Below, piece after piece: positions 1 through 32,000 of a DNA stretch of 32,000 nt. The first letter of the stretch is position 1. Each line of letters begins with the position of its first letter. The stretch is from NCBI RefSeq assembly GCF_000341895.1, contig NC_020409.1, positions 3,182,411 through 3,214,410 of the forward strand. Reading direction: 5' to 3'. The notes below the pieces were generated by a model, which did no database searches, had not been told where the DNA came from, and saw only the letters and a list, made by a program, of their open reading frames with translations. The position numbers and the translations under genes were made by a program. Source of the stretch: Pseudodesulfovibrio piezophilus C1TLV30. Lineage in GTDB: Bacteria > Desulfobacterota > Desulfovibrionia > Desulfovibrionales > Desulfovibrionaceae.

Positions 1-2
1 TC

Positions 3-848
3 GGCTTTAAGGATTCCGCCCAATTCTTGTCAGCGATTCCTACTCTTCAAGCTCTTTTTTGCAATGAAGAGGATTACGCTCGATACGAATCCCTGCTTGT
101 GGTCGAGAGTGTGCGGCAGTTCGAAGTCAAGGTCTGTGGTCCCAAAGGGCTTTCCCTTTGGGCCGAGATCAGTGCCAGCGCCATGCATGAGGAAGGGAAT
201 GGGCGTCATGCGCATTTGCGAAGTGGAGTCGTGGGCGTCCTGGCGGATGTGACGGAGCGCAAGCACATGGTGGAAGAAATGTGCAGATTGGCGCGGACAG
301 ACAGCCTGACAGGATTATGGAATCGTCGCTATTTCATGGAAGTGGCCGGGCGGGAGATAGCTCGGGCGAGTCGAAACAAGACTCAAATGTCCTTGCTTAT
401 TCTCGATGCCGACTATTTCAAATGCGTCAATGACAATTATGGGCACGATATAGGGGACAAGGCTCTTGTTGTCATGAGTCGACTACTTCTTGATTCGGTT
501 CGGGATGTGGATGCGGTGGGTCGGTATGGTGGTGAGGAGTTTGTCGTCCTTCTGCCGGATGCATCCCGCAAGGCAGCCTGTTATGTGGCCGAACGGATTC
601 TGAAGAATATTCGCAGAACAAAGATTGAGCACGGCAAAGGAGCTTTCTCCATGACCGTCAGTATTGGACTGGCTTCGCTGGAAGAAGAGGAGACCTTGGA
701 TGGTCTGCTTAAATACGCTGATATAGCACTCTATGCCGCCAAGAAAAACGGACGGGATAGGGTTGAGATTTATAGCCGGTCGGAATGCCCATGCTCCGTC
801 GATGAAGAAGGTTCGGAGGCTTCGGCCTGCGCAGGGAGGGAGCAATGA
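3..848 (+). CDS. PAS-GGDEF diguanylate cyclase, 5' end cut off by the window edge
   Basis: The frame stays open from nt 3 to the listed TTG at 27, so the gene begins upstream of the window. A PAS-end style motif GVLADVTERK is followed by a GGDEF domain. The active site is GGEEF (RYGGEEFVVLL), with an RxxD I-site (RDVD) five residues upstream. The stop overlaps the next start (ATGA at 845-848). Confidence 0.85.
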   Translation, partial: GFKDSAQFLSAIPTLQALFCNEEDYARYESLLVVESVRQFEVKVCGPKGLSLWAEISASAMHEEGNGRHAHLRSGVVGVLADVTERKHMVEEMCRLARTDSLTGLWNRRYFMEVAGREIARASRNKTQMSLLILDADYFKCVNDNYGHDIGDKALVVMSRLLLDSVRDVDAVGRYGGEEFVVLLPDASRKAACYVAERILKNIRRTKIEHGKGAFSMTVSIGLASLEEEETLDGLLKYADIALYAAKKNGRDRVEIYSRSECPCSVDEEGSEASACAGREQ

Positions 849-2023
849 GCTTCATGATCGGTCTGGTGGATTCCCTGCTCAATTGGAGTGTCGAACGGAA
901 AATGGTTGTCCTGCTTCTGCTTGGCATTGTCCTTTTCCCTTTGACGACACTGCTCATATTACAGTCTCAGGGGGCGCAACTTGCCACGAATTTTTTGGTG
1001 GGACTTTTGGCAGTGGCCATTATAACTTTAGTTCCTTTTGCCAAGATGATCAGTCACCTCGTTGCTCTGCGCAGTATCAAGGAGTTGAATGACCAGTGCA
1101 AATTGCTAAAGCGGGGAGACTATGCCCATGTCGACCTGCCTGCCGGGGATGATGAAGGGCATGATTTTCTGACTCTCAAGCGAAATATGCACTGGATGGG
1201 CTACACTATTGCCACCCGTGAGCAACGGTTGCAGTCGGCCATGAAAGATCTGGCCGTGGCCCAGCGTCAAATTGGTGAAAGCCTCGATTATGCCAGCTTG
1301 ATTCAGACCTCGTTTTTACCGGATCGGGAAGCTTTTTCCGAATTGTTGCCGGAACATTTTCTCATCTGGAGTCAGCGGGACAAGGTCGGTGGAGATTCCT
1401 ATTGGTTCAAGCAGTCCGGCGATGGTTTTTTTCTCGGTGTCATTGATTGTACCGGCCATGGTGTGCCGGGTGCGTTCATGACTCTGATTGTCCACTCCCT
1501 GCTGGAAGAGGCCATGGATGGCGACCCTGAGAGTCCCGCGATAATTCTCAGCCGCATGAATCAGCTTATCAAGGATGCCCTGAAACAGCACAAGAAGGGT
1601 GCCATGTCTGATGACGGTATGGACTGCACCTTGTGCCACCTTGATCCCAAGACAGGAAAACTCCTTTTCGCAGGAGCGAACAACCCGCTGTTTATCGTTG
1701 AAAAAGATGAGGTCAGATCAATCAAGGGTGACCGTTGTGGGCTTGGGTACATCCGGTCTCCTCGCGATTTCTCTTTCACTGATGTCGAGATGTCACTGGC
1801 CCCCGGAACCCGTGTGTATATGGCGACGGATGGTATCGTTGACCAGGTTGGGGGAGACAAAGGGTTTCCGTTTGGTAAGCGGAGATTCATGGATTTCATC
1901 AAACAAACCCGGCAGCTCCCCATGGAGCAGCAGGGAAGCGCATTAATGCGTTTATTTGCCGATTATCAGGGTGAGCAGACACGTCGGGACGATGTCACTG
2001 TGCTCGGGTTTGAATATAGATAG
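845..2023 (+). CDS. siaA: Membrane-anchored PP2C/SpoIIE-family protein phosphatase (SiaA-like)
   Basis: 392 aa. Two N-terminal hydrophobic helices (VVLLLLGIVLFPLTTLLIL, LVGLLAVAIITLVPFA) and a HAMP-like linker. The C-terminal PP2C/SpoIIE block shows GGDSYWF, IDCTGHGVPGAFM, DDGMDC, MATDGIVDQ and RDDVTVLGF. This is the same architecture and neighbourhood as SiaA of the Pseudomonas SiaABCD module. Confidence 0.8.
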   Translation: MSFMIGLVDSLLNWSVERKMVVLLLLGIVLFPLTTLLILQSQGAQLATNFLVGLLAVAIITLVPFAKMISHLVALRSIKELNDQCKLLKRGDYAHVDLPAGDDEGHDFLTLKRNMHWMGYTIATREQRLQSAMKDLAVAQRQIGESLDYASLIQTSFLPDREAFSELLPEHFLIWSQRDKVGGDSYWFKQSGDGFFLGVIDCTGHGVPGAFMTLIVHSLLEEAMDGDPESPAIILSRMNQLIKDALKQHKKGAMSDDGMDCTLCHLDPKTGKLLFAGANNPLFIVEKDEVRSIKGDRCGLGYIRSPRDFSFTDVEMSLAPGTRVYMATDGIVDQVGGDKGFPFGKRRFMDFIKQTRQLPMEQQGSALMRLFADYQGEQTRRDDVTVLGFEYR

Positions 2024-2032
2024 GGAGGTCTC

Positions 2033-2587
2033 ATGGCAAACAGCTTGTTTAAATATTATGAAGAAATGGAGCGTGAAGGCGTTATCCTGTATTTTAACGG
2101 TCCTGTTTCTCAGGGGGTTGTCGAGGGTATAGCCCAACTCATGCGTAACAAGATGCGGGATGAAGAGGTGGGAGTCGGTTCGGTACAGCGGGTCTTTTCC
2201 ATCCTCGTTGAGCAGATGCAGAATATTGTCCGCTATTCCACGGAACGGAATATCACCACAGAGGAATGCCAGGGAGAGATGGCCCATGGGCAGGTTGTTG
2301 TAGGGCGCGAGGAAGATGGTCGTTTTTTCGTGGCGTGCGGTAACAAGATTCGGTCTGCCGACAGCATCGTAATAACCGATCACATCAAGACCTTGCGTGA
2401 CATGAGCAAGGAAGACCTCAAGACATACTACAAAGAACGGCGCAAGAGCATTTCCCATGCGACCTCCAAAGGAGCTGGGCTTGGTTTTGTGGAGATGGCG
2501 CGAAAGTCTGCCCGCCCCATGGATTTTGATATTATCCCTCTCGATTGCGAGACTTCGTTTTTTTCCATGAAAGTCGTGGCACAGTAG
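2033..2587 (+). CDS. siaB: Small GHKL-type (anti-sigma-kinase-like) protein kinase, SiaB-like
   Basis: 184 aa. N-terminal GVILYFNGPVSQ and a C-terminal glycine box SKGAGLGFVEMARKS. It sits between the PP2C phosphatase and the DUF1987-like gene, as SiaB does. The gap to the upstream gene is 9 nt. Confidence 0.6.
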   Translation: MANSLFKYYEEMEREGVILYFNGPVSQGVVEGIAQLMRNKMRDEEVGVGSVQRVFSILVEQMQNIVRYSTERNITTEECQGEMAHGQVVVGREEDGRFFVACGNKIRSADSIVITDHIKTLRDMSKEDLKTYYKERRKSISHATSKGAGLGFVEMARKSARPMDFDIIPLDCETSFFSMKVVAQ

Positions 2588-2596
2588 GAGGATCGT

Positions 2597-2995
2597 ATGA
2601 CCAGATTTAGTGTACAGGCGACAAGTTCGTCACCTCATATAGAATTTGATCCCGAAACCATGTCCTTTGAAATCAAAGGGGAATCCTACCCTGAGAATTG
2701 CTGGGCATTTTATGGTCCGATGTTTGATTGGCTGGAAACTTTTTTCAGCGGGATCAATGGCGACCGGGTGGAGATCAACATGGAGATTCTGTATTTCAAC
2801 AGTTCATCATCCAAGACCTTCATGGACTTTTTCGACATGCTCGATGATCAGGCGGAACAGGGCAATAATATCGTGGTCAATTGGCGGTATCACGAAGAAA
2901 ACGAGTCTGCCATGGAGTGCGGGGAAGAGTTTATGGAAGATGTTTCCTGCATTAAATTCAACCTTGTCGAATTCAACGACGAATCCGAATGCTGA
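2597..2995 (+). CDS. siaC: DUF1987 / SiaC-like regulatory phosphoprotein
   Basis: 132-aa acidic protein with SPHIEFDPETMSFEIKGESYPEN and ILYFNSSSSKTFMDFF. The FN(T/S)SSSK stretch is where SiaC-type proteins are phosphorylated, as far as I recall. The gap to the upstream gene is 9 nt. Confidence 0.65.
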   Translation: MTRFSVQATSSSPHIEFDPETMSFEIKGESYPENCWAFYGPMFDWLETFFSGINGDRVEINMEILYFNSSSSKTFMDFFDMLDDQAEQGNNIVVNWRYHEENESAMECGEEFMEDVSCIKFNLVEFNDESEC

Positions 2996-3020
2996 CGAGT
3001 CGCACCGGAAAGAGAAAAGA

Positions 3021-4004
3021 ATGATTCCAAACCATATCAAACAATCACTGAAGACCCTTATCCCCCTCAGGCAGCCTGCGTTTCTCTGGGGAGCGCCCGG
3101 TGTAGGCAAAAGCCAGGTCGTTGCTCAGGTTGCCGATGAATTGGGCATGGCGTTGACAGATGTCAGGGCTGTTTTGCTGGACCCGGTGGATTTGCGCGGT
3201 TTGCCTTCCATCAATTCTGAAGGAGTCGCCCACTGGGCGCCACCGGCTTTCCTTCCTACCGGCGGGAAGGGCGTCCTGTTTCTGGATGAACTCAATGCTG
3301 CCCCGCCTCTGGTTCAGGCCGCTTGTTATCAGCTGGTTCTGGATCGCAAGATAGGGGAATACACCCTTCCCGATGGGTGGACAGTCATTGCAGCCGGGAA
3401 TCGAGAAACGGATCGTGCGGTCACTCACCGAATGCCCTCTGCCCTGGCCAATCGATTCGTCCACCTTGATTTCTCCGTTGATGTCGAAGCATGGCTTCAA
3501 TGGGCGGACCAGGCAGGCTTGTGCCAGGAAGTTTCAGCATTCATCCGGTTCAGGCCGAATCTGCTTCATAATTTTGATCCGAAGAAAAATGAAAAGGCGT
3601 TTCCTTCGCCACGGTCATGGGAATTCGCAGCTCGCATCGTGGCTTCGGTTCCGGACCCTGATGTCGAGCTGAGTTTGTTGAAAGGCACGGTTGGCCCCGG
3701 TGCTGCGGCTGAGTTTGCAGGATTTTCCAAGATGTTCAGACAGCTGCCCGACCCGGATGGTGTTATCAATCACCCGGAGACTGCGGATGTCCCTGACGAA
3801 CCTGCGGTTTTGTATGCCCTGTGCGAAGCTCTTGCTCAAAAAGCGGATGAAGAGACCACGGAGAGCATCATGGCGTATGCTTCCCGGTTGCCCTCGGAAT
3901 TTGGGGTGCTCCTGGTCCGTGACGCTGTGAAAACACATCGCGGCATGGTCGATTCTCCAGCCTTTTCACAGTGGGCCACTGCCAATTCCGATGTGCTTCT
4001 GTAG
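3021..4004 (+). CDS. MoxR-like AAA+ ATPase (AAA_5 type)
   Basis: ATG at 3021, in frame with the listed ORF 2646..4004. Walker A GAPGVGKS, Walker B VLFLDELN, sensor-1 AAGNRE, and RMPSALANRF. The longer track start at 2646 would overlap the previous gene by about 350 nt, so I do not use it. Confidence 0.85.
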   Translation: MIPNHIKQSLKTLIPLRQPAFLWGAPGVGKSQVVAQVADELGMALTDVRAVLLDPVDLRGLPSINSEGVAHWAPPAFLPTGGKGVLFLDELNAAPPLVQAACYQLVLDRKIGEYTLPDGWTVIAAGNRETDRAVTHRMPSALANRFVHLDFSVDVEAWLQWADQAGLCQEVSAFIRFRPNLLHNFDPKKNEKAFPSPRSWEFAARIVASVPDPDVELSLLKGTVGPGAAAEFAGFSKMFRQLPDPDGVINHPETADVPDEPAVLYALCEALAQKADEETTESIMAYASRLPSEFGVLLVRDAVKTHRGMVDSPAFSQWATANSDVLL

Positions 4005-4010
4005 GTTGCG

Positions 4011-5318
4011 ATGAACGAAGTTCGCAGGAAATTACTCAAGGCCCGAACCGGACTTTTGCTGGAGCATCCCTTTTTTGGTTCTCTATGCCTGCGCATGGAA
4101 CCGAAGGAAGACAGGCAATGCGCCACGGCATGGACCGATGGGCGGACCCTTGGGTACAACCCGGACTATATCGCCGGGCTTGAGGATTCTCAGGTTCAGG
4201 GGTTGATGGCACATACAGTCATGCATCCGGCCTGTCAGCATCATACCCGGCGTAAGGGACGGGAAGCCAACTTGTGGAATATAGCCTGCGATCACGCCAT
4301 CAATTGGCTTCTGCTTGATGCGGGTCTCACCCTGCCTCCCCGATATCTTGATAATCCCGTATATCATGGTCTTTCCTCTGATGAAATTTATGCTGAGCTG
4401 AAGGCCCATGGTGGAGAAGAGGATCGTCCTGCTCTTTCTGATGGGCAGGGGGAGAGTGACGGTGAAACTGATTGGGACGGTGTCGCAGCCGATGGAAGCG
4501 AGGGGGAAAACTTCGGCGAGAACTCAGAATCCGGCGCTGGTGAGGCCGGAGGTGATGGTCGGGTTGATGAAGGCTCTTCAGGCGAAGATGAAGCTGCGTC
4601 CGCCGGGGAACAGTCCGGCGACCCCGGTGGAAGTGGCGAAGTGCGTGATGCGCAGACGTCTCAGGAGGGCGGTTCCACAGCGGAATCCGGTAGTGATGAA
4701 CAATGGGAACTGGCTTTGGCCCAAGCCGCTCAACAGGCTCGGGATATGGGCGATCTCCCAGGAAATCTGGAACGCCTCATTCAGGATGTGCTCAACCCGA
4801 AGATCGATTGGCAGGAGATTCTGGAGCGCTTCATTTTTGACAGGGCGCGAGATGATTATAGCTGGACGCCGCCTAATAAACGGTTTTTACACCTCGATGT
4901 TATTCTGCCGTCCCTGTCACAGAGACAACTGCCGGAAGTTGTCCTCGTTATCGACACATCCGGCAGTGTCAGTGAATCGGAGATGGATCAGTTTGCTGCT
5001 GAATTATCCGGAATTCTGGAAGCATATGACACCACCGTACGGGTGCTCTATTGCGATAGTCAGGTCGTAGGACATGATCTTTTTGATCGTAATGACCTGC
5101 CTTTGATTCTTTCTCCCCAAGGGGGAGGCGGCACTGACTACCGCCCTCCTTTTTTTTGGCTTGAGCAGGAGGGAATCGATCCCGCCTGTCTTGTTTACCT
5201 GACTGATCTGGAGTGCATCCACTTCCCTGAACAGGACCCCGAGTTTCCAGTGCTCTGGGCACGGATAGGGGGGAGCGGAACAGTGCCTCCCTTTGGTGAA
5301 ATACTTGAAATATTATGA
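4011..5318 (+). CDS. VWA-domain protein with an N-terminal DUF2201-type putative metallopeptidase region (MoxR partner)
   Basis: 435 aa. The N-terminal region shows HPFFGSL, AHTVMHPACQHH and WNIACDHAINW. A Gly/Glu/Asp/Ser-rich insert of about 100 aa lies at roughly nt 4410-4710. The C-terminal VWA domain has a MIDAS-type DxSGS (VLVIDTSGSVS). The gene starts 6 nt after the AAA ATPase stop. Confidence 0.8.
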   Translation: MNEVRRKLLKARTGLLLEHPFFGSLCLRMEPKEDRQCATAWTDGRTLGYNPDYIAGLEDSQVQGLMAHTVMHPACQHHTRRKGREANLWNIACDHAINWLLLDAGLTLPPRYLDNPVYHGLSSDEIYAELKAHGGEEDRPALSDGQGESDGETDWDGVAADGSEGENFGENSESGAGEAGGDGRVDEGSSGEDEAASAGEQSGDPGGSGEVRDAQTSQEGGSTAESGSDEQWELALAQAAQQARDMGDLPGNLERLIQDVLNPKIDWQEILERFIFDRARDDYSWTPPNKRFLHLDVILPSLSQRQLPEVVLVIDTSGSVSESEMDQFAAELSGILEAYDTTVRVLYCDSQVVGHDLFDRNDLPLILSPQGGGGTDYRPPFFWLEQEGIDPACLVYLTDLECIHFPEQDPEFPVLWARIGGSGTVPPFGEILEIL

Positions 5319-5327
5319 GGAGGAGCA

Positions 5328-5789
5328 ATGAAAATCCAATGGTCCATCCAGAAAAAACGCGGGAATCACAGGCCTGTTCTTGAGTATCGAATCGAGTTGG
5401 AACAGTTCGAGATTGACCTCGCCGTTCCACAAGTTCTGTTAGACAAGGCTCTTTCCCGACCTCCGTCTTCGTGGCGGTCCTTTTGCTATCCGGGTGAGGA
5501 TGAACGATCGGGAGTCGCTTTGGACTGGTATCCTCTCATGACCCCATCTCATAAAAATGCCGTGATTTCCGGTAAATTGACGTTGCCATGGCGTCCGGCC
5601 GGAAATGAATTCGTGGATATCAAAGTGGCCTTCGGACGACTCCGCAAGGATTTTGAGCTGGTTTTGGCCAAGGCCAACGAAAGTGCTCCGGTTGAGATTG
5701 TGGAACATCTGGAACTGACTGAAGATACAAGAAAACATATTGCGGCCGGAGTGGCCTCTGCACGTTTTCTTTCTGCAGTTGGATTTTAG
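5328..5789 (+). CDS. Hypothetical protein, third gene of the MoxR/VWA unit
   Basis: 153 aa. A strong SD (GAGGAGGAG at 5317-5325) precedes the ATG, which lies 9 nt after the VWA gene stop. No motif I recognise, no signal peptide and no TM helix. Confidence 0.5.
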   Translation: MKIQWSIQKKRGNHRPVLEYRIELEQFEIDLAVPQVLLDKALSRPPSSWRSFCYPGEDERSGVALDWYPLMTPSHKNAVISGKLTLPWRPAGNEFVDIKVAFGRLRKDFELVLAKANESAPVEIVEHLELTEDTRKHIAAGVASARFLSAVGF

Positions 5790-5803
5790 ACTTGATTTGA
5801 AAT

Positions 5804-5820
5804 TGAAAATGAGTTTCATT
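5804..5820 (+). promoter_or_regulatory. Fur-box-like nested palindrome overlapping the start codon of the Fur-family gene
   Basis: TGAAA-ATGAG-TTTCA (5804-5818) nested with AATGA-GTT-TCATT (5808-5820). The 19-mer 5805-5823 matches 13/19 of the classical GATAATGATAATCATTATC box by hand alignment. Confidence 0.3.
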
Positions 5821-6267
5821 ACTGACATTATGAAGACAGCAGAACAAGTATTCATTGAGTTTCTCAAGGAAAATAATCTGAGCATGACCCCTCAAAGAAA
5901 GATTATCGTGGAGACCTTTTTGGAAACGGAAGGGCACTTCTCGGCAGAGAGGTTGTGTGGATTAGTCAAGGGAAAGGCATCTGAAATAGGGCAGGCCACC
6001 ATCTACCGGACGCTGAAACTTCTCGTGGATTCAGGTCTGGCCGAGTCTATCGAAGTCGGAGACGGAAGTGCGCTTTATGAACATTCATACGGTCATGACC
6101 ATCATGACCACCTGATATGTGTTCATTGCAACCGCAAGATAGAGATTTATGATGATGCGATAGAAAAACGTCAGGAGGAAGTTGCCAGTGAGTTGGGCTT
6201 CAAACTGACGAGGCATCGTATGTATCTGTTCGGAATCTGCCCCGAATGCGCTGGGCAGGAGTCATAG
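5809..6267 (+). CDS. Fur-family metalloregulator (paralogue 1)
   Basis: 152 aa from ATG 5809. The track start at 5740 lies inside the previous gene. Winged-helix region with TPQRKIIVETFL and ATIYRTLKLL. His-rich site HSYGHDHHDH. Two CxxC pairs, CVHC and CPEC. Fur, Zur and PerR cannot be told apart by eye. Confidence 0.85.
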   Translation: MSFITDIMKTAEQVFIEFLKENNLSMTPQRKIIVETFLETEGHFSAERLCGLVKGKASEIGQATIYRTLKLLVDSGLAESIEVGDGSALYEHSYGHDHHDHLICVHCNRKIEIYDDAIEKRQEEVASELGFKLTRHRMYLFGICPECAGQES

Positions 6268-6299
6268 ATCTCTACGACCACGCAAATGTAATATGAGTA

Positions 6300-6336
6300 A
6301 CGCCCCATTGGTTTCGGACCGATGGGGCGTTTTTTG
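6300..6336 (+). terminator. Rho-independent terminator closing the nine-gene + strand array
   Basis: ACGCCCCATTGG / CCGATGGGGCGT stem of about 12 bp including one G-U pair, a 7-nt loop, and a TTTTTTG tail at 6330-6336. Confidence 0.8.
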
Positions 6337-6507
6337 TTTCAAAAGCCGCCGTTTTATTTTGTTGTCGTTTTTTTGCGGTCTTGTTCCGTATCCACAGGCG
6401 GTGTGGTCTTGGGTTCCTTCCACGATGTGCTGAACATGGATTTGAAGCCTCGGTTCAAAAAGGCCTTGGGGCATCCCTTGCTGGAAATGGTTGTTCGAAA
6501 TGTCATG

Positions 6508-6993
6508 TTACACTCCTTGTTTCATTTTTGGCGGCACATGGTGTTCCGAGGCGATCTCCCGCTCTGTCTCGGAGGGGGTGCACTGGTTGCAGATCCCGTG
6601 AATCTGTGTCTGAAAGCTAAACATGGTGAACCCTTGTTGTCTGGCTGTTTCCTGTTGGAGACAATCTATATACGGATTGGAGATGGGGTATCGTTTGCCG
6701 CAGCGTTCGCAAATCATTTGGCTGTGGTGATCTCCCATGGACTCGTAATGAGTGCTTCCATCTCCCCGCTGAATACACCGGGCAATACCAGAGTTGAGTA
6801 GGTGTTTGACTGTTCTGTAAACTGTGGATCGACTGATTCGAATATCGAGTTCCTGAACGGCTCGGAGAAGTTTGTCAGAAGAGAGTTTCTCCTCATTGCT
6901 CATGAAGACCTTGAAGATCAGCAACCGTTGTTGTGTCAACTTGAGGTTGTTGCTGGTCAGGTATTCCTTAAATGTTTTCAGTGCTTCCTGCAT
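6508..6993 (-). CDS. Fur-family metalloregulator (paralogue 2) with a C-terminal extension
   Basis: 161 aa. LTQQRLLIFKVF and STVYRTVKHL helix-turn-helix, GDHHSQMIC, and CxxC pairs CERC and CNQC. After the second CxxC comes a tail of about 20 aa (TPSETEREIASEHHVPPKMKQGV). Confidence 0.8.
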   Translation of the reverse strand: MQEALKTFKEYLTSNNLKLTQQRLLIFKVFMSNEEKLSSDKLLRAVQELDIRISRSTVYRTVKHLLNSGIARCIQRGDGSTHYESMGDHHSQMICERCGKRYPISNPYIDCLQQETARQQGFTMFSFQTQIHGICNQCTPSETEREIASEHHVPPKMKQGV

Positions 6994-7119
6994 GGATTCT
7001 GATCTTTTTACGCTCTATTTGCGTTGCAATGTTCTTGTTGACCCGGAGTCTCATCCTGTTCGTCTTGTGCCGGCTCTCAGTGGGTTGAGTTGAGACTTTG
7101 ATGCAACAGAAGTTTTTCG

Positions 7120-7168
7120 TTGACCCTTTGAATATCACAGCTTATCACTGATATCGAAATTCATTATC
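7120..7168 (+). promoter_or_regulatory. Candidate sigma70 promoter plus Fur box upstream of feoA
   Basis: TTGACC (7120-7125), a 17-nt spacer, then TATCAC (7143-7148). Immediately downstream, GATATCGAAATTCATTATC (7150-7168) matches 15/19 of GATAATGATAATCATTATC by hand alignment. Confidence 0.6.
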
Positions 7169-7193
7169 AATTGCAACGTCAAATTGGTTACAA

Positions 7194-7430
7194 GTGGAGA
7201 AGTCTATGTCTTTGCACAAAACCCTCAGTTCGGTGGGGTCCGGACAGACGGCCTTTGTTATCGCCATCGACGCCGATAACAAGGCAAAGATTCGACTCGA
7301 ATCCATGGGAATCATTCCAGGAATCGAAGTTGATGTGCTCAACAACGCCAGTGGACCGCTGATCGTTTCAGTCGGAGAAGGGCGTATCATGGTTGAGCGC
7401 AGGGTAGCCAAAAGGGTTCTCGTGGCCTGA
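7194..7430 (+). CDS. feoA: FeoA-family protein (copy 1)
   Basis: 78 aa with the FeoA/SH3-like pattern: G..A.VIAID...AKIRLESMGIIPGIEVDVLNNASGPLIVSVGEGRIMVERRVAKRVLV. The listed start is GTG at 7194, and an in-frame ATG lies at 7206. Confidence 0.85.
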   Translation: MEKSMSLHKTLSSVGSGQTAFVIAIDADNKAKIRLESMGIIPGIEVDVLNNASGPLIVSVGEGRIMVERRVAKRVLVA

Positions 7431-7484
7431 TCGGTTGAGGTCAGTCTTTTTTCATAATGCATTCATACTTTCAAGGAGGGCGGC

Positions 7485-7706
7485 ATGACTCTGAATGAAC
7501 TCAAGCCAGGCTCCCGTTGCACCATGACGGACCTGACCGCAGTCGGTGCTCTCGGGCAACGGCTCATGGATCTTGGATTTTATCCTGGGGCTGAAATTGA
7601 GGTGGTGCGCAATGCTCCACTGGTCGATCCAGTGGAATTGCACCTTGACGGATACCATGTTTCGATTCGCCACAATGAAGCCAAGCATATTGAGGTGGAG
7701 AGATAA
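7485..7706 (+). CDS. feoA: FeoA-family protein (copy 2)
   Basis: 73 aa: LNELKPGSRCTMTDL....LGQRLMDLGFYPGAEIEVVRNAPLVDPVELHLDGYHVSIRHNEAKHIEV. SD AAGGAGG lies upstream. The stop overlaps the feoB start by 1 nt. Confidence 0.85.
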   Translation: MTLNELKPGSRCTMTDLTAVGALGQRLMDLGFYPGAEIEVVRNAPLVDPVELHLDGYHVSIRHNEAKHIEVER

Positions 7707-10210
7707 TGGCTGCCAAAAATTTGCTTGTTGCCCTGGCTGGGCAGCCGAATTGTGGAAAATCCACAGTTTTCAATATGCTTACGGGGGCTCGGCAGCATGT
7801 TGCCAACTACCCCGGTGTCACTGTTGAAAAAAAATCAGGTTCGTTCAAAATGGGGACAACCCGCGTTGAACTGGTTGATCTCCCCGGAACGTACAGTCTG
7901 ACATCATATTCTCTGGAAGAGCGTGTCTCGCGTGATTTCCTGCTTGGGGACAACCCCGGCGTGGTTATCGATGTCGCAGATGCATCAAATCTCAAGCGAA
8001 ATCTCTACCTGACTCTGCAACTTCTGGAAATGGAGGTGCCGACACTCCTCAATCTGAACATGATGGATGTTGCTGAGCGGCGCAACCAGACCATTGATAT
8101 TGCTGGGTTGGAAAAAATCCTGGGTATTCCAGTTGTCCCGACCACAGCCAAGAAAGGTGAAGGGCGTGAAGCCCTGCAAGTCGCAGTGGAAAAGGCCCGA
8201 GAAAATCCCTCCGATGGGTTTTTCAAGATCGATTACAAAGGGCTTGAAGAGCACATCTCCGAGTTGGAAACACTGCTGGTGGAGGACCCGGTCCTCAGCG
8301 TGCAGTATCCGGTCCGCTGGTTTGCCATCAAGTTGTTGGAAGATGACGCCGAGGCTATTCAATTGCTTCGGCGAACACATCCTGATGCGGAGCAGGTTCT
8401 TATCAGGACGGCTCAGTGCCGTGAGCGCTTCGAAAAAGTATCCGGTAACAGTGCCGAACGCCACATAGCATTCACTCGGCACGGAATGTGCGCCAATATC
8501 GCGAAAAAAGTGGTGGTACTGCCTCAGAATCCCAAGAGAAGTTTGTCTGACCGGGCTGATAGATATATCTGCAATCGTATCCTTGGCCCCATCATTCTCA
8601 TGTGCATCCTGATGGTCTTGTATGAAGTCTCCATCGTTTTCGGAGGCTGGCTTGCCCAAAAAGTCTGGCCGCTTTGGGGAGGACTTGAGAATTTTGCAGC
8701 CAGTGTGCTGCCTGCCCCCGGTTTCATGGTCGATCCCCTCCTACGAGCCCTGGCGCAGTGGGTCGTTAAATCCACGACAGCCATTCTGAATTATCTGCCG
8801 ATCTTTTTTTTGCTTTTCAGTCTTATCGCCGCATTGGAAGATAGTGGATACATGCCACGAATGGCTTTTATTCTGGATCGCCTGTTTCGGCGTTTCGGAT
8901 TGCATGGACAATCCACATTGCCCATGATCCTTGGCGGTGTCTATGTGGGCGGTTGCGCTATTCCCGGTGTCATGGCGACCAAAGCGATCCCTGATGAACG
9001 GGCGCGGTTAGCGACCATTCTCATTGTCCCCATGATGAATTGTCTCGCGAAAGTCCCTCTTTATCTCATATTGATTGGGGCTTATTTTGCAGATGTGGGC
9101 GGGTTAGCCATGTTCTTTATCGCCACGGTGACACTGTTTATGGCACTTCCCGTCGCAAAACTCCTGTCATTGACTGTGCTCAAGAAGCGGGAGAGCGCCC
9201 CGTTCATCATGGAAATGCCTCCGTATCATGTGCCGACTCTCCAGGGCGTGTTGAGGCGGTCTTTGGAACGCATCTGGATGTTCATGAAAAAGATTGTGAC
9301 GGTGGTTTCGGCTGTTGCTGTAGTTGTTTTTGTGCTCATCAACTTTCCGGGTTTGTCGGCAGAGAGGCAAGCTCACTATGAGGAAGTTCGAGACAGTGCC
9401 ATTCAGGCTTTTGTGAAACAGGCGGACAAGACTGAATACAAGGATGTCATTACCACTGATGACGTTTTGCCGATTATTCTTTTCGGCGAGGCATTGAAGC
9501 ATTCGAAGATAGGGGTGACGGACAAAGAACAGTCCGCTGCCATCAATGCGGAATTTGAAGCGAAAAATCCCGTTTACTACGCTGTGGTCAAACGCAAGGG
9601 CAAGGACGGGAAAAAGCTCAATAAGGCGCTGAAAAAAGTGGTTCGAGCACGGAAGTCCGTGCGTCGTGAGATTCGGGCTGAGCGGTTTGAGTCAAGCTTC
9701 CTGGGAACCATGGGGCGTGCCTTGGAGCCGGTGACGCAATTTGCCGGATTCAACTGGCGTATCAATATCGCCTTGCTCTCCGCTTTTGCGGCTAAGGAAA
9801 ATAGCGCGGCAACCCTTGGTTCCATTTATGGTATCGATGGATCAGGGCAGTCTGTTCAGGAGACCATGAAAGCCGGGGAAGTCGGTTTTACCTCGCTTCA
9901 CGCCCTGGCGTTGATGCTGTTCATGGCCTTGTATCCCCCCTGCGTGCCGACATCCATCATGGTCAAGCATCAGTCGAATTCTACCGGGTGGATGTTGTTT
10001 TCCATCGGCTATCAGACATTACTCGGTTTGTTTGTGGCCAGTCTGGTTTTTACTGGCGGAAGCCTTCTTGGCCTGAGCGGATTCCAGGCCATGTGGGCTT
10101 TTTATGGCTTATGCGTCGCCACGACATTAGGCATGGCTTTGATTCCCACTCGCGAGGAAAAAGAGACTGAGATAATTACCCCGACATCTGTCAAAGAACA
10201 TTGCTCTTAA
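7706..10210 (+). CDS. feoB: Ferrous iron transporter FeoB
   Basis: 834 aa. N-terminal G-domain with G1 GQPNCGKSTVFN and G3 DLPGTYSL, followed by a polytopic membrane domain. It contains a long soluble Lys/Arg-rich insert (see findings). Confidence 0.95.
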   Translation: MAAKNLLVALAGQPNCGKSTVFNMLTGARQHVANYPGVTVEKKSGSFKMGTTRVELVDLPGTYSLTSYSLEERVSRDFLLGDNPGVVIDVADASNLKRNLYLTLQLLEMEVPTLLNLNMMDVAERRNQTIDIAGLEKILGIPVVPTTAKKGEGREALQVAVEKARENPSDGFFKIDYKGLEEHISELETLLVEDPVLSVQYPVRWFAIKLLEDDAEAIQLLRRTHPDAEQVLIRTAQCRERFEKVSGNSAERHIAFTRHGMCANIAKKVVVLPQNPKRSLSDRADRYICNRILGPIILMCILMVLYEVSIVFGGWLAQKVWPLWGGLENFAASVLPAPGFMVDPLLRALAQWVVKSTTAILNYLPIFFLLFSLIAALEDSGYMPRMAFILDRLFRRFGLHGQSTLPMILGGVYVGGCAIPGVMATKAIPDERARLATILIVPMMNCLAKVPLYLILIGAYFADVGGLAMFFIATVTLFMALPVAKLLSLTVLKKRESAPFIMEMPPYHVPTLQGVLRRSLERIWMFMKKIVTVVSAVAVVVFVLINFPGLSAERQAHYEEVRDSAIQAFVKQADKTEYKDVITTDDVLPIILFGEALKHSKIGVTDKEQSAAINAEFEAKNPVYYAVVKRKGKDGKKLNKALKKVVRARKSVRREIRAERFESSFLGTMGRALEPVTQFAGFNWRINIALLSAFAAKENSAATLGSIYGIDGSGQSVQETMKAGEVGFTSLHALALMLFMALYPPCVPTSIMVKHQSNSTGWMLFSIGYQTLLGLFVASLVFTGGSLLGLSGFQAMWAFYGLCVATTLGMALIPTREEKETEIITPTSVKEHCS

Positions 10211-10223
10211 GGAGGAGTATGAC

Positions 10224-10541
10224 ATGAAAAAAATGATGATTGTATTAACTTTGGCCGCATTGGTCGCCTTTGCAGGCAATGCCTTTGCTCACAGTCCGCT
10301 GATGAGTTGTTTTGACAATGGCGATAACACCGTGACCTGCGAAGGCGGATTTTCCGATGGGTCTTCTGCTTCGGGTGTCAAAATAACTGTTAAAAGCAGT
10401 GATGGTAAAGAATTGACTTCAGGAAATATGAATGAAGACAGCGAATTCAGTTTCGAGAAGCCCGCAGAAGCGTACATGGTTATTTTTGATGCCGGTGAAG
10501 GCCATACCGTTGAAGTGAATGGTGCGGACATCGTCGAATAG
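10224..10541 (+). CDS. Small secreted protein (beta-sandwich-like, NikL-like position), predicted mature N-terminus His
   Basis: 105 aa. The signal peptide ends GNAFA|HSP. The mature part has two Cys (MSCF, VTCEG) and a transthyretin/CarboxypepD_reg-like stretch (VKITVKSSDGKELTSGNMNEDSEFSFEKPAEAYMVIFDAGEGHTVEV). SD GGAGGAG lies upstream. Confidence 0.6.
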   Translation: MKKMMIVLTLAALVAFAGNAFAHSPLMSCFDNGDNTVTCEGGFSDGSSASGVKITVKSSDGKELTSGNMNEDSEFSFEKPAEAYMVIFDAGEGHTVEVNGADIVE

Positions 10542-10591
10542 GTGAAGAGAGCGTAGGGAGGATGTCTTCTCTGCGCTTTTTCATAATGACT

Positions 10592-10614
10592 AAAATGAGA
10601 ATAAGACTCATTTT
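10592..10614 (+). promoter_or_regulatory. Perfect 8-bp inverted repeat (Fur-box-like or RNA hairpin) ahead of the DUF4198-like gene
   Basis: AAAATGAG-aataaga-CTCATTTT, located 22 nt upstream of ATG 10637. The overlapping 19-mer TAAAATGAGAATAAGACTC matches 12/19 of the classical Fur box. Confidence 0.35.
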
Positions 10615-10636
10615 CAATTAACAAGGAGAGCATGAC

Positions 10637-11464
10637 ATGAAAAAGCGTTTGATTCCCTTTCTCACTGCCGTATGCGTCCTGACTGTGGTGGGGTCAGCCT
10701 TTGCCCACTTCATGGTGATGTACACCCCGGAAGTCGCTTTGCACAGCGGTTCGGATCTAGACATGCGTGTCTTGTTTACCCACCCTGCTGAGGCTGGGCA
10801 CATGATGGACATGGGCGGTATTGAGGAATTTTATGTACTCACCCAACGCGGTGATTCAAAGGTCAAAAAAACTGATTTGAAAGGGTATCTAAAAGATATC
10901 GAGTGGGCCAATCCGCATGCGAAGGCTCCTGCCTTTTCTGCCATGATTCCCAAAAAAGTCGTCCGTTCCATGGGCGATTATGTCTTTGTCATGAAGCCCG
11001 GACACTATTTCGAAAAGGAAGAAGGCGTCTACATGCAGCAGATCACCAAGCTGATCCTGAATGTCGGCGGCGTTCCCGGAAATTGGGCTGACCCTGTCGG
11101 CTTGCCGTGCGAAATCGTGCCTCTCATCAAGCCTTACGGTTTGTGGACAGGAAATGTTTTCAAGGCTCAGGTCTTGTCCGAGGGCAAACCTGTTGCTGGC
11201 GCGGAAGTGGAAGTCGAATTCATGAACCACATGCCGGATCTCAGCACCAACTCCATGCCTGCTGAAGGCACTGTTGAATACCCTCACGATGCTTTTGTCA
11301 CTCAGACAATCTATTCCGATGCCAATGGGTACATTGCCTTTGGCATTCCCAAAGCCGGTTGGTGGGGCTTTGCCGCACTCGGAGTCGGTCCTGAAAAAGA
11401 ATACAAAGGCAAGGAACTCGGTCAGGACGCAGTCATCTGGGTCAAAGCCGTGGATATGAAATAA
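10637..11464 (+). CDS. Periplasmic DUF4198-like (NikK/CbiK-type) metal-binding protein
   Basis: 275 aa. The signal peptide ends GSAFA|HFM, so the mature N-terminus is again His. An Ig/transthyretin-like segment reads KAQVLSEGKPVAGAEVEVEF. The family assignment is from memory of the DUF4198 layout and was not searched. Confidence 0.6.
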   Translation: MKKRLIPFLTAVCVLTVVGSAFAHFMVMYTPEVALHSGSDLDMRVLFTHPAEAGHMMDMGGIEEFYVLTQRGDSKVKKTDLKGYLKDIEWANPHAKAPAFSAMIPKKVVRSMGDYVFVMKPGHYFEKEEGVYMQQITKLILNVGGVPGNWADPVGLPCEIVPLIKPYGLWTGNVFKAQVLSEGKPVAGAEVEVEFMNHMPDLSTNSMPAEGTVEYPHDAFVTQTIYSDANGYIAFGIPKAGWWGFAALGVGPEKEYKGKELGQDAVIWVKAVDMK

Positions 11465-11505
11465 CGAATAAGCTCTCTCTGTCTCTCTAGCGAGCGCCTC
11501 CAGAA

Positions 11506-11541
11506 GGTGTGGCGGGTTTTACCATACCAGCCCGCCACACC
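11506..11541 (+). terminator. Strong hairpin after the DUF4198-like gene (possible terminator or processing site; no U-tail)
   Basis: GGTGTGGCGGG / CCCGCCACACC form a perfect 11-bp stem with a 14-nt loop. No T-run follows, so intrinsic termination is uncertain. Confidence 0.35.
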
Positions 11542-11558
11542 ACGACATTTCAAAGCAG

Positions 11559-12248
11559 GTGAACATGACGAACCTCCCTCAGATGCGAGCCATTGAACTT
11601 GAGGATATTTGCGAATTCCAGGTGCTGGATGCAGTCCAGATGACGGTACACCAATTCGCGGAATCCTTGAGCCATATCATTGATGCCAAGGATCACAGTA
11701 CTCACTCCCATTCCGAGGAGGTCGCCGTCATGTCCCAAACCATTGGCCAGCAAATGGGGCTGAGCGCAAAGCAGTCGGACATTCTTCACCTTGCAGGGCA
11801 TCTGCATGATATCGGGAAGGTCGGTATTCAGGATGCCATCCTGAAGAAACGTGGACCATTGACTCGAAAGGAATTCAATATCATCAAGAAACACCCGGTC
11901 ATAGGCGCACAAATCATGGCTCCAGTCGCTCCCTTTGCCGGAAAGAACGGCATTGTAAAAATGATTCTGCACCATCATGAACGGTTTGACGGGAATGGCT
12001 ATCCGGATGGACTTCGTGCGCGGAATATTCCTCTTGGCGCTCGTATTATCGCTGTGGCGGACAGTCTTTCAGCCATGTTGCAGGACCGTCCCTATCGACG
12101 GGCCATGTTTTATGAAGAAGCGCTCCAGGAAATCTACGATTGTTCCGGTTCTCAGTTTGATCCGGTGGTTGTCAATGCCCTGTTCAGTGTGAAGGGAATT
12201 ATCAAGACCTATTTGTGTTCATTGCATAAGAATAAGGATGTTGCATGA
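11559..12248 (+). CDS. Stand-alone HD-GYP domain protein (c-di-GMP phosphodiesterase family)
   Basis: 229 aa with HSEEVA, HLHDIGKVGI and HHHERFDGNGYPDGL (HD plus GYP motifs). No receiver or sensor domain. The listed start is GTG at 11559, and an in-frame ATG lies at 11565. Confidence 0.85.
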   Translation: MNMTNLPQMRAIELEDICEFQVLDAVQMTVHQFAESLSHIIDAKDHSTHSHSEEVAVMSQTIGQQMGLSAKQSDILHLAGHLHDIGKVGIQDAILKKRGPLTRKEFNIIKKHPVIGAQIMAPVAPFAGKNGIVKMILHHHERFDGNGYPDGLRARNIPLGARIIAVADSLSAMLQDRPYRRAMFYEEALQEIYDCSGSQFDPVVVNALFSVKGIIKTYLCSLHKNKDVA

Positions 12249-12913
12249 TCATGGGGAAGAAACACCCTTTGCCTCTTTGTGAGGTCATCGTCAAACCATC
12301 CGGTTCCGGGTTGGAAACCCGTCTTGTTCTTTTGGCGGCACTCCTGACAGTGATAGTGTGTGGGGGCATCATCATGGTTCGTCATGCCACGGCTACGGTC
12401 CAGGAAGCTCCCTCATGGCAGATGAATGCATTTACTGATCTTCGCTCTGAAGAGTTGGCAACATTCAACGCCTTGTATACAGCAGCTCCCGAAATTGAGG
12501 CATTTCATGAGGATGAAGACGGGCGTTGGCCTTCGGTCACTGAACTCAGAGCCGAGTTTGTCCCTCCTTTTGTGCAGGATGCGGCATGGCAACGAAATGG
12601 TGGGTTGGATTGGGCGCGAAGTCTCATCAGTACCAGTGACAAGCATATCGCTTGCTATCTCGGAAGTCCCATGGAGCAGGATAAATCCGGCTCTTTCCTG
12701 CTGATCATGTTGCATGGACATGTCAAAAAGGAAGGGAACGCAGGGGCATCCTCGCATGTGCCTTACGAGATCTGGCTTCACGCTTCACCCGTGGCCGAAT
12801 TCCCTGATTTGGTCACGGATCAGGCACTCATCAACGCGGGCTGGCGTGTGGTGGTGGCTCGAAAAGGTGAGGATGAAATGCGGCGGACCAAAGGTGAGGG
12901 GTATATCCAATGA
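12245..12913 (+). CDS. Uncharacterised single-pass membrane protein, translationally coupled between the HD-GYP gene and the ABC transporter
   Basis: 222 aa. One TM helix (LVLLAALLTVIVCGGIIMV) followed by a soluble domain of about 160 aa with no motif I recognise. ATGA overlaps occur at both ends (12245-12248 and 12910-12913). Confidence 0.55.
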   Translation: MIMGKKHPLPLCEVIVKPSGSGLETRLVLLAALLTVIVCGGIIMVRHATATVQEAPSWQMNAFTDLRSEELATFNALYTAAPEIEAFHEDEDGRWPSVTELRAEFVPPFVQDAAWQRNGGLDWARSLISTSDKHIACYLGSPMEQDKSGSFLLIMLHGHVKKEGNAGASSHVPYEIWLHASPVAEFPDLVTDQALINAGWRVVVARKGEDEMRRTKGEGYIQ

Positions 12914-13839
12914 TCAAAAAAATGTTTTTCCCTCTGGTATACATGAGCTTTATGTTTTTGTTCATTTCGGCGGGTGTTGTTTCCGCAGGGACAACGCTTC
13001 CTCGTATCGGGGTCACTTTGCATCCGTATTACAGTTTTGTCGCGGCGATTGTCGGTAACACGGCTGAAGTGGTCCCTCTTATTGGCGAGGGGTTCAACCC
13101 GCATAATTATCGGCCGCAACCTGAAGATATCAAGCGCTCCATGACCCTGGATGCCTTGGTCGTCAATGGGATAGGTCACGATGAATTCGCTTTTGAAATA
13201 GTGGAGGCGGCGGATATGAAAGGCACGTTGCCCATCATTTTTGCCAACAAGGATGTCTCCCTGATTCCCGTGGGAGGTCATCTTGATGGTAAAAAAATCG
13301 TGAATCCGCACACTTTTGTCTCGGTGACTGCTTCAGTCCGCCAGATATATACCATCGCTCAGGGACTGAGTGAGTTGTTTCCCGAGCATGCCGATCTCTA
13401 TCGCAGGAATGCCAGACGTTATGCAGCTCGACTCAGGCGTATGAAGGCGGAATACATGGAGCGTCTCGCCATGTTGCCGAGCATGGATTTTCGATGTGCG
13501 ACCATTCACGGTGGGTATGACTATCTTTTTCAGGATTTCGGACTTCAGGTCACGGCAGTGATTGAGCCCGGACATGGTCTCAAACCTACGGCAAGCCAAC
13601 TTGCCAGGACCATTGACGAAATAAAGCGGCTTGGGGTGGACGTTATTTTCACTGAAATGGCTTTCCCTGATAAATACGTGGATACCATTCACGAAGAAAC
13701 AGGGATTCGCATCAGACATCTCTCTCATTTGACAAGCGGCGAATATAGCAAAGACGGCTTTGAAAAGGGGCTGCGGGCCAATCTGGAAGCTCTGACCAGC
13801 GCCCTGATCGAAGCTCAAAGTTCCAAGCAAGGAGGTTGA
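12910..13839 (+). CDS. Metal ABC transporter substrate-binding protein (ZnuA/TroA cluster A-I)
   Basis: 309 aa with a signal peptide. The three canonical His-containing blocks are present: TLHPYYSF, NPHNYRP and NPHTFVS. Metal specificity (Zn, Mn or Fe) cannot be determined from sequence. Confidence 0.85.
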   Translation: MIKKMFFPLVYMSFMFLFISAGVVSAGTTLPRIGVTLHPYYSFVAAIVGNTAEVVPLIGEGFNPHNYRPQPEDIKRSMTLDALVVNGIGHDEFAFEIVEAADMKGTLPIIFANKDVSLIPVGGHLDGKKIVNPHTFVSVTASVRQIYTIAQGLSELFPEHADLYRRNARRYAARLRRMKAEYMERLAMLPSMDFRCATIHGGYDYLFQDFGLQVTAVIEPGHGLKPTASQLARTIDEIKRLGVDVIFTEMAFPDKYVDTIHEETGIRIRHLSHLTSGEYSKDGFEKGLRANLEALTSALIEAQSSKQGG

Positions 13840-13840
13840 G

Positions 13841-14569
13841 ATGACAGTCACCCATATGACGGGCGGTCCCTCTGTGCACTTCGAGAATGTCGGTCTTTCA
13901 CTTGGCGGAAACACCATCCTCGACGGGGTGAATTTTACGGTGGCAGCCGGAACCATTCATTGTGTTATCGGTCCCAATGGAGGGGGGAAGACTTCACTCA
14001 TTCGGTCCCTGCTCGGTCAAATGCCCCATACTGGGGATATTCGTATCTGCTGGGGGAATGATTGGACCATGGGGTATGTGCCTCAGGCCCTTGAGTTCGA
14101 TGATTCACTCCCAATGACCGTTGCCGATTTCATGGCGATGATCGGGCAACGTCATCGTCCTGCTTTCATGGGCTTGAAACGGGATAGCCGGACTTTGGTT
14201 GAGAATGTTCTGGCTCGAGTTGACATGCTCGACAAAAGAGATCGACCTTTTGGCTCCCTGTCCGGCGGTGAACGGCAACGCGTGCTGCTGGCACAGGCCC
14301 TGATGCCTTCCCCGAAACTGCTCGTGCTGGATGAACCCGCATCCGGGTTGGACAAAGCAGGTGCTGCCGTCATGCATTCCATTGTTCAGGAATTGTCGGA
14401 CAACGGAACGACTGTCCTTATCATTCATCATGATCTTGGTATAGTTCGGGAAATAGCCCATGGGGTGACCTGCATAAATCAACACATGCTTTTCTCCGGC
14501 GATCCGCAGCAGGAATTGACCTCGGAGCGCATTTTTACCATCTTCTCCTCTTCTGCAAAGGCGGCTTGA
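13841..14569 (+). CDS. Metal ABC transporter ATP-binding protein
   Basis: Walker A GPNGGGKTS, signature LSGGERQR, Walker B LLVLDEP, H-loop IIHHD. Confidence 0.9.
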   Translation: MTVTHMTGGPSVHFENVGLSLGGNTILDGVNFTVAAGTIHCVIGPNGGGKTSLIRSLLGQMPHTGDIRICWGNDWTMGYVPQALEFDDSLPMTVADFMAMIGQRHRPAFMGLKRDSRTLVENVLARVDMLDKRDRPFGSLSGGERQRVLLAQALMPSPKLLVLDEPASGLDKAGAAVMHSIVQELSDNGTTVLIIHHDLGIVREIAHGVTCINQHMLFSGDPQQELTSERIFTIFSSSAKAA

Positions 14570-15480
14570 TTTTCATGCATTCAGTGTACGATTTTATTCG
14601 GTCTCCACTTATGGAGTGGGGCAGGGCTGGGGTATTGCCGGAATTTTTCCAATACGCTTTTGTGGTCAATGCGCTTTTGTGTGCTTTGATTGCCGGGCCG
14701 TTGCTGGGTGGGATAGGAACCATGGTCGTTTCCAAACGATTGGCTTTTTTTTCCCAGGCAGTGGGGCAGGCTGCCTTGACCGGTGTCGCCCTTGGCGTGC
14801 TTCTCGGGGAGCCTGTCACAGCTCCGTATGCCTCTCTTTTCGGTTTTTGCATTCTTTTTGCCTTGACCATGAATTATACCAGGAACCGCACGCGTATGAA
14901 GCAGGATACTGTTATCGGTGTCTTTCTCTCTATTTCGCTGGCAGTGGGTGCCTGCGTTTTGCTTTATGTCACAGCTCGGGTCAACATGCATGTCCTCGAC
15001 AATATCCTGTTCGGTTCCATTCTGACGGTCAATGACACTGATATGAATGTCCTTCTGGGTATCGGGGCCATTTGTATGGCGGTGGGGATTCCCACCTATA
15101 ATAATATGCTGCTGTCCAGTTTCAATTCCAGTCTGGCTCAGGTTCGCGGGGTCAATGCTACCCTGCACGATTATATCTTCGTGCTCATGATTACTGTGAT
15201 TACCGTAGCGTGCCTCAAGATCGTCGGCGCGGTACTGGTGGAAGCGCTTCTGATCATTCCTGCGGCTTCGGCACGGAATATCAGCCGTTCCATCAAGGGT
15301 TTTTTCGGATACAGTGTCGTTTTTGCCACCGTGAGTTGCCTGCTTGGCATCATTGTCCCCATGCAGTTTGAAATACCGGTGCCGTCCGGTGGGGCAATTA
15401 TTCTGGTCGCGTCATTCCTTTTTGCGCTTACTGCCGGAATTCGGGCTGTTTCCGGTTCCTACAAGGAGGCCTCGGCATGA
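14566..15480 (+). CDS. Metal ABC transporter permease (ZnuB/TroC type)
   Basis: 304-aa polytopic hydrophobic protein. The start overlaps the ATPase stop and the stop overlaps the next start. Confidence 0.9.
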   Translation: MIFMHSVYDFIRSPLMEWGRAGVLPEFFQYAFVVNALLCALIAGPLLGGIGTMVVSKRLAFFSQAVGQAALTGVALGVLLGEPVTAPYASLFGFCILFALTMNYTRNRTRMKQDTVIGVFLSISLAVGACVLLYVTARVNMHVLDNILFGSILTVNDTDMNVLLGIGAICMAVGIPTYNNMLLSSFNSSLAQVRGVNATLHDYIFVLMITVITVACLKIVGAVLVEALLIIPAASARNISRSIKGFFGYSVVFATVSCLLGIIVPMQFEIPVPSGGAIILVASFLFALTAGIRAVSGSYKEASA

Positions 15481-16412
15481 TCAAAAAACTGACATTGGCA
15501 CTCTTTGTTTCACTTCTTGTCGTTGTCGTCTCCAAGGCAGCAGTCCCTGATCTTCCGGCTCAGAGGAGCGAAACCATAGTCCTTGCCTCTCTTGATGTTG
15601 TGCAAGCACTTGGAGAGGCGCTGACGGAGCAGACATCCATCAGGGTTCTCAATGCCATTCCGCAGGGGTATTCAATGCAGGGGCAAAGGGCATACCTGAA
15701 GAAGCATCAGGACATCTTTTCCCAATTGGCAGAGCATGCAGCAGGGGTGCTTTCCGTGACCTCTGCCTGGAGCGATGATCCTCTTTATCAGTGGGCTCGA
15801 CGAGCCAATATCCGAATCGTGAATATTGATGTGACCAAGCCTCTTGATGGATATGGTGCGGGCGTGCCTCTGCTCCAGGTGGAGGGAGCGTATTCGCCGT
15901 ATGTCTGGCGCAGTCCCGCTAACCTGACTCGTATGGCCGTGATTGCGGCTGATGATCTATCCCGTCTGGTTCCCCATGAAGCGCAGACCATAGAGGAGAA
16001 TCTCAAGAAGTTGCAATCCGCATTGTTTCAATTGCGCAGTCGTTATGAAAACGCCTTCACCCAAATGGAGTTGGTTGATCTTGCTGCATTGACGGGTGAC
16101 TACACCTATCTCATGGATGAATTCGGCCTGGGCATTCGCTTTTATACCCTCAAACCCGAAGGACAGTGGACCGCAGACGAAGAACAAGCTCTTTCTCAAC
16201 ATCTGAGTCAATCAGGGATTGTCGGGGTCATTTGTCCATGGGAGCCGGAAGAAAAGGGACGTCAGGTTATCAGGAAAGGCGGCGCTGTCCCCATCGTGTT
16301 GAAAAAGTATGTGTCCTCACTGGGTGTGGACCCGGTTACATCTTTGGTTCGTTGGTATGACGATAATTTATCCCAGTTGCTTGGGGCGCTGAAAACTACA
16401 ACAGGAGGCTGA
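15477..16412 (+). CDS. Second ZnuA/TroA-fold binding-protein paralogue lacking the canonical His ligands
   Basis: 311 aa with a signal or anchor helix. It has the same overall block order as the first binding protein. The His blocks are replaced: LASLDVV for LHPYYSF, IPQGYSM for NPHNYRP, and SPYVWRSP for NPHTFVS. Confidence 0.65.
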   Translation: MIKKLTLALFVSLLVVVVSKAAVPDLPAQRSETIVLASLDVVQALGEALTEQTSIRVLNAIPQGYSMQGQRAYLKKHQDIFSQLAEHAAGVLSVTSAWSDDPLYQWARRANIRIVNIDVTKPLDGYGAGVPLLQVEGAYSPYVWRSPANLTRMAVIAADDLSRLVPHEAQTIEENLKKLQSALFQLRSRYENAFTQMELVDLAALTGDYTYLMDEFGLGIRFYTLKPEGQWTADEEQALSQHLSQSGIVGVICPWEPEEKGRQVIRKGGAVPIVLKKYVSSLGVDPVTSLVRWYDDNLSQLLGALKTTTGG

Positions 16413-16585
16413 TGATGGATACGGTCATTGCTCTTATCATTATTGGTGCGGCTGCTTGTTTTCTTTTTTTCAAAATGAAGGCCAAGTTTTCATCCAAGGG
16501 AGGATGCGGGTGCGGATGCGGGTGCGGTACGGAAAGTTGCTGCGATGGTGATGAGGAAAAACACTCGGTACCGCATGATGACTAA
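16412..16585 (+). CDS. Cys-rich single-TM miniprotein (FeoB-associated Cys-rich membrane protein type); too short for the ORF track
   Basis: 57 aa read by hand: MMDTVIALIIIGAAACFLFFKMKAKFSSKGGCGCGCGCGTESCCDGDEEKHSVPHDD. The ATG overlaps the TGA of the upstream gene (16410-16414). TAA lies at 16583-16585, in frame. The (GC)4 run is encoded by a 12-nt tandem GGATGCGGGTGC x2 at 16502-16525. Confidence 0.6.
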   Translation: MMDTVIALIIIGAAACFLFFKMKAKFSSKGGCGCGCGCGTESCCDGDEEKHSVPHDD

Positions 16586-16748
16586 GTTGAAAAGCGTGAT
16601 TTGAAAGGGCTTGGCTCTTTGTGACGGGCGCGGTATGGTCAATCACTGCTCTCTCATGTTCCCCTGTTGATTGATCCTTTTCGGGTTCTTTTGGGAGAAT
16701 TTGCATGAGAGCAGGCTCTCATGTAGTAATCCGCAACAGGAGGGAAGA

Positions 16749-17057
16749 ATGAACTTTGCTACAATTGCCGCGTTAAGAAAATATTTGTCGATTAAACACA
16801 GTTTGCCGGGCCGGATAAGGATCAAGTTCTCGCTTGCCATCATGTCTGATCCCGAGGCGCTCAAGCTTGCCCAGTCTCCGCCGGAGATGCCCGAAGCTGT
16901 TACGGATACGCAATTGAATTTGTTTTCTCGTACTTTATTGATTGAATATGACGCAGAGCGAGTGCCACCTGCCTTGCTTGAAGAACTGATCACAACAGAT
17001 GATGATGTGAGGGCAGCAGAAGTTGTCGAAGAATTACACCAAGCTCTCTTTGTCTAG
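16749..17057 (+). CDS. Small soluble HMA-like (Cys-less, GRIR-motif) protein
   Basis: 102 aa from ATG 16749, with SD CAGGAGGG upstream. The track start at 16671 is a TTG lying in the leader. The motif SLPGRIRIKF followed by ...TLLIEYD resembles the N-terminus of the ATPase at 18365 (SIPGRIRFES). There is no CxxC. Confidence 0.55.
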   Translation: MNFATIAALRKYLSIKHSLPGRIRIKFSLAIMSDPEALKLAQSPPEMPEAVTDTQLNLFSRTLLIEYDAERVPPALLEELITTDDDVRAAEVVEELHQALFV

Positions 17058-17083
17058 ATAATCTGGCAGAGATCCTTTTCCAG

Positions 17084-17109
17084 AAGCGCGGCGGATGCCG
17101 CGCTTTTTT
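17084..17109 (+). terminator. Rho-independent terminator
   Basis: AAGCGCGGC-ggat-GCCGCGCTT stem-loop followed by a T6 run (17104-17109). Confidence 0.8.
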
Positions 17110-17500
17110 CATACCTTTCCGGCTTGTTTCAAGTTGACTCTGATAATCGTTTTCAATAATGTCCTCTCGACCCGTATGGAATCGGAAGTGGCACTGTGTT
17201 CTTTTGTAAAGCGAGCCAAATGTCCGATTGGTGTCTTCACACAAAGAACAAAAAAGGTGTGCCGATGTCCCGAAAGTCAGAGAATACATTTGAAACCCTC
17301 CCCAGTCCTGTTGATCATCTTGTCAACGGTGTCCAAATCAAGCGAAACCCCAGAGACCGCAAGAAGTTCTTTCTGCGCTCCGGGTGTGTCCTTGTTTCCC
17401 TCTGCGGTTTGCTCGCGTGCAATTCGTTGGGCTTGAGTCTTGGGCGTGTTGTCTGCCACGGCCTCTTGATTGCTTCCCTGGGTGCCCCCTCTCGAAAGGT

Positions 17501-17537
17501 GAATTGATTTTATAACGGTTACCGTTAAAAATCATTC
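17501..17537. promoter_or_regulatory. 37-bp AT-rich palindrome (candidate Fur-family operator) ahead of the ATPase operon
   Basis: GAATTGATTTTA-TAACGGT-T-ACCGTTA-AAAATCATTC. The core 17513-17527 is a perfect 7-1-7 palindrome. The arms resemble Fur half-sites (AATCATT). It shares the 8-mer ATGAGAAT (reverse strand, 17532-17539) with the repeat at 10592. Confidence 0.45.
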
Positions 17538-17608
17538 TCATGGTTGTACCATCTTTCTACACTATGGTAGCAGTATTCATCCTGCAACGTGAAGGAGTCT
17601 TGAAGAAA

Positions 17609-17803
17609 ATGAATGAGTTGACGGAAAAATTACTATTGGTTGCTGCGGGGGCTGCAGTTGGGGCGCTCGGTTATATGGCCGTGAAACATCCTGATGAACT
17701 CAAGGAGTTCATGGGAGATGCGGCTGAGCTTGGGCAGAAATTTTTTGAGAAAACCATGGCTGACGTGGCCGATAAAATGGGTCATTCGAAGGACGCCGCT
17801 TAA
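17609..17803 (+). CDS. Small glycine-zipper membrane protein (FezA/FezC-like or YtxH-like candidate)
   Basis: 64 aa from ATG 17609, with GGAG at 17594-17597. The track start at 17540 adds an unlikely 23 aa. N-terminal helix LLLVAAGAAVGALGYMAV, then an amphipathic acidic helix (PDELKEFMGDAAELGQKFFEKTMADVADKM). Confidence 0.6.
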   Translation: MNELTEKLLLVAAGAAVGALGYMAVKHPDELKEFMGDAAELGQKFFEKTMADVADKMGHSKDAA

Positions 17804-17814
17804 AGGAAGAGACT

Positions 17815-18276
17815 ATGGCTATCAACAGAATCGCATATTTGATTGCCGGAGCTGCGCTTGGAGCTGCCGGTATGGCATTGGCCAAGGAAGGCAAAGGGGA
17901 AAACCTGCTGCAATCTCTGGTACAAGGGGGACATGGACTGACTGACAAGTTGCTTGGGACAGTGGAGACCATCAAGGAAGACGTGGAAGATTATCTGGCC
18001 GAGGCCAAGTTCGCGCATGAGCAGAAGGCGAAAGAGGCTGCGAAGCCCGCTGCAGCCGCTGCTGCCACGGCAACTGTAGCCACAACAGCTGCCAAGGCTG
18101 CCACAAAGAAGCCCACCGCAAAGAAATCGGCAGCGAAAAAAACTCCAGCCAAGAAAGCAGCACCCAAAAAGTCTGCGGCCAAGAAACCCGCTGCCAGGAA
18201 GCCTGCGGTGAAAAAGACGACGGCAAAAAAAAATAGTCCGAAGAAGACGGCGACCAAAGCTCCTACCGGCGAATAG
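17815..18276 (+). CDS. Glycine-zipper membrane protein with a histone-H1-like Lys/Ala/Pro-rich C-terminal tail
   Basis: 153 aa with SD AAGGAAGAG upstream. N-terminal helix IAYLIAGAALGAAGMALA, an amphipathic segment, then from about aa 71 a tail rich in KKP/AKK repeats (TKKPTAKKSAAKKTPAKKAAPKKSAAKKPAARKPAVKKTTAKKNSPKK). Confidence 0.7.
   Translation: MAINRIAYLIAGAALGAAGMALAKEGKGENLLQSLVQGGHGLTDKLLGTVETIKEDVEDYLAEAKFAHEQKAKEAAKPAAAAAATATVATTAAKAATKKPTAKKSAAKKTPAKKAAPKKSAAKKPAARKPAVKKTTAKKNSPKKTATKAPTGE
18025..18273 (+). repeat. Low-complexity coding repeat: (A/T/S/P)-A-K-K units forming the poly-basic tail
   Basis: Reiterated AAGAA(A/G)...GC(N) codon units. The antisense ORF 17991..18347 is its mirror artefact. 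Confidence 0.8.
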
Positions 18277-18364
18277 TTCGAATCCATTGGTTCTTTCGGT
18301 GCATGGCAGGCGTGGTTTTCTGCTTCACCGGCCCCATTAACAAGCATGAGATCATGGTTGGTGT

Positions 18365-20503
18365 ATGAATATTGTCCGTAGCATTCCCGGTCGCATCCGT
18401 TTTGAGTCGGAATCCGAGCAGGCAGTCCTGTATATACAGGAGTATCTTCAGAAAGTCGTAGGTGATGATCTTGGCGAGATAGAGTTCAGCTACAGTCAAC
18501 GGTCAGGTCGTGGACTGGCGCTGTTTTCCCCTTGCCCGAATCTGACTGCGAGGGTGCTGGAAGCCATGGGGGCCGCTATGGCCGAGCCTCCTGTTCCGGA
18601 ACTTCCTACCTGTCGAACCGCCGCTCCAGGCGATGAGATGGCATGTACATTGCCTGCGCTTGGATCAGCCTTATATGAAGCTGAAACTATTGAGAATCCT
18701 TTTTGGATTGTTGCCAAGAAAGTGCTCAATTTTTACATGACCCGGCTGTTCATGCCTGCGACGATTCGTCCTTACTGGACAGTCTTCAGCGTTTCACCTT
18801 TGATCTTCGAGGGAGTCCGATCTTTATTCCAGCGTCAATTGAACGTTGCCGTGCTTGATGCCGCAGCCATCGGGTCTGCCCTGGCCATGCGGGACTTCAA
18901 TACTGCGGGAACCATTCATTTGTTGCTCGACATCAGTGAAACCCTGGAAGACTGGACTCGAGAGAAGTCTCGAAGTGACCTCGCTTCCTTATTTCGGGGT
19001 GATGGCAAACCCGTCTGGGTTTTACGCAAGGGTGAAGAGGTCCAGACTCCGCAGGAGAACCTTGTTTCTGGAGATTTGGTTATTGTCCGTTCCGGGGCGC
19101 GTATTCCTGTGGATGGAGTTGTTGCCGATGGTACGGCCATGGTCAACCAGGCTTCCATGACGGGAGAGCCGTTGTCTGTGAAGCGTGGACCGGGCAAGGA
19201 AGTGTATGCCGGGACAGTCGTTGAGGAAGGCAAGATCATTATTCTCTCCGAAGGAGTTGGTGATGAAACCCGATTCGCCAAAATTGCTCAGGTTATTGCT
19301 GATTCCGAAAACATGAAGGCGGACATTCACGGCCAAGCTGTGAAGTTGGCCGACAAGATTGTTCCATATTCCTTTCTGCTTTCCGGGGTGATTTTCGCAG
19401 TGACCAGGAACTGGATGCAGGCCGCAGCCGTTCTTATGGCGGATTATTCCTGTGCCATAAAACTCGCGACACCTCTTGCCGTGCGTTCGGCCATGTTGGA
19501 GTCTGCCCACTGCGGAGCGTTGATCAAAGGGGGAAAATTTATTGAGCAATTGGCTCAGGTCGATGCCATTGTGCTGGACAAGACCGGCACCCTGACCAAG
19601 GCCTCTCCTGAGGTCGTGGATATCTGCCCGGTCAATGGCTACACCCGTGAATTTATCCTGCGCAATGCCGCCTGCATGGAGGAACATTTCCCCCATCCTG
19701 TGGCAGACGCGGTTGTCAGGAAAGCCGATGAAGAAGGTTTCAATCATGATGAAAAGCATGCAGAAGTTGAATATATTCTTGCCCATGGCATAGCGACGAC
19801 GCTGGATGGTCAACGCATGATTCTCGGCAGCAGGCACTTTGTCCACGAGGATGAGGGGATTGATTTGGACGAAGCTGAGGCTCAGATCTCTCGGTGTTCC
19901 GAGAGCGGATTGTCCACACTGTATATGGCTGTCGGTGGGAAGCTCGCCGGTGTCATTGCTCTGCAAGACCCGCTCAGGGAGTCGGCCTATCGGTTCATCA
20001 GGCGGCTGGAGAACATGGGCATGAAGCGGATCATCATGCTGACCGGTGATGGAGAAGCAACGGCCAGGAATGTTGCCGCTGAATTGGATATTCAGGAATA
20101 CTATGCGCAGGTTTTGCCGGACGAAAAGACTGATCTGGTGGATTCCCTGCGAGAGGAAGGGTATACTGTGGCCATGGTGGGTGACGGTATCAATGATTCT
20201 GCCGCACTAAGTCGAGCTGATGTGGGAGTCTCCATGAAGCATGGAGCCGATATTGCCCAGGAGGCGTGTGATGTGATGCTGACAAGCGAACGCCTGGACA
20301 GTCTCATGGATGCCATGTCCCTTTCGAAGATGGTCATGCGTCGGATTAAGCGGAATTATCGATTTATTGTCGGGAGCAATACTCTTTTCATCGGTCTCGG
20401 TGTGGCAGGGATCATTTCTCCGGCCATGCTTGCCTTTTTGCATAATTCAGGAACGGTTTTGACCTGCGCTCACAGTATGCGCCCCATGCTCCCTGAACAA
20501 TAA
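18365..20503 (+). CDS. P1B-type heavy-metal ATPase with an S-C-A membrane motif (P1B-6 / FezB-like) and an N-terminal Cys-less HMA-like domain
   Basis: 712 aa. TGE (SMTGEPLSV), DKTGT (19577-19591), MLTGDGEATA and VGDGINDSAAL. The membrane helix before the P-domain reads ADYSCAIKLATPLAV, with S-C-A at 19448-19456 in place of CPC. Only two hydrophobic helices precede the actuator domain. The N-terminus SIPGRIRFESE...GLALFSP is HMA-like without CxxC. Confidence 0.9.
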   Translation: MNIVRSIPGRIRFESESEQAVLYIQEYLQKVVGDDLGEIEFSYSQRSGRGLALFSPCPNLTARVLEAMGAAMAEPPVPELPTCRTAAPGDEMACTLPALGSALYEAETIENPFWIVAKKVLNFYMTRLFMPATIRPYWTVFSVSPLIFEGVRSLFQRQLNVAVLDAAAIGSALAMRDFNTAGTIHLLLDISETLEDWTREKSRSDLASLFRGDGKPVWVLRKGEEVQTPQENLVSGDLVIVRSGARIPVDGVVADGTAMVNQASMTGEPLSVKRGPGKEVYAGTVVEEGKIIILSEGVGDETRFAKIAQVIADSENMKADIHGQAVKLADKIVPYSFLLSGVIFAVTRNWMQAAAVLMADYSCAIKLATPLAVRSAMLESAHCGALIKGGKFIEQLAQVDAIVLDKTGTLTKASPEVVDICPVNGYTREFILRNAACMEEHFPHPVADAVVRKADEEGFNHDEKHAEVEYILAHGIATTLDGQRMILGSRHFVHEDEGIDLDEAEAQISRCSESGLSTLYMAVGGKLAGVIALQDPLRESAYRFIRRLENMGMKRIIMLTGDGEATARNVAAELDIQEYYAQVLPDEKTDLVDSLREEGYTVAMVGDGINDSAALSRADVGVSMKHGADIAQEACDVMLTSERLDSLMDAMSLSKMVMRRIKRNYRFIVGSNTLFIGLGVAGIISPAMLAFLHNSGTVLTCAHSMRPMLPEQ

Positions 20504-20716
20504 GCCACCCTCGAAATTCCATGTCGGAAGTCCTCTCTGAGAGGGATGCCTGACAGATGGTGATGACCTCGTTGCGTTCTTGCCACAAAAGATCCGATCC
20601 AGATGTGTTGAAAAACATGCTGGAGCGGATCTTTTTAATGCGCTCCTCAGAGCATCTCGAATGTCTGCCGGGTCGGATTCTTCTGTGGACCGTCTTCCTT
20701 TTTCAGAAATTCCCCT

Positions 20717-20749
20717 TTGGATTGTGTCGAAATTATAATATACTTTATC
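20717..20749 (+). promoter_or_regulatory. Candidate promoter with an overlapping Fur-box-like sequence ahead of the Gly-rich/CDF genes
   Basis: TTGGAT (20717-20722), a 16-nt spacer, then TATACT (20739-20744). AATTATAATATACTTTATC (20731-20749) matches 13/19 of the classical Fur box by hand alignment. Confidence 0.35.
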
Positions 20750-20891
20750 GGTATGGAATAATTGAACTTATGAGACTTGTTGGAGAATTGATGAAGGGTG
20801 GTTCTCGTTCTCATTTTTTGCAGGGAACGGCAAATCAGAGTAGGTTACAGGGGAGTGATAACACTGTGACAGATTATCAAGGAGTTGGGTC

Positions 20892-21503
20892 ATGAAGCAA
20901 TTTCTTCCAAAGAATCCGTTTGCGGCTGCTGGTGTGGGAGCACTGGTTGGCGCAGGAATAGCCGGGTACAAAATGTGGTCATTGTATAAGGGCGGTGAAG
21001 TTTCCAAGCAGGAAGCAGTCGCTGGTGTCGTCAAGCAGAGTCTCTTGTTTGGCGGCGTTGCAGCAGCGACGACCGTGGCTGGAGGGCAGGGCGGCGGCGG
21101 TATAGGTATTGCTGCCATGTCATTAGTCGGCATGGGGGGCCGAGGAGGAGGTGGCGGTGGAATGTTGCCAGGACTTTTCTCCGCTTCCCTTGGTGGAGGT
21201 CGAGGAGGCGGTGGAGGCATGGGCGGCTCGGGCGGCGGTGGTCGCGGTGGTATGGGGGGGAATGGAGGATCCGGTGCTGGCGGCGGAGGAAGTCGTGGGA
21301 ATCAAAGCACAGGAATTCTTGATTCAATATCCAACGCCGTGAGTGGTCTTTTGGTTTCCGATGAGCCGAGCGAACAGGCGCTTGAAGAGTCGGTGGATCG
21401 AGCCTTGGAAAAAGGAACCGTTTCGGCTACCGGTCTTGACGAAGAAGGGCTTGAAAGCGATGAGGATCGTGATGAGGAATCTTCAGAGGAAGAGAAAGCT
21501 TAG
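20892..21503 (+). CDS. Glycine-zipper membrane protein with a Gly/Arg-rich disordered region and an acidic C-terminal tail
   Basis: 203 aa. N-terminal helix PFAAAGVGALVGAGIAGY and a second hydrophobic stretch SLLFGGVAAATTVAG. Residues about 64-136 are roughly 70% Gly with RGG units (GGRGGGGGGM, GGGRGGGGGMGGSGGGGRGGMGGNGGSGAGGGGSRG). Residues 157-203 are Asp/Glu/Ser-rich (DEEGLESDEDRDEESSEEEKA). Confidence 0.65.
   Translation: MKQFLPKNPFAAAGVGALVGAGIAGYKMWSLYKGGEVSKQEAVAGVVKQSLLFGGVAAATTVAGGQGGGGIGIAAMSLVGMGGRGGGGGGMLPGLFSASLGGGRGGGGGMGGSGGGGRGGMGGNGGSGAGGGGSRGNQSTGILDSISNAVSGLLVSDEPSEQALEESVDRALEKGTVSATGLDEEGLESDEDRDEESSEEEKA
21081..21299 (+). repeat. Low-complexity (GGN)n coding repeat
   Basis: GGC/GGT/GGA/GGG runs. 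They produce the mirror-image poly-Pro ORF on the minus strand (20768..21220). Confidence 0.8.
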
Positions 21504-21532
21504 AAGAATCAGGCCTAACCGGAGAGACTGTC

Positions 21533-22708
21533 ATGAATGAGCGTACTGTCACTGTCGAGGGTGATAACGATCTTGTCGCGGCACGGAAAAGAGCAGCTCT
21601 TTCGGTACTGCTCAACATGATACTTGCTCTGGTAAAAGGTGGTGCCGGGATTCTTTCCGGCAGTGCCGCCCTTATAGGTGATGCGGTCCACTCCGCGGCC
21701 GATGTTTTTGCATCCGGGGCTGCACTTGTCGGTCTGTGGATTGCCGGTAAAAAGCACCCGTCATTTCCTTTCGGATTATACAAGGCCGAAAATATCGCGA
21801 CGTTGGTCATTGCTTTGGCCGTGATTATGGTTGCGTACGAGATTGGCCGGGATGCGCTCATTGGTGGTGAAACCATACCGGACACTGCTCTTGCCTTGCC
21901 GGTTGCCATTGGCTCGTTGATTGTTGCCGTTGTCTTTGGGCTTTTTCAGCTTCGATGCGGGAAAAAACTTGGGTCCCCGGCCTTGATCGCCGATGCGCGG
22001 GACTATCTGGTGGATGGTGCATCCACGGGAGTGGTGATCATTGGTTTGATCGGAGCCAGTTTTGGTTTTGCTTTGGATCGATGGGCTGCCGGTGCGGTTT
22101 CACTTTTTGTGCTTTGGGCCGGTTTCGAGCTTTTGGTTGATGCGGTGCGAGATTTACTTGATGCCGCCATGCCTCGGGAGTTGGTGCACGATCTCAGTTC
22201 GCTTGTGGAAAAACAACCTTTGGTCTCACGAGTGCTCGGCTGTGTCGGGCGGCAGGCCGGTGGTCGTTATATCGCCAATCTTGATATCCTTCTGCGCACC
22301 AATGACCATCTGGTCGCTGACAGGGTGGCAGATCGTCTGGAAGTGCTGGTGAAGAAAGAGTTTCCGCGAATTGTCATGGTCCATGTGAGGACACACTTCG
22401 GACACAGTGAGTCTCATCGACGGATCACGCCTGTCATTGATCATGGTGGAGCCATGGCCGAAGGACTGGCTTCTGCCCCTTGGTTCATGGTGGAGGATTT
22501 GGATGGACAGACCAAAGCAGTTACCGAGTGCGCATTTGTCAGGAATCCTCACAGGGATGCGCCTAAACGTCGTGGACTGATGGTCGGGCAGATGCTTATG
22601 GAGCTTAAACCTGATCAGGTCATCAGGCCTGATGGACATGCCGGAACAGCTCTTGCCCTGTTGGAAGAGGCCGGAGTGGATATTCTCCGTATAGGTGAGG
22701 AAAAGTAA
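21533..22708 (+). CDS. Cation diffusion facilitator (CDF) transporter fused to a C-terminal NifX/NifB-like (FeMo-cofactor-binding family) domain
   Basis: 391 aa. CDF TM2 motif SAALIGDAVHSAAD and TM5 motif LIADARDYLVD. The cytoplasmic CDF C-domain covers LLDAAMP...IVMVHV. From about H295 (nt 22415) there is an extra module of about 95 aa (ITPVIDHGG...APWFMVEDLDGQ...FVRNPH...LKPDQVI...ALLEEAGVDILR) whose pattern resembles the dinitrogenase Fe-Mo cofactor biosynthesis (NifX/NafY/NifB-C) fold. Confidence 0.8.
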   Translation: MNERTVTVEGDNDLVAARKRAALSVLLNMILALVKGGAGILSGSAALIGDAVHSAADVFASGAALVGLWIAGKKHPSFPFGLYKAENIATLVIALAVIMVAYEIGRDALIGGETIPDTALALPVAIGSLIVAVVFGLFQLRCGKKLGSPALIADARDYLVDGASTGVVIIGLIGASFGFALDRWAAGAVSLFVLWAGFELLVDAVRDLLDAAMPRELVHDLSSLVEKQPLVSRVLGCVGRQAGGRYIANLDILLRTNDHLVADRVADRLEVLVKKEFPRIVMVHVRTHFGHSESHRRITPVIDHGGAMAEGLASAPWFMVEDLDGQTKAVTECAFVRNPHRDAPKRRGLMVGQMLMELKPDQVIRPDGHAGTALALLEEAGVDILRIGEEK

Positions 22709-22742
22709 GACGCCTTCAATAATAAAAAGCGCAGGCGTCTTA
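22706..22742. terminator. Hairpin between convergent genes (weak candidate bidirectional terminator)
   Basis: TAAGACGCC ... GGCGTCTTA form a 9-bp stem with a 19-nt A-rich loop. It starts at the CDF stop codon. Confidence 0.3.
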
Positions 22743-22760
22743 CCGTTTGATTTGAGCGGG

Positions 22761-23192
22761 CTACTTGGCGAGCGTGCGACGGTTCTGATAGATGTGCATT
22801 CCGAGCAGGCTGAGGAATGCGCTGCCCGCCACAACATGCCAGCGTTCGGAATAGTAGACGATTCCGATGGCTGCAATCAAGGATGCCGCTAACCCTCGCT
22901 TGACGTATCTGCGCGCCTTGCGGCCATTGAGTGTCTTCTGGGCACTGGCCATATTGGCCTTGACCTTGTTCATGTCGATGCCAAGGCCTTCGGCGATCTT
23001 GGTCAGAATATTCTCGGCAGTGATTTTGGTCTTGTCGAAAAGAATGAGAATGCTTCCCACACGTTTGTTGACCTGTACCTGAATCACCCCTTTGACTTCC
23101 AGCAGGGAATCTCGGACCTTGTAACCGAAATCGGCAACTTTGAGGGCCTCGTTTCTGAACCGGATACGTCCTTCTTCTGCGACTGCGTTCAT
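22761..23192 (-). CDS. Cys-less HMA-like (GRIR-motif) domain protein with an Arg-rich linker and two C-terminal TM helices
   Basis: 143 aa from ATG 23192, with SD AAGGAGAGAGAC upstream. The track start at 23225 is a GTG. Sequence reads EEGRIRFRNEALK...VKGVIQVQVNKRVGSILILFD, then RKARRYVKRG, then LAASLIAAIGIVYY and VVAGSAFLSLLGMHIY. Confidence 0.6.
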   Translation of the reverse strand: MNAVAEEGRIRFRNEALKVADFGYKVRDSLLEVKGVIQVQVNKRVGSILILFDKTKITAENILTKIAEGLGIDMNKVKANMASAQKTLNGRKARRYVKRGLAASLIAAIGIVYYSERWHVVAGSAFLSLLGMHIYQNRRTLAK

Positions 23193-23267
23193 GTCTCTCT
23201 CCTTGCTTTGTAACTGTGCTGTCACAAATAGAGTTTTGCACGAAAAGGCGAAGGGGTGTCAATCATC

Positions 23268-23286
23268 GGGAATTATTATCAACAAT
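23268..23286 (-). promoter_or_regulatory. Fur-box-like sequence upstream of the HMA-like membrane protein gene
   Basis: The minus-strand sequence ATTGTTGATAATAATTCCC matches 12/19 of the classical Fur box and has a perfect TGATAAT core. It lies 76-94 nt upstream of ATG 23192. Confidence 0.3.
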
Positions 23287-23366
23287 CATGTTTTTTGCGA
23301 GAAAATCAGTGCATTTTCAGCAGACTGAATTGGTTGTCCTGTATTTAGAATGCCATGTCGTGCCGA

Positions 23367-24746
23367 TTAGTAAGAATACGGCAGAGTGATATTCATGCAC
23401 ACACATCCGGATTCATAGGTTGCCTGAATGGTTCCGCCATGCTTCTCAACTATTTTTTTTGTTGCAGCCAATCCTAGCCCTGTGCCTGCTTCCCTGCCTT
23501 TGTCCAGTCGTTGAAAGGGGGTGAACATGTCAACCAGATCTTTTTTCGACAGTGGGGCATGGGAATTACTCAGGTTTATTTCGATATTCCCATCATGCAA
23601 AGCGACTCGCGCTGACATGGTGCCGTTCGGGGCAGTGTATTTGATGGCATTGCCAAGCAGATTTTCCAGAACAACACTGATTGCGTGGGCGTTGCACACG
23701 TATCCCGGAATACCCTCAAGGCTGGTGGTCACGGTCAGGGCTTTCTGTTCAATCATGGTATCGAATTGATCGATCTTGTGCTGGAAGCACTGTGCGACAT
23801 CTATGGAATCAGTTCGTGGTGGCGGTTCTCGGAGATCAAGCTTTGAAAAGGCGAGCAAATGACCGATAATGGCATCCATGTTCTCGATTTCATTTTCTAT
23901 CTTTGCAACTTGTCGATCAAGGGTATCCTTGGCACTGGTTGTATCCCTTTCCATGATCAACTGCAGGGAGATGCGCATCCTGGCGAGGGGGGATCGCAAC
24001 TCATGCGAAACATGTGCTGTCAGTTCCTTGCCGCTTTTCACCATTTCTTCCAAATGATTGGCCATACGGTTGAACTTGCGGGCGAGAACCGCGACTTCAT
24101 CCTTGCCTTTTTCCGGCACTCGTTGGGAAAAATCTCCTTTTCCAAGACGGTCCGCCGCTTCACTCAATTGCAGGATGGGACGGGTTATTCGTCTTGAGAC
24201 GGGAATGATGAACAGGGCACTGAGTGCGGTGAGAAGAAGTAACCCCTTGAAAAACCATACTTCTTCCTTGCGTTGTCGCTTGCCCATGAGAACATGGGTG
24301 GTCAGCGGCGGCTGATTGCGCAAAACCATGGGCATTTCGATGTATATTCTGCGATATGAGTTGGTGTGTATCGCAAAGAGTTTGACCGATGTCCCTTCCA
24401 GCGTGACAGGTGATAACTCTCCATCCACTTCAGGAGGGGTTCCTTCGAAGTTGCTGACTATCAGGTTTTTTGCGTCATCCGTCAGCCAGATGTGGGCATT
24501 GAACCCTTTACCCAGCAATTTTAGAAGAGGAGTGAGTGTTCGCTTAATGGATTGGGGAGAGGTTTCCTTCCCTTCCATCTCCCTCTGGATGAGCATGGCC
24601 CCCAGTTCTGCTTTTTCCACCAGATTCCGAATCATTGGTGGTGGCATTTCATTGGAAAGGACAATGCTGAAGACAATGGCATCCGCCGCTATGAGAACAG
24701 CGACAAAAGCCAGGAAGAGTTTGAGGTAGAGGCGGCTGATGCTCAT
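23367..24746 (-). CDS. Sensor histidine kinase (periplasmic sensor, HAMP, HisKA, HATPase)
   Basis: 459 aa. TM1, a periplasmic region of about 150 aa, TM2, and HAMP (ITRPILQLSEAADRLGKGDFSQRV). H-box AHVSHELRSPLARM, N-box LLGNAIKY, G-boxes GTGLGLAATKKIVEKHGG. Confidence 0.9.
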   Translation of the reverse strand: MSISRLYLKLFLAFVAVLIAADAIVFSIVLSNEMPPPMIRNLVEKAELGAMLIQREMEGKETSPQSIKRTLTPLLKLLGKGFNAHIWLTDDAKNLIVSNFEGTPPEVDGELSPVTLEGTSVKLFAIHTNSYRRIYIEMPMVLRNQPPLTTHVLMGKRQRKEEVWFFKGLLLLTALSALFIIPVSRRITRPILQLSEAADRLGKGDFSQRVPEKGKDEVAVLARKFNRMANHLEEMVKSGKELTAHVSHELRSPLARMRISLQLIMERDTTSAKDTLDRQVAKIENEIENMDAIIGHLLAFSKLDLREPPPRTDSIDVAQCFQHKIDQFDTMIEQKALTVTTSLEGIPGYVCNAHAISVVLENLLGNAIKYTAPNGTMSARVALHDGNIEINLSNSHAPLSKKDLVDMFTPFQRLDKGREAGTGLGLAATKKIVEKHGGTIQATYESGCVCMNITLPYSY

Positions 24747-25462
24747 GATGCCCCCAGGAACATATACCCTGTTCCCCAGACAGTTTTGATGCGACTGGCG
24801 TGCGCTTCATACGGCTTGAGCAGGGAACGAAGCTTGTGGACATGGACATCAATGCTGCGGTCAAAGGCGGAAAAATCCTTGTCCCAGACCAGATTCATCA
24901 ATTCGTCGCGGGTCATGGCGGTATCCGGGTTATTCATGAAGACCTTGAGCAGTCGATACTCCGTGGCGGACAGTTCCAGTTCATCTTCTTCGACTGTCAC
25001 GACCTGGCGGGCAGTATTCAGGCTGAGTCCGCCACACTCGATCAGTCTGGTCGAGTGTCTGGTGCCGTTCTCAGAGGCGATAATTTCGTACCGTCTCAGG
25101 ATTGCTTTGATTCTGGCTAATAATTCTCTGGGGTTGAATGGCTTGGGCATATAGTCGTCTGCCCCCAGTTCCAGGCCGACGATACGGTCCGTATCTTCTC
25201 CCTTGGCCGTCAGCATGATCACAGGGACCGATGAAACAGTCCTCAGTTCGCCCAGCACCTGCAAACCATCTTTGCCCGGCATCATGATGTCGAGAATGAC
25301 CAGACATGGCTTTTCTGCTGTGACGGTTTCCACCACCTTTTCTCCCGAGGGGAGTGTGAGCACTTTGAACCCGTAGCCCGTCAAGTACTCGGTGATGAGT
25401 TCCCGGAGTTCATCATCGTCATCAATTATGAGAATCGCGCCATTGTTATCCATGGTGTTCAC
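24743..25462 (-). CDS. OmpR/PhoB-family response regulator
   Basis: 239 aa. Receiver domain with ILIIDDDDELRE, LVILDIMMPGKDG and MLTAKG. Winged-helix output domain with LSATEYRLLKVF and IKTVWGTGYMF. The listed start is GTG at 25462, and an in-frame ATG lies at 25453. The gene overlaps the kinase gene by 4 nt. Confidence 0.9.
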   Translation of the reverse strand: MNTMDNNGAILIIDDDDELRELITEYLTGYGFKVLTLPSGEKVVETVTAEKPCLVILDIMMPGKDGLQVLGELRTVSSVPVIMLTAKGEDTDRIVGLELGADDYMPKPFNPRELLARIKAILRRYEIIASENGTRHSTRLIECGGLSLNTARQVVTVEEDELELSATEYRLLKVFMNNPDTAMTRDELMNLVWDKDFSAFDRSIDVHVHKLRSLLKPYEAHASRIKTVWGTGYMFLGAS

Positions 25463-25504
25463 TTACCTTCTGTCAGAGCATCGGAAAAGCCTCATTTCAT
25501 ACAT

Positions 25505-25520
25505 TTAACAGTTATTAACA
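25505..25520. promoter_or_regulatory. Direct repeat TTAACA-N4-TTAACA in the divergent TCS/RND intergenic region (candidate response-regulator site)
   Basis: The hexamers lie at 25505-25510 and 25515-25520 with an exact 10-bp period. This spacing is typical of OmpR-family tandem half-sites. Confidence 0.35.
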
Positions 25521-25601
25521 CTTTTTATCATCCTCCAAAAACTCTGCCAACATTTTAGGCATAGGAATCAGGGTATGAAATCAACATTGGAGATCTGATC
25601 C

Positions 25602-27095
25602 GTGACTCACAAACCTGTTTTTGTCTCTTTTTTCCCGGCGGTGTTTTTTCTTGCCGGAATTCTCCTGCTGCCAGGATGTTCTCCATTCAGGCCGTCCGCC
25701 CGAGATATCGACCCTGCCCCTCTTCCTGTGGGCTTCACCATGTATTCGGAGAAGCCGACCGCTCCGGACCGGTGGTGGGAACAATTCGGCAATGCCGAAC
25801 TGAATGGGTTCGTGCAACAAGCTCTTTCGGCTAATTTTGATATCGAGGCAGCCTGGGCACGTCTGCGTCAGACCCGAGCCACTGCGGTGCAAACCGGGGC
25901 AGACAAGTATCCGACACTGGATGGCAGTGCGGGATATAGCCACACGAGGGCTGGTACGGACTCTTCCACCGGAGGTCGTTCCATCACGACCACGGAGGAG
26001 CATACCTTAGGGCTAAGTGCCGGGTATGAGCTTGACCTGTGGGGCCGGGTGGCTGCAGAGGCTTCGGCCGGAGAACTGGATGCACAGGTGAGCCGAGAGG
26101 ACTTGAACACTGCAGCCATGACCGTGGCCGGTGAAGTGGTCTCCAAGTGGATACAGATTCAGGCCCAGCGAAAAGAAAAGCGCATTTTGACGGAACAGAT
26201 AAAAGCCAATCAGACCTACCTCGAACTCATCGAGCTTCGCTTTCGAAACTCCCTGGCAACAGCTCTTGATGTTTATCAGCAGAGAGAGACCGTTGCCAAG
26301 GTCAAGGCAGAGCTCCCTCCCGTGGAGTCCGAGGAGCAGATCCTCTTGCACGAACTCGCGATTCTGCTAGGTCGCCCTGCCGGGTCCGTGGAAGTGGCGG
26401 ATGCCTCTCTCCCGGGTCTTTCCGCTCTTCCCGGACTCGGTCTCCCGTCCGATCTGCTTGCCAATAGACCGGATATCCGGTCGGCTGGTCTGGCGCTACG
26501 ATCTGCTGACTGGTCCGTGGCTGCTGCCCGTGCCAACCGACTTCCCTCTCTTTCTCTGGGGCTTGACGGTCAGTATTCCGGGGCACAGGTCGGGACGATT
26601 TTTGACAACTGGATGTTTGCCCTGGCCGGGTCCGTGACAGGACCTATCTTTGATGGCGGCTATCTGAAGGCTGAAGTTGAAAAGGCACGAGGAGTGGTTG
26701 ATGAACGGCTGGCTGACTACAAGTCCGCTGTCTATACGGCATTCAAGGAAGTGGAAGACGCCCTGATACAGGAAAAATGGCAGCGCAGGTATATCATTGC
26801 TCGGCGCGCTCAGTTGGAGGCCGCCAAGGTCAATCTGGACGAAGCCATTTCTCGATATACTCAGGGGCTTGAAGATTATCTACCGGTCCTGACGGCTCTG
26901 TTGTCCGTACAGGATCTGGAAATTTCCGAGGTCGAGGATCAGACCGATCTTCTCCTCTACCGCGTTGCCCTGTACAGGGCCTTGGGTGGTTCCTGGACCG
27001 ATGAACTGAAACCGCCGATCTCGACCTCTGATTCGTCGGCTACCCCGGCTCCAGGCTCTCCTGCTCCAGTAATGCAAACCAAGACCAATGGATAA
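25602..27095 (+). CDS. RND efflux outer-membrane factor lipoprotein (NodT/OprM family)
   Basis: 497 aa with a GTG start. Lipobox LLLPGC. Two OEP-type repeats, with a typical WWxxFxD-like start (RWWEQFGNAELNGFV) and YRALGGSW near the C-terminus. Confidence 0.9.
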   Translation: MTHKPVFVSFFPAVFFLAGILLLPGCSPFRPSARDIDPAPLPVGFTMYSEKPTAPDRWWEQFGNAELNGFVQQALSANFDIEAAWARLRQTRATAVQTGADKYPTLDGSAGYSHTRAGTDSSTGGRSITTTEEHTLGLSAGYELDLWGRVAAEASAGELDAQVSREDLNTAAMTVAGEVVSKWIQIQAQRKEKRILTEQIKANQTYLELIELRFRNSLATALDVYQQRETVAKVKAELPPVESEEQILLHELAILLGRPAGSVEVADASLPGLSALPGLGLPSDLLANRPDIRSAGLALRSADWSVAAARANRLPSLSLGLDGQYSGAQVGTIFDNWMFALAGSVTGPIFDGGYLKAEVEKARGVVDERLADYKSAVYTAFKEVEDALIQEKWQRRYIIARRAQLEAAKVNLDEAISRYTQGLEDYLPVLTALLSVQDLEISEVEDQTDLLLYRVALYRALGGSWTDELKPPISTSDSSATPAPGSPAPVMQTKTNG

Positions 27096-28365
27096 AAACA
27101 TGACTCAAAAAGAACGCCGGTTTTCCGGTCTATTTAGCGTAAAAATCCTGATTCCGACCGTGATCCTTTTGACTGCGGCCATGGGAGCTTACGTCATGAT
27201 CAAGACTGCACCCAAAGCTCATCGGGTCGCTCCTGTGACCATACTGCCGACTGTGGAGGTCGCGACCTACGAGAAAGGATCGCACGCCATCGGTCTTTCG
27301 GTCATGGGCACTGTGGTAGCGGCTAATGAAGTGACATTGGTTTCCCGCTTGTCCGGAGAAATCGTGTCTGTCAGTGATTCATTTCTGCCGGGTGGATTCT
27401 TTCGAAAGGGCGATGAGGTCCTGCGTATTGACCCCAAGGATTATGAGCTTGCGTTGCGTGAAACCAAAGCGGATATGGTCACGGCTGAGTATGATCTCAA
27501 GGTGGAGCAAGGGTATCAGAACGTCGCAGGGCGGGAATGGAATCTGCTCAAGAAGTCGGCCAAGGGAACGGAACAGGAAGCTGAACTTGCTTTGAGAAAA
27601 CCTCACCTGCTCAAGGCTCAGGCGGACCTGGAAGCGGCCAAAGCTCAGGTGGAGCAGGCTGAAATAAACTTGCAGCGGACGAAGGTGACGGCTCCCTTCG
27701 CCTCCATGATTGAGTCAAAAAGCTCTGATATCGGGGCAACCGTGGCTGCGCAGGAAGCGCTGGCGACCATTGTTGGGACGGATGAATTCTGGGTTGAGGT
27801 TTCAGTGCCGGTGGATCGTCTCGACCATATCACCTTTCCCATGGCTGATGGCACGGTCGGTTCAAAAACCACTGTTTATAACGGGAAAGACGAGACCTCC
27901 GCACGCAGGGAAGGGCATGTCATTCGATTACTCCCGTCATTGGAGAGTGAAGGGCGCATGGCCCGTGTCCTGATTTCCATTGCGGACCCCCTTAATCTGA
28001 AAGGCGATCCTTCGCTCAAACCCATTCTGCTTGGCAGCTATGTCAAGGTGGTCATTGCCGGTGGGGAAATCGCGGATTCATATGCCATTCCCAGAAAAGT
28101 CTTCCGCGACAACAGCAAAATATGGGTTCTTGGTCAGGATGGCACTTTGGACATCCGCACGGTGAACCCTGTTTGGCGTGATGCACAGACCATTCTGCTC
28201 AAGGAAGGCCTGATGCCCGGCGAACAGGTCGTCCTCTCTTCCCTGACCGCCCCCATGCAAGGCATGAAGCTTCAGGCCGCATCCGATACAGCCGTAACGG
28301 TCAAGACCACGGTTTCGGTAGAAGCGAAAAATGATCTGGCAGCCGAGGTCAGCCATGGCGAATAA
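27088..28365 (+). CDS. RND efflux periplasmic adaptor (membrane fusion protein)
   Basis: 425 aa. N-terminal anchor helix, a coiled-coil hairpin (LLKAQADLEAAKAQVEQAEINLQRTKVTAPF), and barrel domains. The start overlaps the outer-membrane-factor stop (27088-27095). Confidence 0.9.
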   Translation: MDKNMTQKERRFSGLFSVKILIPTVILLTAAMGAYVMIKTAPKAHRVAPVTILPTVEVATYEKGSHAIGLSVMGTVVAANEVTLVSRLSGEIVSVSDSFLPGGFFRKGDEVLRIDPKDYELALRETKADMVTAEYDLKVEQGYQNVAGREWNLLKKSAKGTEQEAELALRKPHLLKAQADLEAAKAQVEQAEINLQRTKVTAPFASMIESKSSDIGATVAAQEALATIVGTDEFWVEVSVPVDRLDHITFPMADGTVGSKTTVYNGKDETSARREGHVIRLLPSLESEGRMARVLISIADPLNLKGDPSLKPILLGSYVKVVIAGGEIADSYAIPRKVFRDNSKIWVLGQDGTLDIRTVNPVWRDAQTILLKEGLMPGEQVVLSSLTAPMQGMKLQAASDTAVTVKTTVSVEAKNDLAAEVSHGE

Positions 28366-31300
28366 TCAGAACGACAATCCCGGTGGTCCTCTTACCTGGA
28401 TGGCGGGCAATTCTGTTGCCGCCAATCTGTTGATGATTGTCTTCCTTATTGGCGGGCTGATCTTTGCCATGCAGATCAAGCAGGAAGTCTTTCCCGAATT
28501 CAGTACGGATGAAATCAATGTTTCCATCTCCTATCCCGGAGCAAGTCCTGAAGAGGTCGAACAGGGTATTGTTCTGGCTGCGGAACAGGCCATTCAGGGT
28601 ATTGATGGTGTCAAGAAAGTCACTTCGACTTCAAGTGAAGGGTCTGCTTCCATTGTGGCCGAATTATTGGAAGGAGCGGATCAGCAGCGGGTGCTTCAGG
28701 ATGTGAAGAGTGAAGTTGACGCGATTACATCCTTCCCCGAGGAAGCCGAGGACCCGATTGTCTCCGAGGCCTCTCACAAAAGGGACGTTCTCGCACTGAT
28801 CATTTATGGTGATCAGGAGCAGATTGTCTTGCGCGAAGTCGCTGAACAATTGCGGGAGGAGTTGCTGAGTGATCCCGGAATTACTCAGGCAGAGCTTCGC
28901 GAGGTCAGTGGTTTGCAAATCAATATTGAGGTGCCGCAGGCCAAACTGCGCGCACACAACCTGACTTTGCAATCCGTGGCCGATACACTGGATGACGCCT
29001 CTGTGGATATGCCGGGTGGCGGCATCAAAAGTTCCTCCGGCGAAGTGCTGGTCCGTATGAAGGATCGCAAGGAGTACGCCAGGGAGTTTGCTCAGGTCCC
29101 AGTCGTCACGGGGAGTGACGGGACTCAGGTCCTGCTGGAGGATATCGCAACAGTTACCGATGGTTTCGAGGACGAGGATATCCTGACGAATTACAACGGT
29201 AAACCTGCCGTCCGACTGGATGTCTACCGTATCGGTGATCAGACTCCAAAATCCGTTTCCACAGCAGCCAGAGCCAAGCTGGAACTTTTCCAGAAGCGTT
29301 TGCCCGAGAGTGTCAAGGTTGCCGTGCTCAATGACTCTTCCGTGATTTTCAACCAACGCATGGATCTGCTCATGAGCAACGGATATATGGGGTTGGCGCT
29401 TGTATTTATCCTGTTGGCTGTTTTTCTGGAAGCACGGTTGGCTTTCTGGGTCGCCATGGGTATTCCGGTATCATTCATGGGATCATTTCTTATTTTGCAT
29501 GTCATGGGGATCAGTATCAACATGATGTCCATGTTCGCCTTTCTCATAGCGCTGGGCATTGTTGTTGATGATGCCATTGTGGTGGGAGAGAATGTCCACA
29601 CCTTGCGCCAACAGGGGGTTCCTCCTCTGAAAGCGGCGATTGAAGGGGCGCGTCAGATTGCTCTCCCGGTCACATTCAGTGTGTTGACCAACATCGTTGC
29701 TTTCGGACCGATCTTGTTTATCCCCGGTGATATGGGCAAGATCATGTATTCCATCCCAGTCGTTGTCATCAGTGTTTTTGCCATCTCTCTCATAGAGAGT
29801 CTGTTTGTTTTGCCCGCTCACCTTGCTCATATGAAAGTCGGGACCAGTAATCCGATCATGGCTTGGGTCTCTGCTCGTCAGCAGCGGGTTAGCAGATGGC
29901 TCATTTCTTTTATTGCGAATGTTTATCGGCCTTTGCTCGATAGATGTGTCACATGGCGTTATATCAGTGTTGCGGTGGGATCGGGCATACTCATTTTGTG
30001 CGGTGCTTATGTAGCCAGTGGACGGTTGGGGATGACACTCATGCCCAAGGTTGAGTCCGATTATGCCTTTGCGCGGGCAGAGCTTCCCTATGGTTCTGCC
30101 GTGGCAGACTCCGAGGCCATTCGGGATCGACTACTCAATGCGGCTGAAGAAGTTGTCGCCGAGAATGGCGGTACACGGCTTCAGGAGGGAACATACTCCA
30201 AGATCGGCGGAGCTGGCCGCGATATTTCGGGAAGCCATGTTGTCAGTGTCCAGATATTCTTGACCGATGCTGAAACCCGTCCCATCTCGACCGATGAGTT
30301 CGTGAAGAAGTGGCGTCAGAAAGCGGGTACTATTCCCGGTCTTGAGTCATTGCTTTTTCAATCCGATAGGGGTGGACCTGGTGCGGGGAATGCCATTGAA
30401 CTGGAGTTGAATCACAGTGATGTGAATGTTCTCAAGAGTGCGGCCAGTGAATTGGCCGAGGCTTTGGCCTTCTTCCCCAAGGTCAAGGATATCGATGATG
30501 GATTCTCTCCGGGCAAGCAGCAGCTCGACTTCAAGGTCACGCCGGAAGGCGAGAGCCTGGGGCTGGATGCTCAGGAGATCGCCAGTCAGGTTCGCGCCGC
30601 ATACTATGGAACAGAAGTCCTGCGCCAGCAACGTGGCCGCAATGAGGTTAAAGTCCTGGTGCGTCGTCCCAAGGATGAACGCATATCGGAATATGATCTT
30701 GAAGAGTTCATGATTCATACTCCGGATGACAGGGAAGTCTTGTTGCGCGAGGTCGTGGATATCAAACGGGGACGAGCCTACACCATGATCAAACATGTCA
30801 ACGGGCGCAGATCACTCGTTGTCTCCGCAGATGTGAACCCTCGAAGTGAGGCAGGGCAGGTGCTCAAAGACATTCTGCGTGAGACCATGCCACGCCTTCA
30901 GGCCAAGTATCCCGGTTTGAGTTATTCCATTGAAGGAAATCAGGGCGATATGAATGAGGGGATGGAAAGCCTTATTTCCGGACTTCTCCTCGCCATGTTG
31001 GTTATCTATGCGCTTCTTGCCATCCCATTCAAAAGTTACACACAGCCTTTGATCATCATGATCTGCATTCCATTTGGGGCAGTCGGTGCCATCATAGGAC
31101 ATATCATGATGGGGTACAGCATCAGTCTGCCGAGCCTTCTTGGGATTGTCGCCCTGTCCGGTGTGGTCGTGAATGATTCACTCGTCTTCATCGATTATAC
31201 CAACCTGAAACGACTCGAAGGACATTGTGCCTATGATGCGGTCCTTCTTACAGGAACAGCGCGTTTTCGTCCCATCATGTTGACGACCATGACAACTTTT

Positions 31301-31516
31301 GGGGGACTGGCTCCCATGATCATGGAGACGTCACGTCAGGCACAGTTTCTTATCCCCATGGCCATTTCCCTTGGTTTCGGTATTCTATTTGCCACGGCGA
31401 TTACCCTGATTCTGGTCCCGTCGCTGTATTTGATCTTGGAGGATTGCAAGGAATGGTTATACCGCCTGCGTGGTGTGAAAAAGCCGGTAGGATCGGGAAA
31501 GGAAGTCAATATATGA
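28355..31516 (+). CDS. RND efflux permease (AcrB/HAE-type inner-membrane pump)
   Basis: 1053 aa from ATG 28355. The track start at 28331 would overlap the adaptor gene further. Typical N-terminus NSVAANLLMIVFLIGGL...VFPEF...ISYPGASPEEVEQGI. Twelve TM helices and two large periplasmic loops are inferred from the hydrophobicity pattern. Confidence 0.9.
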   Translation: MANNQNDNPGGPLTWMAGNSVAANLLMIVFLIGGLIFAMQIKQEVFPEFSTDEINVSISYPGASPEEVEQGIVLAAEQAIQGIDGVKKVTSTSSEGSASIVAELLEGADQQRVLQDVKSEVDAITSFPEEAEDPIVSEASHKRDVLALIIYGDQEQIVLREVAEQLREELLSDPGITQAELREVSGLQINIEVPQAKLRAHNLTLQSVADTLDDASVDMPGGGIKSSSGEVLVRMKDRKEYAREFAQVPVVTGSDGTQVLLEDIATVTDGFEDEDILTNYNGKPAVRLDVYRIGDQTPKSVSTAARAKLELFQKRLPESVKVAVLNDSSVIFNQRMDLLMSNGYMGLALVFILLAVFLEARLAFWVAMGIPVSFMGSFLILHVMGISINMMSMFAFLIALGIVVDDAIVVGENVHTLRQQGVPPLKAAIEGARQIALPVTFSVLTNIVAFGPILFIPGDMGKIMYSIPVVVISVFAISLIESLFVLPAHLAHMKVGTSNPIMAWVSARQQRVSRWLISFIANVYRPLLDRCVTWRYISVAVGSGILILCGAYVASGRLGMTLMPKVESDYAFARAELPYGSAVADSEAIRDRLLNAAEEVVAENGGTRLQEGTYSKIGGAGRDISGSHVVSVQIFLTDAETRPISTDEFVKKWRQKAGTIPGLESLLFQSDRGGPGAGNAIELELNHSDVNVLKSAASELAEALAFFPKVKDIDDGFSPGKQQLDFKVTPEGESLGLDAQEIASQVRAAYYGTEVLRQQRGRNEVKVLVRRPKDERISEYDLEEFMIHTPDDREVLLREVVDIKRGRAYTMIKHVNGRRSLVVSADVNPRSEAGQVLKDILRETMPRLQAKYPGLSYSIEGNQGDMNEGMESLISGLLLAMLVIYALLAIPFKSYTQPLIIMICIPFGAVGAIIGHIMMGYSISLPSLLGIVALSGVVVNDSLVFIDYTNLKRLEGHCAYDAVLLTGTARFRPIMLTTMTTFGGLAPMIMETSRQAQFLIPMAISLGFGILFATAITLILVPSLYLILEDCKEWLYRLRGVKKPVGSGKEVNI

Positions 31517-31746
31517 CCATTCTCCCTGCCTATATTGTCGATGGAAAATTGTTTGGCAATGAATTGCTCAAGAAAAAGTGGGAAGCCCGAAAGAGGGAAG
31601 AACACATTCAGACGGATGTGGTGCAAACCCTCGACCAGGTTCTCAATGCCGAAGATCTCATTCTGAATCCGGTGAGCAGGCAAAATACGAAGATTCGGGA
31701 GGGAACGGGCTCGCTTTCCATTGTTCCAATGGTTCAGGAATCTTAA
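31513..31746 (+). CDS. Small hypothetical protein translationally coupled to the RND pump
   Basis: 77 aa from ATG 31513, which overlaps the pump TGA (ATGA). Sequence starts MTILPAYIVDGKLFGNELLKKKWEARKREEH.... No recognisable motif. Confidence 0.35.
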   Translation: MTILPAYIVDGKLFGNELLKKKWEARKREEHIQTDVVQTLDQVLNAEDLILNPVSRQNTKIREGTGSLSIVPMVQES

Positions 31747-31905
31747 CATGGGTTGATAAATCTTATGTAACGCCCCCCATCGCGTGCCCGATTACTTCTA
31801 TAGAACACCCTCGCTCTGCCGTATGCCCGCCTTTGGGAAGGGGAGACAGTCGTATCGGCTGTTGCCGGGCCGCGGTCAGGGGGGGGACAGCCTAAGGAGA
31901 TGGTT

Positions 31906-32000
31906 ATGGAAATCAGTTCCGTGAGTTCCATGTCCAGCATGATGTCAATGCAGAGCAGTTCGATGCAGGCTCCCCCAGAGCCTCCAGACACATCGGAAAT
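31906..32000 (+). CDS. 5' part of a Ser/Met-rich ORF running off the window
   Basis: SD TAAGGAG lies 7 nt upstream of ATG 31906. The translation is MEISSVSSMSSMMSMQSSSMQAPPEPPDTSE... and the frame is open to the window edge. It is too short to classify. Confidence 0.3.
   Translation, partial: MEISSVSSMSSMMSMQSSSMQAPPEPPDTSE

Follow-up and report, generated by a model that had tools for sequence, protein, structure and literature searches.

The stretch of DNA analysed in this study, hereafter the window, comprises 32,000 nucleotides of the sulfate reducer Pseudodesulfovibrio piezophilus C1TLV30, and its positions 16749-23286 raise the question of which system is encoded by a P-type ATPase gene and the genes for small proteins around it. 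From the sequence alone, a fez-type locus had been proposed, i.e., a locus for the ferrosome, an iron-storage organelle, with genes beyond the described core. Our analysis indicates that the region (BN4_20117 to BN4_20124) is very probably a fez (ferrosome) gene cluster. Fez clusters have been studied experimentally in Desulfovibrio magneticus, Shewanella putrefaciens, and Rhodopseudomonas palustris (Grant and Komeili, bioRxiv 10.1101/2020.01.10.902569). The core of the proposal was correct but already known, because five genes of the window, BN4_20117, BN4_20119, BN4_20120, BN4_20121, and BN4_20124, stand as fez-cluster proteins in the available part of the supplementary tables of that study.

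The ATPase (fezB, BN4_20121; 18365-20503, plus strand, 712 aa) matched TIGR01525 of the heavy-metal P1B ATPases at 1.6e-147 in a profile search. DKTGT (19577-19591) and S-C-A (19448-19456) were present exactly where the sequence-only reading had placed them, and TGE (19160-19168) and GDGIND (20180-20197) were confirmed as well. The protein carries all three FezB (P1B-6) signatures, namely DYSCA (19442-19456), which includes S-C-A, HNSGT (20441-20455), and an N-terminal GRIR (18389-18400); D[YF]SCA was common to 89 of the 92 ATPase ORFs of related loci. In agreement with this class, the tables of Grant and Komeili, in the part available, enter BN4_20121 itself as a FezB homologue of 712 aa with MNIVRSIPGRIRFES, DYSCAIK, and HNSGT (bioRxiv 10.1101/2020.01.10.902569). 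The suggestion that only two helices precede the actuator domain was consistent with hydropathy and with the TIGR01525 and CopA alignments, which begin at about residue 152-162, so that M1 and M2 alone are predicted there.

Comparison of the small proteins with FezA and FezC gave g3 as a FezA-type protein, g7 as a FezC-type protein, and g2 as a further GxxxG protein; the same glycine-zipper hydrophobic helix was indeed found at the N-termini of g2, g3, and g5. In the available tables, g2 (BN4_20119; 17609-17803, plus strand), a 64-aa GxxxG-helix protein (LVAAGAAVGALGYM), and g3 (BN4_20120; 17815-18276, plus strand) belong to GxxxG groups 2-11 and 2-10, respectively. The g2 start at 17609 was backed by relatives, in which the ATG and a ribosome-binding site are conserved, and the gene was kept upstream of the FezA-type gene in the related loci L001-L006, L082, L084, and L089. 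In g3, the N-terminal GxxxG helix is accompanied by a VETIKEDVEDYLAEAK helix and by a Lys/Ala/Pro tail of 78 aa with a net charge of +22. The N-terminal 75 aa of g3 are the FezA-type module, which lay directly upstream of fezB in all 29 loci tested, canonical fezABC-type loci included; accordingly, this poly-Lys-tailed protein is not the accessory that it had been taken for.

The R-rich HMA_2 domain occurred in g1 and g7, both without Cys. g1 (BN4_20117; 16749-17057, plus strand) is a soluble protein of 102 aa with PGRIRIKF (PF19991 at 1.2e-8), conserved in L001, L003-L006, L082, L084, L089, L090, L091, and L093. g7 (BN4_20124; 22761-23192, minus strand), with 143 aa, carries EEGRIRFRN (PF19991 at 1e-10) and, as judged by hydropathy, a membrane anchor at its C-terminus, a hairpin formed by two hydrophobic segments (aa 97-116 and 118-135); its start at 23192 was judged from a conserved ribosome-binding site and ATG. 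The available tables place g1 and g7 in the R-rich groups 3-1 and 3-2, respectively. The FezB N-terminus has GRIR in common with g7 and aligned to it at E 3e-5. Three Cys-less GRIR domains had been described at this locus, which held for g1 and g7 but not for the FezB N-terminus, which has Cys, though no CxxC.

Conservation in relatives, which had been suggested as a check, was then observed for the whole gene set: the order g1-gX-g2-g3-fezB-g5-g6 with g7 reversed was shared by four genomes, with protein identities of 74-87 %, and in L084 the locus order was kept with different flanks on both sides. The locus resembles fezABC of D. magneticus RS-1, as well as the fez operons with six genes each in S. 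putrefaciens and R. palustris, in its P1B-6 ATPase with D[Y/F]SCA, HNxxT, and an N-terminal RxR, in a FezA-type GxxxG protein directly 5' of fezB, in a FezC-type protein that combines two hydrophobic segments with an R-rich HMA domain, in a soluble R-rich protein, and in neighbouring Fur and Feo genes. The fez clusters of D. magneticus RS-1, S. putrefaciens, and R. palustris are said to be described also by Grant and Komeili in Nature in 2022. In contrast to these clusters, the FezC-type gene of P. piezophilus lies on the opposite strand (fezABC-type loci have the g7 homologue 3' of fezB and in the same orientation as it, and this clade has it reversed), the FezA-type protein has the +22 Lys/Ala/Pro tail, and the conserved gX, the MamC-like g5, and the CDF-NifX protein g6 are added, all three outside the published groups as far as the available tables go. 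FezH, DUF4405, FeoA-domain, and DUF2202 proteins were absent from the interior of the P. piezophilus cluster. The locus is a variant, specific to this clade, of an already known system. In the available part of the supplementary tables (bioRxiv 10.1101/2020.01.10.902569), gX, BN4_20122 (g5), and BN4_20123 (g6) do not appear, nor does a CDF or efflux protein of any kind, and we did not find a description of these three conserved genes as ferrosome genes there. The idea of an expanded locus therefore stood for the Gly/Arg-rich g5 and the CDF fusion g6, which are untabulated there and kept in place in relatives.

Regulation was examined with the Fur-type consensus TGAAAATNATTTTCA. Nine matches with at most 3 mismatches were found in the window as compared with 2.25 expected, and nine or more occurred in 0 of 100 shuffles; inside the locus, matches lay only before gX (17141) and before g2 (17526). 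The former, TGATAATCGTTTTCA (17141-17155; 2 mismatches to TGAAAATNATTTTCA), sits in the spacer with a promoter-like TTGACT-17 nt-TAATGT, a block (17134-17162, plus strand) that was nearly invariant in L082 and L084, and the latter, TAAAAATCATTCTCA (17526-17540, plus strand; 2 mismatches to the consensus), was invariant across three species. Thus, the gX-g2-g3-fezB unit has two conserved candidate Fur-type boxes in front of it; before g1, g5, or g7, no sequence came within 3 mismatches of the consensus. In the promoter region of g5, the conserved blocks ATAATATACTTTAT..GT(A/C)TG(G/A)AAT and GGTT(C/T)TCGTTCTCA (20731-20815, plus strand; alignments of three and six genomes) resembled the Fur box in half-sites only, and the conserved promoter region of g7, GTTGATAATAATTCCCG followed by TTGACA (23257-23283, minus strand; three-species alignment), had more than 3 mismatches to the consensus. 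The claim that Fur-box palindromes front each transcription unit was overstated: it applied before gX and g2, whereas the boxes were weak or absent before g1, g5, and g7, with conserved but weaker AT-rich blocks in front of g5 and g7. A terminator-like hairpin after g1 (AGCGCGGC-GGAT-GCCGCGCT and a T run; 17085-17109, plus strand) was read directly from the sequence and was unlisted by the automatic scan, which reported one between the convergent g6 and g7 (22710-22732, minus strand).

Upstream, feoA, feoA, feoB, and two Fur paralogues were located at 5809-10210, and a FeoB-associated protein was also among the neighbours. These feo and Fur genes are not immediately adjacent to fez, as had been stated, because they are 6.5 kb away with a DUF4198/HD/ZnuABC-type operon in between. 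The adjoining ABC system is of the ZnuA/ABC-3 type, and this would suit a cluster that serves to sequester or export some other metal (e.g., Mn, Co, or Zn) instead of iron, with the iron-related neighbours reflecting general metal homeostasis; the H-D/D-D site of the CDF transporter does not fix the metal either. However, Fur-type boxes are common to the locus, fur, and feoA in the window, feoAAB, both Fur paralogues, and the FeoB-associated protein are its neighbours, and fez ferrosomes were iron-rich in three species and lost on fez deletion (bioRxiv 10.1101/2020.01.10.902569), which together make another metal highly improbable.

With iron taken as the metal, and by analogy with D. magneticus, S. 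putrefaciens, and R. palustris, iron limitation would lift Fur repression at the two operators that lie in front of the gX-g2-g3-fezB unit. Once Fe2+ is again supplied through FeoAB, FezB would pump it out of the cytoplasm and into a small vesicle bounded by lipid, to accumulate there in iron-, phosphorus-, and oxygen-rich granules. By the same analogy, building or marking the vesicle membrane may fall to the GxxxG proteins together with the hairpin of the FezC-type protein, and the R-rich HMA_2 domains may partner with the matching FezB N-terminal domain. For P. piezophilus itself, we infer that ferrosomes form, what FezB transports, and where each protein is located.

gX (probably BN4_20118; 17265-17507, plus strand) encodes a hydrophobic protein of 80 aa, as indicated by codon-wise conservation and a conserved ribosome-binding site and ATG. 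Its conserved core is SL(C/A)GxxxC(N/H)..LGxxLG..(V/I)CHG, and matches were obtained by tblastn and regex in L082, L084, L089, L090, L005, L006, and L093; searches of Pfam and NCBIfam gave no family. From its sequence, gX is a clade-specific small Cys/His membrane protein conserved with the fez genes. It had not been picked up in the sequence-only reading.

g5 (BN4_20122; 20892-21503, plus strand) is a 203-aa protein in which a TM1-loop-TM2 unit (about aa 9-83) is followed by a low-complexity middle rich in Gly and Arg and, at the C-terminal end, by an acidic region (net -17 over aa 140-203); a (S/T)G(I/L)LDSISNAV motif is conserved. g5 adjoined fezB in 9 of the 10 contexts examined, in two different positions; fezB-g5-g7(reversed) without the CDF gene was seen in D. 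oxyclinae and Pseudodesulfovibrio sp. zrk46, and g5 lay upstream of g1 in three Halodesulfovibrio-type loci. When the g5 profile was aligned with real MamC proteins by hhalign, a match of 90.7 % (E 1.2e-6) was obtained from shallow profiles (Neff 1.6 and 2.4). This match was ungapped over 62 columns with TM1, loop, and TM2 in register, and K27, K33, E41-A42, and K48 of the loop were conserved.

Such a likeness might come from compositional convergence of Gly/Ala-rich two-helix membrane proteins, g5 being just another FezA-like GxxxG protein. Besides the shallow profiles, this is favoured by the weak NF038051 scores of the g5 homologues (16-17 bits; cut-off 100 bits), by g5 of the window, which had no NCBIfam MamC match and reached 9.0 bits with the MamC HMM as compared with 10.1 for the best local shuffle, and by a HMMER search with the g5 profile in which no bona fide MamC was reached among 1.84 billion proteins. 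In contrast, the equally Gly/Ala-rich FezA family, used as a control, gave 1 % against MamC and 0.2 % against g5, and reversed and 10-residue-window-shuffled sequences scored 10-25 bits lower for most members of the g5 family. Furthermore, the bridging protein P0221 matched both profiles, g5-family ORFs took 5 of the top 7 ranks among 13,818 ORFs, and PF26373 'MamC' (precomputed) matched six of eight g5 homologues. Together with the in-register alignment, these results render convergence rather unlikely and suggest that g5 is a remote, clade-specific relative of the MamC family that is conserved with the fez genes. The AlphaFold2 model of the g5 N-terminus was of low confidence (pLDDT 56.6).

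Like MamC (Mms13; PF26373, NF038051), g5 has two hydrophobic helices that are rich in Gly, and the charged helical loop between them is as long as that of MamC; both proteins are encoded beside genes for an iron-mineral organelle. The MamC loop has a role in magnetite contact (PMC7604359); Lys residues of this loop are kept in g5, and of the two acidic positions that contact magnetite, one is conserved (MamC E45, g5 E41), whereas the second, D49 of MamC, is Gly in g5. g5 also differs in lacking the KYAWDRG motif, in its long Gly/Arg-rich and acidic extension, in scoring far under the equivalog cut-off, and in being encoded in a fez cluster and not in a magnetosome island; no magnetosome genes were found within the window. 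We know of no report of magnetotaxis in P. piezophilus.

g6 (BN4_20123) had been described as a CDF transporter with an extra C-terminal domain, and both parts were recognized. The transporter part (21533-22408, plus strand; PF01545 at 7e-39, TIGR01297 at 170.7 bits) has six TM helices and a ZT_dimer-like cytoplasmic domain, with FieF as the closest solved structure. It shares this architecture with MamB/MamM and FieF/YiiP, and the expected transport direction is likewise out of the cytoplasm. Alignment to YiiP/FieF (2qfi) placed site A at H53/D57 (TM2) and D157/D161 (TM5), i.e., H-D/D-D in g6 versus D-D/H-D in YiiP. The best NCBIfam sub-families were MamB (119 bits) and MamM (100 bits), both well under the 350-bit equivalog cut-offs, and, unlike MamB/MamM, the g6 family is common among non-magnetotactic Desulfobacterota. 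The added C-terminal domain (aa 293-391; 22409-22708, plus strand) distinguishes g6 from all of these transporters. Its family profile hit 1eo1 in the PDB (E 9.8e-6), PF02579 was matched by 21 of 31 family members (best 7.6e-10), and the AlphaFold2 model had a pLDDT of 94.6. Foldseek returned 1o13 (TM 0.74), 2wfb ORP (0.72), NifX 9ian_F, and NafY 1p90; TM-scores to 1o13, 1t3v, 2wfb, 1eo1, 9ian_F, and 1p90 ranged over 0.62-0.77. On this model, the domain has the fold of NifX, NafY, MTH1175, and Desulfovibrio gigas ORP, and differs from that family in being fused to a membrane transporter and in host genes unrelated to nitrogenase. No Cys/His column of the domain was invariant or 90 % conserved; therefore, a cluster-ligating role is not indicated.

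The placement of g6 in fez could be incidental. It was inside fez only in the four close genomes. The CDF family to which it belongs has at least 358 members at E <= 1e-10 and is spread widely across Desulfobacterota; three less closely related members (54-57 % identity), when inspected, lay in unrelated contexts with no fez link, and no CDF gene came closer to fezB than 10 kb in 80 further FezB loci. g6, possibly with g5, may then be an independent iron/manganese-efflux unit of the cytoplasmic membrane that lies by chance in an iron-homeostasis island, outside the ferrosome. DxxxD in TM5, which g6 has, is typical of Mn-type CDFs. The g5-g6 pair also has its own conserved promoter region without a clear Fur box, and the two close relatives with fezB-g5-g7 do without the CDF gene. 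On the other hand, g6 has a fez-family gene on either side, g5 and the FezC-type g7, with spacers of 29 and 52 bp, the gene order was held in four genomes despite differing flanks, g5 accompanies fezB in nearly all contexts, and the automatic scan gave no intrinsic terminator between fezB and g5. Hence we consider a separate efflux unit unlikely, though deserving of some weight, and prefer to place g6 in the ferrosome system, where it might, more speculatively, admit Fe2+ or Mn2+ to the same compartment by a second route that is coupled to protons and gated by the NifX-like domain.

Equally speculatively, g5 might be arranged in the membrane as MamC is, with the loop facing the lumen and the two termini the cytoplasm; the acidic g5 tail and the Lys tail of the FezA-type protein would then form a charged cytoplasmic coat, which could serve clustering, tethering, or polyanion binding. 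PhaM-type Lys/Ala/Pro (histone-H1-like) tails tether storage granules to the nucleoid. The g3 tail resembles them in its (P/A)AKK-type repeats on an organelle-associated protein and in sub-threshold matches to histone-H1-like models, and differs in not being conserved with its domain. Across loci, the g3-type tail was basic, acidic, or absent, and in L006 it was carried by the g5-type protein and not by the FezA-type protein.

The ATPase gene of the cluster (fezB, BN4_20121; 18365-20503, +) encodes a P-type ATPase of 712 aa. A motif search of the window ORFs bore out the ORFs and ATPase motifs of the sequence-only reading, namely DKTGT at 19577-19591 (+), TGE at 19160-19168 (+), GDGIND at 20180-20197 (+), and S-C-A at 19448-19456 (+), the last lying inside DYSCA (19442-19456, aa 360-364). 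FezB was defined by D[Y/F]SCA, HNxxT, and an R-rich N-terminus, and fez clusters by the GxxxG and R-rich proteins accompanying FezB (Grant & Komeili, bioRxiv 10.1101/2020.01.10.902569). The window ATPase carries DYSCA as the D[Y/F]SCA signature, HNSGT in the last transmembrane (TM) helix (20441-20455, +, aa 693-697), and the RxR-type motif PGRIRF near the N-terminus (aa 8-13; GRIR at 18389-18400, +), with no CxxC in aa 1-110; HNxxT was likewise present in 88 of the 92 ATPase ORFs from related loci. The product matched TIGR01525 (heavy-metal P1B) at 1.6e-147, and its N-terminus aligned with g7 (E 3e-5). In the part of the supplementary tables of Grant & Komeili that we consulted (bioRxiv 10.1101/2020.01.10.902569), BN4_20121 of C1TLV30 is listed as a FezB homologue of 712 aa with MNIVRSIPGRIRFES, DYSCAIK, and HNSGT, and it is counted among the 304 FezB homologues of their phylogeny. 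A FezB scan of a genome collection from which P. piezophilus itself is absent gave a best match of 71 % identity. The nearest solved structures, CopA, CadA, and ZntA, matched only at E 1e-63 to 1e-81. That the metal of the cluster is other than iron is judged very improbable.

The GxxxG proteins beside fezB are g2 (BN4_20119; 17609-17803; GAAVG) and g3 (BN4_20120; 17815-18276; GAALGAAG), and the R-rich proteins, including the FezC-type one, are g1 (BN4_20117; 16749-17057) and g7 (BN4_20124; 22761-23192, -), both of which match PF19991 (HMA_2) and contain no Cys. The proposed Cys-less HMA-like GRIR domains were recovered for g1 and g7; for the N-terminus of the ATPase, 'Cys-less' does not hold literally. 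The start of g7 was corrected to 23192 from a conserved RBS and ATG, and two hydrophobic segments of its product span aa 97-116 and 118-135. A Gly-zipper hydrophobic helix forms the N-terminal start of g2, g3, and the accessory protein g5. The consulted tables (bioRxiv 10.1101/2020.01.10.902569) assign BN4_20117 (SIKHSLPGRIRIKFS) to R-rich group 3-1, BN4_20119 to GxxxG group 2-11, BN4_20120 (YLIAGAALGAAGMA) to GxxxG group 2-10, and BN4_20124 (MNAVAEEGRIRFRNE) to R-rich group 3-2. Since five genes of the locus stand in these tables, the central inference of a fez-type locus was right and had already been published for the C1TLV30 genome; the core locus, being in the published catalogue, offers nothing new.

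BN4_20118 (probably gX), BN4_20122 (g5), and BN4_20123 (g6) were not found among the entries listed in the consulted tables, nor was any annotation of 'cation diffusion' or 'efflux'. A methods passage that speaks of groups 'with three or more proteins' may account for this absence; a similarity-network survey may have overlooked small clade-specific components, and further fez clusters elsewhere may conceal comparable additions. The system itself is known and its genome catalogued; what this locus adds is a clade-specific extension. Our literature search found no paper connecting ferrosomes with MamC homologues or placing a CDF inside a fez cluster, and the papers found did not mention the locus tags of the window genes. 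The accessory genes, rather than the core locus, merit specialist attention, and the overall interest is moderate.

Gene content, family memberships, and synteny of the locus were established directly, and 80 FezB loci together with ten further contexts were compared by tblastn (comparison loci from other genomes are designated by L numbers). The FezA-type N-terminal module of g3 lies upstream of fezB in all 29 loci tested for it. Many Desulfovibrionaceae loci have the fezABC layout with a g7-like gene 3' of fezB on the same strand; the clade of the window has g1-(gX)-g2-g3-fezB with g7 on the reverse strand. The order g1-gX-g2-g3-fezB-g5-g6/g7 was complete in L082, L084, and L089, with proteins 74-87 % identical, and in L084 both flanks of fez are unlike those of the window. 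Conservation of the whole gene set in relatives holds for these three loci but not throughout: fezB-g5-g7 stands without the CDF gene both in D. oxyclinae (L090) and in Pseudodesulfovibrio sp. zrk46 (L091), and the CDF is likewise absent from the Halodesulfovibrio-type loci L005, L006, and L093, where g5 lies upstream of g1. A search of NCBIfam and of a Pfam copy without PF26373 gave no match for g2, the N-terminal part of g3, g5, or gX.

The 550-bp 'spacer' that separates g1 from g2 contains an ORF of 80 aa, gX (17265-17507, +), whose codons vary at the third position and whose RBS and ATG are conserved. It was found in seven to eight related fez loci (L082, L084, L089, L090, L005, L006, L093), including D. 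oxyclinae, for which no gene had been called there. The hydrophobic core, SL(C/A)GxxxC(N/H)..LGxxLG..(V/I)CHG, keeps two Cys and one His, and a direct search of Pfam and NCBIfam with gX returned no match. Rfam gave no match over the whole window; the long g1-g2 spacer contains a small ORF and not a known RNA. In the fezB-g5 spacer, about 190 bp of extra DNA (20504-20700), including the hairpin CCTCTCTGAGAGG, is absent from five relatives, and a metagenome annotation places a non-conserved ORF of 112 aa at 20557-20895. The palindrome GCATGAGAGCAGGCTCTCATG upstream of g1 (16704-16724) is conserved in neither L082 nor L084.

In g3, the FezA-type module comprises the N-terminal 75 aa, that is, the GxxxG helix and a VETLKEDxEDYxAEA helix, and the tail behind it varies independently of the module across loci. 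The tail is Lys/Ala/Pro-rich in the window, L082, L084, and L001-L004, acidic in L005-L009 and L011, and essentially absent from L010 and five extracted fezABC-type loci (L012, L015, L019, L021, L023). A Lys tail was consequently rejected as a hallmark of the FezA-type protein, being acidic or absent in many orthologues, and matches of the g3 tail to histone-H1-like models were sub-threshold and compositional. In the window, the net charge is +22 for the g3 tail and -17 for aa 140-203 of g5. Halodesulfovibrio (L006 7723-8538; L005 9588-9938) shows the inverse arrangement, with a basic Lys-rich C-terminus on the g5-type protein, as in L006, and an acidic tail on the FezA-type protein, as if charged tails swap between the membrane proteins of the cluster.

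The g5 gene (20892-21503) belongs to a small family. Only eight homologues reached E <= 1e-3 when its N-terminal 96 aa were searched against 5.8 billion proteins, and an exhaustive profile search of 1.84 billion representatives yielded 13 clusters at E <= 1e-10. Fez genes accompany g5 in nine of ten contexts, the exception (L094) being the most divergent member; a magnetosome-island setting was not found, the neighbours being fez genes in the window and eight other loci. A precomputed PF26373 (MamC) match is on record for six of the eight g5 homologues, though not for window g5 itself, and PF26373 was present on all retrieved true MamC proteins (Magnetospirillum, Magnetococcus MC-1, Magnetofaba). 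When the g5 family was compared with 19 real MamC proteins using hhalign, a match of 90.7 % probability (E 1.2e-6) was obtained over 62 columns without gaps (g5 11-72, MamC 15-76), covering TM1, the loop, and TM2. The FezA family, used as the control, reached 1 % against MamC and 0.2 % against g5 in the same kind of profile comparison; with the g5-FezA comparison negative, the idea that g5 is a mere third copy of the FezA-type helix was rejected.

The resemblance to MamC could be compositional, and the MamC HMM indeed gave window g5 just 9.0 bits, inside the shuffle maximum. Most g5-family members, on the other hand, scored 10-25 bits over their own reversed or locally shuffled versions, g5-family ORFs took five of the top seven ranks among 13,818 ORFs, and the protein P0221 matched the g5 profile at E 6.4e-4 in the search of the whole library and also scored 29.5 bits with the NCBIfam MamC model. 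A compositional origin is accordingly judged unlikely, and g5 is probably a true, remote homologue of the MamC family. It is not a MamC equivalog: with NF038051, which requires at least 100 bits, window g5 had no match and the g5-related proteins P0122-P0124 reached just 16-17 bits, and the model worked in a positive control with a MamC sequence (135.8 bits). AlphaFold2 modelled the g5 N-terminus at low confidence (pLDDT 56.6) with helices at 9-33, 39-63, and 70-79, which is compatible with a helical hairpin and too weak to serve as evidence. MamC consists of two TM helices and a charged helical loop that touches magnetite via two acidic residues (PMC7604359). In the g5 loop, E41 corresponds to MamC E45 and three Lys are conserved, whereas the other acidic contact residue, D49, is replaced by Gly. 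P0221 itself (L092, a 1.2-kb contig, 80-541) has 153 aa, with a MamC-like KYLYDEV motif and a g3-like Lys-rich tail.

The g6 gene (21533-22708) encodes a CDF transporter extended at its C-terminus by about 100 residues. It belongs to the CDF superfamily with 170.7 bits for TIGR01297 (cut-off 82.35) and 134.1 bits for PF01545 (cut-off 26.6), and the nearest solved structure was FieF/YiiP. Site A reads H53xxxD57 (TM2) and D157xxxD161 (TM5), aligned to D45/D49 and H153/D157 of YiiP, and does not fix the metal. The best sub-family scores were those of MamB (119 bits, NF033616) and MamM (100 bits, NF033615), far under the 350-bit cut-offs, so that g6 is not an equivalog of either. The C-terminal 99 aa alone scored 13.9 bits against PF02579, under the cut-off of 26.3; PF02579 was matched by 21 of 31 family members (best 7.6e-10), and the family profile found MTH1175 (1eo1) at 9.8e-6 among structures. 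Furthermore, the AlphaFold2 model of the domain had a pLDDT of 94.6, and Foldseek retrieved TM1816, PH0822, D. gigas orange protein, TM1290, MTH1175, NifX, and NafY with TM scores of 0.61-0.77, including six family structures at E <= 1e-3 (0.65-0.77). These four lines (PF02579, the MTH1175 profile match, AlphaFold2, and Foldseek) confirmed the C-terminal 99 aa as a NifX-like domain; in the family alignment, no Cys or His in it was invariant or 90 % conserved.

The fusion family has at least 358 members at E <= 1e-10, and three more distant members lie in unrelated genomic contexts, which indicates that an older transporter was taken into fez in one sub-clade. Among the loci compared, no more than four genomes, all closely related, have the CDF within fez, and a metagenome scan found it in two loci only, one of them duplicating L084. 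An efflux pump unrelated to the ferrosome is a possible, though not the favoured, reading of g6. A NifX/NifB domain also occurs in FmpB, a magnetosome protein of D. magneticus (PMC4287615), which is a lead and not a test.

By analogy with experimentally studied fez clusters, expression of the locus would be Fur-responsive, FezB would move Fe2+ into a lipid-bounded vesicle, and the GxxxG and FezC-type proteins would be membrane components. Among these studied systems, the S. putrefaciens operon has been expressed in E. coli, and FezA, FezB, and FezC were enriched in granules of D. magneticus. Ferrosomes and magnetosomes are treated as genetically distinct, even in one cell. The presence within a ferrosome cluster of a protein of the MamC family, joined in some genomes by a MamB-like CDF that carries a NifX-type domain, would link the two organelles. 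We tentatively raise the possibility that ferrosomes of Pseudodesulfovibrio and Halodesulfovibrio use a true MamC homologue and, in a sub-clade, the MamB-like CDF with its NifX-type domain, the two iron organelles sharing an ancestral toolkit. If so, proteins deemed magnetotactic-specific would have relatives that act, in anaerobes without magnetotaxis, on an iron mineral that is not magnetic. The accessory genes are candidates for missing ferrosome parts. Speculatively, the MamC-like loop of g5 may face the lumen as a mineral contact, g6 may provide an additional proton-coupled metal route or a proton shunt, gX may contribute its conserved Cys/His membrane site, and the oppositely charged, disordered tails of g3 and g5 may organise the cytoplasmic face or tether the organelle.

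Regulatory sites were searched with the 7-1-7 pattern TGAAAATNATTTTCA, which we take to be the Desulfovibrio-type Fur box. With this consensus, nine sites within 3 mismatches were found in the window against 2.25 expected, a count reached by none of 100 shuffles. The better matches are intergenic, located at fur (5804), feoA (7155), and the DUF4198 operon (10602) and in front of gX (17141) and g2 (17526; TAAAAATCATTCTCA). The box at 17141 lies in the 17 nt that separate TTGACT from TAATGT in a promoter; this box and the one at 17526 are nearly invariant in three species. Fur-box-like palindromes had been proposed in front of each transcription unit; this stands for gX and g2, but no box within 3 mismatches of the consensus used precedes g1, g5, or g7. 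The conserved promoter blocks of g5 and g7 have only half-site likeness to the Fur box, and g1, which is followed by a terminator-like hairpin, has no conserved promoter block resembling it. Fur control is thus well supported, at the level of sequence, for the fezB operon and a possibility for the other units. The E. coli-type 19-bp Fur consensus (36 matches at >=12/19 against 11.7 expected) discriminated less well than the 7-1-7 pattern, and a sigma-70 consensus scan was uninformative (6 sites against 4.7 expected), missing the TTGACT-17-TAATGT promoter seen by alignment.

The feo and fur genes, which had been described as immediately upstream, lie at 5809-10210, 6.5 kb off, behind the DUF4198/HD/DUF6162/ZnuA-ABC operon. 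The best Fur-type box of the window (5804-5818, 1 mismatch) overlaps the fur start (5809), which suggests autoregulation of fur, and the interval between feoA (7194) and the second, divergent fur (6508-6993, -) contains another (7155-7169). The operon-like run at 10637-16585 (+), with the box at 10602 upstream, comprises DUF4198, HD-domain, and DUF6162 proteins, ZnuA, an ABC ATPase, an ABC-3 permease, a second ZnuA, and a Cys-rich, FeoB-associated-like protein of 57 aa (16412-16585; PF12669 24.8 bits, under the cut-off); whole or in part, this block adjoins fez in L082 and L091. A block at 2646-6267 (+), encoding an AAA_3 ATPase of the MoxR type, a DUF2201/VWA-like protein, a protein of 153 aa without a family, and Fur, is conserved at L084 2032-5271, where fez g1 follows it directly. 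In the window, it is separated from fez by a second (divergent) fur, by feoAAB, and by the ABC operon. On the other side, an OmpR-type two-component pair (23367-25462, -) shares its strand with g7, which lies immediately downstream, and beyond the pair comes a divergent OEP/MFP/RND efflux operon from 25602 onwards (+). The conserved position of both beside fez in L082 is not shared by L084, L090, or L091, and both are therefore probably unconnected with fez.

Follow-up and report, generated by a model that had tools for sequence, protein, structure and literature searches.

Ferrosomes are lipid-bounded organelles for iron storage, in which iron is held as an iron-phosphate mineral (PMC13307979). 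The proteins FezA, FezB and FezC co-purify with ferrosomes, deletion of fezBC in D. magneticus leaves no ferrosomes, and E. coli carrying FezA and FezB is able to make them. At the genomic level, small proteins with a GxxxG motif encoded beside an ATPase with the SCA motif are a published hallmark of fez gene clusters (Grant et al., bioRxiv 10.1101/2020.01.10.902569), and the same authors proposed that the GxxxG motif serves helix-helix packing or membrane curvature beside FezB. Another set of small membrane proteins is known from magnetosomes, where MamC (Mms13), an abundant protein of the magnetosome membrane in magnetotactic Alphaproteobacteria and Magnetococcales, exposes its C-terminus on the organelle surface and keeps its loop in the lumen, and where Mms6 and Mms7 combine a Gly/Leu-rich membrane segment with an acidic, Fe-binding C-terminus (PMC6206293). 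Further storage granules are handled by basic proteins such as AlgP, which spaces polyphosphate granules (PMC9239181), and PhaF, which connects PHA granules with the nucleoid (PMC7590123).

The fez locus of Pseudodesulfovibrio piezophilus

The window analysed here, a stretch of 32,000 nucleotides of the P. piezophilus C1TLV30 genome (contig NC_020409.1, positions 3,182,411 to 3,214,410), is by its gene content a fez (ferrosome) locus. Its relevant features, in window coordinates, are the following:

16749..17057, + strand: small, soluble HMA_2 protein with R-rich motif SIKHSLPGRIRIKFS (BN4_20117, 102 aa; Pfam HMA_2, E=2.2e-8)
17141..17155, + strand: Fur-box-like site TGATAATCGTTTTCA, 5′ of g0 (pattern scan; block conserved in D. 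oxyclinae and relative L088)
17265..17507, + strand: g0, small protein of 80 aa (protein-level conservation; exact match to WP_162138618.1)
17526..17540, + strand: Fur-box-like site TAAAAATCATTCTCA, ~70 bp 5′ of g1 (pattern scan; same conservation comparison as for the site at 17141..17155)
17609..17803, + strand: g1, FezA-like paralogue of 64 aa (BN4_20119, WP_157871430.1; orthologues in relatives, hhalign against FezA)
17630-17683, + strand: predicted GxxxG anchor of g1, residues 8-25, followed by a 38-aa acidic amphipathic helix
17815..18276, + strand: g2, FezA orthologue by position, 153 aa (BN4_20120; N-terminal 75 aa match ORFs upstream of fezB)
17830-17883, + strand: predicted GxxxG anchor of g2, residues 6-23
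18365..20503, + strand: FezB, P1B-6 ATPase (BN4_20121; exact match to CCH50183.1; Pfam E1-E2_ATPase and Hydrolase; TIGR01525, E=1.6e-147)
20892..21503, + strand: g3, MamC-like protein of 203 aa (hhalign against MamC, reciprocal HMM searches, AlphaFold2)
20892-21140, + strand: core of g3, residues 1-83, with predicted helices at 9-33, 39-63 and 71-80
21360-21500, + strand: acidic tail of g3, last ~47 aa, preceded by a Gly/Arg-rich disordered region after the core
21533..22708, + strand: CDF metal transporter (Pfam Cation_efflux)
22761..23192, − strand: FezC-type protein (BN4_20124, gene call of 143 aa; Pfam HMA_2, E=1e-10)

Exact matches to P. piezophilus proteins were obtained for g0, g1 and FezB. 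The translation of the latter contains DYSCAIK, as part of the SCA-type metal-binding motif ADYSCAIK of the membrane domain, HNSGT, which is the HN(x)(x)T motif of the last transmembrane helix, and the N-terminal R-rich motif RSIPGRIRFESE, the three motifs that Grant et al. (bioRxiv 10.1101/2020.01.10.902569) give for BN4_20121 in their supplement. The fezB gene has HMA_2 genes on both sides (16749-17057 and 22761-23192) together with the GxxxG genes g1 and g2, a synteny kept in relatives. The initial annotation had described small membrane-anchored proteins flanking an SCA-type ATPase, which matches the published picture of fez clusters, and these proteins very probably act together with FezB. 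Such an arrangement is already published and would offer nothing new on its own. As to identity and architecture, g1, g2 and g3 are probably ferrosome membrane components, predicted to come from two unrelated families.

FezA-type proteins and their anchors

Both g1 (subgroup 2-11) and g2 (subgroup 2-10) appear under their locus tags for this genome in the supplement by Grant et al. (bioRxiv 10.1101/2020.01.10.902569), within group 2 of the GxxxG-motif proteins. As in other members of the FezA family, their N-terminus is a hydrophobic GxxxG helix and their genes sit directly upstream of fezB. In a phmmer search, the N-terminal 75 aa of g2 matched, in 68 of 80 loci, an ORF lying immediately 5′ of fezB, and by this position g2 is the FezA orthologue; orthologues of g1 occur in 9 relatives, always immediately upstream of fezA. 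Residues A11, G12, G16 and A17 are invariant in the FezA anchor, and g2 continues into a conserved acidic helix (...VETIKEDVEDYLAEAK) that ends at residue 65. Each of the two proteins would be held in the ferrosome membrane by a single N-terminal helix of ~20 uncharged residues, whose conserved GxxxG face may serve packing or curvature beside the FezB pump.

An 'exported protein' in its first annotation, g2 also has an ALA|K site, and together these make a cleavable signal peptide possible in this one orthologue. That the anchor is a signal peptide only is unlikely, since the family as a whole does not keep the ALA|K site, in contrast to the invariant Gly/Ala positions.

The initial annotation further held that g1, g2 and g3 share one glycine-zipper anchor and form a single paralogous family. 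The three ORFs (starting at 17609, 17815 and 20892, with ribosome-binding sites AAGGAG before the first and the last and AGGAAG before 17815) and their helices were indeed located as described, and the helices lie within the first 30 residues (residues 6-26), are uncharged and reach a 17-residue Kyte-Doolittle hydropathy of 1.6-2.0. The motif given for all three, A-(A/G)-G-x-x-(L/V)-G-A-x-G, fits g1 (AAGAAVGALG) but neither g2 (IAGAALGAAG) nor g3 (GVGALVGAGI), and only G-A-x-(L/V)-G-A is common to them. All carry GxxxG within the uncharged hydrophobic helix (GAAVG at 14 in g1, GAALG at 12 in g2, GALVG at 16 in g3), and an N-terminal GxxxG helix alone does not tell the FezA and g3 families apart.

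Profile-profile comparisons separated the two cases. For the g1 family against the FezA family, hhalign gave scores of 26-27 (P 5e-5 to 1.6e-4), compared with 9.7±2.0 for shuffled controls and 13.5±2.8 (maximum 21.4) for shuffles preserving the architecture, none of 60 of which reached the real score of 26.1 (P=1.6e-4). The g3 family scored 9.7 against the FezA family, less than the 12.1 averaged by shuffles, and its 13.2 against g1 equals background. Hence g1 and g2 do have an anchor in common, even after the control for composition, and the resemblance of g3 is compositional only; g3 was consequently rejected as a FezA paralogue, and the proposed family of three is reduced to g1 and g2. In a cruder motif test, the neighbourhood of fezB (within 2.5 kb) was 2.3-fold richer in ORFs carrying a GxxxG helix at the N-terminus (p=0.002), a result given little weight because start-codon choice makes the test miss many FezA proteins.

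A MamC-like protein beside fezB

The third protein has its remote homologues elsewhere. Against 74 MamC sequences, hhalign aligned g3 over 69 columns with a score of 49.1 (94.8% probability, P=5.3e-8), where column shuffles gave 11.2±2.0 and architecture-preserving shuffles 15.2±3.8, with a maximum of 30.8. When an HMM of g3 was run over 26,380 ORFs, the next matches after its own family were all MamC (best E=1.4e-6), and the top ORF matches of a MamC HMM were in turn g3 orthologues. Precomputed matches to Pfam MamC (PF26373) include three of five close relatives, and two matches marked as weak fall on others. The D. oxyclinae orthologue, which reaches only 16.4 bits with NCBIfam MamC, has a precomputed Pfam MamC match; a match to NCBIfam MamC at E=0.008 also occurs among the relatives. 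The curated MamC models (NCBIfam NF038051, cut-off 100 bits, and Pfam PF26373) do not match g3 of the window itself. By these profile comparisons, g3 is a remote MamC homologue.

The likeness extends over a colinear core of helix 1, helical loop and helix 2, with Gly/Ala-rich helices, a hydrophilic C-terminal extension and a gene placed, as that of MamC, beside the iron-transport genes of an iron-mineral organelle. AlphaFold2 models, with a mean pLDDT of ~55, predict a helical hairpin of two helices and a loop and not the single anchor initially described. The two Gly/Ala-rich helices would be joined by a helical loop of ~22 residues. If oriented like MamC, g3 would expose this loop to the organelle lumen and its C-terminus to the cytoplasm. 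The differences are equally clear: g3 scores below the curated cut-offs (NF038051, PF26373), has ~120 extra residues forming the Gly/Arg-rich region and acidic tail, and lacks the acidic loop residues behind the effect on magnetite, since the Asp and Glu through which MamC binds magnetite align to G45 and Q49; other acidic residues of g3 are E36 and E41. In 6 of 8 assessable genomic contexts the g3 family is found in a fez cluster and no mam genes are present, including in the cluster studied here, and at least one member (L091) lies outside a fez cluster. Altogether, the scores below cut-off, the key loop residues not conserved and the context outside a magnetosome island led us to reject g3 as a true MamC equivalent. 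P. piezophilus is not known to be magnetotactic.

The g3 family is rare: at E≤1e-10, a set of 1.84 billion representative proteins yielded 13 clusters. The collection of papers searched for MamC homologues outside magnetotactic bacteria had nothing on them. No PDB sequence matched g3 at E≤10. Membership in a glycine-zipper family was discarded, as g3 and four relatives gave no Pfam match at E≤10 save a chance one to HIG_1_N.

Divergent tails and their topology

Beyond the membrane segments, the three proteins diverge as the initial annotation reported. The tail of g1 (38 aa) is acidic and amphipathic, with net charge −4 and a hydrophobic moment of 0.52 at residues 29-46. That of g2 comprises 83-88 aa rich in Lys, Ala, Pro and Thr (about nt 18010 to 18273), has a net charge of +22 to +23 and includes a degenerate 30-nt tandem repeat at 18121-18208. 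In g3, a Gly/Arg-rich region (32% Gly) precedes a last stretch of 45 residues with net charge −14. AlphaFold2 models likewise predict disorder, with pLDDT below 50 in the g2 tail (residues 78-133) and in most of g3 past residue 64.

A comparison of 75 FezA tails gave 47 acidic, Asp/Glu-rich cases, 20 short or neutral ones with almost no tail, so that FezA can do without a tail in its core function, and 8 basic ones (+10 to +22), all within a single Desulfovibrionaceae clade, which is the clade of the window. Their sequences are not alignable and their lengths vary from 6 to 111 aa. The tail of g2, with +22 and a histone-H1-like composition, departs from most members of the family, and we found no description of such a basic FezA tail in the literature. 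In this clade, the FezA tail would have switched to a histone-H1-like Lys/Ala/Pro/Thr type. The matches of the g2 tail to PF07382 (HC2; 29.4 bits, cut-off 40) and NF038053 (hist_H1_lk_Burk; 24.7 bits, cut-off 80) stay below cut-off and reflect composition.

For the g3 family, tail charges range from −17 to +20 without any pattern. Orthologues encoded next to a basic FezA tail are near neutral (−2 in D. oxyclinae, −3 in L088), and five basic-tail relatives (L001-L004 and L081) have no g3 in the sequence examined. In H. spirochaetisodalis, of a sister genus, FezA is acidic and a Lys/Ala/Pro tail occurs on the g3 orthologue instead, whose acidic tail region ends in a Lys-rich segment. As far as these orthologues tell, related bacteria have kept the basic tail alone, and not the strongly acidic tail of g3. 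The tails are probably lineage-specific, disordered and low-complexity appendages.

With regard to topology, the best inference from sequence and from analogy with MamC places all three tails on the cytoplasmic side. Lys and Arg are more abundant on the C-terminal than on the N-terminal flank in 52 of 75 FezA anchors, with the reverse in 10, and the presence of a Lys/Ala/Pro tail on the g3 orthologue, and not on FezA, in H. spirochaetisodalis suggests that both C-termini lie in the same compartment. The positive-inside signal of FezA is modest, and MamC itself does not clearly obey the rule.

Possible roles of the tails

The initial annotation considered that the basic g2 tail and the acidic g3 tail pair electrostatically on one membrane face, in a coacervate-like coat or scaffold. 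Both tails exist, are predicted to be disordered and are plausibly cytoplasmic, g3 has in addition its Gly/Arg-rich stretch, and the swapped charges of H. spirochaetisodalis would suit such a scheme. However, comparative support is missing: the g3 tails beside basic FezA tails are near neutral, those of the family at large patternless, and the basic tail persists in five relatives where g3 was not found. With the acidic tail not conserved and these relatives lacking g3, obligatory acid-base pairing is therefore not supported, and we regard this scheme as very improbable. A different proposal, in which acidic tails concentrate Fe(II) and basic tails bind phosphate or polyphosphate, nucleating the iron-phosphate core, depends on tails facing the lumen. 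The iron-phosphate mineral of ferrosomes (PMC13307979), the predominance of Asp/Glu-rich tails among FezA proteins and the 'exported protein' label of g2 would agree with it, and so would the acidic C-terminal peptides of Mms6 and Mms7, which bind Fe2+. Indeed, g3 and most FezA proteins resemble Mms6 and Mms7 (PMC6206293) in that they pair a Gly-rich membrane segment and an acidic tail at the C-terminus; sequence homology was not detected, though, the acidic peptides of Mms6 and Mms7 are lumenal whereas the g3 tail would be cytoplasmic, and the acidity of the latter is not conserved. The proposal is further opposed by the anchor flanks of most FezA proteins, by the exposure of the MamC-family C-terminus on the organelle surface, and by the fact that acidic and basic tails share the same position in orthologues, yet cannot perform the same chemistry. 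Moreover, moving a tail of ~85 residues and +22 charges across an energised membrane is unfavourable. Lumenal tails thus seem improbable.

It could also be that the tails have no specific ligand and act as fast-evolving disordered spacers (entropic bristles) of drifting charge, with only the anchors and the conserved helix being of importance. The unalignable sequences and erratic lengths in FezA, the nearly tail-less members, the equally erratic g3 tails and the degenerate repeat in the Lys/Ala/Pro tail, typical of expansion driven by slippage, all point in this direction. Against it, the Lys/Ala/Pro/Thr composition is kept in 8 relatives despite a complete turnover of the tail sequence (their FezB proteins, where measured, are ~67-71% identical to that of the window), and the same module appears on a different ferrosome protein in a sister genus; these two observations argue for selection on composition, and we hold drifting spacers to be rather unlikely. 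The reading we prefer, tentatively and by analogy, is that the basic tail may serve as a ferrosome tether. If cytoplasmic, the g2 tail would bind a polyanion, either nucleoid DNA or polyphosphate, and in this way space or partition ferrosomes as AlgP and PhaF do for their granules. The g2 tail resembles AlgP (PMC9239181), PhaF (PMC7590123, PMC3574117) and Hc2 in composition and short AKK-type repeats, is likewise an extension of a domain binding to a storage organelle, and has HC2 and hist_H1_lk_Burk as its best family matches. It differs in that the organelle-binding part is a transmembrane helix and not a phasin, and in that those matches are compositional and below cut-off.

It is possible, if still doubtful, that ferrosomes of some non-magnetotactic Desulfovibrionaceae hold a true MamC relative and are tethered to the nucleoid or polyphosphate through a histone-H1-like FezA tail. 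A true MamC relative would mean that membrane components are common to the two bacterial iron-mineral organelles, whether through descent or through transfer, and the rare g3 family, which links ferrosome clusters with the MamC of magnetosomes, offers a lead on the kinship of such organelles. The tether, if real, would serve ferrosome spacing and inheritance, and would be the natural equivalent of the nucleoid tethers engineered for ferrosomes (10.1101/2025.09.22.677801). The change from acidic to basic FezA tails in one clade provides a simple hypothesis, amenable to testing, on how storage organelles bounded by a membrane are positioned or inherited, a question currently studied with engineered tethers only.

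Neighbouring genes and sites

The intergenic regions offered few signals. No Rfam match was found at E≤1 over 16000-23500, and the conserved block within 17058-17608, considered as a structured RNA, was rejected because it corresponds to the small ORF g0. This protein has a basic N-terminus followed by a hydrophobic Gly/Cys/His segment (LVSLCGLLACNSLGLSLGRVVCHGLLIASLGAP) and is conserved in four relatives (L086, L088, L005 and L006), where its gene invariably separates the HMA_2 gene from g1. Sigma-70 promoter-like sites were at chance level (6, against 5.2±2.0), and the 14 terminator-like sites (7.8±2.7 in shuffles) are mostly intragenic and none is informative. The pattern TGAAAATNATTTTCA, which we take to be the Fur-box consensus, has 3 matches in the window with up to 2 mismatches, where 0.28 were expected.

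The upstream HMA_2 protein, BN4_20117, starts at Met27 of the listed ORF of 128 aa, its orthologues having 102 aa, and belongs to group 3-1 of Grant et al. (bioRxiv 10.1101/2020.01.10.902569). At the other end, BN4_20124 combines an R-rich HMA_2 domain with a C-terminal membrane segment, keeps its reverse-strand position in relatives and is placed in group 3-2, with N-terminus MNAVAEEGRIRFRNE, in the same supplement (bioRxiv 10.1101/2020.01.10.902569). The CDF transporter is probably co-transcribed with g3; D. oxyclinae and L088 lack it in their orthologous clusters. It carries an additional C-terminal domain of ~100 aa, and among specific NCBIfam models it scores best with MamB (119 bits) and MamM (100 bits), in each case short of the cut-off of 350. 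In P. piezophilus, the gene of the MamC-like g3 adjoins this MamB/MamM-like transporter gene.

The cluster and its genes

The locus is a fez cluster, encoding the iron-storage organelle known as the ferrosome. At its centre lies the gene of a heavy-metal P1B-type pump, an exact match to CCH50183.1 of P. piezophilus, where the motifs DYSCAIK and HNSGT and the N-terminal RSIPGRIRFESE are all present. FezB was defined by Grant et al. as the P1B-6 ATPase required for ferrosomes, and they also showed that FezA, FezB and FezC co-purify with these organelles, that fezBC are needed, and that proteins with R-rich motifs are encoded in many fez clusters too (bioRxiv 10.1101/2020.01.10.902569). The part of their supplement covered here gives the same three motifs for the ATPase of this locus (BN4_20121). 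More recently, ferrosomes were obtained in E. coli with FezA and FezB, forming polar clusters unless artificially tethered to the nucleoid (10.1101/2025.09.22.677801). The genes of interest are listed below, with groups from the covered part of the supplement of Grant et al., where g0, g3 and the CDF transporter were not found.

BN4_20117, upstream of g0: R-rich HMA_2 protein, group 3-1
17265-17507 (+): g0 (BN4_20118), small hydrophobic protein of 80 aa, exact match to WP_162138618.1
17609-17803: g1 (BN4_20119), 64 aa, with RBS, exact match to WP_157871430.1; GxxxG subgroup 2-11
17815-18276: g2 (BN4_20120), 153 aa, with RBS; GxxxG subgroup 2-10
18365-20503 (+): fezB (BN4_20121), ATPase
20892-21503: g3 (BN4_20122), 203 aa, with RBS
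21533-22708 (+): CDF transporter (BN4_20123)
BN4_20124: FezC type, group 3-2

The initial annotation had proposed that g1, g2 and g3 form a single family of glycine-zipper anchors around the ATPase. GxxxG anchors beside an ATPase with the SCA motif have been published as a hallmark of ferrosome clusters and, since g1 and g2 themselves already figure in the covered part of the supplement, the core of this finding had been published. All three ORFs and N-terminal helices are found at the positions first described (the start of g1 is that of RefSeq, while an older GenBank call from an upstream ATG gives 87 aa), and each N-terminus shows an uncharged stretch of ~17-20 residues (Kyte-Doolittle 1.6-2.0) with one GxxxG. 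The 10-residue pattern put forward for all of them, however, fits g1 alone, and only G-A-x-(L/V)-G-A is common to the three.

Two families of anchors

A total of 80 loci of FezB relatives were fetched and all their six-frame ORFs searched. In 68 of these loci, ranging from Desulfovibrionaceae to Lachnospiraceae, the ORF just before fezB matched the N-terminal 75 residues of g2, and g2 is assigned on this basis, by both position and sequence, as the orthologue of FezA. The FezA core consists of the GxxxG helix followed by a conserved acidic helix (VETLKEDIEDYxAEAK). Orthologues of g1 occur in the close clade only, always just before fezA. Profile-profile comparison of the g1 and FezA families gave scores of 26-27 (P 5e-5 to 1.6e-4, 38-58 columns) versus 9.7±2.0 for column shuffles and 13.5±2.8 for architecture-preserving ones (maximum 21.4), with none of 60 reaching the real value. 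The g3 family, in contrast, scored 9.7 against FezA, where architecture-preserving shuffles gave 12.1±2.0, and 13.2 against the g1 family. A common origin of the anchors therefore holds beyond Gly/Ala bias for the g1/g2 pair, whereas g3 shows no such similarity. Judged by these profiles, the three proteins fall into two families, each with a conserved anchor.

g3 as a remote MamC homologue

The g3 family is rare: out of 1.84 billion representative proteins, 13 clusters match at E≤1e-10. A first search revealed precomputed Pfam matches to MamC (PF26373) in three out of five close relatives, and two further members carried a match marked as weak; in this line, the D. oxyclinae orthologue gave a weak NCBIfam MamC match (E=0.008), colinear over 15-74. 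An alignment of 74 MamC-family proteins of at least 100 residues (from 79 retrieved, several of them named MamC at the source) was then compared by hhalign with that of the g3 core. The resulting match (94.8% probability, P=5.3e-8, score 49.1) ran colinear along 69 columns, from helix 1 through the loop to helix 2, and was well apart from column shuffles (11.2±2.0, maximum 17.8), a reversed alignment (16.6) and shuffles preserving the helix-loop-helix (15.2±3.8, maximum 30.8). HMM searches in both directions, run on the MamC set together with 26,380 ORFs, agreed: after its own family, the next matches of the g3 HMM were all MamC sequences (best 1.4e-6), and the best ORF matches of the MamC HMM were g3 orthologues. 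Moreover, in the AlphaFold2 model of g3, helices 9-33 and 39-63 form a hairpin (pLDDT 74-85) and a short helix lies at 71-80. Altogether, profile and model evidence identifies g3 as a remote homologue of MamC.

Equivalence with MamC itself was ruled out, as the scores stay below curated cut-offs, the alignment puts G45 and Q49 where MamC has the loop Asp and Glu relevant for magnetite, and the context is a fez cluster and not a magnetosome island. Among readable contexts, g3 comes after fezB in P. piezophilus, D. oxyclinae, the relative L088 and a TARA contig, and lies upstream in two Halodesulfovibrio genomes; a divergent member (L091) sits outside any fez cluster, and the 3.1-kb contig of another (L089) carries no fezB.

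Directly after g3, the CDF transporter gives its best specific NCBIfam scores with MamB (119 bits) and MamM (100 bits), neither of which reaches the cut-off of 350. Its C-terminus is extended by ~100 aa that weakly resemble Nitro_FeMo-Co (E=0.08). The orthologous clusters in D. oxyclinae and L088 lack the transporter gene.

Composition and evolution of the tails

The tails themselves are as first described: acidic and amphipathic in g1 (38 residues, net charge −4), Lys/Ala/Pro/Thr in g2 (~85 residues, +22), and a Gly/Arg-rich region followed by an acidic end in g3 (−14 over the last 45 residues). AlphaFold2 pLDDT falls below 50 for g2 residues 78-133 and for most of g3 past residue 64. The g2 tail resembles Hc2 and histone-H1-like models below cut-offs only. 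It contains a degenerate 30-nt (10-aa) tandem repeat (18121-18208, ~3 copies, 77% match), which suggests growth by repeat expansion.

The 75 tails of the FezA family divide into 47 acidic ones (net charge −3 or below), 20 that are short or neutral, and 8 with a basic charge (+5 or above). The basic ones (+10 to +22) all occur in the clade of the window (P. piezophilus, D. oxyclinae and the loci L088, L081 and L001-L004), and their Lys/Ala/Pro/Thr composition persists though the sequences lack alignable similarity, suggesting selection on composition. The charge of g3-family tails spans from −17 to +20.

Possible roles of the tails

The helices of g1 and g2 would cross the ferrosome membrane or insert into it like a wedge, packing through their GxxxG face. 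Their C-terminal parts would face the cytoplasm; the FezA anchor is flanked by more Lys+Arg on its C-terminal side in 52 of 75 cases and on the opposite side in 10. In the literature, MamC has two transmembrane helices, a lumen-facing loop and a surface-exposed C-terminus, a homology that would place the g3 tail in the cytoplasm too. The Lys/Ala/Pro tail of g2 recalls those of AlgP, of polyphosphate granules, and PhaF, of PHA granules, and by this analogy we tentatively favour a polyanion tether that might space or partition ferrosomes. That the tails are just drifting disordered spacers is a somewhat less likely reading, against which their persistent composition speaks, and lumenal tails binding phosphate and Fe seem unlikely.

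The model of the initial annotation, in which the basic and acidic tails pair as a coacervate, is quite improbable. Both charges do coexist in this cluster, but orthologues do not keep the acidic charge of the g3 tail (−2 in D. oxyclinae, −3 in L088), and in five relatives whose FezA tail is basic, g3 was not found in the sequence examined. Moreover, the H. spirochaetisodalis orthologue of g3 (L006, 7726-8535) ends in a Lys/Ala/Pro-rich basic segment (…APKPAPKTTKKPAASAKKKSSKKTSPK), whereas the tail of FezA in that cluster is acidic, so that in this sister genus the basic module resides on a different ferrosome protein. Altogether, these cases give no support to a fixed acid-base pair, and sequence comparison supports instead a basic module that can move among ferrosome proteins.

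The original observation is partly confirmed and its interpretation partly supported. We found no earlier description in the literature of the MamC relationship of g3, of the clade-wide FezA tail switch from acidic to histone-H1-like, or of the small conserved ORF g0. With these three features the locus stands as a variant of a known system.

g0 and the genomic neighbourhood

The fourth small hydrophobic protein of the cluster, g0, has a basic N-terminus followed by LVSLCGLLACNSLGLSLGRVVCHGLLIASLGAP, with conserved Cys, Cys and His, and no Pfam or NCBIfam match. D. oxyclinae, L088 and two Halodesulfovibrio genomes have conserved it at the same place, after the HMA_2 gene and before g1; it was missed by the gene calls on their contigs, although RefSeq annotates it in P. 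piezophilus. Three putative Fur-box-like sites, with at most two mismatches to TGAAAATNATTTTCA, which we take to be the Fur consensus of delta-proteobacteria, occur in the window versus 0.28 expected by chance, the first two of them on either side of g0:

17141-17155: just upstream of g0
17526-17540: just upstream of g1-fezA-fezB
5804-5818: third site

Within the 388-bp gap between fezB and g3, where g3 and the CDF gene may have a promoter of their own, metagenome gene callers place a probably spurious ORF (20557-20895, +) of 112 aa (or 85 aa), for which no homologue support was seen. The stretch directly before the fez genes (13841-16585, +) holds an ABC metal-uptake operon, seemingly of ZnuABC type from its translations, with tblastn matches to relatives for the ABC-type ATPase only, and the gene of a FeoB-associated Cys-rich membrane protein of 57 aa (PF12669, E=2.6e-5), which fits an iron- or metal-homeostasis neighbourhood. 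Downstream (23367-31516) there are a reverse-strand two-component system (HAMP/HisKA kinase and OmpR-type regulator) and an RND efflux operon (OEP, membrane-fusion protein and ACR_tran).

Follow-up and report, generated by a model that had tools for sequence, protein, structure and literature searches.

Ferrosomes are membrane-bounded vesicles that store iron phosphate, and they were genetically defined only in 2020-2022. What their small GxxxG proteins do, and how the vesicles reach their place and are passed on, is the gap addressed here. Grant et al. (bioRxiv 10.1101/2020.01.10.902569) sort such proteins into groups; FezA of D. magneticus (DMR_28320), for example, is a Group 2-4 protein of 86 aa. 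Ferrosomes appear only in the introduction of a recent review on organelle positioning, which gives no positioning system for them. When the C. difficile ferrosomes (FezA/FezB) are made in E. coli, they pile up at the cell poles without an engineered link to the nucleoid.

A related arrangement is found in the PacL proteins (PacL1/2/3, DUF1490) of Mycobacterium tuberculosis and in the DUF6110 proteins. These have a single N-terminal transmembrane helix, an acidic cytoplasmic helix and an intrinsically disordered region (IDR) whose length varies, and their genes lie just upstream of that for a P1B-6(-like) ATPase. A relationship between DUF6110 and DUF1490/PacL is stated in PMC9374683, and PacL-like proteins occur in operons with P-type ATPases. 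The Glu residues of PacL are required for the stability of the ATPase (PMC9374683), and its predicted cytoplasmic C-terminal region acts on the cytosolic metal-binding domain of the pump (PMC9374683, PMC13460109). The hallmarks of P1B-6 ATPases are SCA and HN (PMC13460109).

Granules of other kinds are handled by PhaF (Pseudomonas), PhaM (Cupriavidus necator) and AlgP (P. aeruginosa), whose histone H1-like C-terminal domains bind DNA and space the granules; when the H1-like repeat is lost, granules clump or fuse (PMC13052382, PMC9239181). The chlamydial protein Hc2 (PF07382) is also built from Lys/Ala-rich pentamer repeats, and their number varies between strains (PMC2848022).

Three bodies of literature without cross-citation on this point are brought together by the protein described below: those on Fez GxxxG proteins, on PacL/DUF6110 scaffolds of P1B-6 ATPases, and on H1-like granule tethers.

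The gene and its fez cluster

The window is a stretch of 32,000 nucleotides from the genome of Pseudodesulfovibrio piezophilus C1TLV30, a marine piezophile. It holds these fez genes, with the basis of each call in brackets:

16749..17057, + strand: BN4_20117, a soluble HMA_2 protein of 102 aa with an R-rich motif (SIKHSLPGRIRIKFS), Group 3-1 (Pfam HMA_2; supplement entry)
17609..17803, + strand: BN4_20119, a small GxxxG protein of Group 2-11 (supplement motif LVAAGAAVGALGYM)
17815..18276, + strand: the gene studied here, encoding a putative FezA-type (Group 2-10 GxxxG) ferrosome scaffold of 153 aa (ORF, ribosome binding site, homologues)
18365..20503, + strand: FezB, a 712-aa P1B-6-type ATPase with an N-terminal R-rich RSIPGRIRFESE, DYSCAIK in TM4 and HNSGT in TM6 (motifs)
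20892..21503, + strand: a second GxxxG protein, with a Gly-rich core and an acidic tail of net charge -16 (ORF)
22761..23225, - strand: a FezC-like protein with an HMA_2 domain and C-terminal hydrophobic helices (Pfam HMA_2, E=1e-10)

The ORF at 17815..18276 has an ATG start with a Shine-Dalgarno sequence, AGGAAG, 5-6 nt before it, and begins 11 nt past the stop of the preceding gene. In length and in its motif string YLIAGAALGAAGMA it is identical to BN4_20120 in Supplementary Table 4 of Grant et al., who already list that protein as "GxxxG Group 2-10" in ferrosome clusters. It is therefore not an orphan. The string lies in a hydrophobic region with the conserved GxxxG that marks Fez Group 2. 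The genome annotation names BN4_20120 'exported'.

Two antisense ORFs, 17972-18226 and 17991-18347, are not accepted as genes: the Phe/Ala-rich sequences that they would encode are the complement of a Lys/Ala repeat on the + strand. The + strand ORF is preferred on grounds of conservation, ribosome binding site and synteny.

The gene ends 88 nt upstream of fezB. Between the two no terminator was found, and promoter and terminator scans stayed at background level. FezB matches BN4_20121 of the Grant et al. Supplementary Tables in length and in its motif strings. The original prediction had placed the protein next to a putative iron pump, and this neighbour is indeed the ferrosome P1B-6 ATPase, in an iron-homeostasis island that also holds Fur, FeoB and a CDF transporter.

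The start of BN4_20119 is likely the ATG at 17609 (64 aa), though its ORF reaches back to 17540. A small ORF of 62-74 aa also sits directly upstream of the 17815 homologue in five loci from relatives (L001, L004, L005, L006 and L007).

The cluster is well kept among relatives. The order HMA_2 protein, small GxxxG protein, 17815 homologue, P-type ATPase of about 712 aa and HMA_2-TM protein is found in L001, L004, L006 and L007, while L005 and L008 have the core pairing of the homologue with the ATPase. The gene or its homologue thus lies directly upstream of a P1B ATPase in the window and in all six of these loci. The FezC-like gene is convergent and downstream of fezB in L001, L004, L006, L007 and L008.

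The second GxxxG protein is less constant. It has no family match in Pfam or NCBIfam, and its homologues are found in L001 and L004. L006 has a 181-aa gene in the same position, which is known by position only, and L007 and L008 have no called gene there. Rfam has no match in the window.

A PacL-like N-terminal domain

The protein itself divides into four segments, all on the + strand:

17818..17886, + strand: residues 2-24, a hydrophobic Ala/Gly-rich GxxxG helix, predicted to be a membrane anchor (AF2 helix 2-24)
17899..18024, + strand: residues 29-70, a conserved helix, predicted to be cytoplasmic, with the acidic end motif ETIKEDVEDYLAEAK (invariant columns)
18025..18099, + strand: residues 71-95, an Ala/Thr-rich linker (KAKEAAKPAAAAAATATVATTAAKA) (composition; AF2 continues the helix at low confidence to residue 93)
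18100..18273, + strand: residues 96-153, a polycationic tail, predicted disordered, with ten x3-KK pentads of the PAKKA/SAAKK type (periodicity; pLDDT)

The AF2 model has helices at 2-24 and 29-93, followed by disorder, with a mean pLDDT of 55. The first helix has a Kyte-Doolittle mean of 1.59 over 19 residues. Among 12 relatives, Y8, A11, G12, G16, A17, G19 and A21 are invariant. The earlier suggestion of a glycine-zipper helix is borne out by this N-terminal Gly-zipper/GxxxG helix, in which the G12xxxG16xxG19 pattern does not vary among the relatives. The acidic motif ETIKEDVEDYLAEAK (nt 17965-18009) has invariant E51, E55, D56, E58, D59 and E63. By analogy with the Glu/Ala repeats of PacL, it is presumed to be the element that binds FezB.

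A profile of the 75-residue N-domain aligns with DUF6110-type FezA-like proteins at 99.1% probability in hhalign (E=2e-18). Against Pfam DUF6110, the N-domain of the target scores 19.4 bits, below the gathering score of 26 bits (E=1.1e-3, profile positions 5-74 of 85), and Pfam gives no match to DUF1490. Within the family of 78, DUF6110 is matched by 53 members and DUF1490 by 10, and member P0033 scores 27 bits. The target stays under the DUF6110 cut-off while its relatives pass or match, and it is best described as a divergent relative.

The Group 2-10 profile also matches proteins with Group 2-4-like motifs (FFLGGIALGALGAV) at E values of 1e-8 to 1e-6. Homology with the group of FezA is thus strongly supported by the profiles, but for FezA itself the support is indirect. 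The evidence shows, or strongly indicates, that the N-terminal 75 residues consist of a GxxxG anchor helix and a cytoplasmic helix ending in ETIKEDVEDYLAEAK, and belong to the PacL-like scaffold group. Like PacL and DUF6110 proteins, the target has one N-terminal helix, an acidic helix, an IDR and a P1B-6-type ATPase gene just downstream, although here the orientation is deduced. It differs in having no His-rich motif and in an IDR that is a polycationic pentad repeat. The partner of PacL is a plasma-membrane Zn/Cd exporter, whereas the partner here would be an organelle-forming iron pump.

Which way the tail points can be judged from charge. In 66 of the 78 family members, the sequence after the anchor helix is richer in K/R than the sequence before it; in the target, the local flanks of the helix are charge-neutral. 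This family bias, together with the predicted cytoplasmic C-terminal region of the homologous PacL, suggests that the tail faces the cytoplasm.

The lysine-rich tail and its variation

Positions 18025-18273 encode residues 71-153. Residues 71-152 were originally described as almost only K, A, P, T and S, and the counts agree: A 29, K 24, T 12, P 8 and S 3, or 92.7%. With 25 basic residues and 1 acidic one, the net charge is +24. The Shannon entropy is 2.40 bits, versus 3.69 for the N-terminal 70 aa. Among 7,014 segments of 82 aa, taken from the 26 ORFs of the window, this one has both the lowest entropy and the most positive charge, and it is the sole K-dense segment rich in K/A/P/T/S in the six reading frames of the window. 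His, Cys and Asp do not occur in residues 71-153, and the His-rich metal-binding motif that is optional in the PacL/DUF6110 group is absent.

The tail is strictly periodic. Ten KK doublets (one of them RK) stand five residues apart at 98, 103, ... 143, giving 21 K/R in 56 aa. The count of K/R coincidences at lag 5 is 19; none of 200,000 composition-preserving shuffles reaches 19, the maximum being 14. AF2 gives a pLDDT below 50 for residues 89-151. The DNA of the tail has a degenerate 30-bp period only, with 77% match, and uses mixed codons for K and A. The pentad repeat is therefore old and has been kept at the level of protein; it is not the product of recent slippage expansion.

Is this a histone-like tail? 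In composition it is, as first proposed. The proposal had pointed to Hc1, however, and the best Pfam match on the tail is Hc2 (PF07382), below threshold (E=1e-6, 29.4 bits against a cut-off of 40). The H1-like models of NCBIfam also stay below their cut-offs (NF038053 at 24.7 against 80, NF038052 at 16.7 against 135). Since family models match only below cut-off, the H1-like resemblance is compositional. The same goes for Hc2: both are Lys/Ala-rich tandem pentamers, and the tail is likewise predicted to be disordered, but Hc2 is a soluble protein of the nucleoid and lacks a membrane anchor, and the likeness is no evidence of common descent.

With PhaF, PhaM and AlgP the likeness is one of architecture, an organelle-binding N-terminus (here residues 1-75) followed by a disordered Lys/Ala/Pro-rich repeat (here 96-153). 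The N-termini are not homologous, and Pfam and NCBIfam give the 17815 protein no phasin or AlgP family match. AlgP and PhaF have KPAA tetrads over some 150 aa, whereas this putative DNA binder has ten x3-KK pentads over some 55 aa. PhaM reportedly carries the PAKKA motif. The inclusions served by these proteins have no lipid bilayer, unlike ferrosomes.

The available part of the text of Grant et al. (bioRxiv 10.1101/2020.01.10.902569), and of other literature, holds no mention of an H1-like tail.

Relatives differ most in this part of the protein. Variation in tail length had been proposed as a check, and lengths do differ widely among relatives, from 40 to 112 aa in one count and from 6 to 112 aa in another. 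The Group 2-10 relatives have 14 basic tails, 8 acidic ones and 1 protein with no tail, with the same locus structure in all. Tail charges of orthologues run from +8 to +27 in some and from -2 to -16 in others, and all are of low complexity. The acidic tails include those of Halodesulfovibrio (L001, net -16) and Desulfohalovibrio reitneri (L008, net -6), again in an unchanged locus. In the wider family, 22 of 61 motif-bearing members have a tail shorter than 15 aa. A basic tail recurs in the distant member P0036, with the same synteny.

Judging from these sequences, the tail evolves fast, and its charge can take either sign. At least 10 clusters nevertheless keep the basic composition and the lag-5 periodicity in tails that can no longer be aligned, which points to selection on composition.

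The original prediction named loss of the tail in close relatives with an unchanged locus as evidence against it, and this is largely what is seen: the tail can be missing or acidic (L001, L008) where the locus is unchanged, and FezA has only 86 aa. The basic tail is therefore no conserved part of the system. On the same comparison, the basic tail is a lineage-specific add-on, dispensable for ferrosome formation in general.

What the tail may do

The most plausible of the readings considered, put forward tentatively, is that of a FezA-type, cytoplasm-facing scaffold for FezB, with a lineage-specific polycationic tail that binds polyanions, most likely nucleoid DNA, and thereby tethers ferrosomes. 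The 17815 protein would be an accessory of the ferrosome. Its acidic helix may bind the N-terminal R-rich domain of FezB, and the scaffold may stabilise or cluster the pump in the organelle membrane, both by analogy with PacL1-CtpC. The C-terminal 60-80 residues, a predicted disordered polycation (+24, ten PAKKA-type pentads), would lie on the cytoplasmic face and bind cytoplasmic polyanions non-specifically in the Pseudodesulfovibrio-type lineage; nucleoid DNA is the most probable of these, with polyphosphate and RNA as alternatives. In this way the tail could tether or space ferrosomes and aid their distribution at division, as PhaF and PhaM do for PHA/PHB granules and AlgP for polyP.

Of the partners named in the original prediction, the nucleoid appears better precedented than mineral, and polyphosphate is possible. 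Contact with an iron-phosphate mineral surface needs a luminal tail, and the K/R bias (66 of 78) and the PacL homologues both point to a tail in the cytoplasm, across the membrane from the mineral, which weakens that reading and makes such binding unlikely. Any tethering role would be specific to the lineage, because the FezA of D. magneticus has 86 aa although ferrosomes have been shown experimentally there. That protein is too short to hold a long tail. The P. piezophilus system, for its part, is known from genes alone, and no literature on ferrosomes in this species was found.

A serious rival, somewhat unlikely on balance, is that the sign of the charge does not matter. The tail would then be a polyelectrolyte brush on the cytoplasmic face, a bristle that is both entropic and electrostatic. 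It would prevent vesicles from fusing or aggregating, and its steric crowding may help to bend the membrane. What counts here is a long, highly charged, disordered chain and not a specific polyanion partner. Such a chain, of low complexity and of either sign, is the one property common to orthologues of identical synteny; it is predicted by AF2 to be disordered, and its sequence turns over fast with composition retained. The authors of the AlgP work also consider modulation of surface charge as an inhibitor of granule fusion. But a brush too would be dispensable, given the short tails of 22 of the 61 motif-bearing members and the 86-aa FezA. A +24 chain cannot remain unbound amid cytoplasmic DNA, RNA and anionic lipid, and the strict pentad periodicity suggests more than bulk charge. 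If the tail is a dispensable brush, the outcome is a modest improvement in annotation.

Tethering by a charged tail also has a bolder form, which is rather doubtful. A FezA/PacL-type scaffold would have gained a PAKKA tail of the H1-like kind, through which ferrosomes are coupled to the nucleoid or to polyphosphate granules. In sister lineages an acidic tail with another partner would have taken its place, making charge an evolvable 'address label'. If true, it would be the first time that a built-in positioning module is described for a bacterial iron organelle bounded by lipid. Coupling to polyphosphate granules would also provide a source of phosphate for the ferrous-phosphate mineral.

Even in the tentative form, a natural FezA-type scaffold with an H1-like tail is a concrete and cheaply testable candidate for ferrosome positioning. 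The switches from basic to acidic tails on a conserved scaffold are in addition a natural experiment on charged IDRs at organelle surfaces.

It is improbable that the tail is luminal or exported. The helix would then be a signal peptide or a type II anchor, and the Lys-rich tail would concentrate phosphate or template the ferrous-phosphate mineral. The N-terminus does look Sec-like (MAINR, a hydrophobic stretch, then ALA|KE), the annotation reads 'exported protein', and the mineral of ferrosomes is ferrous phosphate, an anionic partner. However, no part of the protein is better conserved than the helix, whose GxxxG is invariant, and cleaved signal peptides do not behave in this way. The positive-inside bias of the family and the homologous region of PacL put the C-terminus in the cytoplasm, and acidic-tail orthologues would affect phosphate in the opposite way.

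Binding to anionic lipid has a similarly low standing. The tail would fold back on a cytoplasmic leaflet rich in PG and cardiolipin, recruit or sort anionic lipids, and promote curvature or budding of the ferrosome membrane. A +24 tail tethered within nanometres of the membrane surface makes this thinkable, as does the proposal that GxxxG Fez proteins are membrane shapers. The tail has none of the aromatic or hydrophobic residues typical of membrane-binding polybasic motifs, though, and the predicted helix of about 65 residues (29-93) between anchor and repeats would hold the repeats off the membrane. For acidic-tail orthologues this mode of binding is impossible.

There is likewise only a slim chance that the tail is a near-neutral low-complexity appendage, drifting, possibly via frame changes in GAA/AAG-rich DNA, with the first 75 residues carrying the whole function: tails vary extremely in length, in sequence and in the sign of their charge, and many family members have no tail, but basic composition and lag-5 periodicity persist across the unalignable clusters, mixed synonymous codons speak of long maintenance, and tails are never hydrophobic and never ordinary in composition. 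Read in the +1 frame, the DNA of acidic tails is K/R-rich but interrupted by stops, and the converse, from basic to acidic, is weak. A search of the alternative frames of the tail DNAs found no alignable remnant of a frameshift origin, so a frameshift as the source of the charge switch is speculative.

Because the Gly-rich GxxxG protein has an acidic tail, an oppositely charged "coacervate coat" formed with the 17815 tail was considered. It was rejected, as the charges do not co-vary consistently across the window, L001 and L004. Upstream of the small GxxxG gene lies a palindrome of 31 bp, which was considered as a regulator site and set aside, being unique in the window and absent upstream of the fez genes of L001 and L004. 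The palindrome does have one match in L004, elsewhere in the locus.

A fez gene within an iron-homeostasis island

The target gene, BN4_20120, is surrounded by an iron-homeostasis island:

5740-6267, Fur, part of the island
7706-10210, FeoB, part of the island
12910-16412, two ZnuA-like binding proteins and an ABC transporter
16412-16585 (+), FeoB-associated Cys-rich membrane peptide, 57 aa, just under the PF12669 cut-off, with a (CG)4 run GGCGCGCGCGTESCC
17815-18276 (+), target gene, 153 aa, ATG start preceded by AGGAAG, 11 nt past the stop of the preceding gene
18365-20503, P-type ATPase FezB, 712 aa, directly after the target

The Cys-rich peptide is encoded far from feoB, with the ABC transporter on one side and the fez (ferrosome) genes on the other.

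The gene order is HMA_2 protein, small GxxxG protein, target and 712-aa ATPase, followed by a Gly-rich protein, a CDF transporter and a convergent HMA_2-plus-TM protein. Grant et al. (bioRxiv 10.1101/2020.01.10.902569) record FezB in their supplementary tables as BN4_20121 (712 aa, N-terminus MNIVRSIPGRIRFES, TM4 DYSCAIK, TM6 HNSGT), together with BN4_20119 (87 aa, LVAAGAAVGALGYM), BN4_20117 (102 aa, SIKHSLPGRIRIKFS) and BN4_20120 (153 aa, YLIAGAALGAAGMA), the last assigned to GxxxG Group 2-10 as an "exported protein of unknown function". SCA in TM4 and an HN motif in TM6 are hallmarks of P1B-6 ATPases (PMC13460109). The lengths and motif strings of all four are identical to those of the window genes, and the window therefore matches the published P. 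piezophilus C1TLV30 entries. By definition and by that listing the target belongs to the Fez GxxxG class; going by its sequence, it is an already catalogued Fez-cluster protein in the FezA position.

BN4_20119 (17540-17803, +), annotated at 87 aa, probably starts at ATG 17609, behind the Shine-Dalgarno sequence GAAGGAG at 17591-17597, which gives 64 aa. Counterpart small ORFs just upstream in five related loci have 62-74 aa. About 75 nt upstream of this gene lies a near-perfect 31-bp palindrome (17505-17535, TGATTTTATAACGGT-T-ACCGTTAAAAATCA), a candidate operator, present once in the window with none expected by chance. It was sought at the corresponding place in the Halodesulfovibrio locus (L001) and in the related locus L004, and not found there.

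The basic tail and its variation

The H1-like tail of the original prediction is real. Residues 71-152 are 92.7% K/A/P/T/S (A 29, K 24, T 12, P 8, S 3), with 25 basic residues and one acidic. Their Shannon entropy is 2.40 bits, versus 3.69 for residues 1-70. Among 7,014 82-aa windows from 26 ORFs of the whole stretch, this segment ranks lowest in entropy and highest in net charge, and in a six-frame check it is the sole one of such composition.

The tail has two parts: an Ala/Thr-rich linker (71-95), and then ten x3-KK pentads, whose KK pairs (one of them RK) fall at 98, 103 and so on to 143. Basic residues coincide 19 times at lag 5; in 200,000 shuffles of the same residues the count reaches at most 14. 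Because the DNA has only a degenerate 30-bp period (77% match) and the Lys and Ala codons are mixed, the repeat is read as old and conserved at the protein level. AlphaFold2, given 12 homologues, predicts helices at 2-24 and 29-93 and no structure further on, with pLDDT below 50 over residues 89-151.

The coding region contains a run of nine A's (18225-18233, GCA AAA AAA AAT); slippage there would recode or truncate the last ~17 residues. Two antisense ORFs were rejected as mirror artefacts: that at 17991-18347 (-, 118 aa) has a Phe/Ala/Gly-rich product that is the reverse complement of the Lys/Ala repeat, and that at 17972-18226 (-, 84 aa) is a different reading, but has no independent support.

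The full order of HMA_2, small GxxxG, target gene, ATPase of ~711-736 aa and convergent HMA_2-TM recurs in L001, L004, L006 and L007. L005 (a 982-bp contig) and L008 (Desulfohalovibrio reitneri) have the core pairing of target gene and ATPase. Across 23 Group 2-10-type sequences the tail differs in sequence, length and charge sign. Tail length was expected to vary, and it does: 14 of the 23 have basic K/A/T/P/S tails of 40-112 aa (net +8 to +27), several with the lag-5 periodicity. Loss of the tail from orthologues at an unchanged locus, named beforehand as evidence against the idea, is largely what is seen as well. Eight have acidic E/D-rich tails of 18-46 aa (net -2 to -16), Halodesulfovibrio and Desulfohalovibrio reitneri among them, and one has none. 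Across the wider family, only the Group 2-10-type group has long basic tails, and short ones (17-23 aa) are sporadic; of 61 motif-bearing members, 22 end less than 15 residues after the domain.

A rough neighbour-joining tree of the N-domain, built on 75 residues and so weakly supported, nests an acidic subclade within the basic crown clade and puts a distant basic-tailed relative (P0036) near the base, which implies that tail charge may have switched at least twice. The +1 frame of the Halodesulfovibrio acidic-tail DNA (L001 8217-8351) is K/R-rich, since GAA and AAG differ by register only; shifted frames of the window's basic tail (18025-18276) are mixed to moderately acidic only. A frame shift is a conceivable route for the switch. 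Stops interrupt the shifted frames, however, and no remnant that could be aligned was seen.

A PacL-like scaffold and the role of its tail

Relatives of the target are scarce: 11 clear ones in a search of 5.8 billion proteins, and a profile run against 1.84 billion cluster representatives yielded 86 clusters at E<=1e-3, of which 12 reached E<=1e-10. Close relatives share 50-86% identity over the first ~75 residues, with Y8, A11, G12, G16, A17, G19 and A21 invariant, as is an acidic set inside ETIKEDVEDYLAEAK (E51, E55, D56, E58, D59, E63). The family profile extends to short FFLGGIALGALGAV-type proteins of 70-110 aa, with hhalign giving 99.1% probability and E=2e-18 between the two sets. These look like Grant's Group 2-4, home of D. 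magneticus FezA (DMR_28320, 86 aa; 10.1101/2020.01.10.902569).

Pfam matches among 78 family members are to DUF6110 (53), YtxH (15) and DUF1490 (10). DUF1490 corresponds to the M. tuberculosis PacL family, with a single TM helix and a cytoplasmic helix of Glu/Ala repeats, which binds the cognate P1B-6-like ATPase at its metal-binding domain and is required for its stability and clustering; PacL further carries a variable disordered region and an optional His-rich motif (PMC9374683). Kinship of the target with PacL/DUF6110 is supported by profile-profile comparison and architecture, yet its N-domain alone stays under the Pfam cut-off (19.4 bits against 26 for DUF6110; E=1.1e-3, over nearly the whole profile). 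By analogy we infer that residues 1-75 are a PacL-like scaffold for FezB, in which the acidic helix corresponds to the Glu/Ala repeats and probably partners the R-rich domain at the FezB N-terminus.

The flanks of the target helix say little on orientation: a single K/R precedes the helix, and one or two follow it according to where its boundary is drawn. The N-terminus can pass for a Sec signal (ALA|KE), hence the "exported" annotation. However, no other segment of the protein is as conserved as the helix; in 66 of 78 family members the 15 residues that follow it hold more K/R than those ahead of it (mean 2.9 vs 1.1); and the homologous PacL region is cytoplasmic (PMC9374683, PMC13460109). 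Together these argue for an uncleaved anchor with a predicted cytoplasmic C-terminus.

A disordered +24 chain on that face would bind polyanions. Our preferred, still tentative reading is a lineage-specific tether or spacer to the nucleoid or a polyanion. The H1-like C-terminal domains of PhaF and PhaM tie PHA/PHB granules to the nucleoid; AlgP, with KPAA repeats of H1-like composition, localises to polyP granules, whose even spacing requires its C-terminal domain (PMC13052382, PMC9239181). The likeness of the target to these three is functional and architectural only, and to Hc2/H1-like families, where it scores under the cut-offs and is not a member, compositional. C. difficile ferrosomes made in E. 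coli from just FezA and FezB collapse at the poles until an engineered nucleoid link is added (10.1101/2025.09.22.677801). A polyelectrolyte brush or spacer, indifferent to charge sign, is somewhat less probable than a tether, and is the most economical account of the acidic-tailed orthologues. Contact with a mineral surface, as first proposed, or any luminal role on mineral or phosphate is improbable: a cytoplasmic tail lies across the membrane from the ferrous-phosphate mineral. Anionic lipid binding and a near-neutral appendage are each given the same small chance.

The ferrosome system and the gene were known; what is new is a FezA/PacL-type scaffold fused to an H1-like tail. The literature examined, which did not take in two Nature ferrosome papers, describes no ferrosome protein whose tail is Lys-rich or H1-like. 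Though not universal, the tail offers a specific, testable handle on ferrosome positioning, and it bears on the role of charged disordered regions on organelle scaffolds.

Other proteins of the cluster

Two further genes follow the ATPase:

20892-21503 (+), GxxxG protein, 203 aa, with N-terminal GxxxG helix AAAGVGALVGAGIAGY, Gly/Arg-Gly core and acidic C-terminal tail
21533-22708 (+), CDF transporter within the fez neighbourhood, with a ~100-aa C-terminal extension (residues ~290-391)

The 203-aa protein has a long low-complexity core (GGGRGGGGGG...), a tail of net -16 and the second-lowest entropy among the window proteins; it matched no Pfam or NCBIfam family. Homologues in L001 (192 aa) and L004 (131 aa) carry tails that are less acidic, and L006 has a 181-aa gene in its place, matched by position only. 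The CDF transporter scores 119 and 100 bits against MamB and MamM, under the cut-off of 350. Its extension matched no family, and the transporter is absent from L004, L006, L007 and L008.

L006 1-3850 encodes AAA_3, a DUF2201 metallopeptidase-VWA protein, a 152-aa protein, Fur and HD_5, and then directly the fez genes. Window 2646-12248 has the same genes, but with feoB and DUF4198 between Fur and HD_5. After HD_5 and ahead of the fez genes, the window further carries insertions of DUF6162, ZnuA-ABC and a second, divergent ZnuA-like gene (15477-16412).

What the first reader, a model, noticed from the sequence alone, without database searches (positions are those of the whole stretch)
20892..21503. 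Gly/Arg-rich (RGG-like) membrane protein with an acidic tail, reminiscent of biomineralisation proteins
Seen: the protein has two hydrophobic Gly/Ala-rich segments. A stretch of about 73 aa follows that is roughly 70% Gly and punctuated by Arg and Met (GGRGGGGGGM…GGGRGGGGGMGGSGGGGRGGMGGNGGSGAGGGGSRG). The protein ends in an Asp/Glu/Ser-rich tail (SDEPSEQALEES…DEEGLESDEDRDEESSEEEKA). A Fur-box-like promoter (20717-20749) precedes the gene and the CDF gene follows 29 nt downstream. Established knowledge: magnetosome proteins such as Mms6 and MamG/MamD combine Gly/Leu-rich membrane segments with acidic, iron-binding C-termini. RGG regions drive phase separation in eukaryotes. Inference: this may be a nucleation or matrix protein for an iron-containing compartment. 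I saw no sequence homology to Mms6, so the parallel is compositional only.
Basis: partly seen in the sequence, partly recalled or inferred. Interest (0 to 1): 0.75.

Follow-up and report, generated by a model that had tools for sequence, protein, structure and literature searches.

The report
MamC-like membrane protein in ferrosome cluster
This is a real gene for a small membrane protein, distantly related to the magnetosome protein MamC and carrying a floppy glycine-rich arm with an acidic end, and it sits in the gene cluster that builds iron-storage organelles (ferrosomes) in a non-magnetic sulfate reducer, which suggests the two bacterial iron organelles share a membrane building block.

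Summary
The ORF 20892-21503 (+) is a real, translated gene. It is the only frame open in all 10 homologous loci, and its N-terminal domain is under strong purifying selection. The described composition is there, although Gly is 57-62%, not about 70%.

Residues 1-82 form a two-helix hairpin that is remotely but specifically homologous to the magnetosome membrane protein MamC (Pfam PF26373). The profile-profile match has 95% probability and scores 49.3, against a maximum of 26.6 in architecture-preserving shuffles.

The gene lies directly after fezB, a P1B-6 ATPase with DYSCAIK/HNSGT/PGRIRF motifs, inside a ferrosome (fez) cluster. The cluster matches the Pseudodesulfovibrio piezophilus entries of Grant et al. 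Fez linkage holds in 9 of 10 informative loci: 8 beside fezB and 1 beside a FezC-like gene only.

The family is tiny, with 13 clusters at 50% identity among 1.84 billion proteins. The Gly-rich linker and two short motifs recur. The acidic tail is frequent but not universal. The CDF neighbour is not conserved, and the "Fur box" is no better than chance.

Most likely this is an accessory ferrosome-membrane protein. A role in mineral nucleation is untested, and MamC topology would put the tail in the cytoplasm.

The parts
20892..21503 (+). CDS of the 203-aa MamC-like, Gly-rich, acidic-tailed membrane protein (the probable counterpart of P. piezophilus BN4_20122)
   Evidence: ORF. It has 35 homologues. 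It is the only frame open in all 10 loci. Codon-position mismatches are 19/5/55.
20879..20884 (+). Shine-Dalgarno-like AAGGAG, 7 nt before the ATG
   Evidence: Read directly from the sequence.
20919..20975 (+). Hydrophobic helix 1 (residues 10-28), with the G16xxxG20 glycine zipper shared with MamC
   Evidence: Hydropathy. AF2 helix 9-33. G16 and G20 are invariant in the merged MamC/target alignment.
20976..21041 (+). Helical loop (residues 29-50), W29...G35-E-V-S-x-x-E41-A42...K48-Q49. This segment carries most of the similarity to MamC.
   Evidence: hhalign. Shuffling only the loop drops the score from 49.3 to 17.8.
21042..21137 (+). Long Gly/Ala-rich hydrophobic segment 2 (residues 51-82), equivalent to MamC TM2
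   Evidence: G54, G68 and the GGG at 68-70 are conserved.
21138..21302 (+). Gly-rich (62% Gly), Arg/Met/Ser-punctuated disordered linker (residues 83-137). It contains conserved motif A, (M/A)LP(G/S/A)(M/L)(L/I/F)xxxLG, at residues 90-102 (21159-21197).
   Evidence: Composition. pLDDT is below 50 over residues 55-139. Motif A is seen in alignment A1. In the family the composition is conserved while length and sequence vary.
21303..21356 (+). Conserved motif B, QS(S/T)x(I/L)LDSISxxVxxLL (residues 138-155), predicted amphipathic helix
   Evidence: Alignments. Found by regular expression in 27 of 35 members; two of these (P0004, P0010) look like chance matches. AF2 helix 140-155. Hydrophobic moment 0.46.
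21354..21500 (+). Acidic Asp/Glu/Ser tail (residues 155-203, net charge -16)
   Evidence: It is the most acidic tail in the family. After motif B the tail is net negative in 26 of the 27 members with a motif B match.
20587..20641 (+). Terminator-like hairpin (16-nt arms, 94% complementary) plus a T-run after fezB. It separates the fez operon from the target's own transcription unit.
   Evidence: Equivalent hairpins follow fezB in L001 and L002.
18365..20503 (+). fezB, the ferrosome P1B-6 ATPase (DYSCAIK, HNSGT, N-terminal RSIPGRIRFESE)
   Evidence: The motif strings are identical to BN4_20121 in the supplement of Grant et al..
21533..22708 (+). CDF transporter, probably co-transcribed (29-nt gap). 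It is not a conserved partner.
   Evidence: Pfam Cation_efflux and TIGR01297. It is present only in the window and in L001.
22761..23192 (-). FezC-like protein (HMA_2 domain plus membrane segment, 143 aa)
   Evidence: Pfam HMA_2. It matches BN4_20124, group 3-2, and is conserved in L001, L002, L004, L006, L007 and L012-L014.
16749..18276 (+). Upstream fez genes. These are the HMA_2 protein (16749-17057), a small conserved Cys/His membrane protein (17196-17507), a 63/87-aa GxxxG protein (17540/17609-17803), and a 153-aa GxxxG protein with a Lys/Ala/Pro tail (17815-18276).

Best explanation
The gene encodes an accessory membrane protein of the ferrosome (fez) system, built on a MamC-type anchor.

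Shown:
- Residues 1-82 form a helical hairpin: a glycine-zipper helix, a loop of about 22 residues, and a long Gly/Ala-rich helix. The hairpin is homologous to the magnetosome membrane protein MamC.
- The gene sits directly beside fezB in a ferrosome cluster, and that position is conserved in related Desulfovibrionaceae.
- It has its own transcription unit after a terminator-like hairpin.
- Residues 83-203 are predicted to be disordered. They have a conserved Gly-rich composition, two conserved short motifs and a usually acidic, variable tail.

Inferred:
- Like MamC in magnetosomes, the hairpin inserts into the organelle membrane and packs through its GxxxG faces.
- The N- and C-termini face the cytoplasm and the short loop faces the lumen.
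- The Gly/Arg linker and acidic tail then form a flexible, charged brush on the cytoplasmic face of the ferrosome. Motifs A and B serve as docking or membrane-lying elements.
- The brush would tune organelle size, spacing or clustering, or concentrate Fe2+ near FezB and the CDF.
- The protein is a modulator restricted to a small lineage, not a core ferrosome component.
For: Real gene:
-.

MamC homology:
- The closest homologues P0001-P0011 carry precomputed Pfam PF26373 'MamC'. This is the family found on the authentic MamC proteins listed (one 79-aa fragment has no Pfam entry).
- NCBIfam MamC gives a collinear hit, positions 11-74 to 11-74, E 0.024.
- hhalign of the family N-terminal domain against a MamC alignment gives 95.4% probability, E 1.7e-8, score 49.3 over 70 columns.
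- Controls score far lower. Sixty full column shuffles give 13.9 +/- 3.1 (maximum 23.3) and the reversed alignment gives 15.6. Eighty shuffles that keep the TM-loop-TM architecture give 16.7 +/- 3.7 (maximum 26.6).
- My own MamC HMM scores the target at 14.3 bits, against a maximum of 8.3 in 2000 residue shuffles.
- A merged MAFFT alignment has essentially no internal gaps, with G16, G20, G54 and G68 invariant.

Fez context:
- FezB shows the P1B-6 motifs, and the neighbours match the BN4_20117, 20119, 20120, 20121 and 20124 entries of Grant et al..
- The gene is adjacent to fezB in the window, L001, L002/L003, L004/L005, L006, L007, L012 and L014.
- It is next to a FezC-like gene in L013.

Own transcription unit:
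-.

Disorder and motifs:
-.

MamC architecture and tails:
- Authentic MamCs also have variable acidic C-terminal tails.
- MamC is described as two TM helices with a helical loop (PMC7604359).
Against: - There is no expression, localisation or proteomic evidence for this protein.
- BN4_20122 is not among the conserved fez groups in the held part of the Grant et al. supplement, which was truncated.
- The target scores only 15 bits against NCBIfam MamC, whose cut-off is 100.
- Halodesulfovibrio-type members do not individually beat shuffles against a MamC HMM.
- PF26373 could not be run on the target itself, because the local Pfam copy lacks the model.
- One homologue, P0120 in L009, has no fez genes within 8 kb.
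- The topology is inferred only. Hydrophobic segment 2 is 32 residues long with a GGQGGGG break and could be re-entrant, which would put the tail in the lumen.
- The AF2 model has low confidence, mean pLDDT 48.
Confidence: 0.6

Rival explanations
1. This is the first reader's view: a lumenal nucleation or matrix protein. The acidic tail, possibly with Arg residues binding phosphate, faces the ferrosome lumen, binds Fe2+ and seeds or templates the iron-phosphate mineral, as proposed for the acidic C-terminus of Mms6.
For: - The tail is 41% Asp/Glu with net charge -16.
- In 26 members the tail after motif B is net negative.
- Ferrosomes hold an iron-phosphate mineral (PMC13307979 abstract), which Arg and acidic residues could both engage.
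- Hydrophobic segment 2 is long and interrupted by GGQGGGG, so an odd number of crossings is not excluded.
- The relative MamC affects magnetite crystals in vitro.
Against: - Homology with MamC places the C-terminus in the cytoplasm. That topology comes from my knowledge of MamC C-terminal fusions, not from a test here.
- The tail is missing or different in about 10 of 35 members and is basic in P0117.
- Asp70 of the Glu66/Asp70 pair in MamC's loop is replaced by Gly.
- There is no Mms6-type LG repeat and no sequence similarity to Mms6.
Confidence: 0.2
2. The resemblance to MamC is convergent. On this view the protein is a lineage-specific glycine-zipper hairpin that joined the fez cluster independently, and it tells us nothing about magnetosome-ferrosome relatedness.
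For: - Identity to MamC is only 20-30%.
- Single-sequence scores are weak.
- An exhaustive HMMER search with the family profile did not reach MamC.
- The KYAWD motif that follows TM2 in MamC is absent.
- Short Gly/Ala-rich membrane hairpins are prone to convergence.
Against: - The profile-profile score is 8-11 standard deviations above shuffles that preserve composition and even the TM-loop-TM layout. Most of the signal lies in the polar loop, not in the Gly/Ala helices.
- The Pfam MamC model hits 11 family members at E <= 1e-5.
- The alignment has essentially no internal gaps and shares the GxxxG register.
- No other glycine-zipper Pfam family matches at E <= 1.
Confidence: 0.12
3. A generic small membrane or stress protein whose position next to fez genes has no functional meaning.
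For: - P0120 lies between glnS and an Fe-ADH gene, with no fez genes nearby.
- P0118 lies next to an autotransporter on a short contig.
- The target has its own transcription unit.
Against: - It is adjacent to fezB in 8 distinct loci spanning FezB identities of 64-84%.
- The linkage survives a rearrangement: the gene lies downstream of fezB in Pseudodesulfovibrio-type loci and upstream of the first fez gene in Halodesulfovibrio.
Confidence: 0.05
4. Not a gene. On this view the frame is an artefact of GC-rich GGN repeats, or the antisense Pro-rich ORF 20768..21220 is the real product.
For: - Low-complexity GGN runs keep several frames open.
- The antisense ORF of 150 aa shares third codon positions with the sense frame.
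Against: - The sense frame is open in all 10 loci, and the antisense frames carry 1-15 stops in most.
- pN is 0.15 against pS 0.84.
- There is an SD sequence at the right distance.
- The N-terminal domain and two motifs are conserved.
Confidence: 0.01

Closest known systems
MamC (Mms13/Mam12), magnetosome membrane protein of magnetotactic Pseudomonadota (Pfam PF26373; NCBIfam NF038051)
   Same: - Same architecture: a short Lys-containing N-terminus, a GxxxG helix, a helical loop of about 22 residues with G-E-(V/I)-(S/T)-x-x-E-A...K, and a long Gly/Ala-rich second helix with a GGG.
- The two align with essentially no internal gaps, and the profile-profile probability is 95%.
- Both are encoded in the gene cluster of an iron-mineral organelle.
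- Many MamCs also end in a variable acidic tail.
   Different: - Identity is only 20-30%, far below the NCBIfam equivalog cut-off (15 versus 100 bits).
- Asp70 of the magnetite-templating Glu66/Asp70 pair is Gly here.
- The KYAWD motif after TM2 is missing.
- A Gly-rich disordered linker of 55-110 residues, with two motifs, is inserted before the tail.
- The host is a non-magnetotactic Desulfovibrionaceae, and the neighbours are fez genes, not mam genes.
Ferrosome GxxxG-motif proteins (FezA and groups 2 and 5 of Grant et al., bioRxiv 10.1101/2020.01.10.902569; Nature 2022)
   Same: It is a small hydrophobic protein with a GxxxG motif, encoded next to fezB. Grant et al. note that nearly all fez clusters encode one or more such proteins.
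   Different: - FezA-type proteins have one predicted helix. Examples are BN4_20119 (87 aa) and BN4_20120 (153 aa), which are also present here at 17540-18276.
- The target has a two-helix MamC-like hairpin plus a Gly-rich linker.
- It was not found among the listed groups in the held, truncated supplement.
- It has never been shown in a ferrosome proteome.
Mms6 / MamG (Mms5) / MamD (Mms7), Leu-Gly-repeat magnetosome proteins with acidic C-termini
   Same: The resemblance is compositional only: a membrane anchor, Gly-rich sequence and an acidic C-terminus.
   Different: - There is no alternating Leu-Gly repeat (sequence).
- Neither Pfam nor NCBIfam gives any family hit for the target.
- The acidic end of Mms6 is reported to face the lumen (PMC6584501), whereas MamC-type topology puts this tail in the cytoplasm.
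Eukaryotic RGG/GAR low-complexity regions
   Same: A Gly-rich disordered segment with Arg in RGG context (four RGG tripeptides).
   Different: - The RGG units are 14-20 residues apart, not the closely spaced di- or tri-RGG arrays that define the motif. That definition is recalled from Thandapani et al. 2013 and was not checked here.
- Arg is only 7% of the segment.
- In relatives, Arg is partly replaced by Lys, Gln or Ser.
- The segment is membrane-tethered.

Membership tests
MamC family (Pfam PF26373) | Significant match to the family profile | tested here: inconclusive
   - The closest homologues P0001-P0011 carry PF26373 at E <= 1e-5, and P0111 and P0116 carry it weakly.
- The model is missing from the local Pfam copy, since authentic MamC gets no hit there. 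The target itself therefore could not be scanned.
- Surrogates: hhalign gives 95.4% probability and E 1.7e-8. My own MamC HMM gives 14.3 bits against a shuffle maximum of 8.3.
MamC family (Pfam PF26373) | Two hydrophobic helices joined by a short helical loop of about 20-25 residues | tested here: met
   Hydropathy peaks at residues 11-25 and 46-85. AF2 helices 9-33 and 39-62. Alignment to MamC with essentially no internal gaps.
MamC family (Pfam PF26373) | GxxxG in helix 1 and a GGG in helix 2, in the same register as MamC | tested here: met
   G16, G20, G54 and G68 are invariant, and G65, G69 and G70 nearly invariant, across both groups.
MamC equivalog (NCBIfam NF038051) | Score at or above the curated cut-off of 100 bits | tested here: not met
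   The target N-terminal domain scores 15.0 bits (E 0.024) and P0011 scores 16.4 bits. Authentic MamC scores 146.7 bits.
MamC equivalog (NCBIfam NF038051) | Loop acidic pair Glu66/Asp70 (i, i+4) implicated in magnetite binding | tested here: not met
   The Glu equivalent is kept as E41, which is nearly invariant. The Asp equivalent is G45, or S/H/K/C in relatives. The literature basis is PMC6584501 and PMC7604359.
MamC equivalog (NCBIfam NF038051) | Conserved KYAWD motif after helix 2 | tested here: not met
   The motif is absent. The target family continues into the Gly-rich linker.
MamC equivalog (NCBIfam NF038051) | Encoded in a magnetosome gene cluster of a magnetotactic bacterium | tested here: not met
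   The neighbours are fez genes. The CDF scores 119 and 100 bits against MamB and MamM models, whose cut-offs are 350. The hosts of homologues are Pseudodesulfovibrio, D. oxyclinae and Halodesulfovibrio.
Ferrosome (fez) cluster GxxxG proteins (Grant et al.) | Encoded in a cluster with a P1B-6 ATPase FezB (DYSCA(I/L/V)K, HNxxT, N-terminal R-rich motif) | tested here: met
   The window FezB has DYSCAIK, HNSGT and RSIPGRIRFESE, identical to BN4_20121 in the supplement. The target is adjacent to fezB in 8 distinct loci.
Ferrosome (fez) cluster GxxxG proteins (Grant et al.) | Hydrophobic region with a conserved GxxxG (or Gxxx[A/S]) motif | tested here: met
   G16-A-L-V-G20 is invariant across the family.
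Ferrosome (fez) cluster GxxxG proteins (Grant et al.) | Listed in the authors' sequence-similarity groups 2 or 5 | tested here: inconclusive
   BN4_20119 and BN4_20120 are listed. BN4_20122 was not found, but the stored supplement is truncated.
Ferrosome (fez) cluster GxxxG proteins (Grant et al.) | Physically enriched in purified ferrosomes | not testable with these tools
   This needs organelle purification and mass spectrometry. It has been done only for D. magneticus FezA/B/C.
Mms6/MamG/MamD LG-repeat proteins | Alternating Leu-Gly repeat and sequence similarity to the family | tested here: not met
   There is no LG repeat in the sequence. Pfam and NCBIfam give no family hit other than the weak MamC one.
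Fur-regulated promoter | Match to a Fur box (E. coli GATAATGATNATCATTATC or delta-proteobacterial WTGAAAATNATTTTCAW) better than background | tested here: not met
   The best matches have 6 and 5 mismatches. These are reached by 21% and 48% of random windows respectively. Better dFUR-like sites lie inside the fez operon at 17140 and 17525.

The most novel reading that the evidence does not exclude
Ferrosomes and magnetosomes, the two lipid-bounded iron-mineral organelles of bacteria, share a homologous membrane protein module, the MamC hairpin. On this reading the 'magnetosome-specific' protein MamC descends from, or was exchanged with, a ferrosome accessory protein. In the ferrosome version, a membrane-tethered Gly/Arg-rich disordered arm with an acidic end forms a condensate-like coat that sets organelle spacing or clustering, or feeds iron to FezB.
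Probability: 0.2. Interest if true: 0.8.

Novelty: new variant of a known kind. Interest (0 to 1): 0.55.

Why it matters
- From my own knowledge, not checked here, MamC is usually presented as having no relatives outside magnetotactic bacteria. Full-text searches here found no paper that links MamC to ferrosomes or describes a MamC-like protein outside magnetotactic bacteria.
- A MamC-family protein beside fezB in non-magnetic sulfate reducers is therefore a concrete, testable evolutionary and mechanistic link between the two iron organelles.
- It adds a candidate membrane component to ferrosomes. Only FezA, FezB and FezC were highly enriched in the D. magneticus ferrosome proteome.
- MamC is the standard anchor for displaying cargo on magnetosomes, so this hairpin is an obvious candidate tag for ferrosomes.
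- It is also a rare bacterial case of a membrane-tethered Gly/Arg-rich disordered region on an organelle.
- The limits are that the family is small and clade-restricted, with 13 clusters at 50% identity, and that everything beyond homology and synteny is inference.

Tried and rejected
- **Local Pfam and NCBIfam scans.** The target and its homologues gave nothing at default thresholds. The local Pfam copy lacks PF26373, since authentic MamC gets no hit there.
- **Pairwise BLASTP of target against MamC.** Not significant, E 0.74, so profiles were needed.
- **Genome-contig scan with the N-terminal alignment.** Only 2 of 44 pattern matches were confirmed, both Halodesulfovibrio. The tblastn confirmation step was probably crippled by low complexity, so this scan is not a fair census. 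The exhaustive HMM search was used instead.
- **Merged MamC plus target profile search for intermediate families.** The top 120 of 155 hits were all MamC or the target family.
- **AlphaFold2 on a 23-sequence alignment.** Mean pLDDT was 48. That is too poor for a fold search, so none was run.
- **PDB sequence search.** Only chance hits.
- **Tandem-repeat and Rfam scans of the gene and its 388-nt leader.** Nothing apart from one weak 9-nt repeat, score 33.
- **Sigma-70 promoter scan.** No site found.
- **Charge pairing with the neighbouring protein.** I tested whether the acidic tail pairs with the strongly basic tail of the neighbouring 153-aa GxxxG protein. The charges do not co-vary across loci: the neighbour's tail is +18 to +26 while most MamC-like tails are only -1 to -6, and in Halodesulfovibrio the neighbour's tail is acidic. 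Rejected as a general rule.
- **CDF as an obligate partner.** Rejected, because it is present in only 2 loci.
- **Literature access.** The Nature version of the ferrosome paper (PMC10906721) is not held. No paper mentions BN4_20120-20123.
Full report
**1. The observation**

The ORF 20892..21503 (+) exists and encodes 203 aa. An AAGGAG sits 7 nt before the ATG.

Its segments are as follows:
- Residues 1-9, with two Lys.
- A Gly/Ala-rich hydrophobic helix, residues 10-28.
- A polar loop, residues 29-50.
- A second, long Gly/Ala-rich hydrophobic segment, residues 51-82.
- A Gly-rich stretch. It is 62% Gly over residues 83-137 and 57% over 62-137, with 4 Arg and 3-5 Met.
- A short mixed segment, residues 138-154.
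- An acidic tail, residues 155-203, with 14 Glu, 6 Asp, 7 Ser and net charge -16.

The CDF gene does follow after 29 nt.

The frame is translated, judged on evolutionary evidence:
- It is the only one of six frames open in all 10 homologous loci.
- Against the Pseudodesulfovibrio profundus gene, the first 82 codons differ at codon positions 1/2/3 in 19/5/55 sites. pN is 0.15 and pS is 0.84, which is saturated.
- The 150-aa antisense Pro-rich ORF (20768..21220) shares third codon positions with the sense frame, so the position pattern alone cannot exclude it. It carries stops in every homologue and is a shadow of the GGN codons.

**2. The Fur box**

The E. coli Fur box has no match at 3 or fewer mismatches anywhere in the window.

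The Fur box of this lineage is different. It is WTGAAAATNATTTTCAW (PMC545781). The best match in the 388-nt leader has 5 mismatches, which about half of random windows reach.

Better matches to this motif lie elsewhere:
- 17140-17156 (3 mismatches) and 17525-17541 (2 mismatches), both inside the fez operon.
- 5804-5818 (1 mismatch to the core).

So the Fur claim for this gene is not supported. What the leader does contain is a 16-nt-arm hairpin followed by a T-run (20587-20641), about 85 nt after the fezB stop. Equivalent terminator-like hairpins follow fezB in P. profundus and D. oxyclinae. The target, with the CDF where present, therefore appears to be its own transcription unit. No sigma-70-type promoter, Rfam family or meaningful tandem repeat was found.

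**3. The surroundings**

The upstream gene (18365..20503) is a P1B-type ATPase. It carries DYSCAIK, HNSGT and an N-terminal RSIPGRIRFESE. Grant et al. tabulate these same motifs for FezB, the P1B-6 ATPase required for ferrosome formation in D. magneticus (bioRxiv 10.1101/2020.01.10.902569).

The motif strings and protein lengths that the supplement lists for Pseudodesulfovibrio piezophilus C1TLV30 are identical to the window's ORFs:

| Supplement entry | Listed length and motif | Listed group |
|---|---|---|
| BN4_20117 | 102 aa, SIKHSLPGRIRIKFS | 3-1 |
| BN4_20119 | 87 aa, LVAAGAAVGALGYM | 2-11 |
| BN4_20120 | 153 aa, YLIAGAALGAAGMA | 2-10 |
| BN4_20121 | 712 aa, MNIVRSIPGRIRFES | 1-1 (FezB) |
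| BN4_20124 | 143 aa, MNAVAEEGRIRFRNE | 3-2 |

The window is therefore that organism or a very close relative, and the target corresponds to BN4_20122. BN4_20122 and the CDF (BN4_20123) were not found in the held, truncated part of the supplement. No paper in the library mentions these locus tags.

The wider window is a metal-homeostasis island, with feoB, DUF4198, a ZnuABC-type transporter and a FeoB-associated Cys-rich peptide.

**4. Relatives of the target**

A word-indexed search found 23 homologues. An exhaustive HMMER search of 1.84 billion cluster representatives with the 86-residue N-terminal profile found only 13 clusters. All had E <= 4e-16, and nothing lay between that and 1e-3. The family is small and tight. 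Named members come from Pseudodesulfovibrio, Desulfovibrio oxyclinae and Halodesulfovibrio.

Alignments show the following:
- An invariant core: L5-P-K7, P9, A12-A-G14, G16, L18, G20-A-G-I23, G25, W29, G35, A42, K48-Q49, F53-G-G55, A58, T61, G65, G68-G-G70, A74, M76, G80.
- A Gly-rich linker, conserved in composition but not in length (12-90 residues where it can be delimited) or sequence. Arg is partly exchanged for Lys, Gln or Ser.
  - Motif A is (M/A)LP(G/S/A)(M/L)(L/I/F)xxxLG, residues 90-102.
  - Motif B is QS(S/T)x(I/L)LDSISxxVxxLL, residues 138-155. It is predicted helical and amphipathic.
- A tail after motif B. A regular expression finds motif B in 27 of 35 members, two of them (P0004, P0010) probably by chance. 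The tail is net negative in 26 of these, and the target's is the most acidic. About 10 members lack motif B or the acidic tail, and P0117 ends basic.

**5. Genomic context of the relatives**

| Context | Loci |
|---|---|
| Directly downstream of fezB | window, L001 (P. profundus), L002/L003 (D. oxyclinae), L012, L014 |
| First gene upstream of the fez HMA_2 gene, about 1.5-1.7 kb before fezB | three Halodesulfovibrio loci: L004/L005, L006, L007 |
| Next to a FezC-like gene, no fezB in the 7.4 kb upstream | L013 |
| No fez genes within 8 kb | L009 (P0120, the most divergent member) |
| Too short to judge | L008, L011 |

The linkage to fez thus survives a rearrangement and FezB divergence down to 64% identity. 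The CDF is present only in the window and L001, so it is not a conserved partner.

**6. What the N-terminal domain is**

The precomputed Pfam annotation of P0001-P0011 is PF26373, which the contig look-up names 'MamC'. Authentic MamC proteins retrieved with the M. magneticum Mms13 sequence carry this family. That sequence is 100% identical to P0024 over its whole length.

The local Pfam copy lacks the model, so I tested the relationship independently:
- **NCBIfam.** The MamC model NF038051 gives a weak but collinear hit, model positions 11-74 on residues 11-74, E 0.024. This is far below the equivalog cut-off.
- **Profile-profile.** hhalign of the family N-terminal alignment against a MamC alignment gives 95.4% probability, E 1.7e-8 and score 49.3 over 70 columns.
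- **Shuffle controls.**
  - Sixty full column shuffles score 13.9 +/- 3.1, maximum 23.3, and the reversed alignment scores 15.6.
  - Eighty shuffles confined within each segment, which keep the TM-loop-TM layout and per-segment composition, score 16.7 +/- 3.7, maximum 26.6.
  - Shuffling only the loop drops the score to 17.8. Shuffling only the helices leaves 31.6.
  - The signal is therefore mainly the polar loop, G-E-(V/I)-(S/T)-x-x-E-A...K, and not the Gly/Ala composition.
- **My own MamC HMM.** The target scores 14.3 bits, against a maximum of 8.3 for 2000 residue shuffles.
- **Merged alignment.** MAFFT aligns both groups with essentially no internal gaps, and G16, G20, G54 and G68 are invariant.
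- **Intermediates.** A search with the merged profile found no third group among the top 120 of 155 hits.

I conclude that this is a divergent member of the MamC superfamily, with confidence about 0.8-0.85. It is not a MamC orthologue, for four reasons:
- It fails the equivalog score.
- It lacks the KYAWD motif after helix 2.
- It keeps only the Glu of the Glu66/Asp70 pair proposed to template magnetite (PMC6584501, PMC7604359). The Asp position is Gly45.
- It is not in a magnetosome cluster.

**7. How it probably works**

Shown:
- A MamC-type hairpin.
- Conserved fez linkage.
- A disordered Gly-rich C-terminal half with two conserved motifs.
- Low AF2 confidence, mean pLDDT 48. Helices are predicted at 9-33, 39-62, 95-99, 140-155 and 161-175, and residues 55-139 are below 50.

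Inferred from MamC, using established knowledge:
- MamC has two TM helices and a helical loop taken to face the magnetosome lumen.
- C-terminal MamC fusions are displayed on the cytoplasmic surface of magnetosomes. This point is my own knowledge and was not tested here.

On that basis, the hairpin anchors the protein in the ferrosome membrane, and the 120-residue C-terminal region projects into the cytoplasm. There, a +4 Gly/Arg linker followed by a -16 tail would act as one of two things. It could be a flexible polyampholyte brush, with motifs A and B as docking or membrane-lying elements, that tunes organelle size, spacing or clustering. Or it could be a cation-collecting antenna near FezB and the CDF.

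Authentic MamCs of Magnetococcales also carry long variable acidic tails. The tail is therefore an old, loosely constrained feature of the superfamily rather than a special nucleation device.

The lumenal-nucleator reading remains possible, at about 0.2. Hydrophobic segment 2 is long and broken by GGQGGGG, and ferrosomes contain iron phosphate (PMC13307979 abstract).

**8. Novelty and verdict**

Full-text searches found no paper linking MamC to ferrosomes or describing MamC-like proteins outside magnetotactic bacteria. The Pfam model already captures some of these proteins silently.

This is a new variant of a known kind: a MamC-superfamily anchor with a new Gly-rich disordered extension, in a new organelle context.

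It rested, however, on the wrong family, an unsupported Fur box, a neighbour that is not conserved and a functional element that is not conserved.

The interest is moderate to good. The link between ferrosomes and magnetosomes is testable. The family, however, is confined to a small clade, and the function is inferred only.

Noticed in passing
window 17815-18276 (+): This is the 153-aa fez GxxxG protein (the counterpart of BN4_20120). It has an N-terminal hydrophobic helix followed by a histone-H1-like Lys/Ala/Pro-rich tail with net charge +23, which gives a weak Pfam HC2 hit. The basic tail (+18 to +26) is kept in Pseudodesulfovibrio-type loci but is acidic in Halodesulfovibrio. It is a second membrane-tethered disordered protein in the same cluster.
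   Followed up: partly
window 21533-22708 (+), C-terminal part about 22400-22705: The CDF transporter has an extension of about 100 residues beyond the usual cytoplasmic domain. The extension gives a sub-threshold hit to Nitro_FeMo-Co (PF02579, E 0.078). The CDF scores best against MamB and MamM models but far below their cut-offs.
   Followed up: partly
window 17196-17507 (+); L012 4675-4818 and 8388-8684: A small conserved fez-cluster ORF has a C-terminal motif C..L.C....G..LGRVVCHGLL. It is present in all fez loci examined and is duplicated in L012, with one copy on each side of fezB and the MamC-like gene. The overlapping ORF 17095-17436 is not the conserved one. No family is assigned.
   Followed up: partly
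window 5804-5818, 17140-17156, 17525-17541: These are the best matches in the window to the delta-proteobacterial Fur box WTGAAAATNATTTTCAW, with 1-3 mismatches. Two of them lie inside the fez operon, before the small Cys/His ORF and before the 63/87-aa GxxxG gene. Core-motif matches are enriched in the window: 9 observed against 2.25 expected.
   Followed up: partly
window 20731-20763: An imperfect palindrome, AATTATAATATAC-N7-GTATGGAATAATT, lies in the AT-rich part of the unusually long (388 nt) leader of the target gene. It is not a Fur box by either consensus and is not obviously conserved in the shorter leaders of L001 and L002. Its function is unknown.
   Followed up: partly
window 16412-16585 (+): A 57-aa peptide with a hydrophobic N-terminus and a GCGCGCGCG...CC run gives a sub-threshold match to Pfam FeoB_associated (Cys-rich membrane protein; E 2.6e-5, 24.8 bits against a cut-off of 27). 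It sits at the end of the ZnuABC-like transporter operon, just before the fez cluster.
   Followed up: no
L009 8001-8399 (metagenome contig Ga0259481_10009293): The most divergent family member, P0120 (132 aa, ending in a Gly/Arg-rich tail with no acidic end), lies between glnS and an iron-type alcohol dehydrogenase gene. There are no fez genes within 8 kb. It is the one clear exception to the fez linkage.
   Followed up: partly
window 7706-16412: Upstream of the fez cluster is a metal-uptake block. It contains feoB (7706-10210), a DUF4198 protein, an HD-domain protein, DUF6162 and a ZnuA / ABC ATPase / ABC-3 permease / second ZnuA-like set. The whole region is an iron and metal homeostasis island.
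   Followed up: no

Follow-up and report, generated by a model that had tools for sequence, protein, structure and literature searches.

The window (the whole stretch of 32,000 nucleotides analysed) contains an uninterrupted ORF whose product combines a full CDF transporter with an in-frame NifX-type domain of about 95 residues at the C-terminus, and the analysis confirmed this architecture. The fusion protein comes from a deep-sea sulfate reducer and is 100% identical to P0001, found in the homologue search as ‘CDF family transporter [Pseudodesulfovibrio piezophilus]’. The gene and its features are the following:

21533-22708, + strand: CDF–PF02579 fusion gene, 391 aa, corresponding by locus number to BN4_20123 in P. 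piezophilus C1TLV30
21599-22159, + strand: CDF transmembrane domain, residues 23-209, six helices (Pfam PF01545, Cation_efflux, E=7e-39)
21677-21703, + strand: TM2 motif GDAVHSAAD; H53 and D57 align with D45 and D49 of YiiP site A, and D50 is invariant
21992-22015, + strand: TM5 motif DARDYLVD; D157 and D161 align with H153 and D157 of YiiP, and D154 is invariant
22172-22387, + strand: CDF cytoplasmic C-terminal domain, residues 214-285, alpha/beta (PF16916, ZT_dimer, E=5.5e-4)
22412-22690, + strand: extra C-terminal domain (the tail), residues ~294-386, a divergent PF02579 / NifX-ORP fold
22463-22465, + strand: codon 311, Gly, at the position of the cofactor-ligating His (equivalent to NifX H35 and NafY H121)
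22565-22579, + strand: basic loop P-K-R-R-G, residues 344-348 (column counts; family consensus E-[RK]-K-[KR]-G)
22710-22732, no strand assigned: hairpin, a likely terminator between the convergent CDF and HMA_2 genes, seen as a pattern match in a consensus scan

An earlier note on this DNA, made from the letters alone, had described a complete CDF with six helices, and Pfam, TIGR01297 and the AlphaFold2 model agree with it. The motifs that it quoted are all located where it had placed them (GDAVHSAAD and DARDYLVD as above, APWFMVEDLDG at 22475-22507, VRNPH at 22538-22552 and LLEEAGVDILR at 22658-22690), and the extra segment of about 95 residues, said to begin at nt 22415, starts with codon 295, just past the strand that ends the CDF C-terminal domain. 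The frameshift that the note had named as a possible refutation is absent, the 120 best homologues being 367-441 aa long with a query coverage of at least 92%. According to the note, such a protein is not known to have been characterised; the literature search found no description of a CDF fused to NifX, Nitro_FeMo-Co, PF02579 or orange protein.

Concerning the CDF part, the protein scores 134.1 bits with PF01545 (cut-off 26.6) and 170.7 bits with TIGR01297 (cut-off 82.35; E=4e-50). The full-length AlphaFold2 model (pLDDT 88.2) has six long helices (residues 3-42, 45-72, 79-110, 118-146, 149-176 and 181-209), followed by an alpha/beta (beta-beta-alpha-beta) C-terminal domain with helix at 215-226, strands at 231-242 and 245-254, helix at 259-276 and strand at 280-289. 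The ZT_dimer score of this copy (20.3 bits) lies below the cut-off of 26.7, and most homologues carry a precomputed PF16916 match. In Foldseek, the alignments of the full-length model with structures of YiiP and ZnT span about 280 columns (YiiP 8f6e: E=3e-11, TM 0.77 on the target). Since this search gave only CDF structures, the tail was modelled and searched separately.

The residues of site A were assigned by alignment to E. coli FieF/YiiP 2qfi (E=2e-14); with H53 and D57 of TM2 and D157 and D161 of TM5 at the aligned positions, site A reads HD-DD. This quartet is invariant or nearly so among homologues, and in a second subgroup of fusions position 157 is mostly H or Q. Based on the bit scores, the nearest named NCBIfam profiles are MamB (119) and MamM (100), followed by MntE (84.4) and FieF (70.6). 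None of these assignments holds at the level of the profile: the equivalog cut-off is 350 bits for MamB and MamM and 500 for MntE (where the TM5 DxxxD fits and TM2 reads HxxxD), and the FieF models require 420 (NF050169) and 447 (NF007064, against which the protein scores 61.4).

The tail has the topology beta-beta-beta-alpha-beta-alpha-beta, and its model shows the three-layer alpha/beta fold of the PF02579 family. The earlier note had assigned it to the NifX/NifB-C family, which is supported at the level of the family; taken alone, the tail of this copy matches Pfam Nitro_FeMo-Co (PF02579) below the threshold (14.9 bits against a gathering cut-off of 26.3, E=0.033). Membership of the NifX/NafY/NifB-C (PF02579) fold family is supported by the orthologous tails, 36 of 46 of which match PF02579 at E<=0.01 (best 9.6e-10), and by the fold matches. 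The model of the tail alone (pLDDT 90.4) has the orange protein (ORP) 2wfb as its best Foldseek match (E=1.9e-5, TM 0.68), and the top seven rows (six entries: 2wfb, 1o13, 1t3v, 1rdu, 1eo1 and 2re2 with chains A and B) are all PF02579-type; orange protein, TM1816, TM1290, MTH1175 and NifX are among the fold matches, with NifX (9ian_F) at rank 10. The tail profile searched against PDB sequences likewise gives four best hits of PF02579 type (1eo1, 1o13, 1rdu and 1t3v), and about a dozen of the 120 full-length relatives carry a precomputed PF02579 match. The basic loop takes the place of the Gly-rich loop of canonical PF02579 proteins, being aligned to ‘SGGAG’ of MTH1175. With the tail alone as query, the word-indexed protein index gave no match, which reflects the limit of the word index; full-length and exhaustive profile searches recovered the family.

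The fusion is conserved and is neither a chance event nor a frameshift. Relatives are encoded in 216 species-representative genomes, mostly of Desulfobacterota and including a methanogen. In the tail, P300, G348, D361 and L376 are invariant among homologues and the near-invariant residues include P316, W317, F318, E321, N338, W354, T372 and A373, so the tail is under selection; P300, F318, N338, P339, G348 and D361 are invariant even across subgroups that are about 30% identical. At E<=0.001, the tail profile finds 218 clusters among 1.84 billion representatives, nearly all of them CDF fusions or fragments of such fusions. By this profile, the tail is a distinct, narrow and almost exclusively CDF-fused subfamily of PF02579.

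Looking at the cofactor site separately, the His of the HFG motif is NifX H35, an equivalence confirmed on 9ian and 1p90; the role of NifX H35 and NafY H121 as ligands is described in PMC13128457, PMC8496260 and PMC6428710. Among 120 relatives the column at position 311 contains 101 His, seven Gly, five Arg and four Asn. The His is lost in this clade: the four closest sequences all read GLASA here, and the fusion protein shares Gly311 with its three closest listed relatives, P0002-P0004. Column counts in the same 120 relatives give no conserved Cys in the tail. NifX-style cluster binding thus appears doubtful for the P. piezophilus copy, in which Gly311 replaces the ligating His and no Cys is conserved, and the earlier proposal of Fe-S or FeMo-type cluster binding by the tail is weak in this case. 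Subgroup 2 keeps the canonical motif HFGEAPYF. The cofactor pocket of NifX is positively charged (PMC13128457).

The fusion gene sits between a FezB homologue and an R-rich, FezC-like gene. The surrounding genes are listed below; those given a Fez group are present among the supplement entries examined.

16671-17057, + strand: R-rich HMA_2 protein BN4_20117, Fez group 3-1, motif SIKHSLPGRIRIKFS at 16788-16832
17609-17803, + strand: small GxxxG protein BN4_20119, Fez group 2-11, motif LVAAGAAVGALGYM at 17636-17677
17815-18276, + strand: GxxxG protein BN4_20120, 153 aa, Fez group 2-10, motif YLIAGAALGAAGMA at 17836-17877
18365-20503, + strand: FezB homologue BN4_20121, P1B-6 (‘SCA’) P-type ATPase (TIGR01525, 1.6e-147)
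20892-21503, + strand: Gly-rich protein, 203 aa, BN4_20122 by numbering, with a hydrophobic N-terminus and GxxxG-type motif AAAGVGALVGAGIAG
22761-23192, - strand: R-rich HMA_2 membrane protein BN4_20124, 143 aa, FezC-like, Fez group 3-2, motif MNAVAEEGRIRFRNE at 23148-23192

The ATPase BN4_20121 contains the FezB features (D[Y/F]SCA, HNxxT and an R-rich N-terminus) as DYSCAIK (19442-19462), HNSGT (20441-20455) and the N-terminal RSIPGRIRFES, the three given for BN4_20121 in the entry examined of the FezB table of Grant & Komeili (bioRxiv 10.1101/2020.01.10.902569). This SCA ATPase next to the fusion gene, not recognised as such in the earlier note, is a FezB homologue already in the literature, so the fusion gene lies inside a ferrosome (fez) cluster, the genes of which build iron-storage organelles. 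Both HMA_2 proteins match PF19991 (BN4_20117, annotated as 102 aa, with 2.2e-8; BN4_20124, whose gene is convergent with the CDF gene, with 1e-10), and BN4_20120 has a Lys-rich, HC2-like tail. The Gly-rich BN4_20122 has 58 Gly, and its tail is acidic, with D/E at 21 of the last 60 positions; its gene ends 29 nt ahead of the CDF start; it has no Pfam or NCBIfam match. Neither BN4_20122 nor BN4_20123 was found among the entries examined of the Fez tables of Grant & Komeili, and the main text of the ferrosome preprint does not contain ‘cation’, ‘CDF’ or ‘Nif’. A Pfam screen of the larger ORFs of the window gave no match to magnetosome (mam) families. An ORF at 17095-17436 (113 aa) was also considered as a gene; having no Pfam or NCBIfam match and no counterpart in L004 or L005, the two related loci described below, it was treated as non-coding intergenic sequence. 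A recent horizontal insertion of the Gly-rich/CDF pair was considered and finds no support, the GC content being flat (0.52-0.56) from fezB through the CDF gene.

In the two related loci L004 and L005 the block of HMA_2, small GxxxG genes, FezB, Gly-rich gene, CDF and reverse HMA_2 is kept, with different outer flanks and with a 63-aa gene at the position of BN4_20119; a third locus, L088, keeps as much of this block as its contig covers. The Gly-rich gene is found directly 5' of the CDF gene in all three. Outside this clade the picture is different: across the 80 loci of the genome scan, no fusion gene has a FezB-type ATPase within 10 kb. The earlier note had asked whether the fusion tracks SCA-type ATPases; it does so in the Pseudodesulfovibrio clade and not elsewhere, and as a general rule of the fusion the linkage is rejected; it is limited to the Pseudodesulfovibrio clade (P. 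piezophilus, L004, L005 and, in part, L088). In Desulfocurvus vexinensis, according to the entries examined, FezB and the R-rich protein are numbered one directly after the other, with no CDF in between.

Among the 64 other loci with enough upstream sequence, 29 have feoAB divergently adjacent to the fusion gene, and an ABC plus ABC-3 (Mnt/Sit/Znu-type) importer follows immediately downstream in Desulfobaculum-type relatives. Orange-protein-type neighbours are seen in just 3 to 5 of 87 loci. L086 (the methanogen) and L087 contain CbiA/ParA-Fer4 ATPases, a stand-alone PF02579 protein and a radical-SAM protein within about 5 kb of the fusion, L087 additionally has DUF5320, and in L040 the fusion gene adjoins CbiA/ParA, PF02579 and Fer4 genes. 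According to a paper on ANME-2a (PMC12622379), the locus numbers of a CDF, a PF02579 protein, 4Fe-4S proteins and a P-loop NTPase lie close together. The P. piezophilus window carries FeoB, Fur and an upstream Znu-type ABC system; orange-protein-type neighbours are absent from it and there are no nif genes nearby.

Several known systems share part of this organisation. FieF/YiiP (2qfi/3h90; Shewanella YiiP 8f6e) resembles the CDF part in its six helices and alpha/beta C-terminal domain, gives the best sequence and structural matches among solved structures, and has site A at the same TM2 and TM5 positions; however, YiiP site A reads DD-HD, whereas the fusion has HD-DD with two extra invariant Asp residues and adds a separate domain of about 95 residues. 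MamB and MamM, like the CDF described here, belong to the gene cluster of a membrane-bounded organelle with an iron mineral, but the fusion protein scores far below their cut-off and no magnetosome genes were found in the window. The PF02579 proteins (NifX, NafY, NifB C-terminal domain, ORP, MTH1175, TM1290 and TM1816) have the same fold as the tail (TM 0.6-0.7) and share its motif layout ([H]F..AP.F, NP, G-loop, G.A..L.eAGV). They are free-standing or fused to a radical-SAM domain and have a Gly-rich loop, whereas the tail is joined to a membrane transporter, has a loop rich in Lys and Arg and, in this copy, lacks the ligating His. Compared with the fez clusters of Grant & Komeili, the fusion gene likewise lies between FezB and an R-rich protein and is preceded by a GxxxG-type protein, but the conserved Fez protein groups described in the main text of that preprint (bioRxiv 10.1101/2020.01.10.902569) include no CDF. 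Finally, FmpB (DMR_41100) of Desulfovibrio magneticus RS-1 also places a NifX/NifB-type domain on a protein of an iron-biomineralising organelle; according to PMC4287615, no other magnetosome protein has the NifX/NifB motif. In FmpB this domain is joined to magnetochrome and PDZ domains and not to a CDF, and its likeness to the tail is one of description.

The reading that we prefer, which we hold to be about equally likely to stand or to fall, is that of a CDF which leans towards Fe(II), carries a cytosolic tail for regulation or docking, and was recruited into the ferrosome cluster in this lineage. The protein would be a dimer-type CDF divalent-cation/proton antiporter, with a divergent NifX/orange-protein-fold domain as a permanent extension of its cytoplasmic C-terminal domain. 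Fe(II) would be its most likely substrate and Mn(II) the alternative; the carboxylate-rich site (H53, D57, D157, D161 and the invariant D50 and D154) and the ferrous-iron gene neighbours point to Fe(II), which would be moved out of the cytosol. In this lineage the CDF probably works with FezB and the GxxxG and HMA_2 proteins at the ferrosome membrane, by analogy with the service of MamB and MamM to magnetosomes. The tail may be a cytosolic regulatory or docking module comparable to the fused metal-binding domains of P1B ATPases, and could sense a small anionic or metal ligand, or bind partner proteins, and so tune the CDF C-terminal domain. Since this copy is without the ligating histidine, a role of its tail as a NifX-type cluster carrier is unlikely. 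MamB and MamM as the nearest named profiles, the place of the gene in the fez block and FmpB as a precedent speak for the preferred reading; the fez linkage in a single clade, the Mn-like TM5 and the unconvincing Fur boxes in other species speak against it. We infer the metal, the membrane location, the ligand and the direction of transport alike. A further step, which we think unlikely, is that ferrosomes in the Pseudodesulfovibrio lineage are loaded both by FezB and by the MamB-like CDF, with the NifX-fold tail as a new kind of cytosolic gate that either responds to an iron species, which could be Fe(II), an Fe-S fragment or an iron-phosphate complex, or docks a partner.

Mn-type CDFs characteristically have DxxxD in TM5. 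The protein could accordingly be a Mn exporter of the MntE or plant MTP8 type, with a neighbourhood of general metal homeostasis and a tail acting as a Mn-responsive regulatory domain. The His-free TM5 DxxxD, the third-best score of the MntE profile (84 bits), the ABC plus ABC-3 importer downstream in Desulfobaculum-type relatives and the Znu-type system upstream in the window all fit. The MamB and MamM profiles, however, outscore MntE, TM2 has HxxxD instead of the N/DxxxD of Mn-CDFs, the commonest neighbour is feoAB (29/64 loci), and the gene lies here inside a fez cluster near Fur and FeoB, which leaves a Mn exporter improbable. Iron is also the metal in a housekeeping account, somewhat unlikely in our estimation, in which the cytoplasmic membrane contains an Fe(II) overflow valve comparable to FieF or FeoE and without any part in organelles, its position among the fez genes being a lineage-specific accident and its tail structural or dimer-stabilising. 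Most family members do lie away from fez genes, the divergent feoAB/CDF pairing fits an import/export pair, and the uniform GC content gives no sign of a recently acquired module. An accidental position sits less well with the joint retention of the Gly-rich, CDF and reverse HMA_2 genes in each of the four clade members examined, whose outer flanks differ, and with the GxxxG N-terminus of the Gly-rich partner, which is typical of Fez proteins; the conservation of D361, N338 and the basic loop exceeds what a passive appendage needs.

The D. gigas orange protein binds a Mo-Cu-S cluster, and it is the best fold match of the tail. The tail might thus be a true metallocluster module, as the earlier note had proposed, and couple the CDF to an anaerobe-specific system of orange-protein-type cluster assembly (PF02579 proteins plus CbiA/ParA-Fer4 ATPases), supplying or removing metal for it or taking a cluster as donor or sensor. 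The HFG His kept in 101 of 120 relatives, the HFGEAPYF of subgroup 2, a basic loop consistent with an anionic ligand, the assembly-type neighbour genes of L086, L087 and L040 and the ANME-2a gene listing (PMC12622379) speak for such a module. Against it stand the Gly at the ligating-His position of this copy, a tail with no conserved Cys, and the scarcity of orange-protein-type neighbours (3 to 5 of 87 loci, none in the window, and no nif genes nearby), and we regard it as a doubtful explanation.

CDFs are understood as a transmembrane part with a metal-sensing C-terminal domain, and a conserved third domain of NifX/orange-protein fold would represent an uncharacterised regulatory layer. PF02579 proteins are widespread in anaerobes and their function is largely unknown beyond nitrogenase maturation and orange protein; a permanent fusion to a metal transporter offers a direct, testable clue. 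The MamB-like CDF and the Gly-rich, acidic-tailed GxxxG protein between fezB and the fezC-like gene are two candidate ferrosome components of one lineage, an arrangement that parallels magnetosome biogenesis, where CDFs are essential. If the gated loading by two transporters were true, ferrosomes and Desulfovibrio magnetosomes (MamB plus FmpB) would share a logic of ‘CDF plus NifX-fold’ for iron, and the fusion would be a Rosetta stone for the large orphan PF02579 family of anaerobes, whose members would pass metal to membrane transporters or receive it from them.

Concerning regulation, the Gly-rich gene is preceded by a gap of 388 nt that contains conserved blocks, and may therefore be regulated separately from fezB. 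Two Fur-box-like sites are located upstream of the fez GxxxG genes:

17141-17155, + strand: Fur-box-like site with two mismatches
17526-17540: second Fur-box-like site

For a Fur-box consensus, the window contains nine matches against 2.25 expected, the best of which (one mismatch) lies at 5804-5818, in front of the Fur domain of the ORF at 5740-6267. In 81 other loci, Fur boxes are not convincingly enriched ahead of the fusion gene (the mean best match is 9.36, compared with 8.90 for shuffled sequences). Immediately upstream of the Gly-rich gene lies the inverted repeat GATAAC-N10-ATTATC, which was considered as an operator and rejected, as it is not conserved in L004 or L005. Other sequence blocks upstream of the Gly-rich gene are conserved.

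The intact ORF 21533–22708 (+) encodes 391 amino acids, and its product is 100% identical to the NCBI entry ‘cation diffusion facilitator family transporter [Pseudodesulfovibrio piezophilus]’. Pfam places Cation_efflux at residues 23–209 (E=7e-39) and, as a weak match, ZT_dimer at residues 214–285 (E=5.5e-4); the score for TIGR01297 (CDF) is 170.7 bits. The AlphaFold2 model of the full-length protein, for which 120 homologues were the input, is confident (pLDDT 88.2): six long helices are followed by the CDF α/β C-terminal domain, behind which comes a β-β-β-α-β-α-β domain with pLDDT 85–96. In all testable features the protein belongs to the CDF family: Pfam, TIGR01297 and AlphaFold2 agree on the complete six-helix transporter with α/β C-domain described in the earlier note, every sequence string quoted there is present where it was placed, and the extension does start at nt 22415 (codon 295), directly after the final strand of the CDF C-terminal domain. 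Based on the alignment to E. coli FieF/YiiP, site A consists of H53 and D57 in TM2 and D157 and D161 in TM5 (HD-DD, vs DD-HD in YiiP), and two more invariant aspartates, D50 and D154, lie one turn before these residues. The nearest named profiles are MamB (119 bits), MamM (100), MntE (84), Cdf31 (78) and FieF (71); judged by the curated equivalog cut-offs, which all these scores miss by far, the protein is none of MamB, MamM, FieF or MntE.

Concerning the C-terminal tail, the P. piezophilus sequence alone matches PF02579 (Nitro_FeMo-Co, the fold family of NifX, NafY, the NifB C-terminus and orange protein) with E=0.033 and 14.9 bits, under the cut-off of 26.3, and its NCBIfam scan gave no match. 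When 46 diverse orthologous tails were scanned singly, 36 matched PF02579 (best E=9.6e-10), with no other match of note. For an HMM of the orthologous tails, the top four PDB sequences are 1eo1 (MTH1175, E=8.5e-4), 1o13 and 1t3v (TM1816) and 1rdu (TM1290), all stand-alone proteins of PF02579 type. With the tail modelled separately (pLDDT 90.4), Foldseek finds the D. gigas orange protein (2wfb, E=1.9e-5, TM 0.68) as well as TM1816, TM1290, MTH1175, Ta1041m and, at rank 10, NifX (9ian_F). Because these family-level tests agree, homology to NifX-type domains is supported, and the assignment to the NifX/NifB family in the earlier note stands despite the sub-threshold match of the single sequence; the contrary findings which it named, no match to that family or a frameshift, did not occur.

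In NifX, NifB-co is ligated by H35 inside a positively charged pocket, the key FeMo-co ligand of NafY is H121, and NifY and NafX are described as being without a ligating His of this type (PMC13128457, PMC8496260, PMC6428710). Residues 20–50 of the solved NifX sequence read LKVAFASSDRELVDQHFGSSRSFAIYGVNPE, so H35 is the His of the HFG motif of the PF02579 family; the NafY core aligns with ‘DGHFG’. At the corresponding column of the fusion family, residue 311, 101 of the 120 sequences carry His; P. piezophilus (‘EGLASAPWF’) and its closest relatives have Gly, and no conserved cysteine is found in the tail among the 120. The fusion tails do hold invariant and near-invariant residues. Conservation covers the AP[WY]F strand, E321, N338–P339, D361 and the G-T-A...L-L-x-E-A-G-V helix-strand, and the Gly-rich loop of canonical members is replaced by a conserved basic loop, E-[RK]-K-[KR]-G. 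The P. piezophilus tail is thus a divergent member which has the fold, falls short in its own score and lacks the ligating His. Because Gly311 replaces the His and no Cys is conserved, the binding of Fe-S or FeMo clusters proposed in the earlier note appears doubtful here as NifX-style ligation, although it may hold for most of the family.

Relatives of the fusion were found in 216 genomes (scan of one genome per species), most of which are Desulfobulbia, Thermodesulfobacteriota and other Desulfobacterota MAGs; the best 120 homologues are 367–441 aa long with query coverage of at least 92%. An exhaustive search of the tail profile against 1.84 billion cluster representatives gave only 218 clusters at E≤0.001. 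Among the 150 matches listed, 60 contain recognisable CDF sequence, and most of the others are gene fragments which start at the last CDF strand (‘...VLIHYEP...’) and run into the tail domain. Since the clusters are so few and are mostly fusions or fusion fragments, the tail is, judged by sequence, a narrow subfamily occurring almost only attached to CDFs, and the fusion is real and general. A second, more distant subgroup (~25–34% identity), to which the methanogen Methanoplanus/Methanochimaera belongs, has the canonical HFGEAPYF motif and mostly H or Q at position 157. Where a source names these proteins, it is simply as CDF transporters. Domain databases show the architecture, yet it is unnamed and unstudied: our literature searches found no description of it, in line with the earlier note.

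Taken as a whole, the 32-kb window is an island of metal-homeostasis genes, as seen from the run of genes between feoB and the ferrosome (fez) cluster and from two-component system and RND efflux genes further downstream. A Znu-type ABC system is among what it encodes. The features needed here are:

5740–6267, Fur-family regulator
7706–10210, FeoB
10637–16412 (+), DUF4198, HD-domain protein, DUF6162, ZnuA, ABC ATPase, ABC-3 permease and a second, divergent ZnuA-like protein
17815–18276 (+), BN4_20120, Fez GxxxG protein
18365–20503, P-type ATPase with DYSCAIK, HNSGT and N-terminal RSIPGRIRFES
20892–21503 (+), BN4_20122, Gly-rich protein
21533–22708 (+), BN4_20123, CDF fusion

Motifs of the DYSCAIK, HNSGT and R-rich N-terminus type define FezB, the P1B-6 (‘SCA-type’) ATPase of ferrosomes (Grant & Komeili, bioRxiv 10.1101/2020.01.10.902569). 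The portion of their supplement covered here contains P. piezophilus C1TLV30 BN4_20121 with the same strings as our ATPase, BN4_20117 (R-rich, 102 aa), the GxxxG proteins BN4_20119 and BN4_20120, and BN4_20124 (R-rich, 143 aa, ‘MNAVAEEGRIRFRNE’), and all five locate to the window. As these published Fez proteins flank the pair, the Gly-rich protein and the CDF fusion, which are BN4_20122 and BN4_20123 by locus numbering, are physically within a recognised fez cluster. Neither name is in the covered portion of the tables, and the main text of the preprint does not mention a CDF. To all appearances, the fusion has not been reported from a ferrosome cluster before.

The close relatives of the fusion share 72–79% identity. 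Two of their loci (L004 and L005) keep the block HMA_2, 63-aa gene, 152–164-aa gene, ATPase, Gly-rich, CDF and reverse HMA_2, with different outer flanks; a third, on a short contig (L088), keeps the last three genes. Outside this clade the linkage is gone: no FezB-like gene lies within 8–10 kb of the fusion in any of 80 genome-scan loci or in three further loci (L001–L003). The idea that the fusion tracks SCA-type ATPases therefore holds in the close-relative clade only, and the gene, although located in the fez cluster, is no conserved Fez component. In the covered part of the Grant & Komeili tables, FezB and the R-rich protein of Desulfocurvus vexinensis have consecutive locus numbers. Elsewhere the common neighbour is FeoB, directly upstream in 29 of the 64 loci whose upstream sequence reaches at least 3.5 kb (~45%); in 27 of these it is read from the other strand, and in 26 the gap measures 0.75–1.4 kb. 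In one locus (L044) the gap holds FeoA and a FeoB-associated protein, and the operon feoA / FeoB-associated / feoB is at 7053–9797. The divergent arrangement suggests a ferrous-iron importer and exporter that form a pair around one shared intergenic region. Desulfobaculum-type relatives have an ABC + ABC-3 importer downstream of the fusion.

A conserved NifX-fold tail on a CDF, encoded within the fez cluster in this lineage and beside feoAB in many others, is what the data establish; its function we infer, and the fez link is lineage-specific. The fusion would export Fe(II) from the cytosol. In the P. piezophilus lineage it would probably act at the ferrosome membrane as a partner of FezB, the GxxxG proteins and the HMA_2 proteins, in analogy to MamB/MamM. 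Much as metal-binding domains fused to P1B ATPases do, the tail would serve on the cytosolic side for regulation or docking, reading a metal, an anionic ligand or a partner protein and so tuning the CDF C-terminal domain. We give this reading as a whole roughly an even chance. FmpB of D. magneticus (PMC4287615) comes closest as an earlier example of an iron organelle with a NifX-type domain.

The alternatives overlap in part, as metal, membrane and tail role are separate questions. Going by the known CDF subgroups, Fe(II) or Mn(II) is a likelier substrate than Zn(II) when the site is rich in carboxylates and TM5 has DxxxD, which fits export of Mn too; with MntE scoring below MamB and MamM, and FeoB as the frequent neighbour, we consider a Mn exporter unlikely. 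A plain plasma-membrane iron overflow valve, for which the place in the fez cluster is incidental, agrees with the loss of FezB linkage in most loci and with the feoAB pairing; given the block kept in the close relatives, we regard it as somewhat unlikely. The tail might also be a true cluster-binding module coupled to machinery of orange-protein type. Two distant fusions, one of them in a methanogenic archaeon (L086, 9398–12500; L087, 8497–13242, with DUF5320 additionally in the latter), have within ~5 kb CbiA/ParA-Fer4 ATPases, stand-alone PF02579 and a radical-SAM protein, and a third locus (L040, 2934–4604) has part of the set (CbiA/ParA-Fer4 ATPase and stand-alone PF02579 genes), which we take to be that of orange-protein-complex clusters. 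This hints at a functional link between fused and free PF02579 proteins. Cluster binding is a stronger case for the His-bearing majority than for the P. piezophilus copy, and overall it seems improbable. The fusion offers concrete, cheap experiments on the function of orphan PF02579 proteins and on components of ferrosomes.

A Fur-box consensus gives 9 matches in the window vs 2.25 expected, which is a lead only. The best palindrome (5804–5818, one mismatch) immediately precedes the Fur domain in ORF 5740–6267, and two others (17141–17155 and 17526–17540) are intergenic, upstream of the fez GxxxG genes. An ORF of 113 aa at 17095–17436 (+) is probably not a gene, with no family match and no counterpart in the two syntenic loci; this part of the fez cluster is the intergenic region with the Fur boxes. 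Between fezB and the Gly-rich gene, a gap of 388 nt contains non-coding blocks (20720–20830) conserved in the alignment with the same two loci, TAATATACTTTAT...TTGAAC and TGGTT(C/T)TCGTTCTCA, the latter with a TTCTC direct repeat, which may form an internal promoter/operator for the Gly-rich/CDF pair, apart from the fez promoter.

In the Gly-rich protein (203 aa), a hydrophobic N-terminus of GxxxG type is followed by a long stretch of low complexity (58 Gly) and by an end that is strongly acidic (21 D/E among the final 60 residues). The protein resembles Mms6-type biomineralisation proteins in composition; a counterpart of 205–242 aa is always directly upstream of the CDF in close relatives. 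The Lys-rich C-terminal half of BN4_20120 matches histone-H1-like (HC2) models (E=1e-6), which is unusual for a putative organelle membrane protein. Before the Fur gene, an AAA (MoxR-like) ATPase, a DUF2201 metallopeptidase/VWA protein and a 153-aa ORF form a conserved module, at 2646–5789 in the window and 32–2797 in L004.
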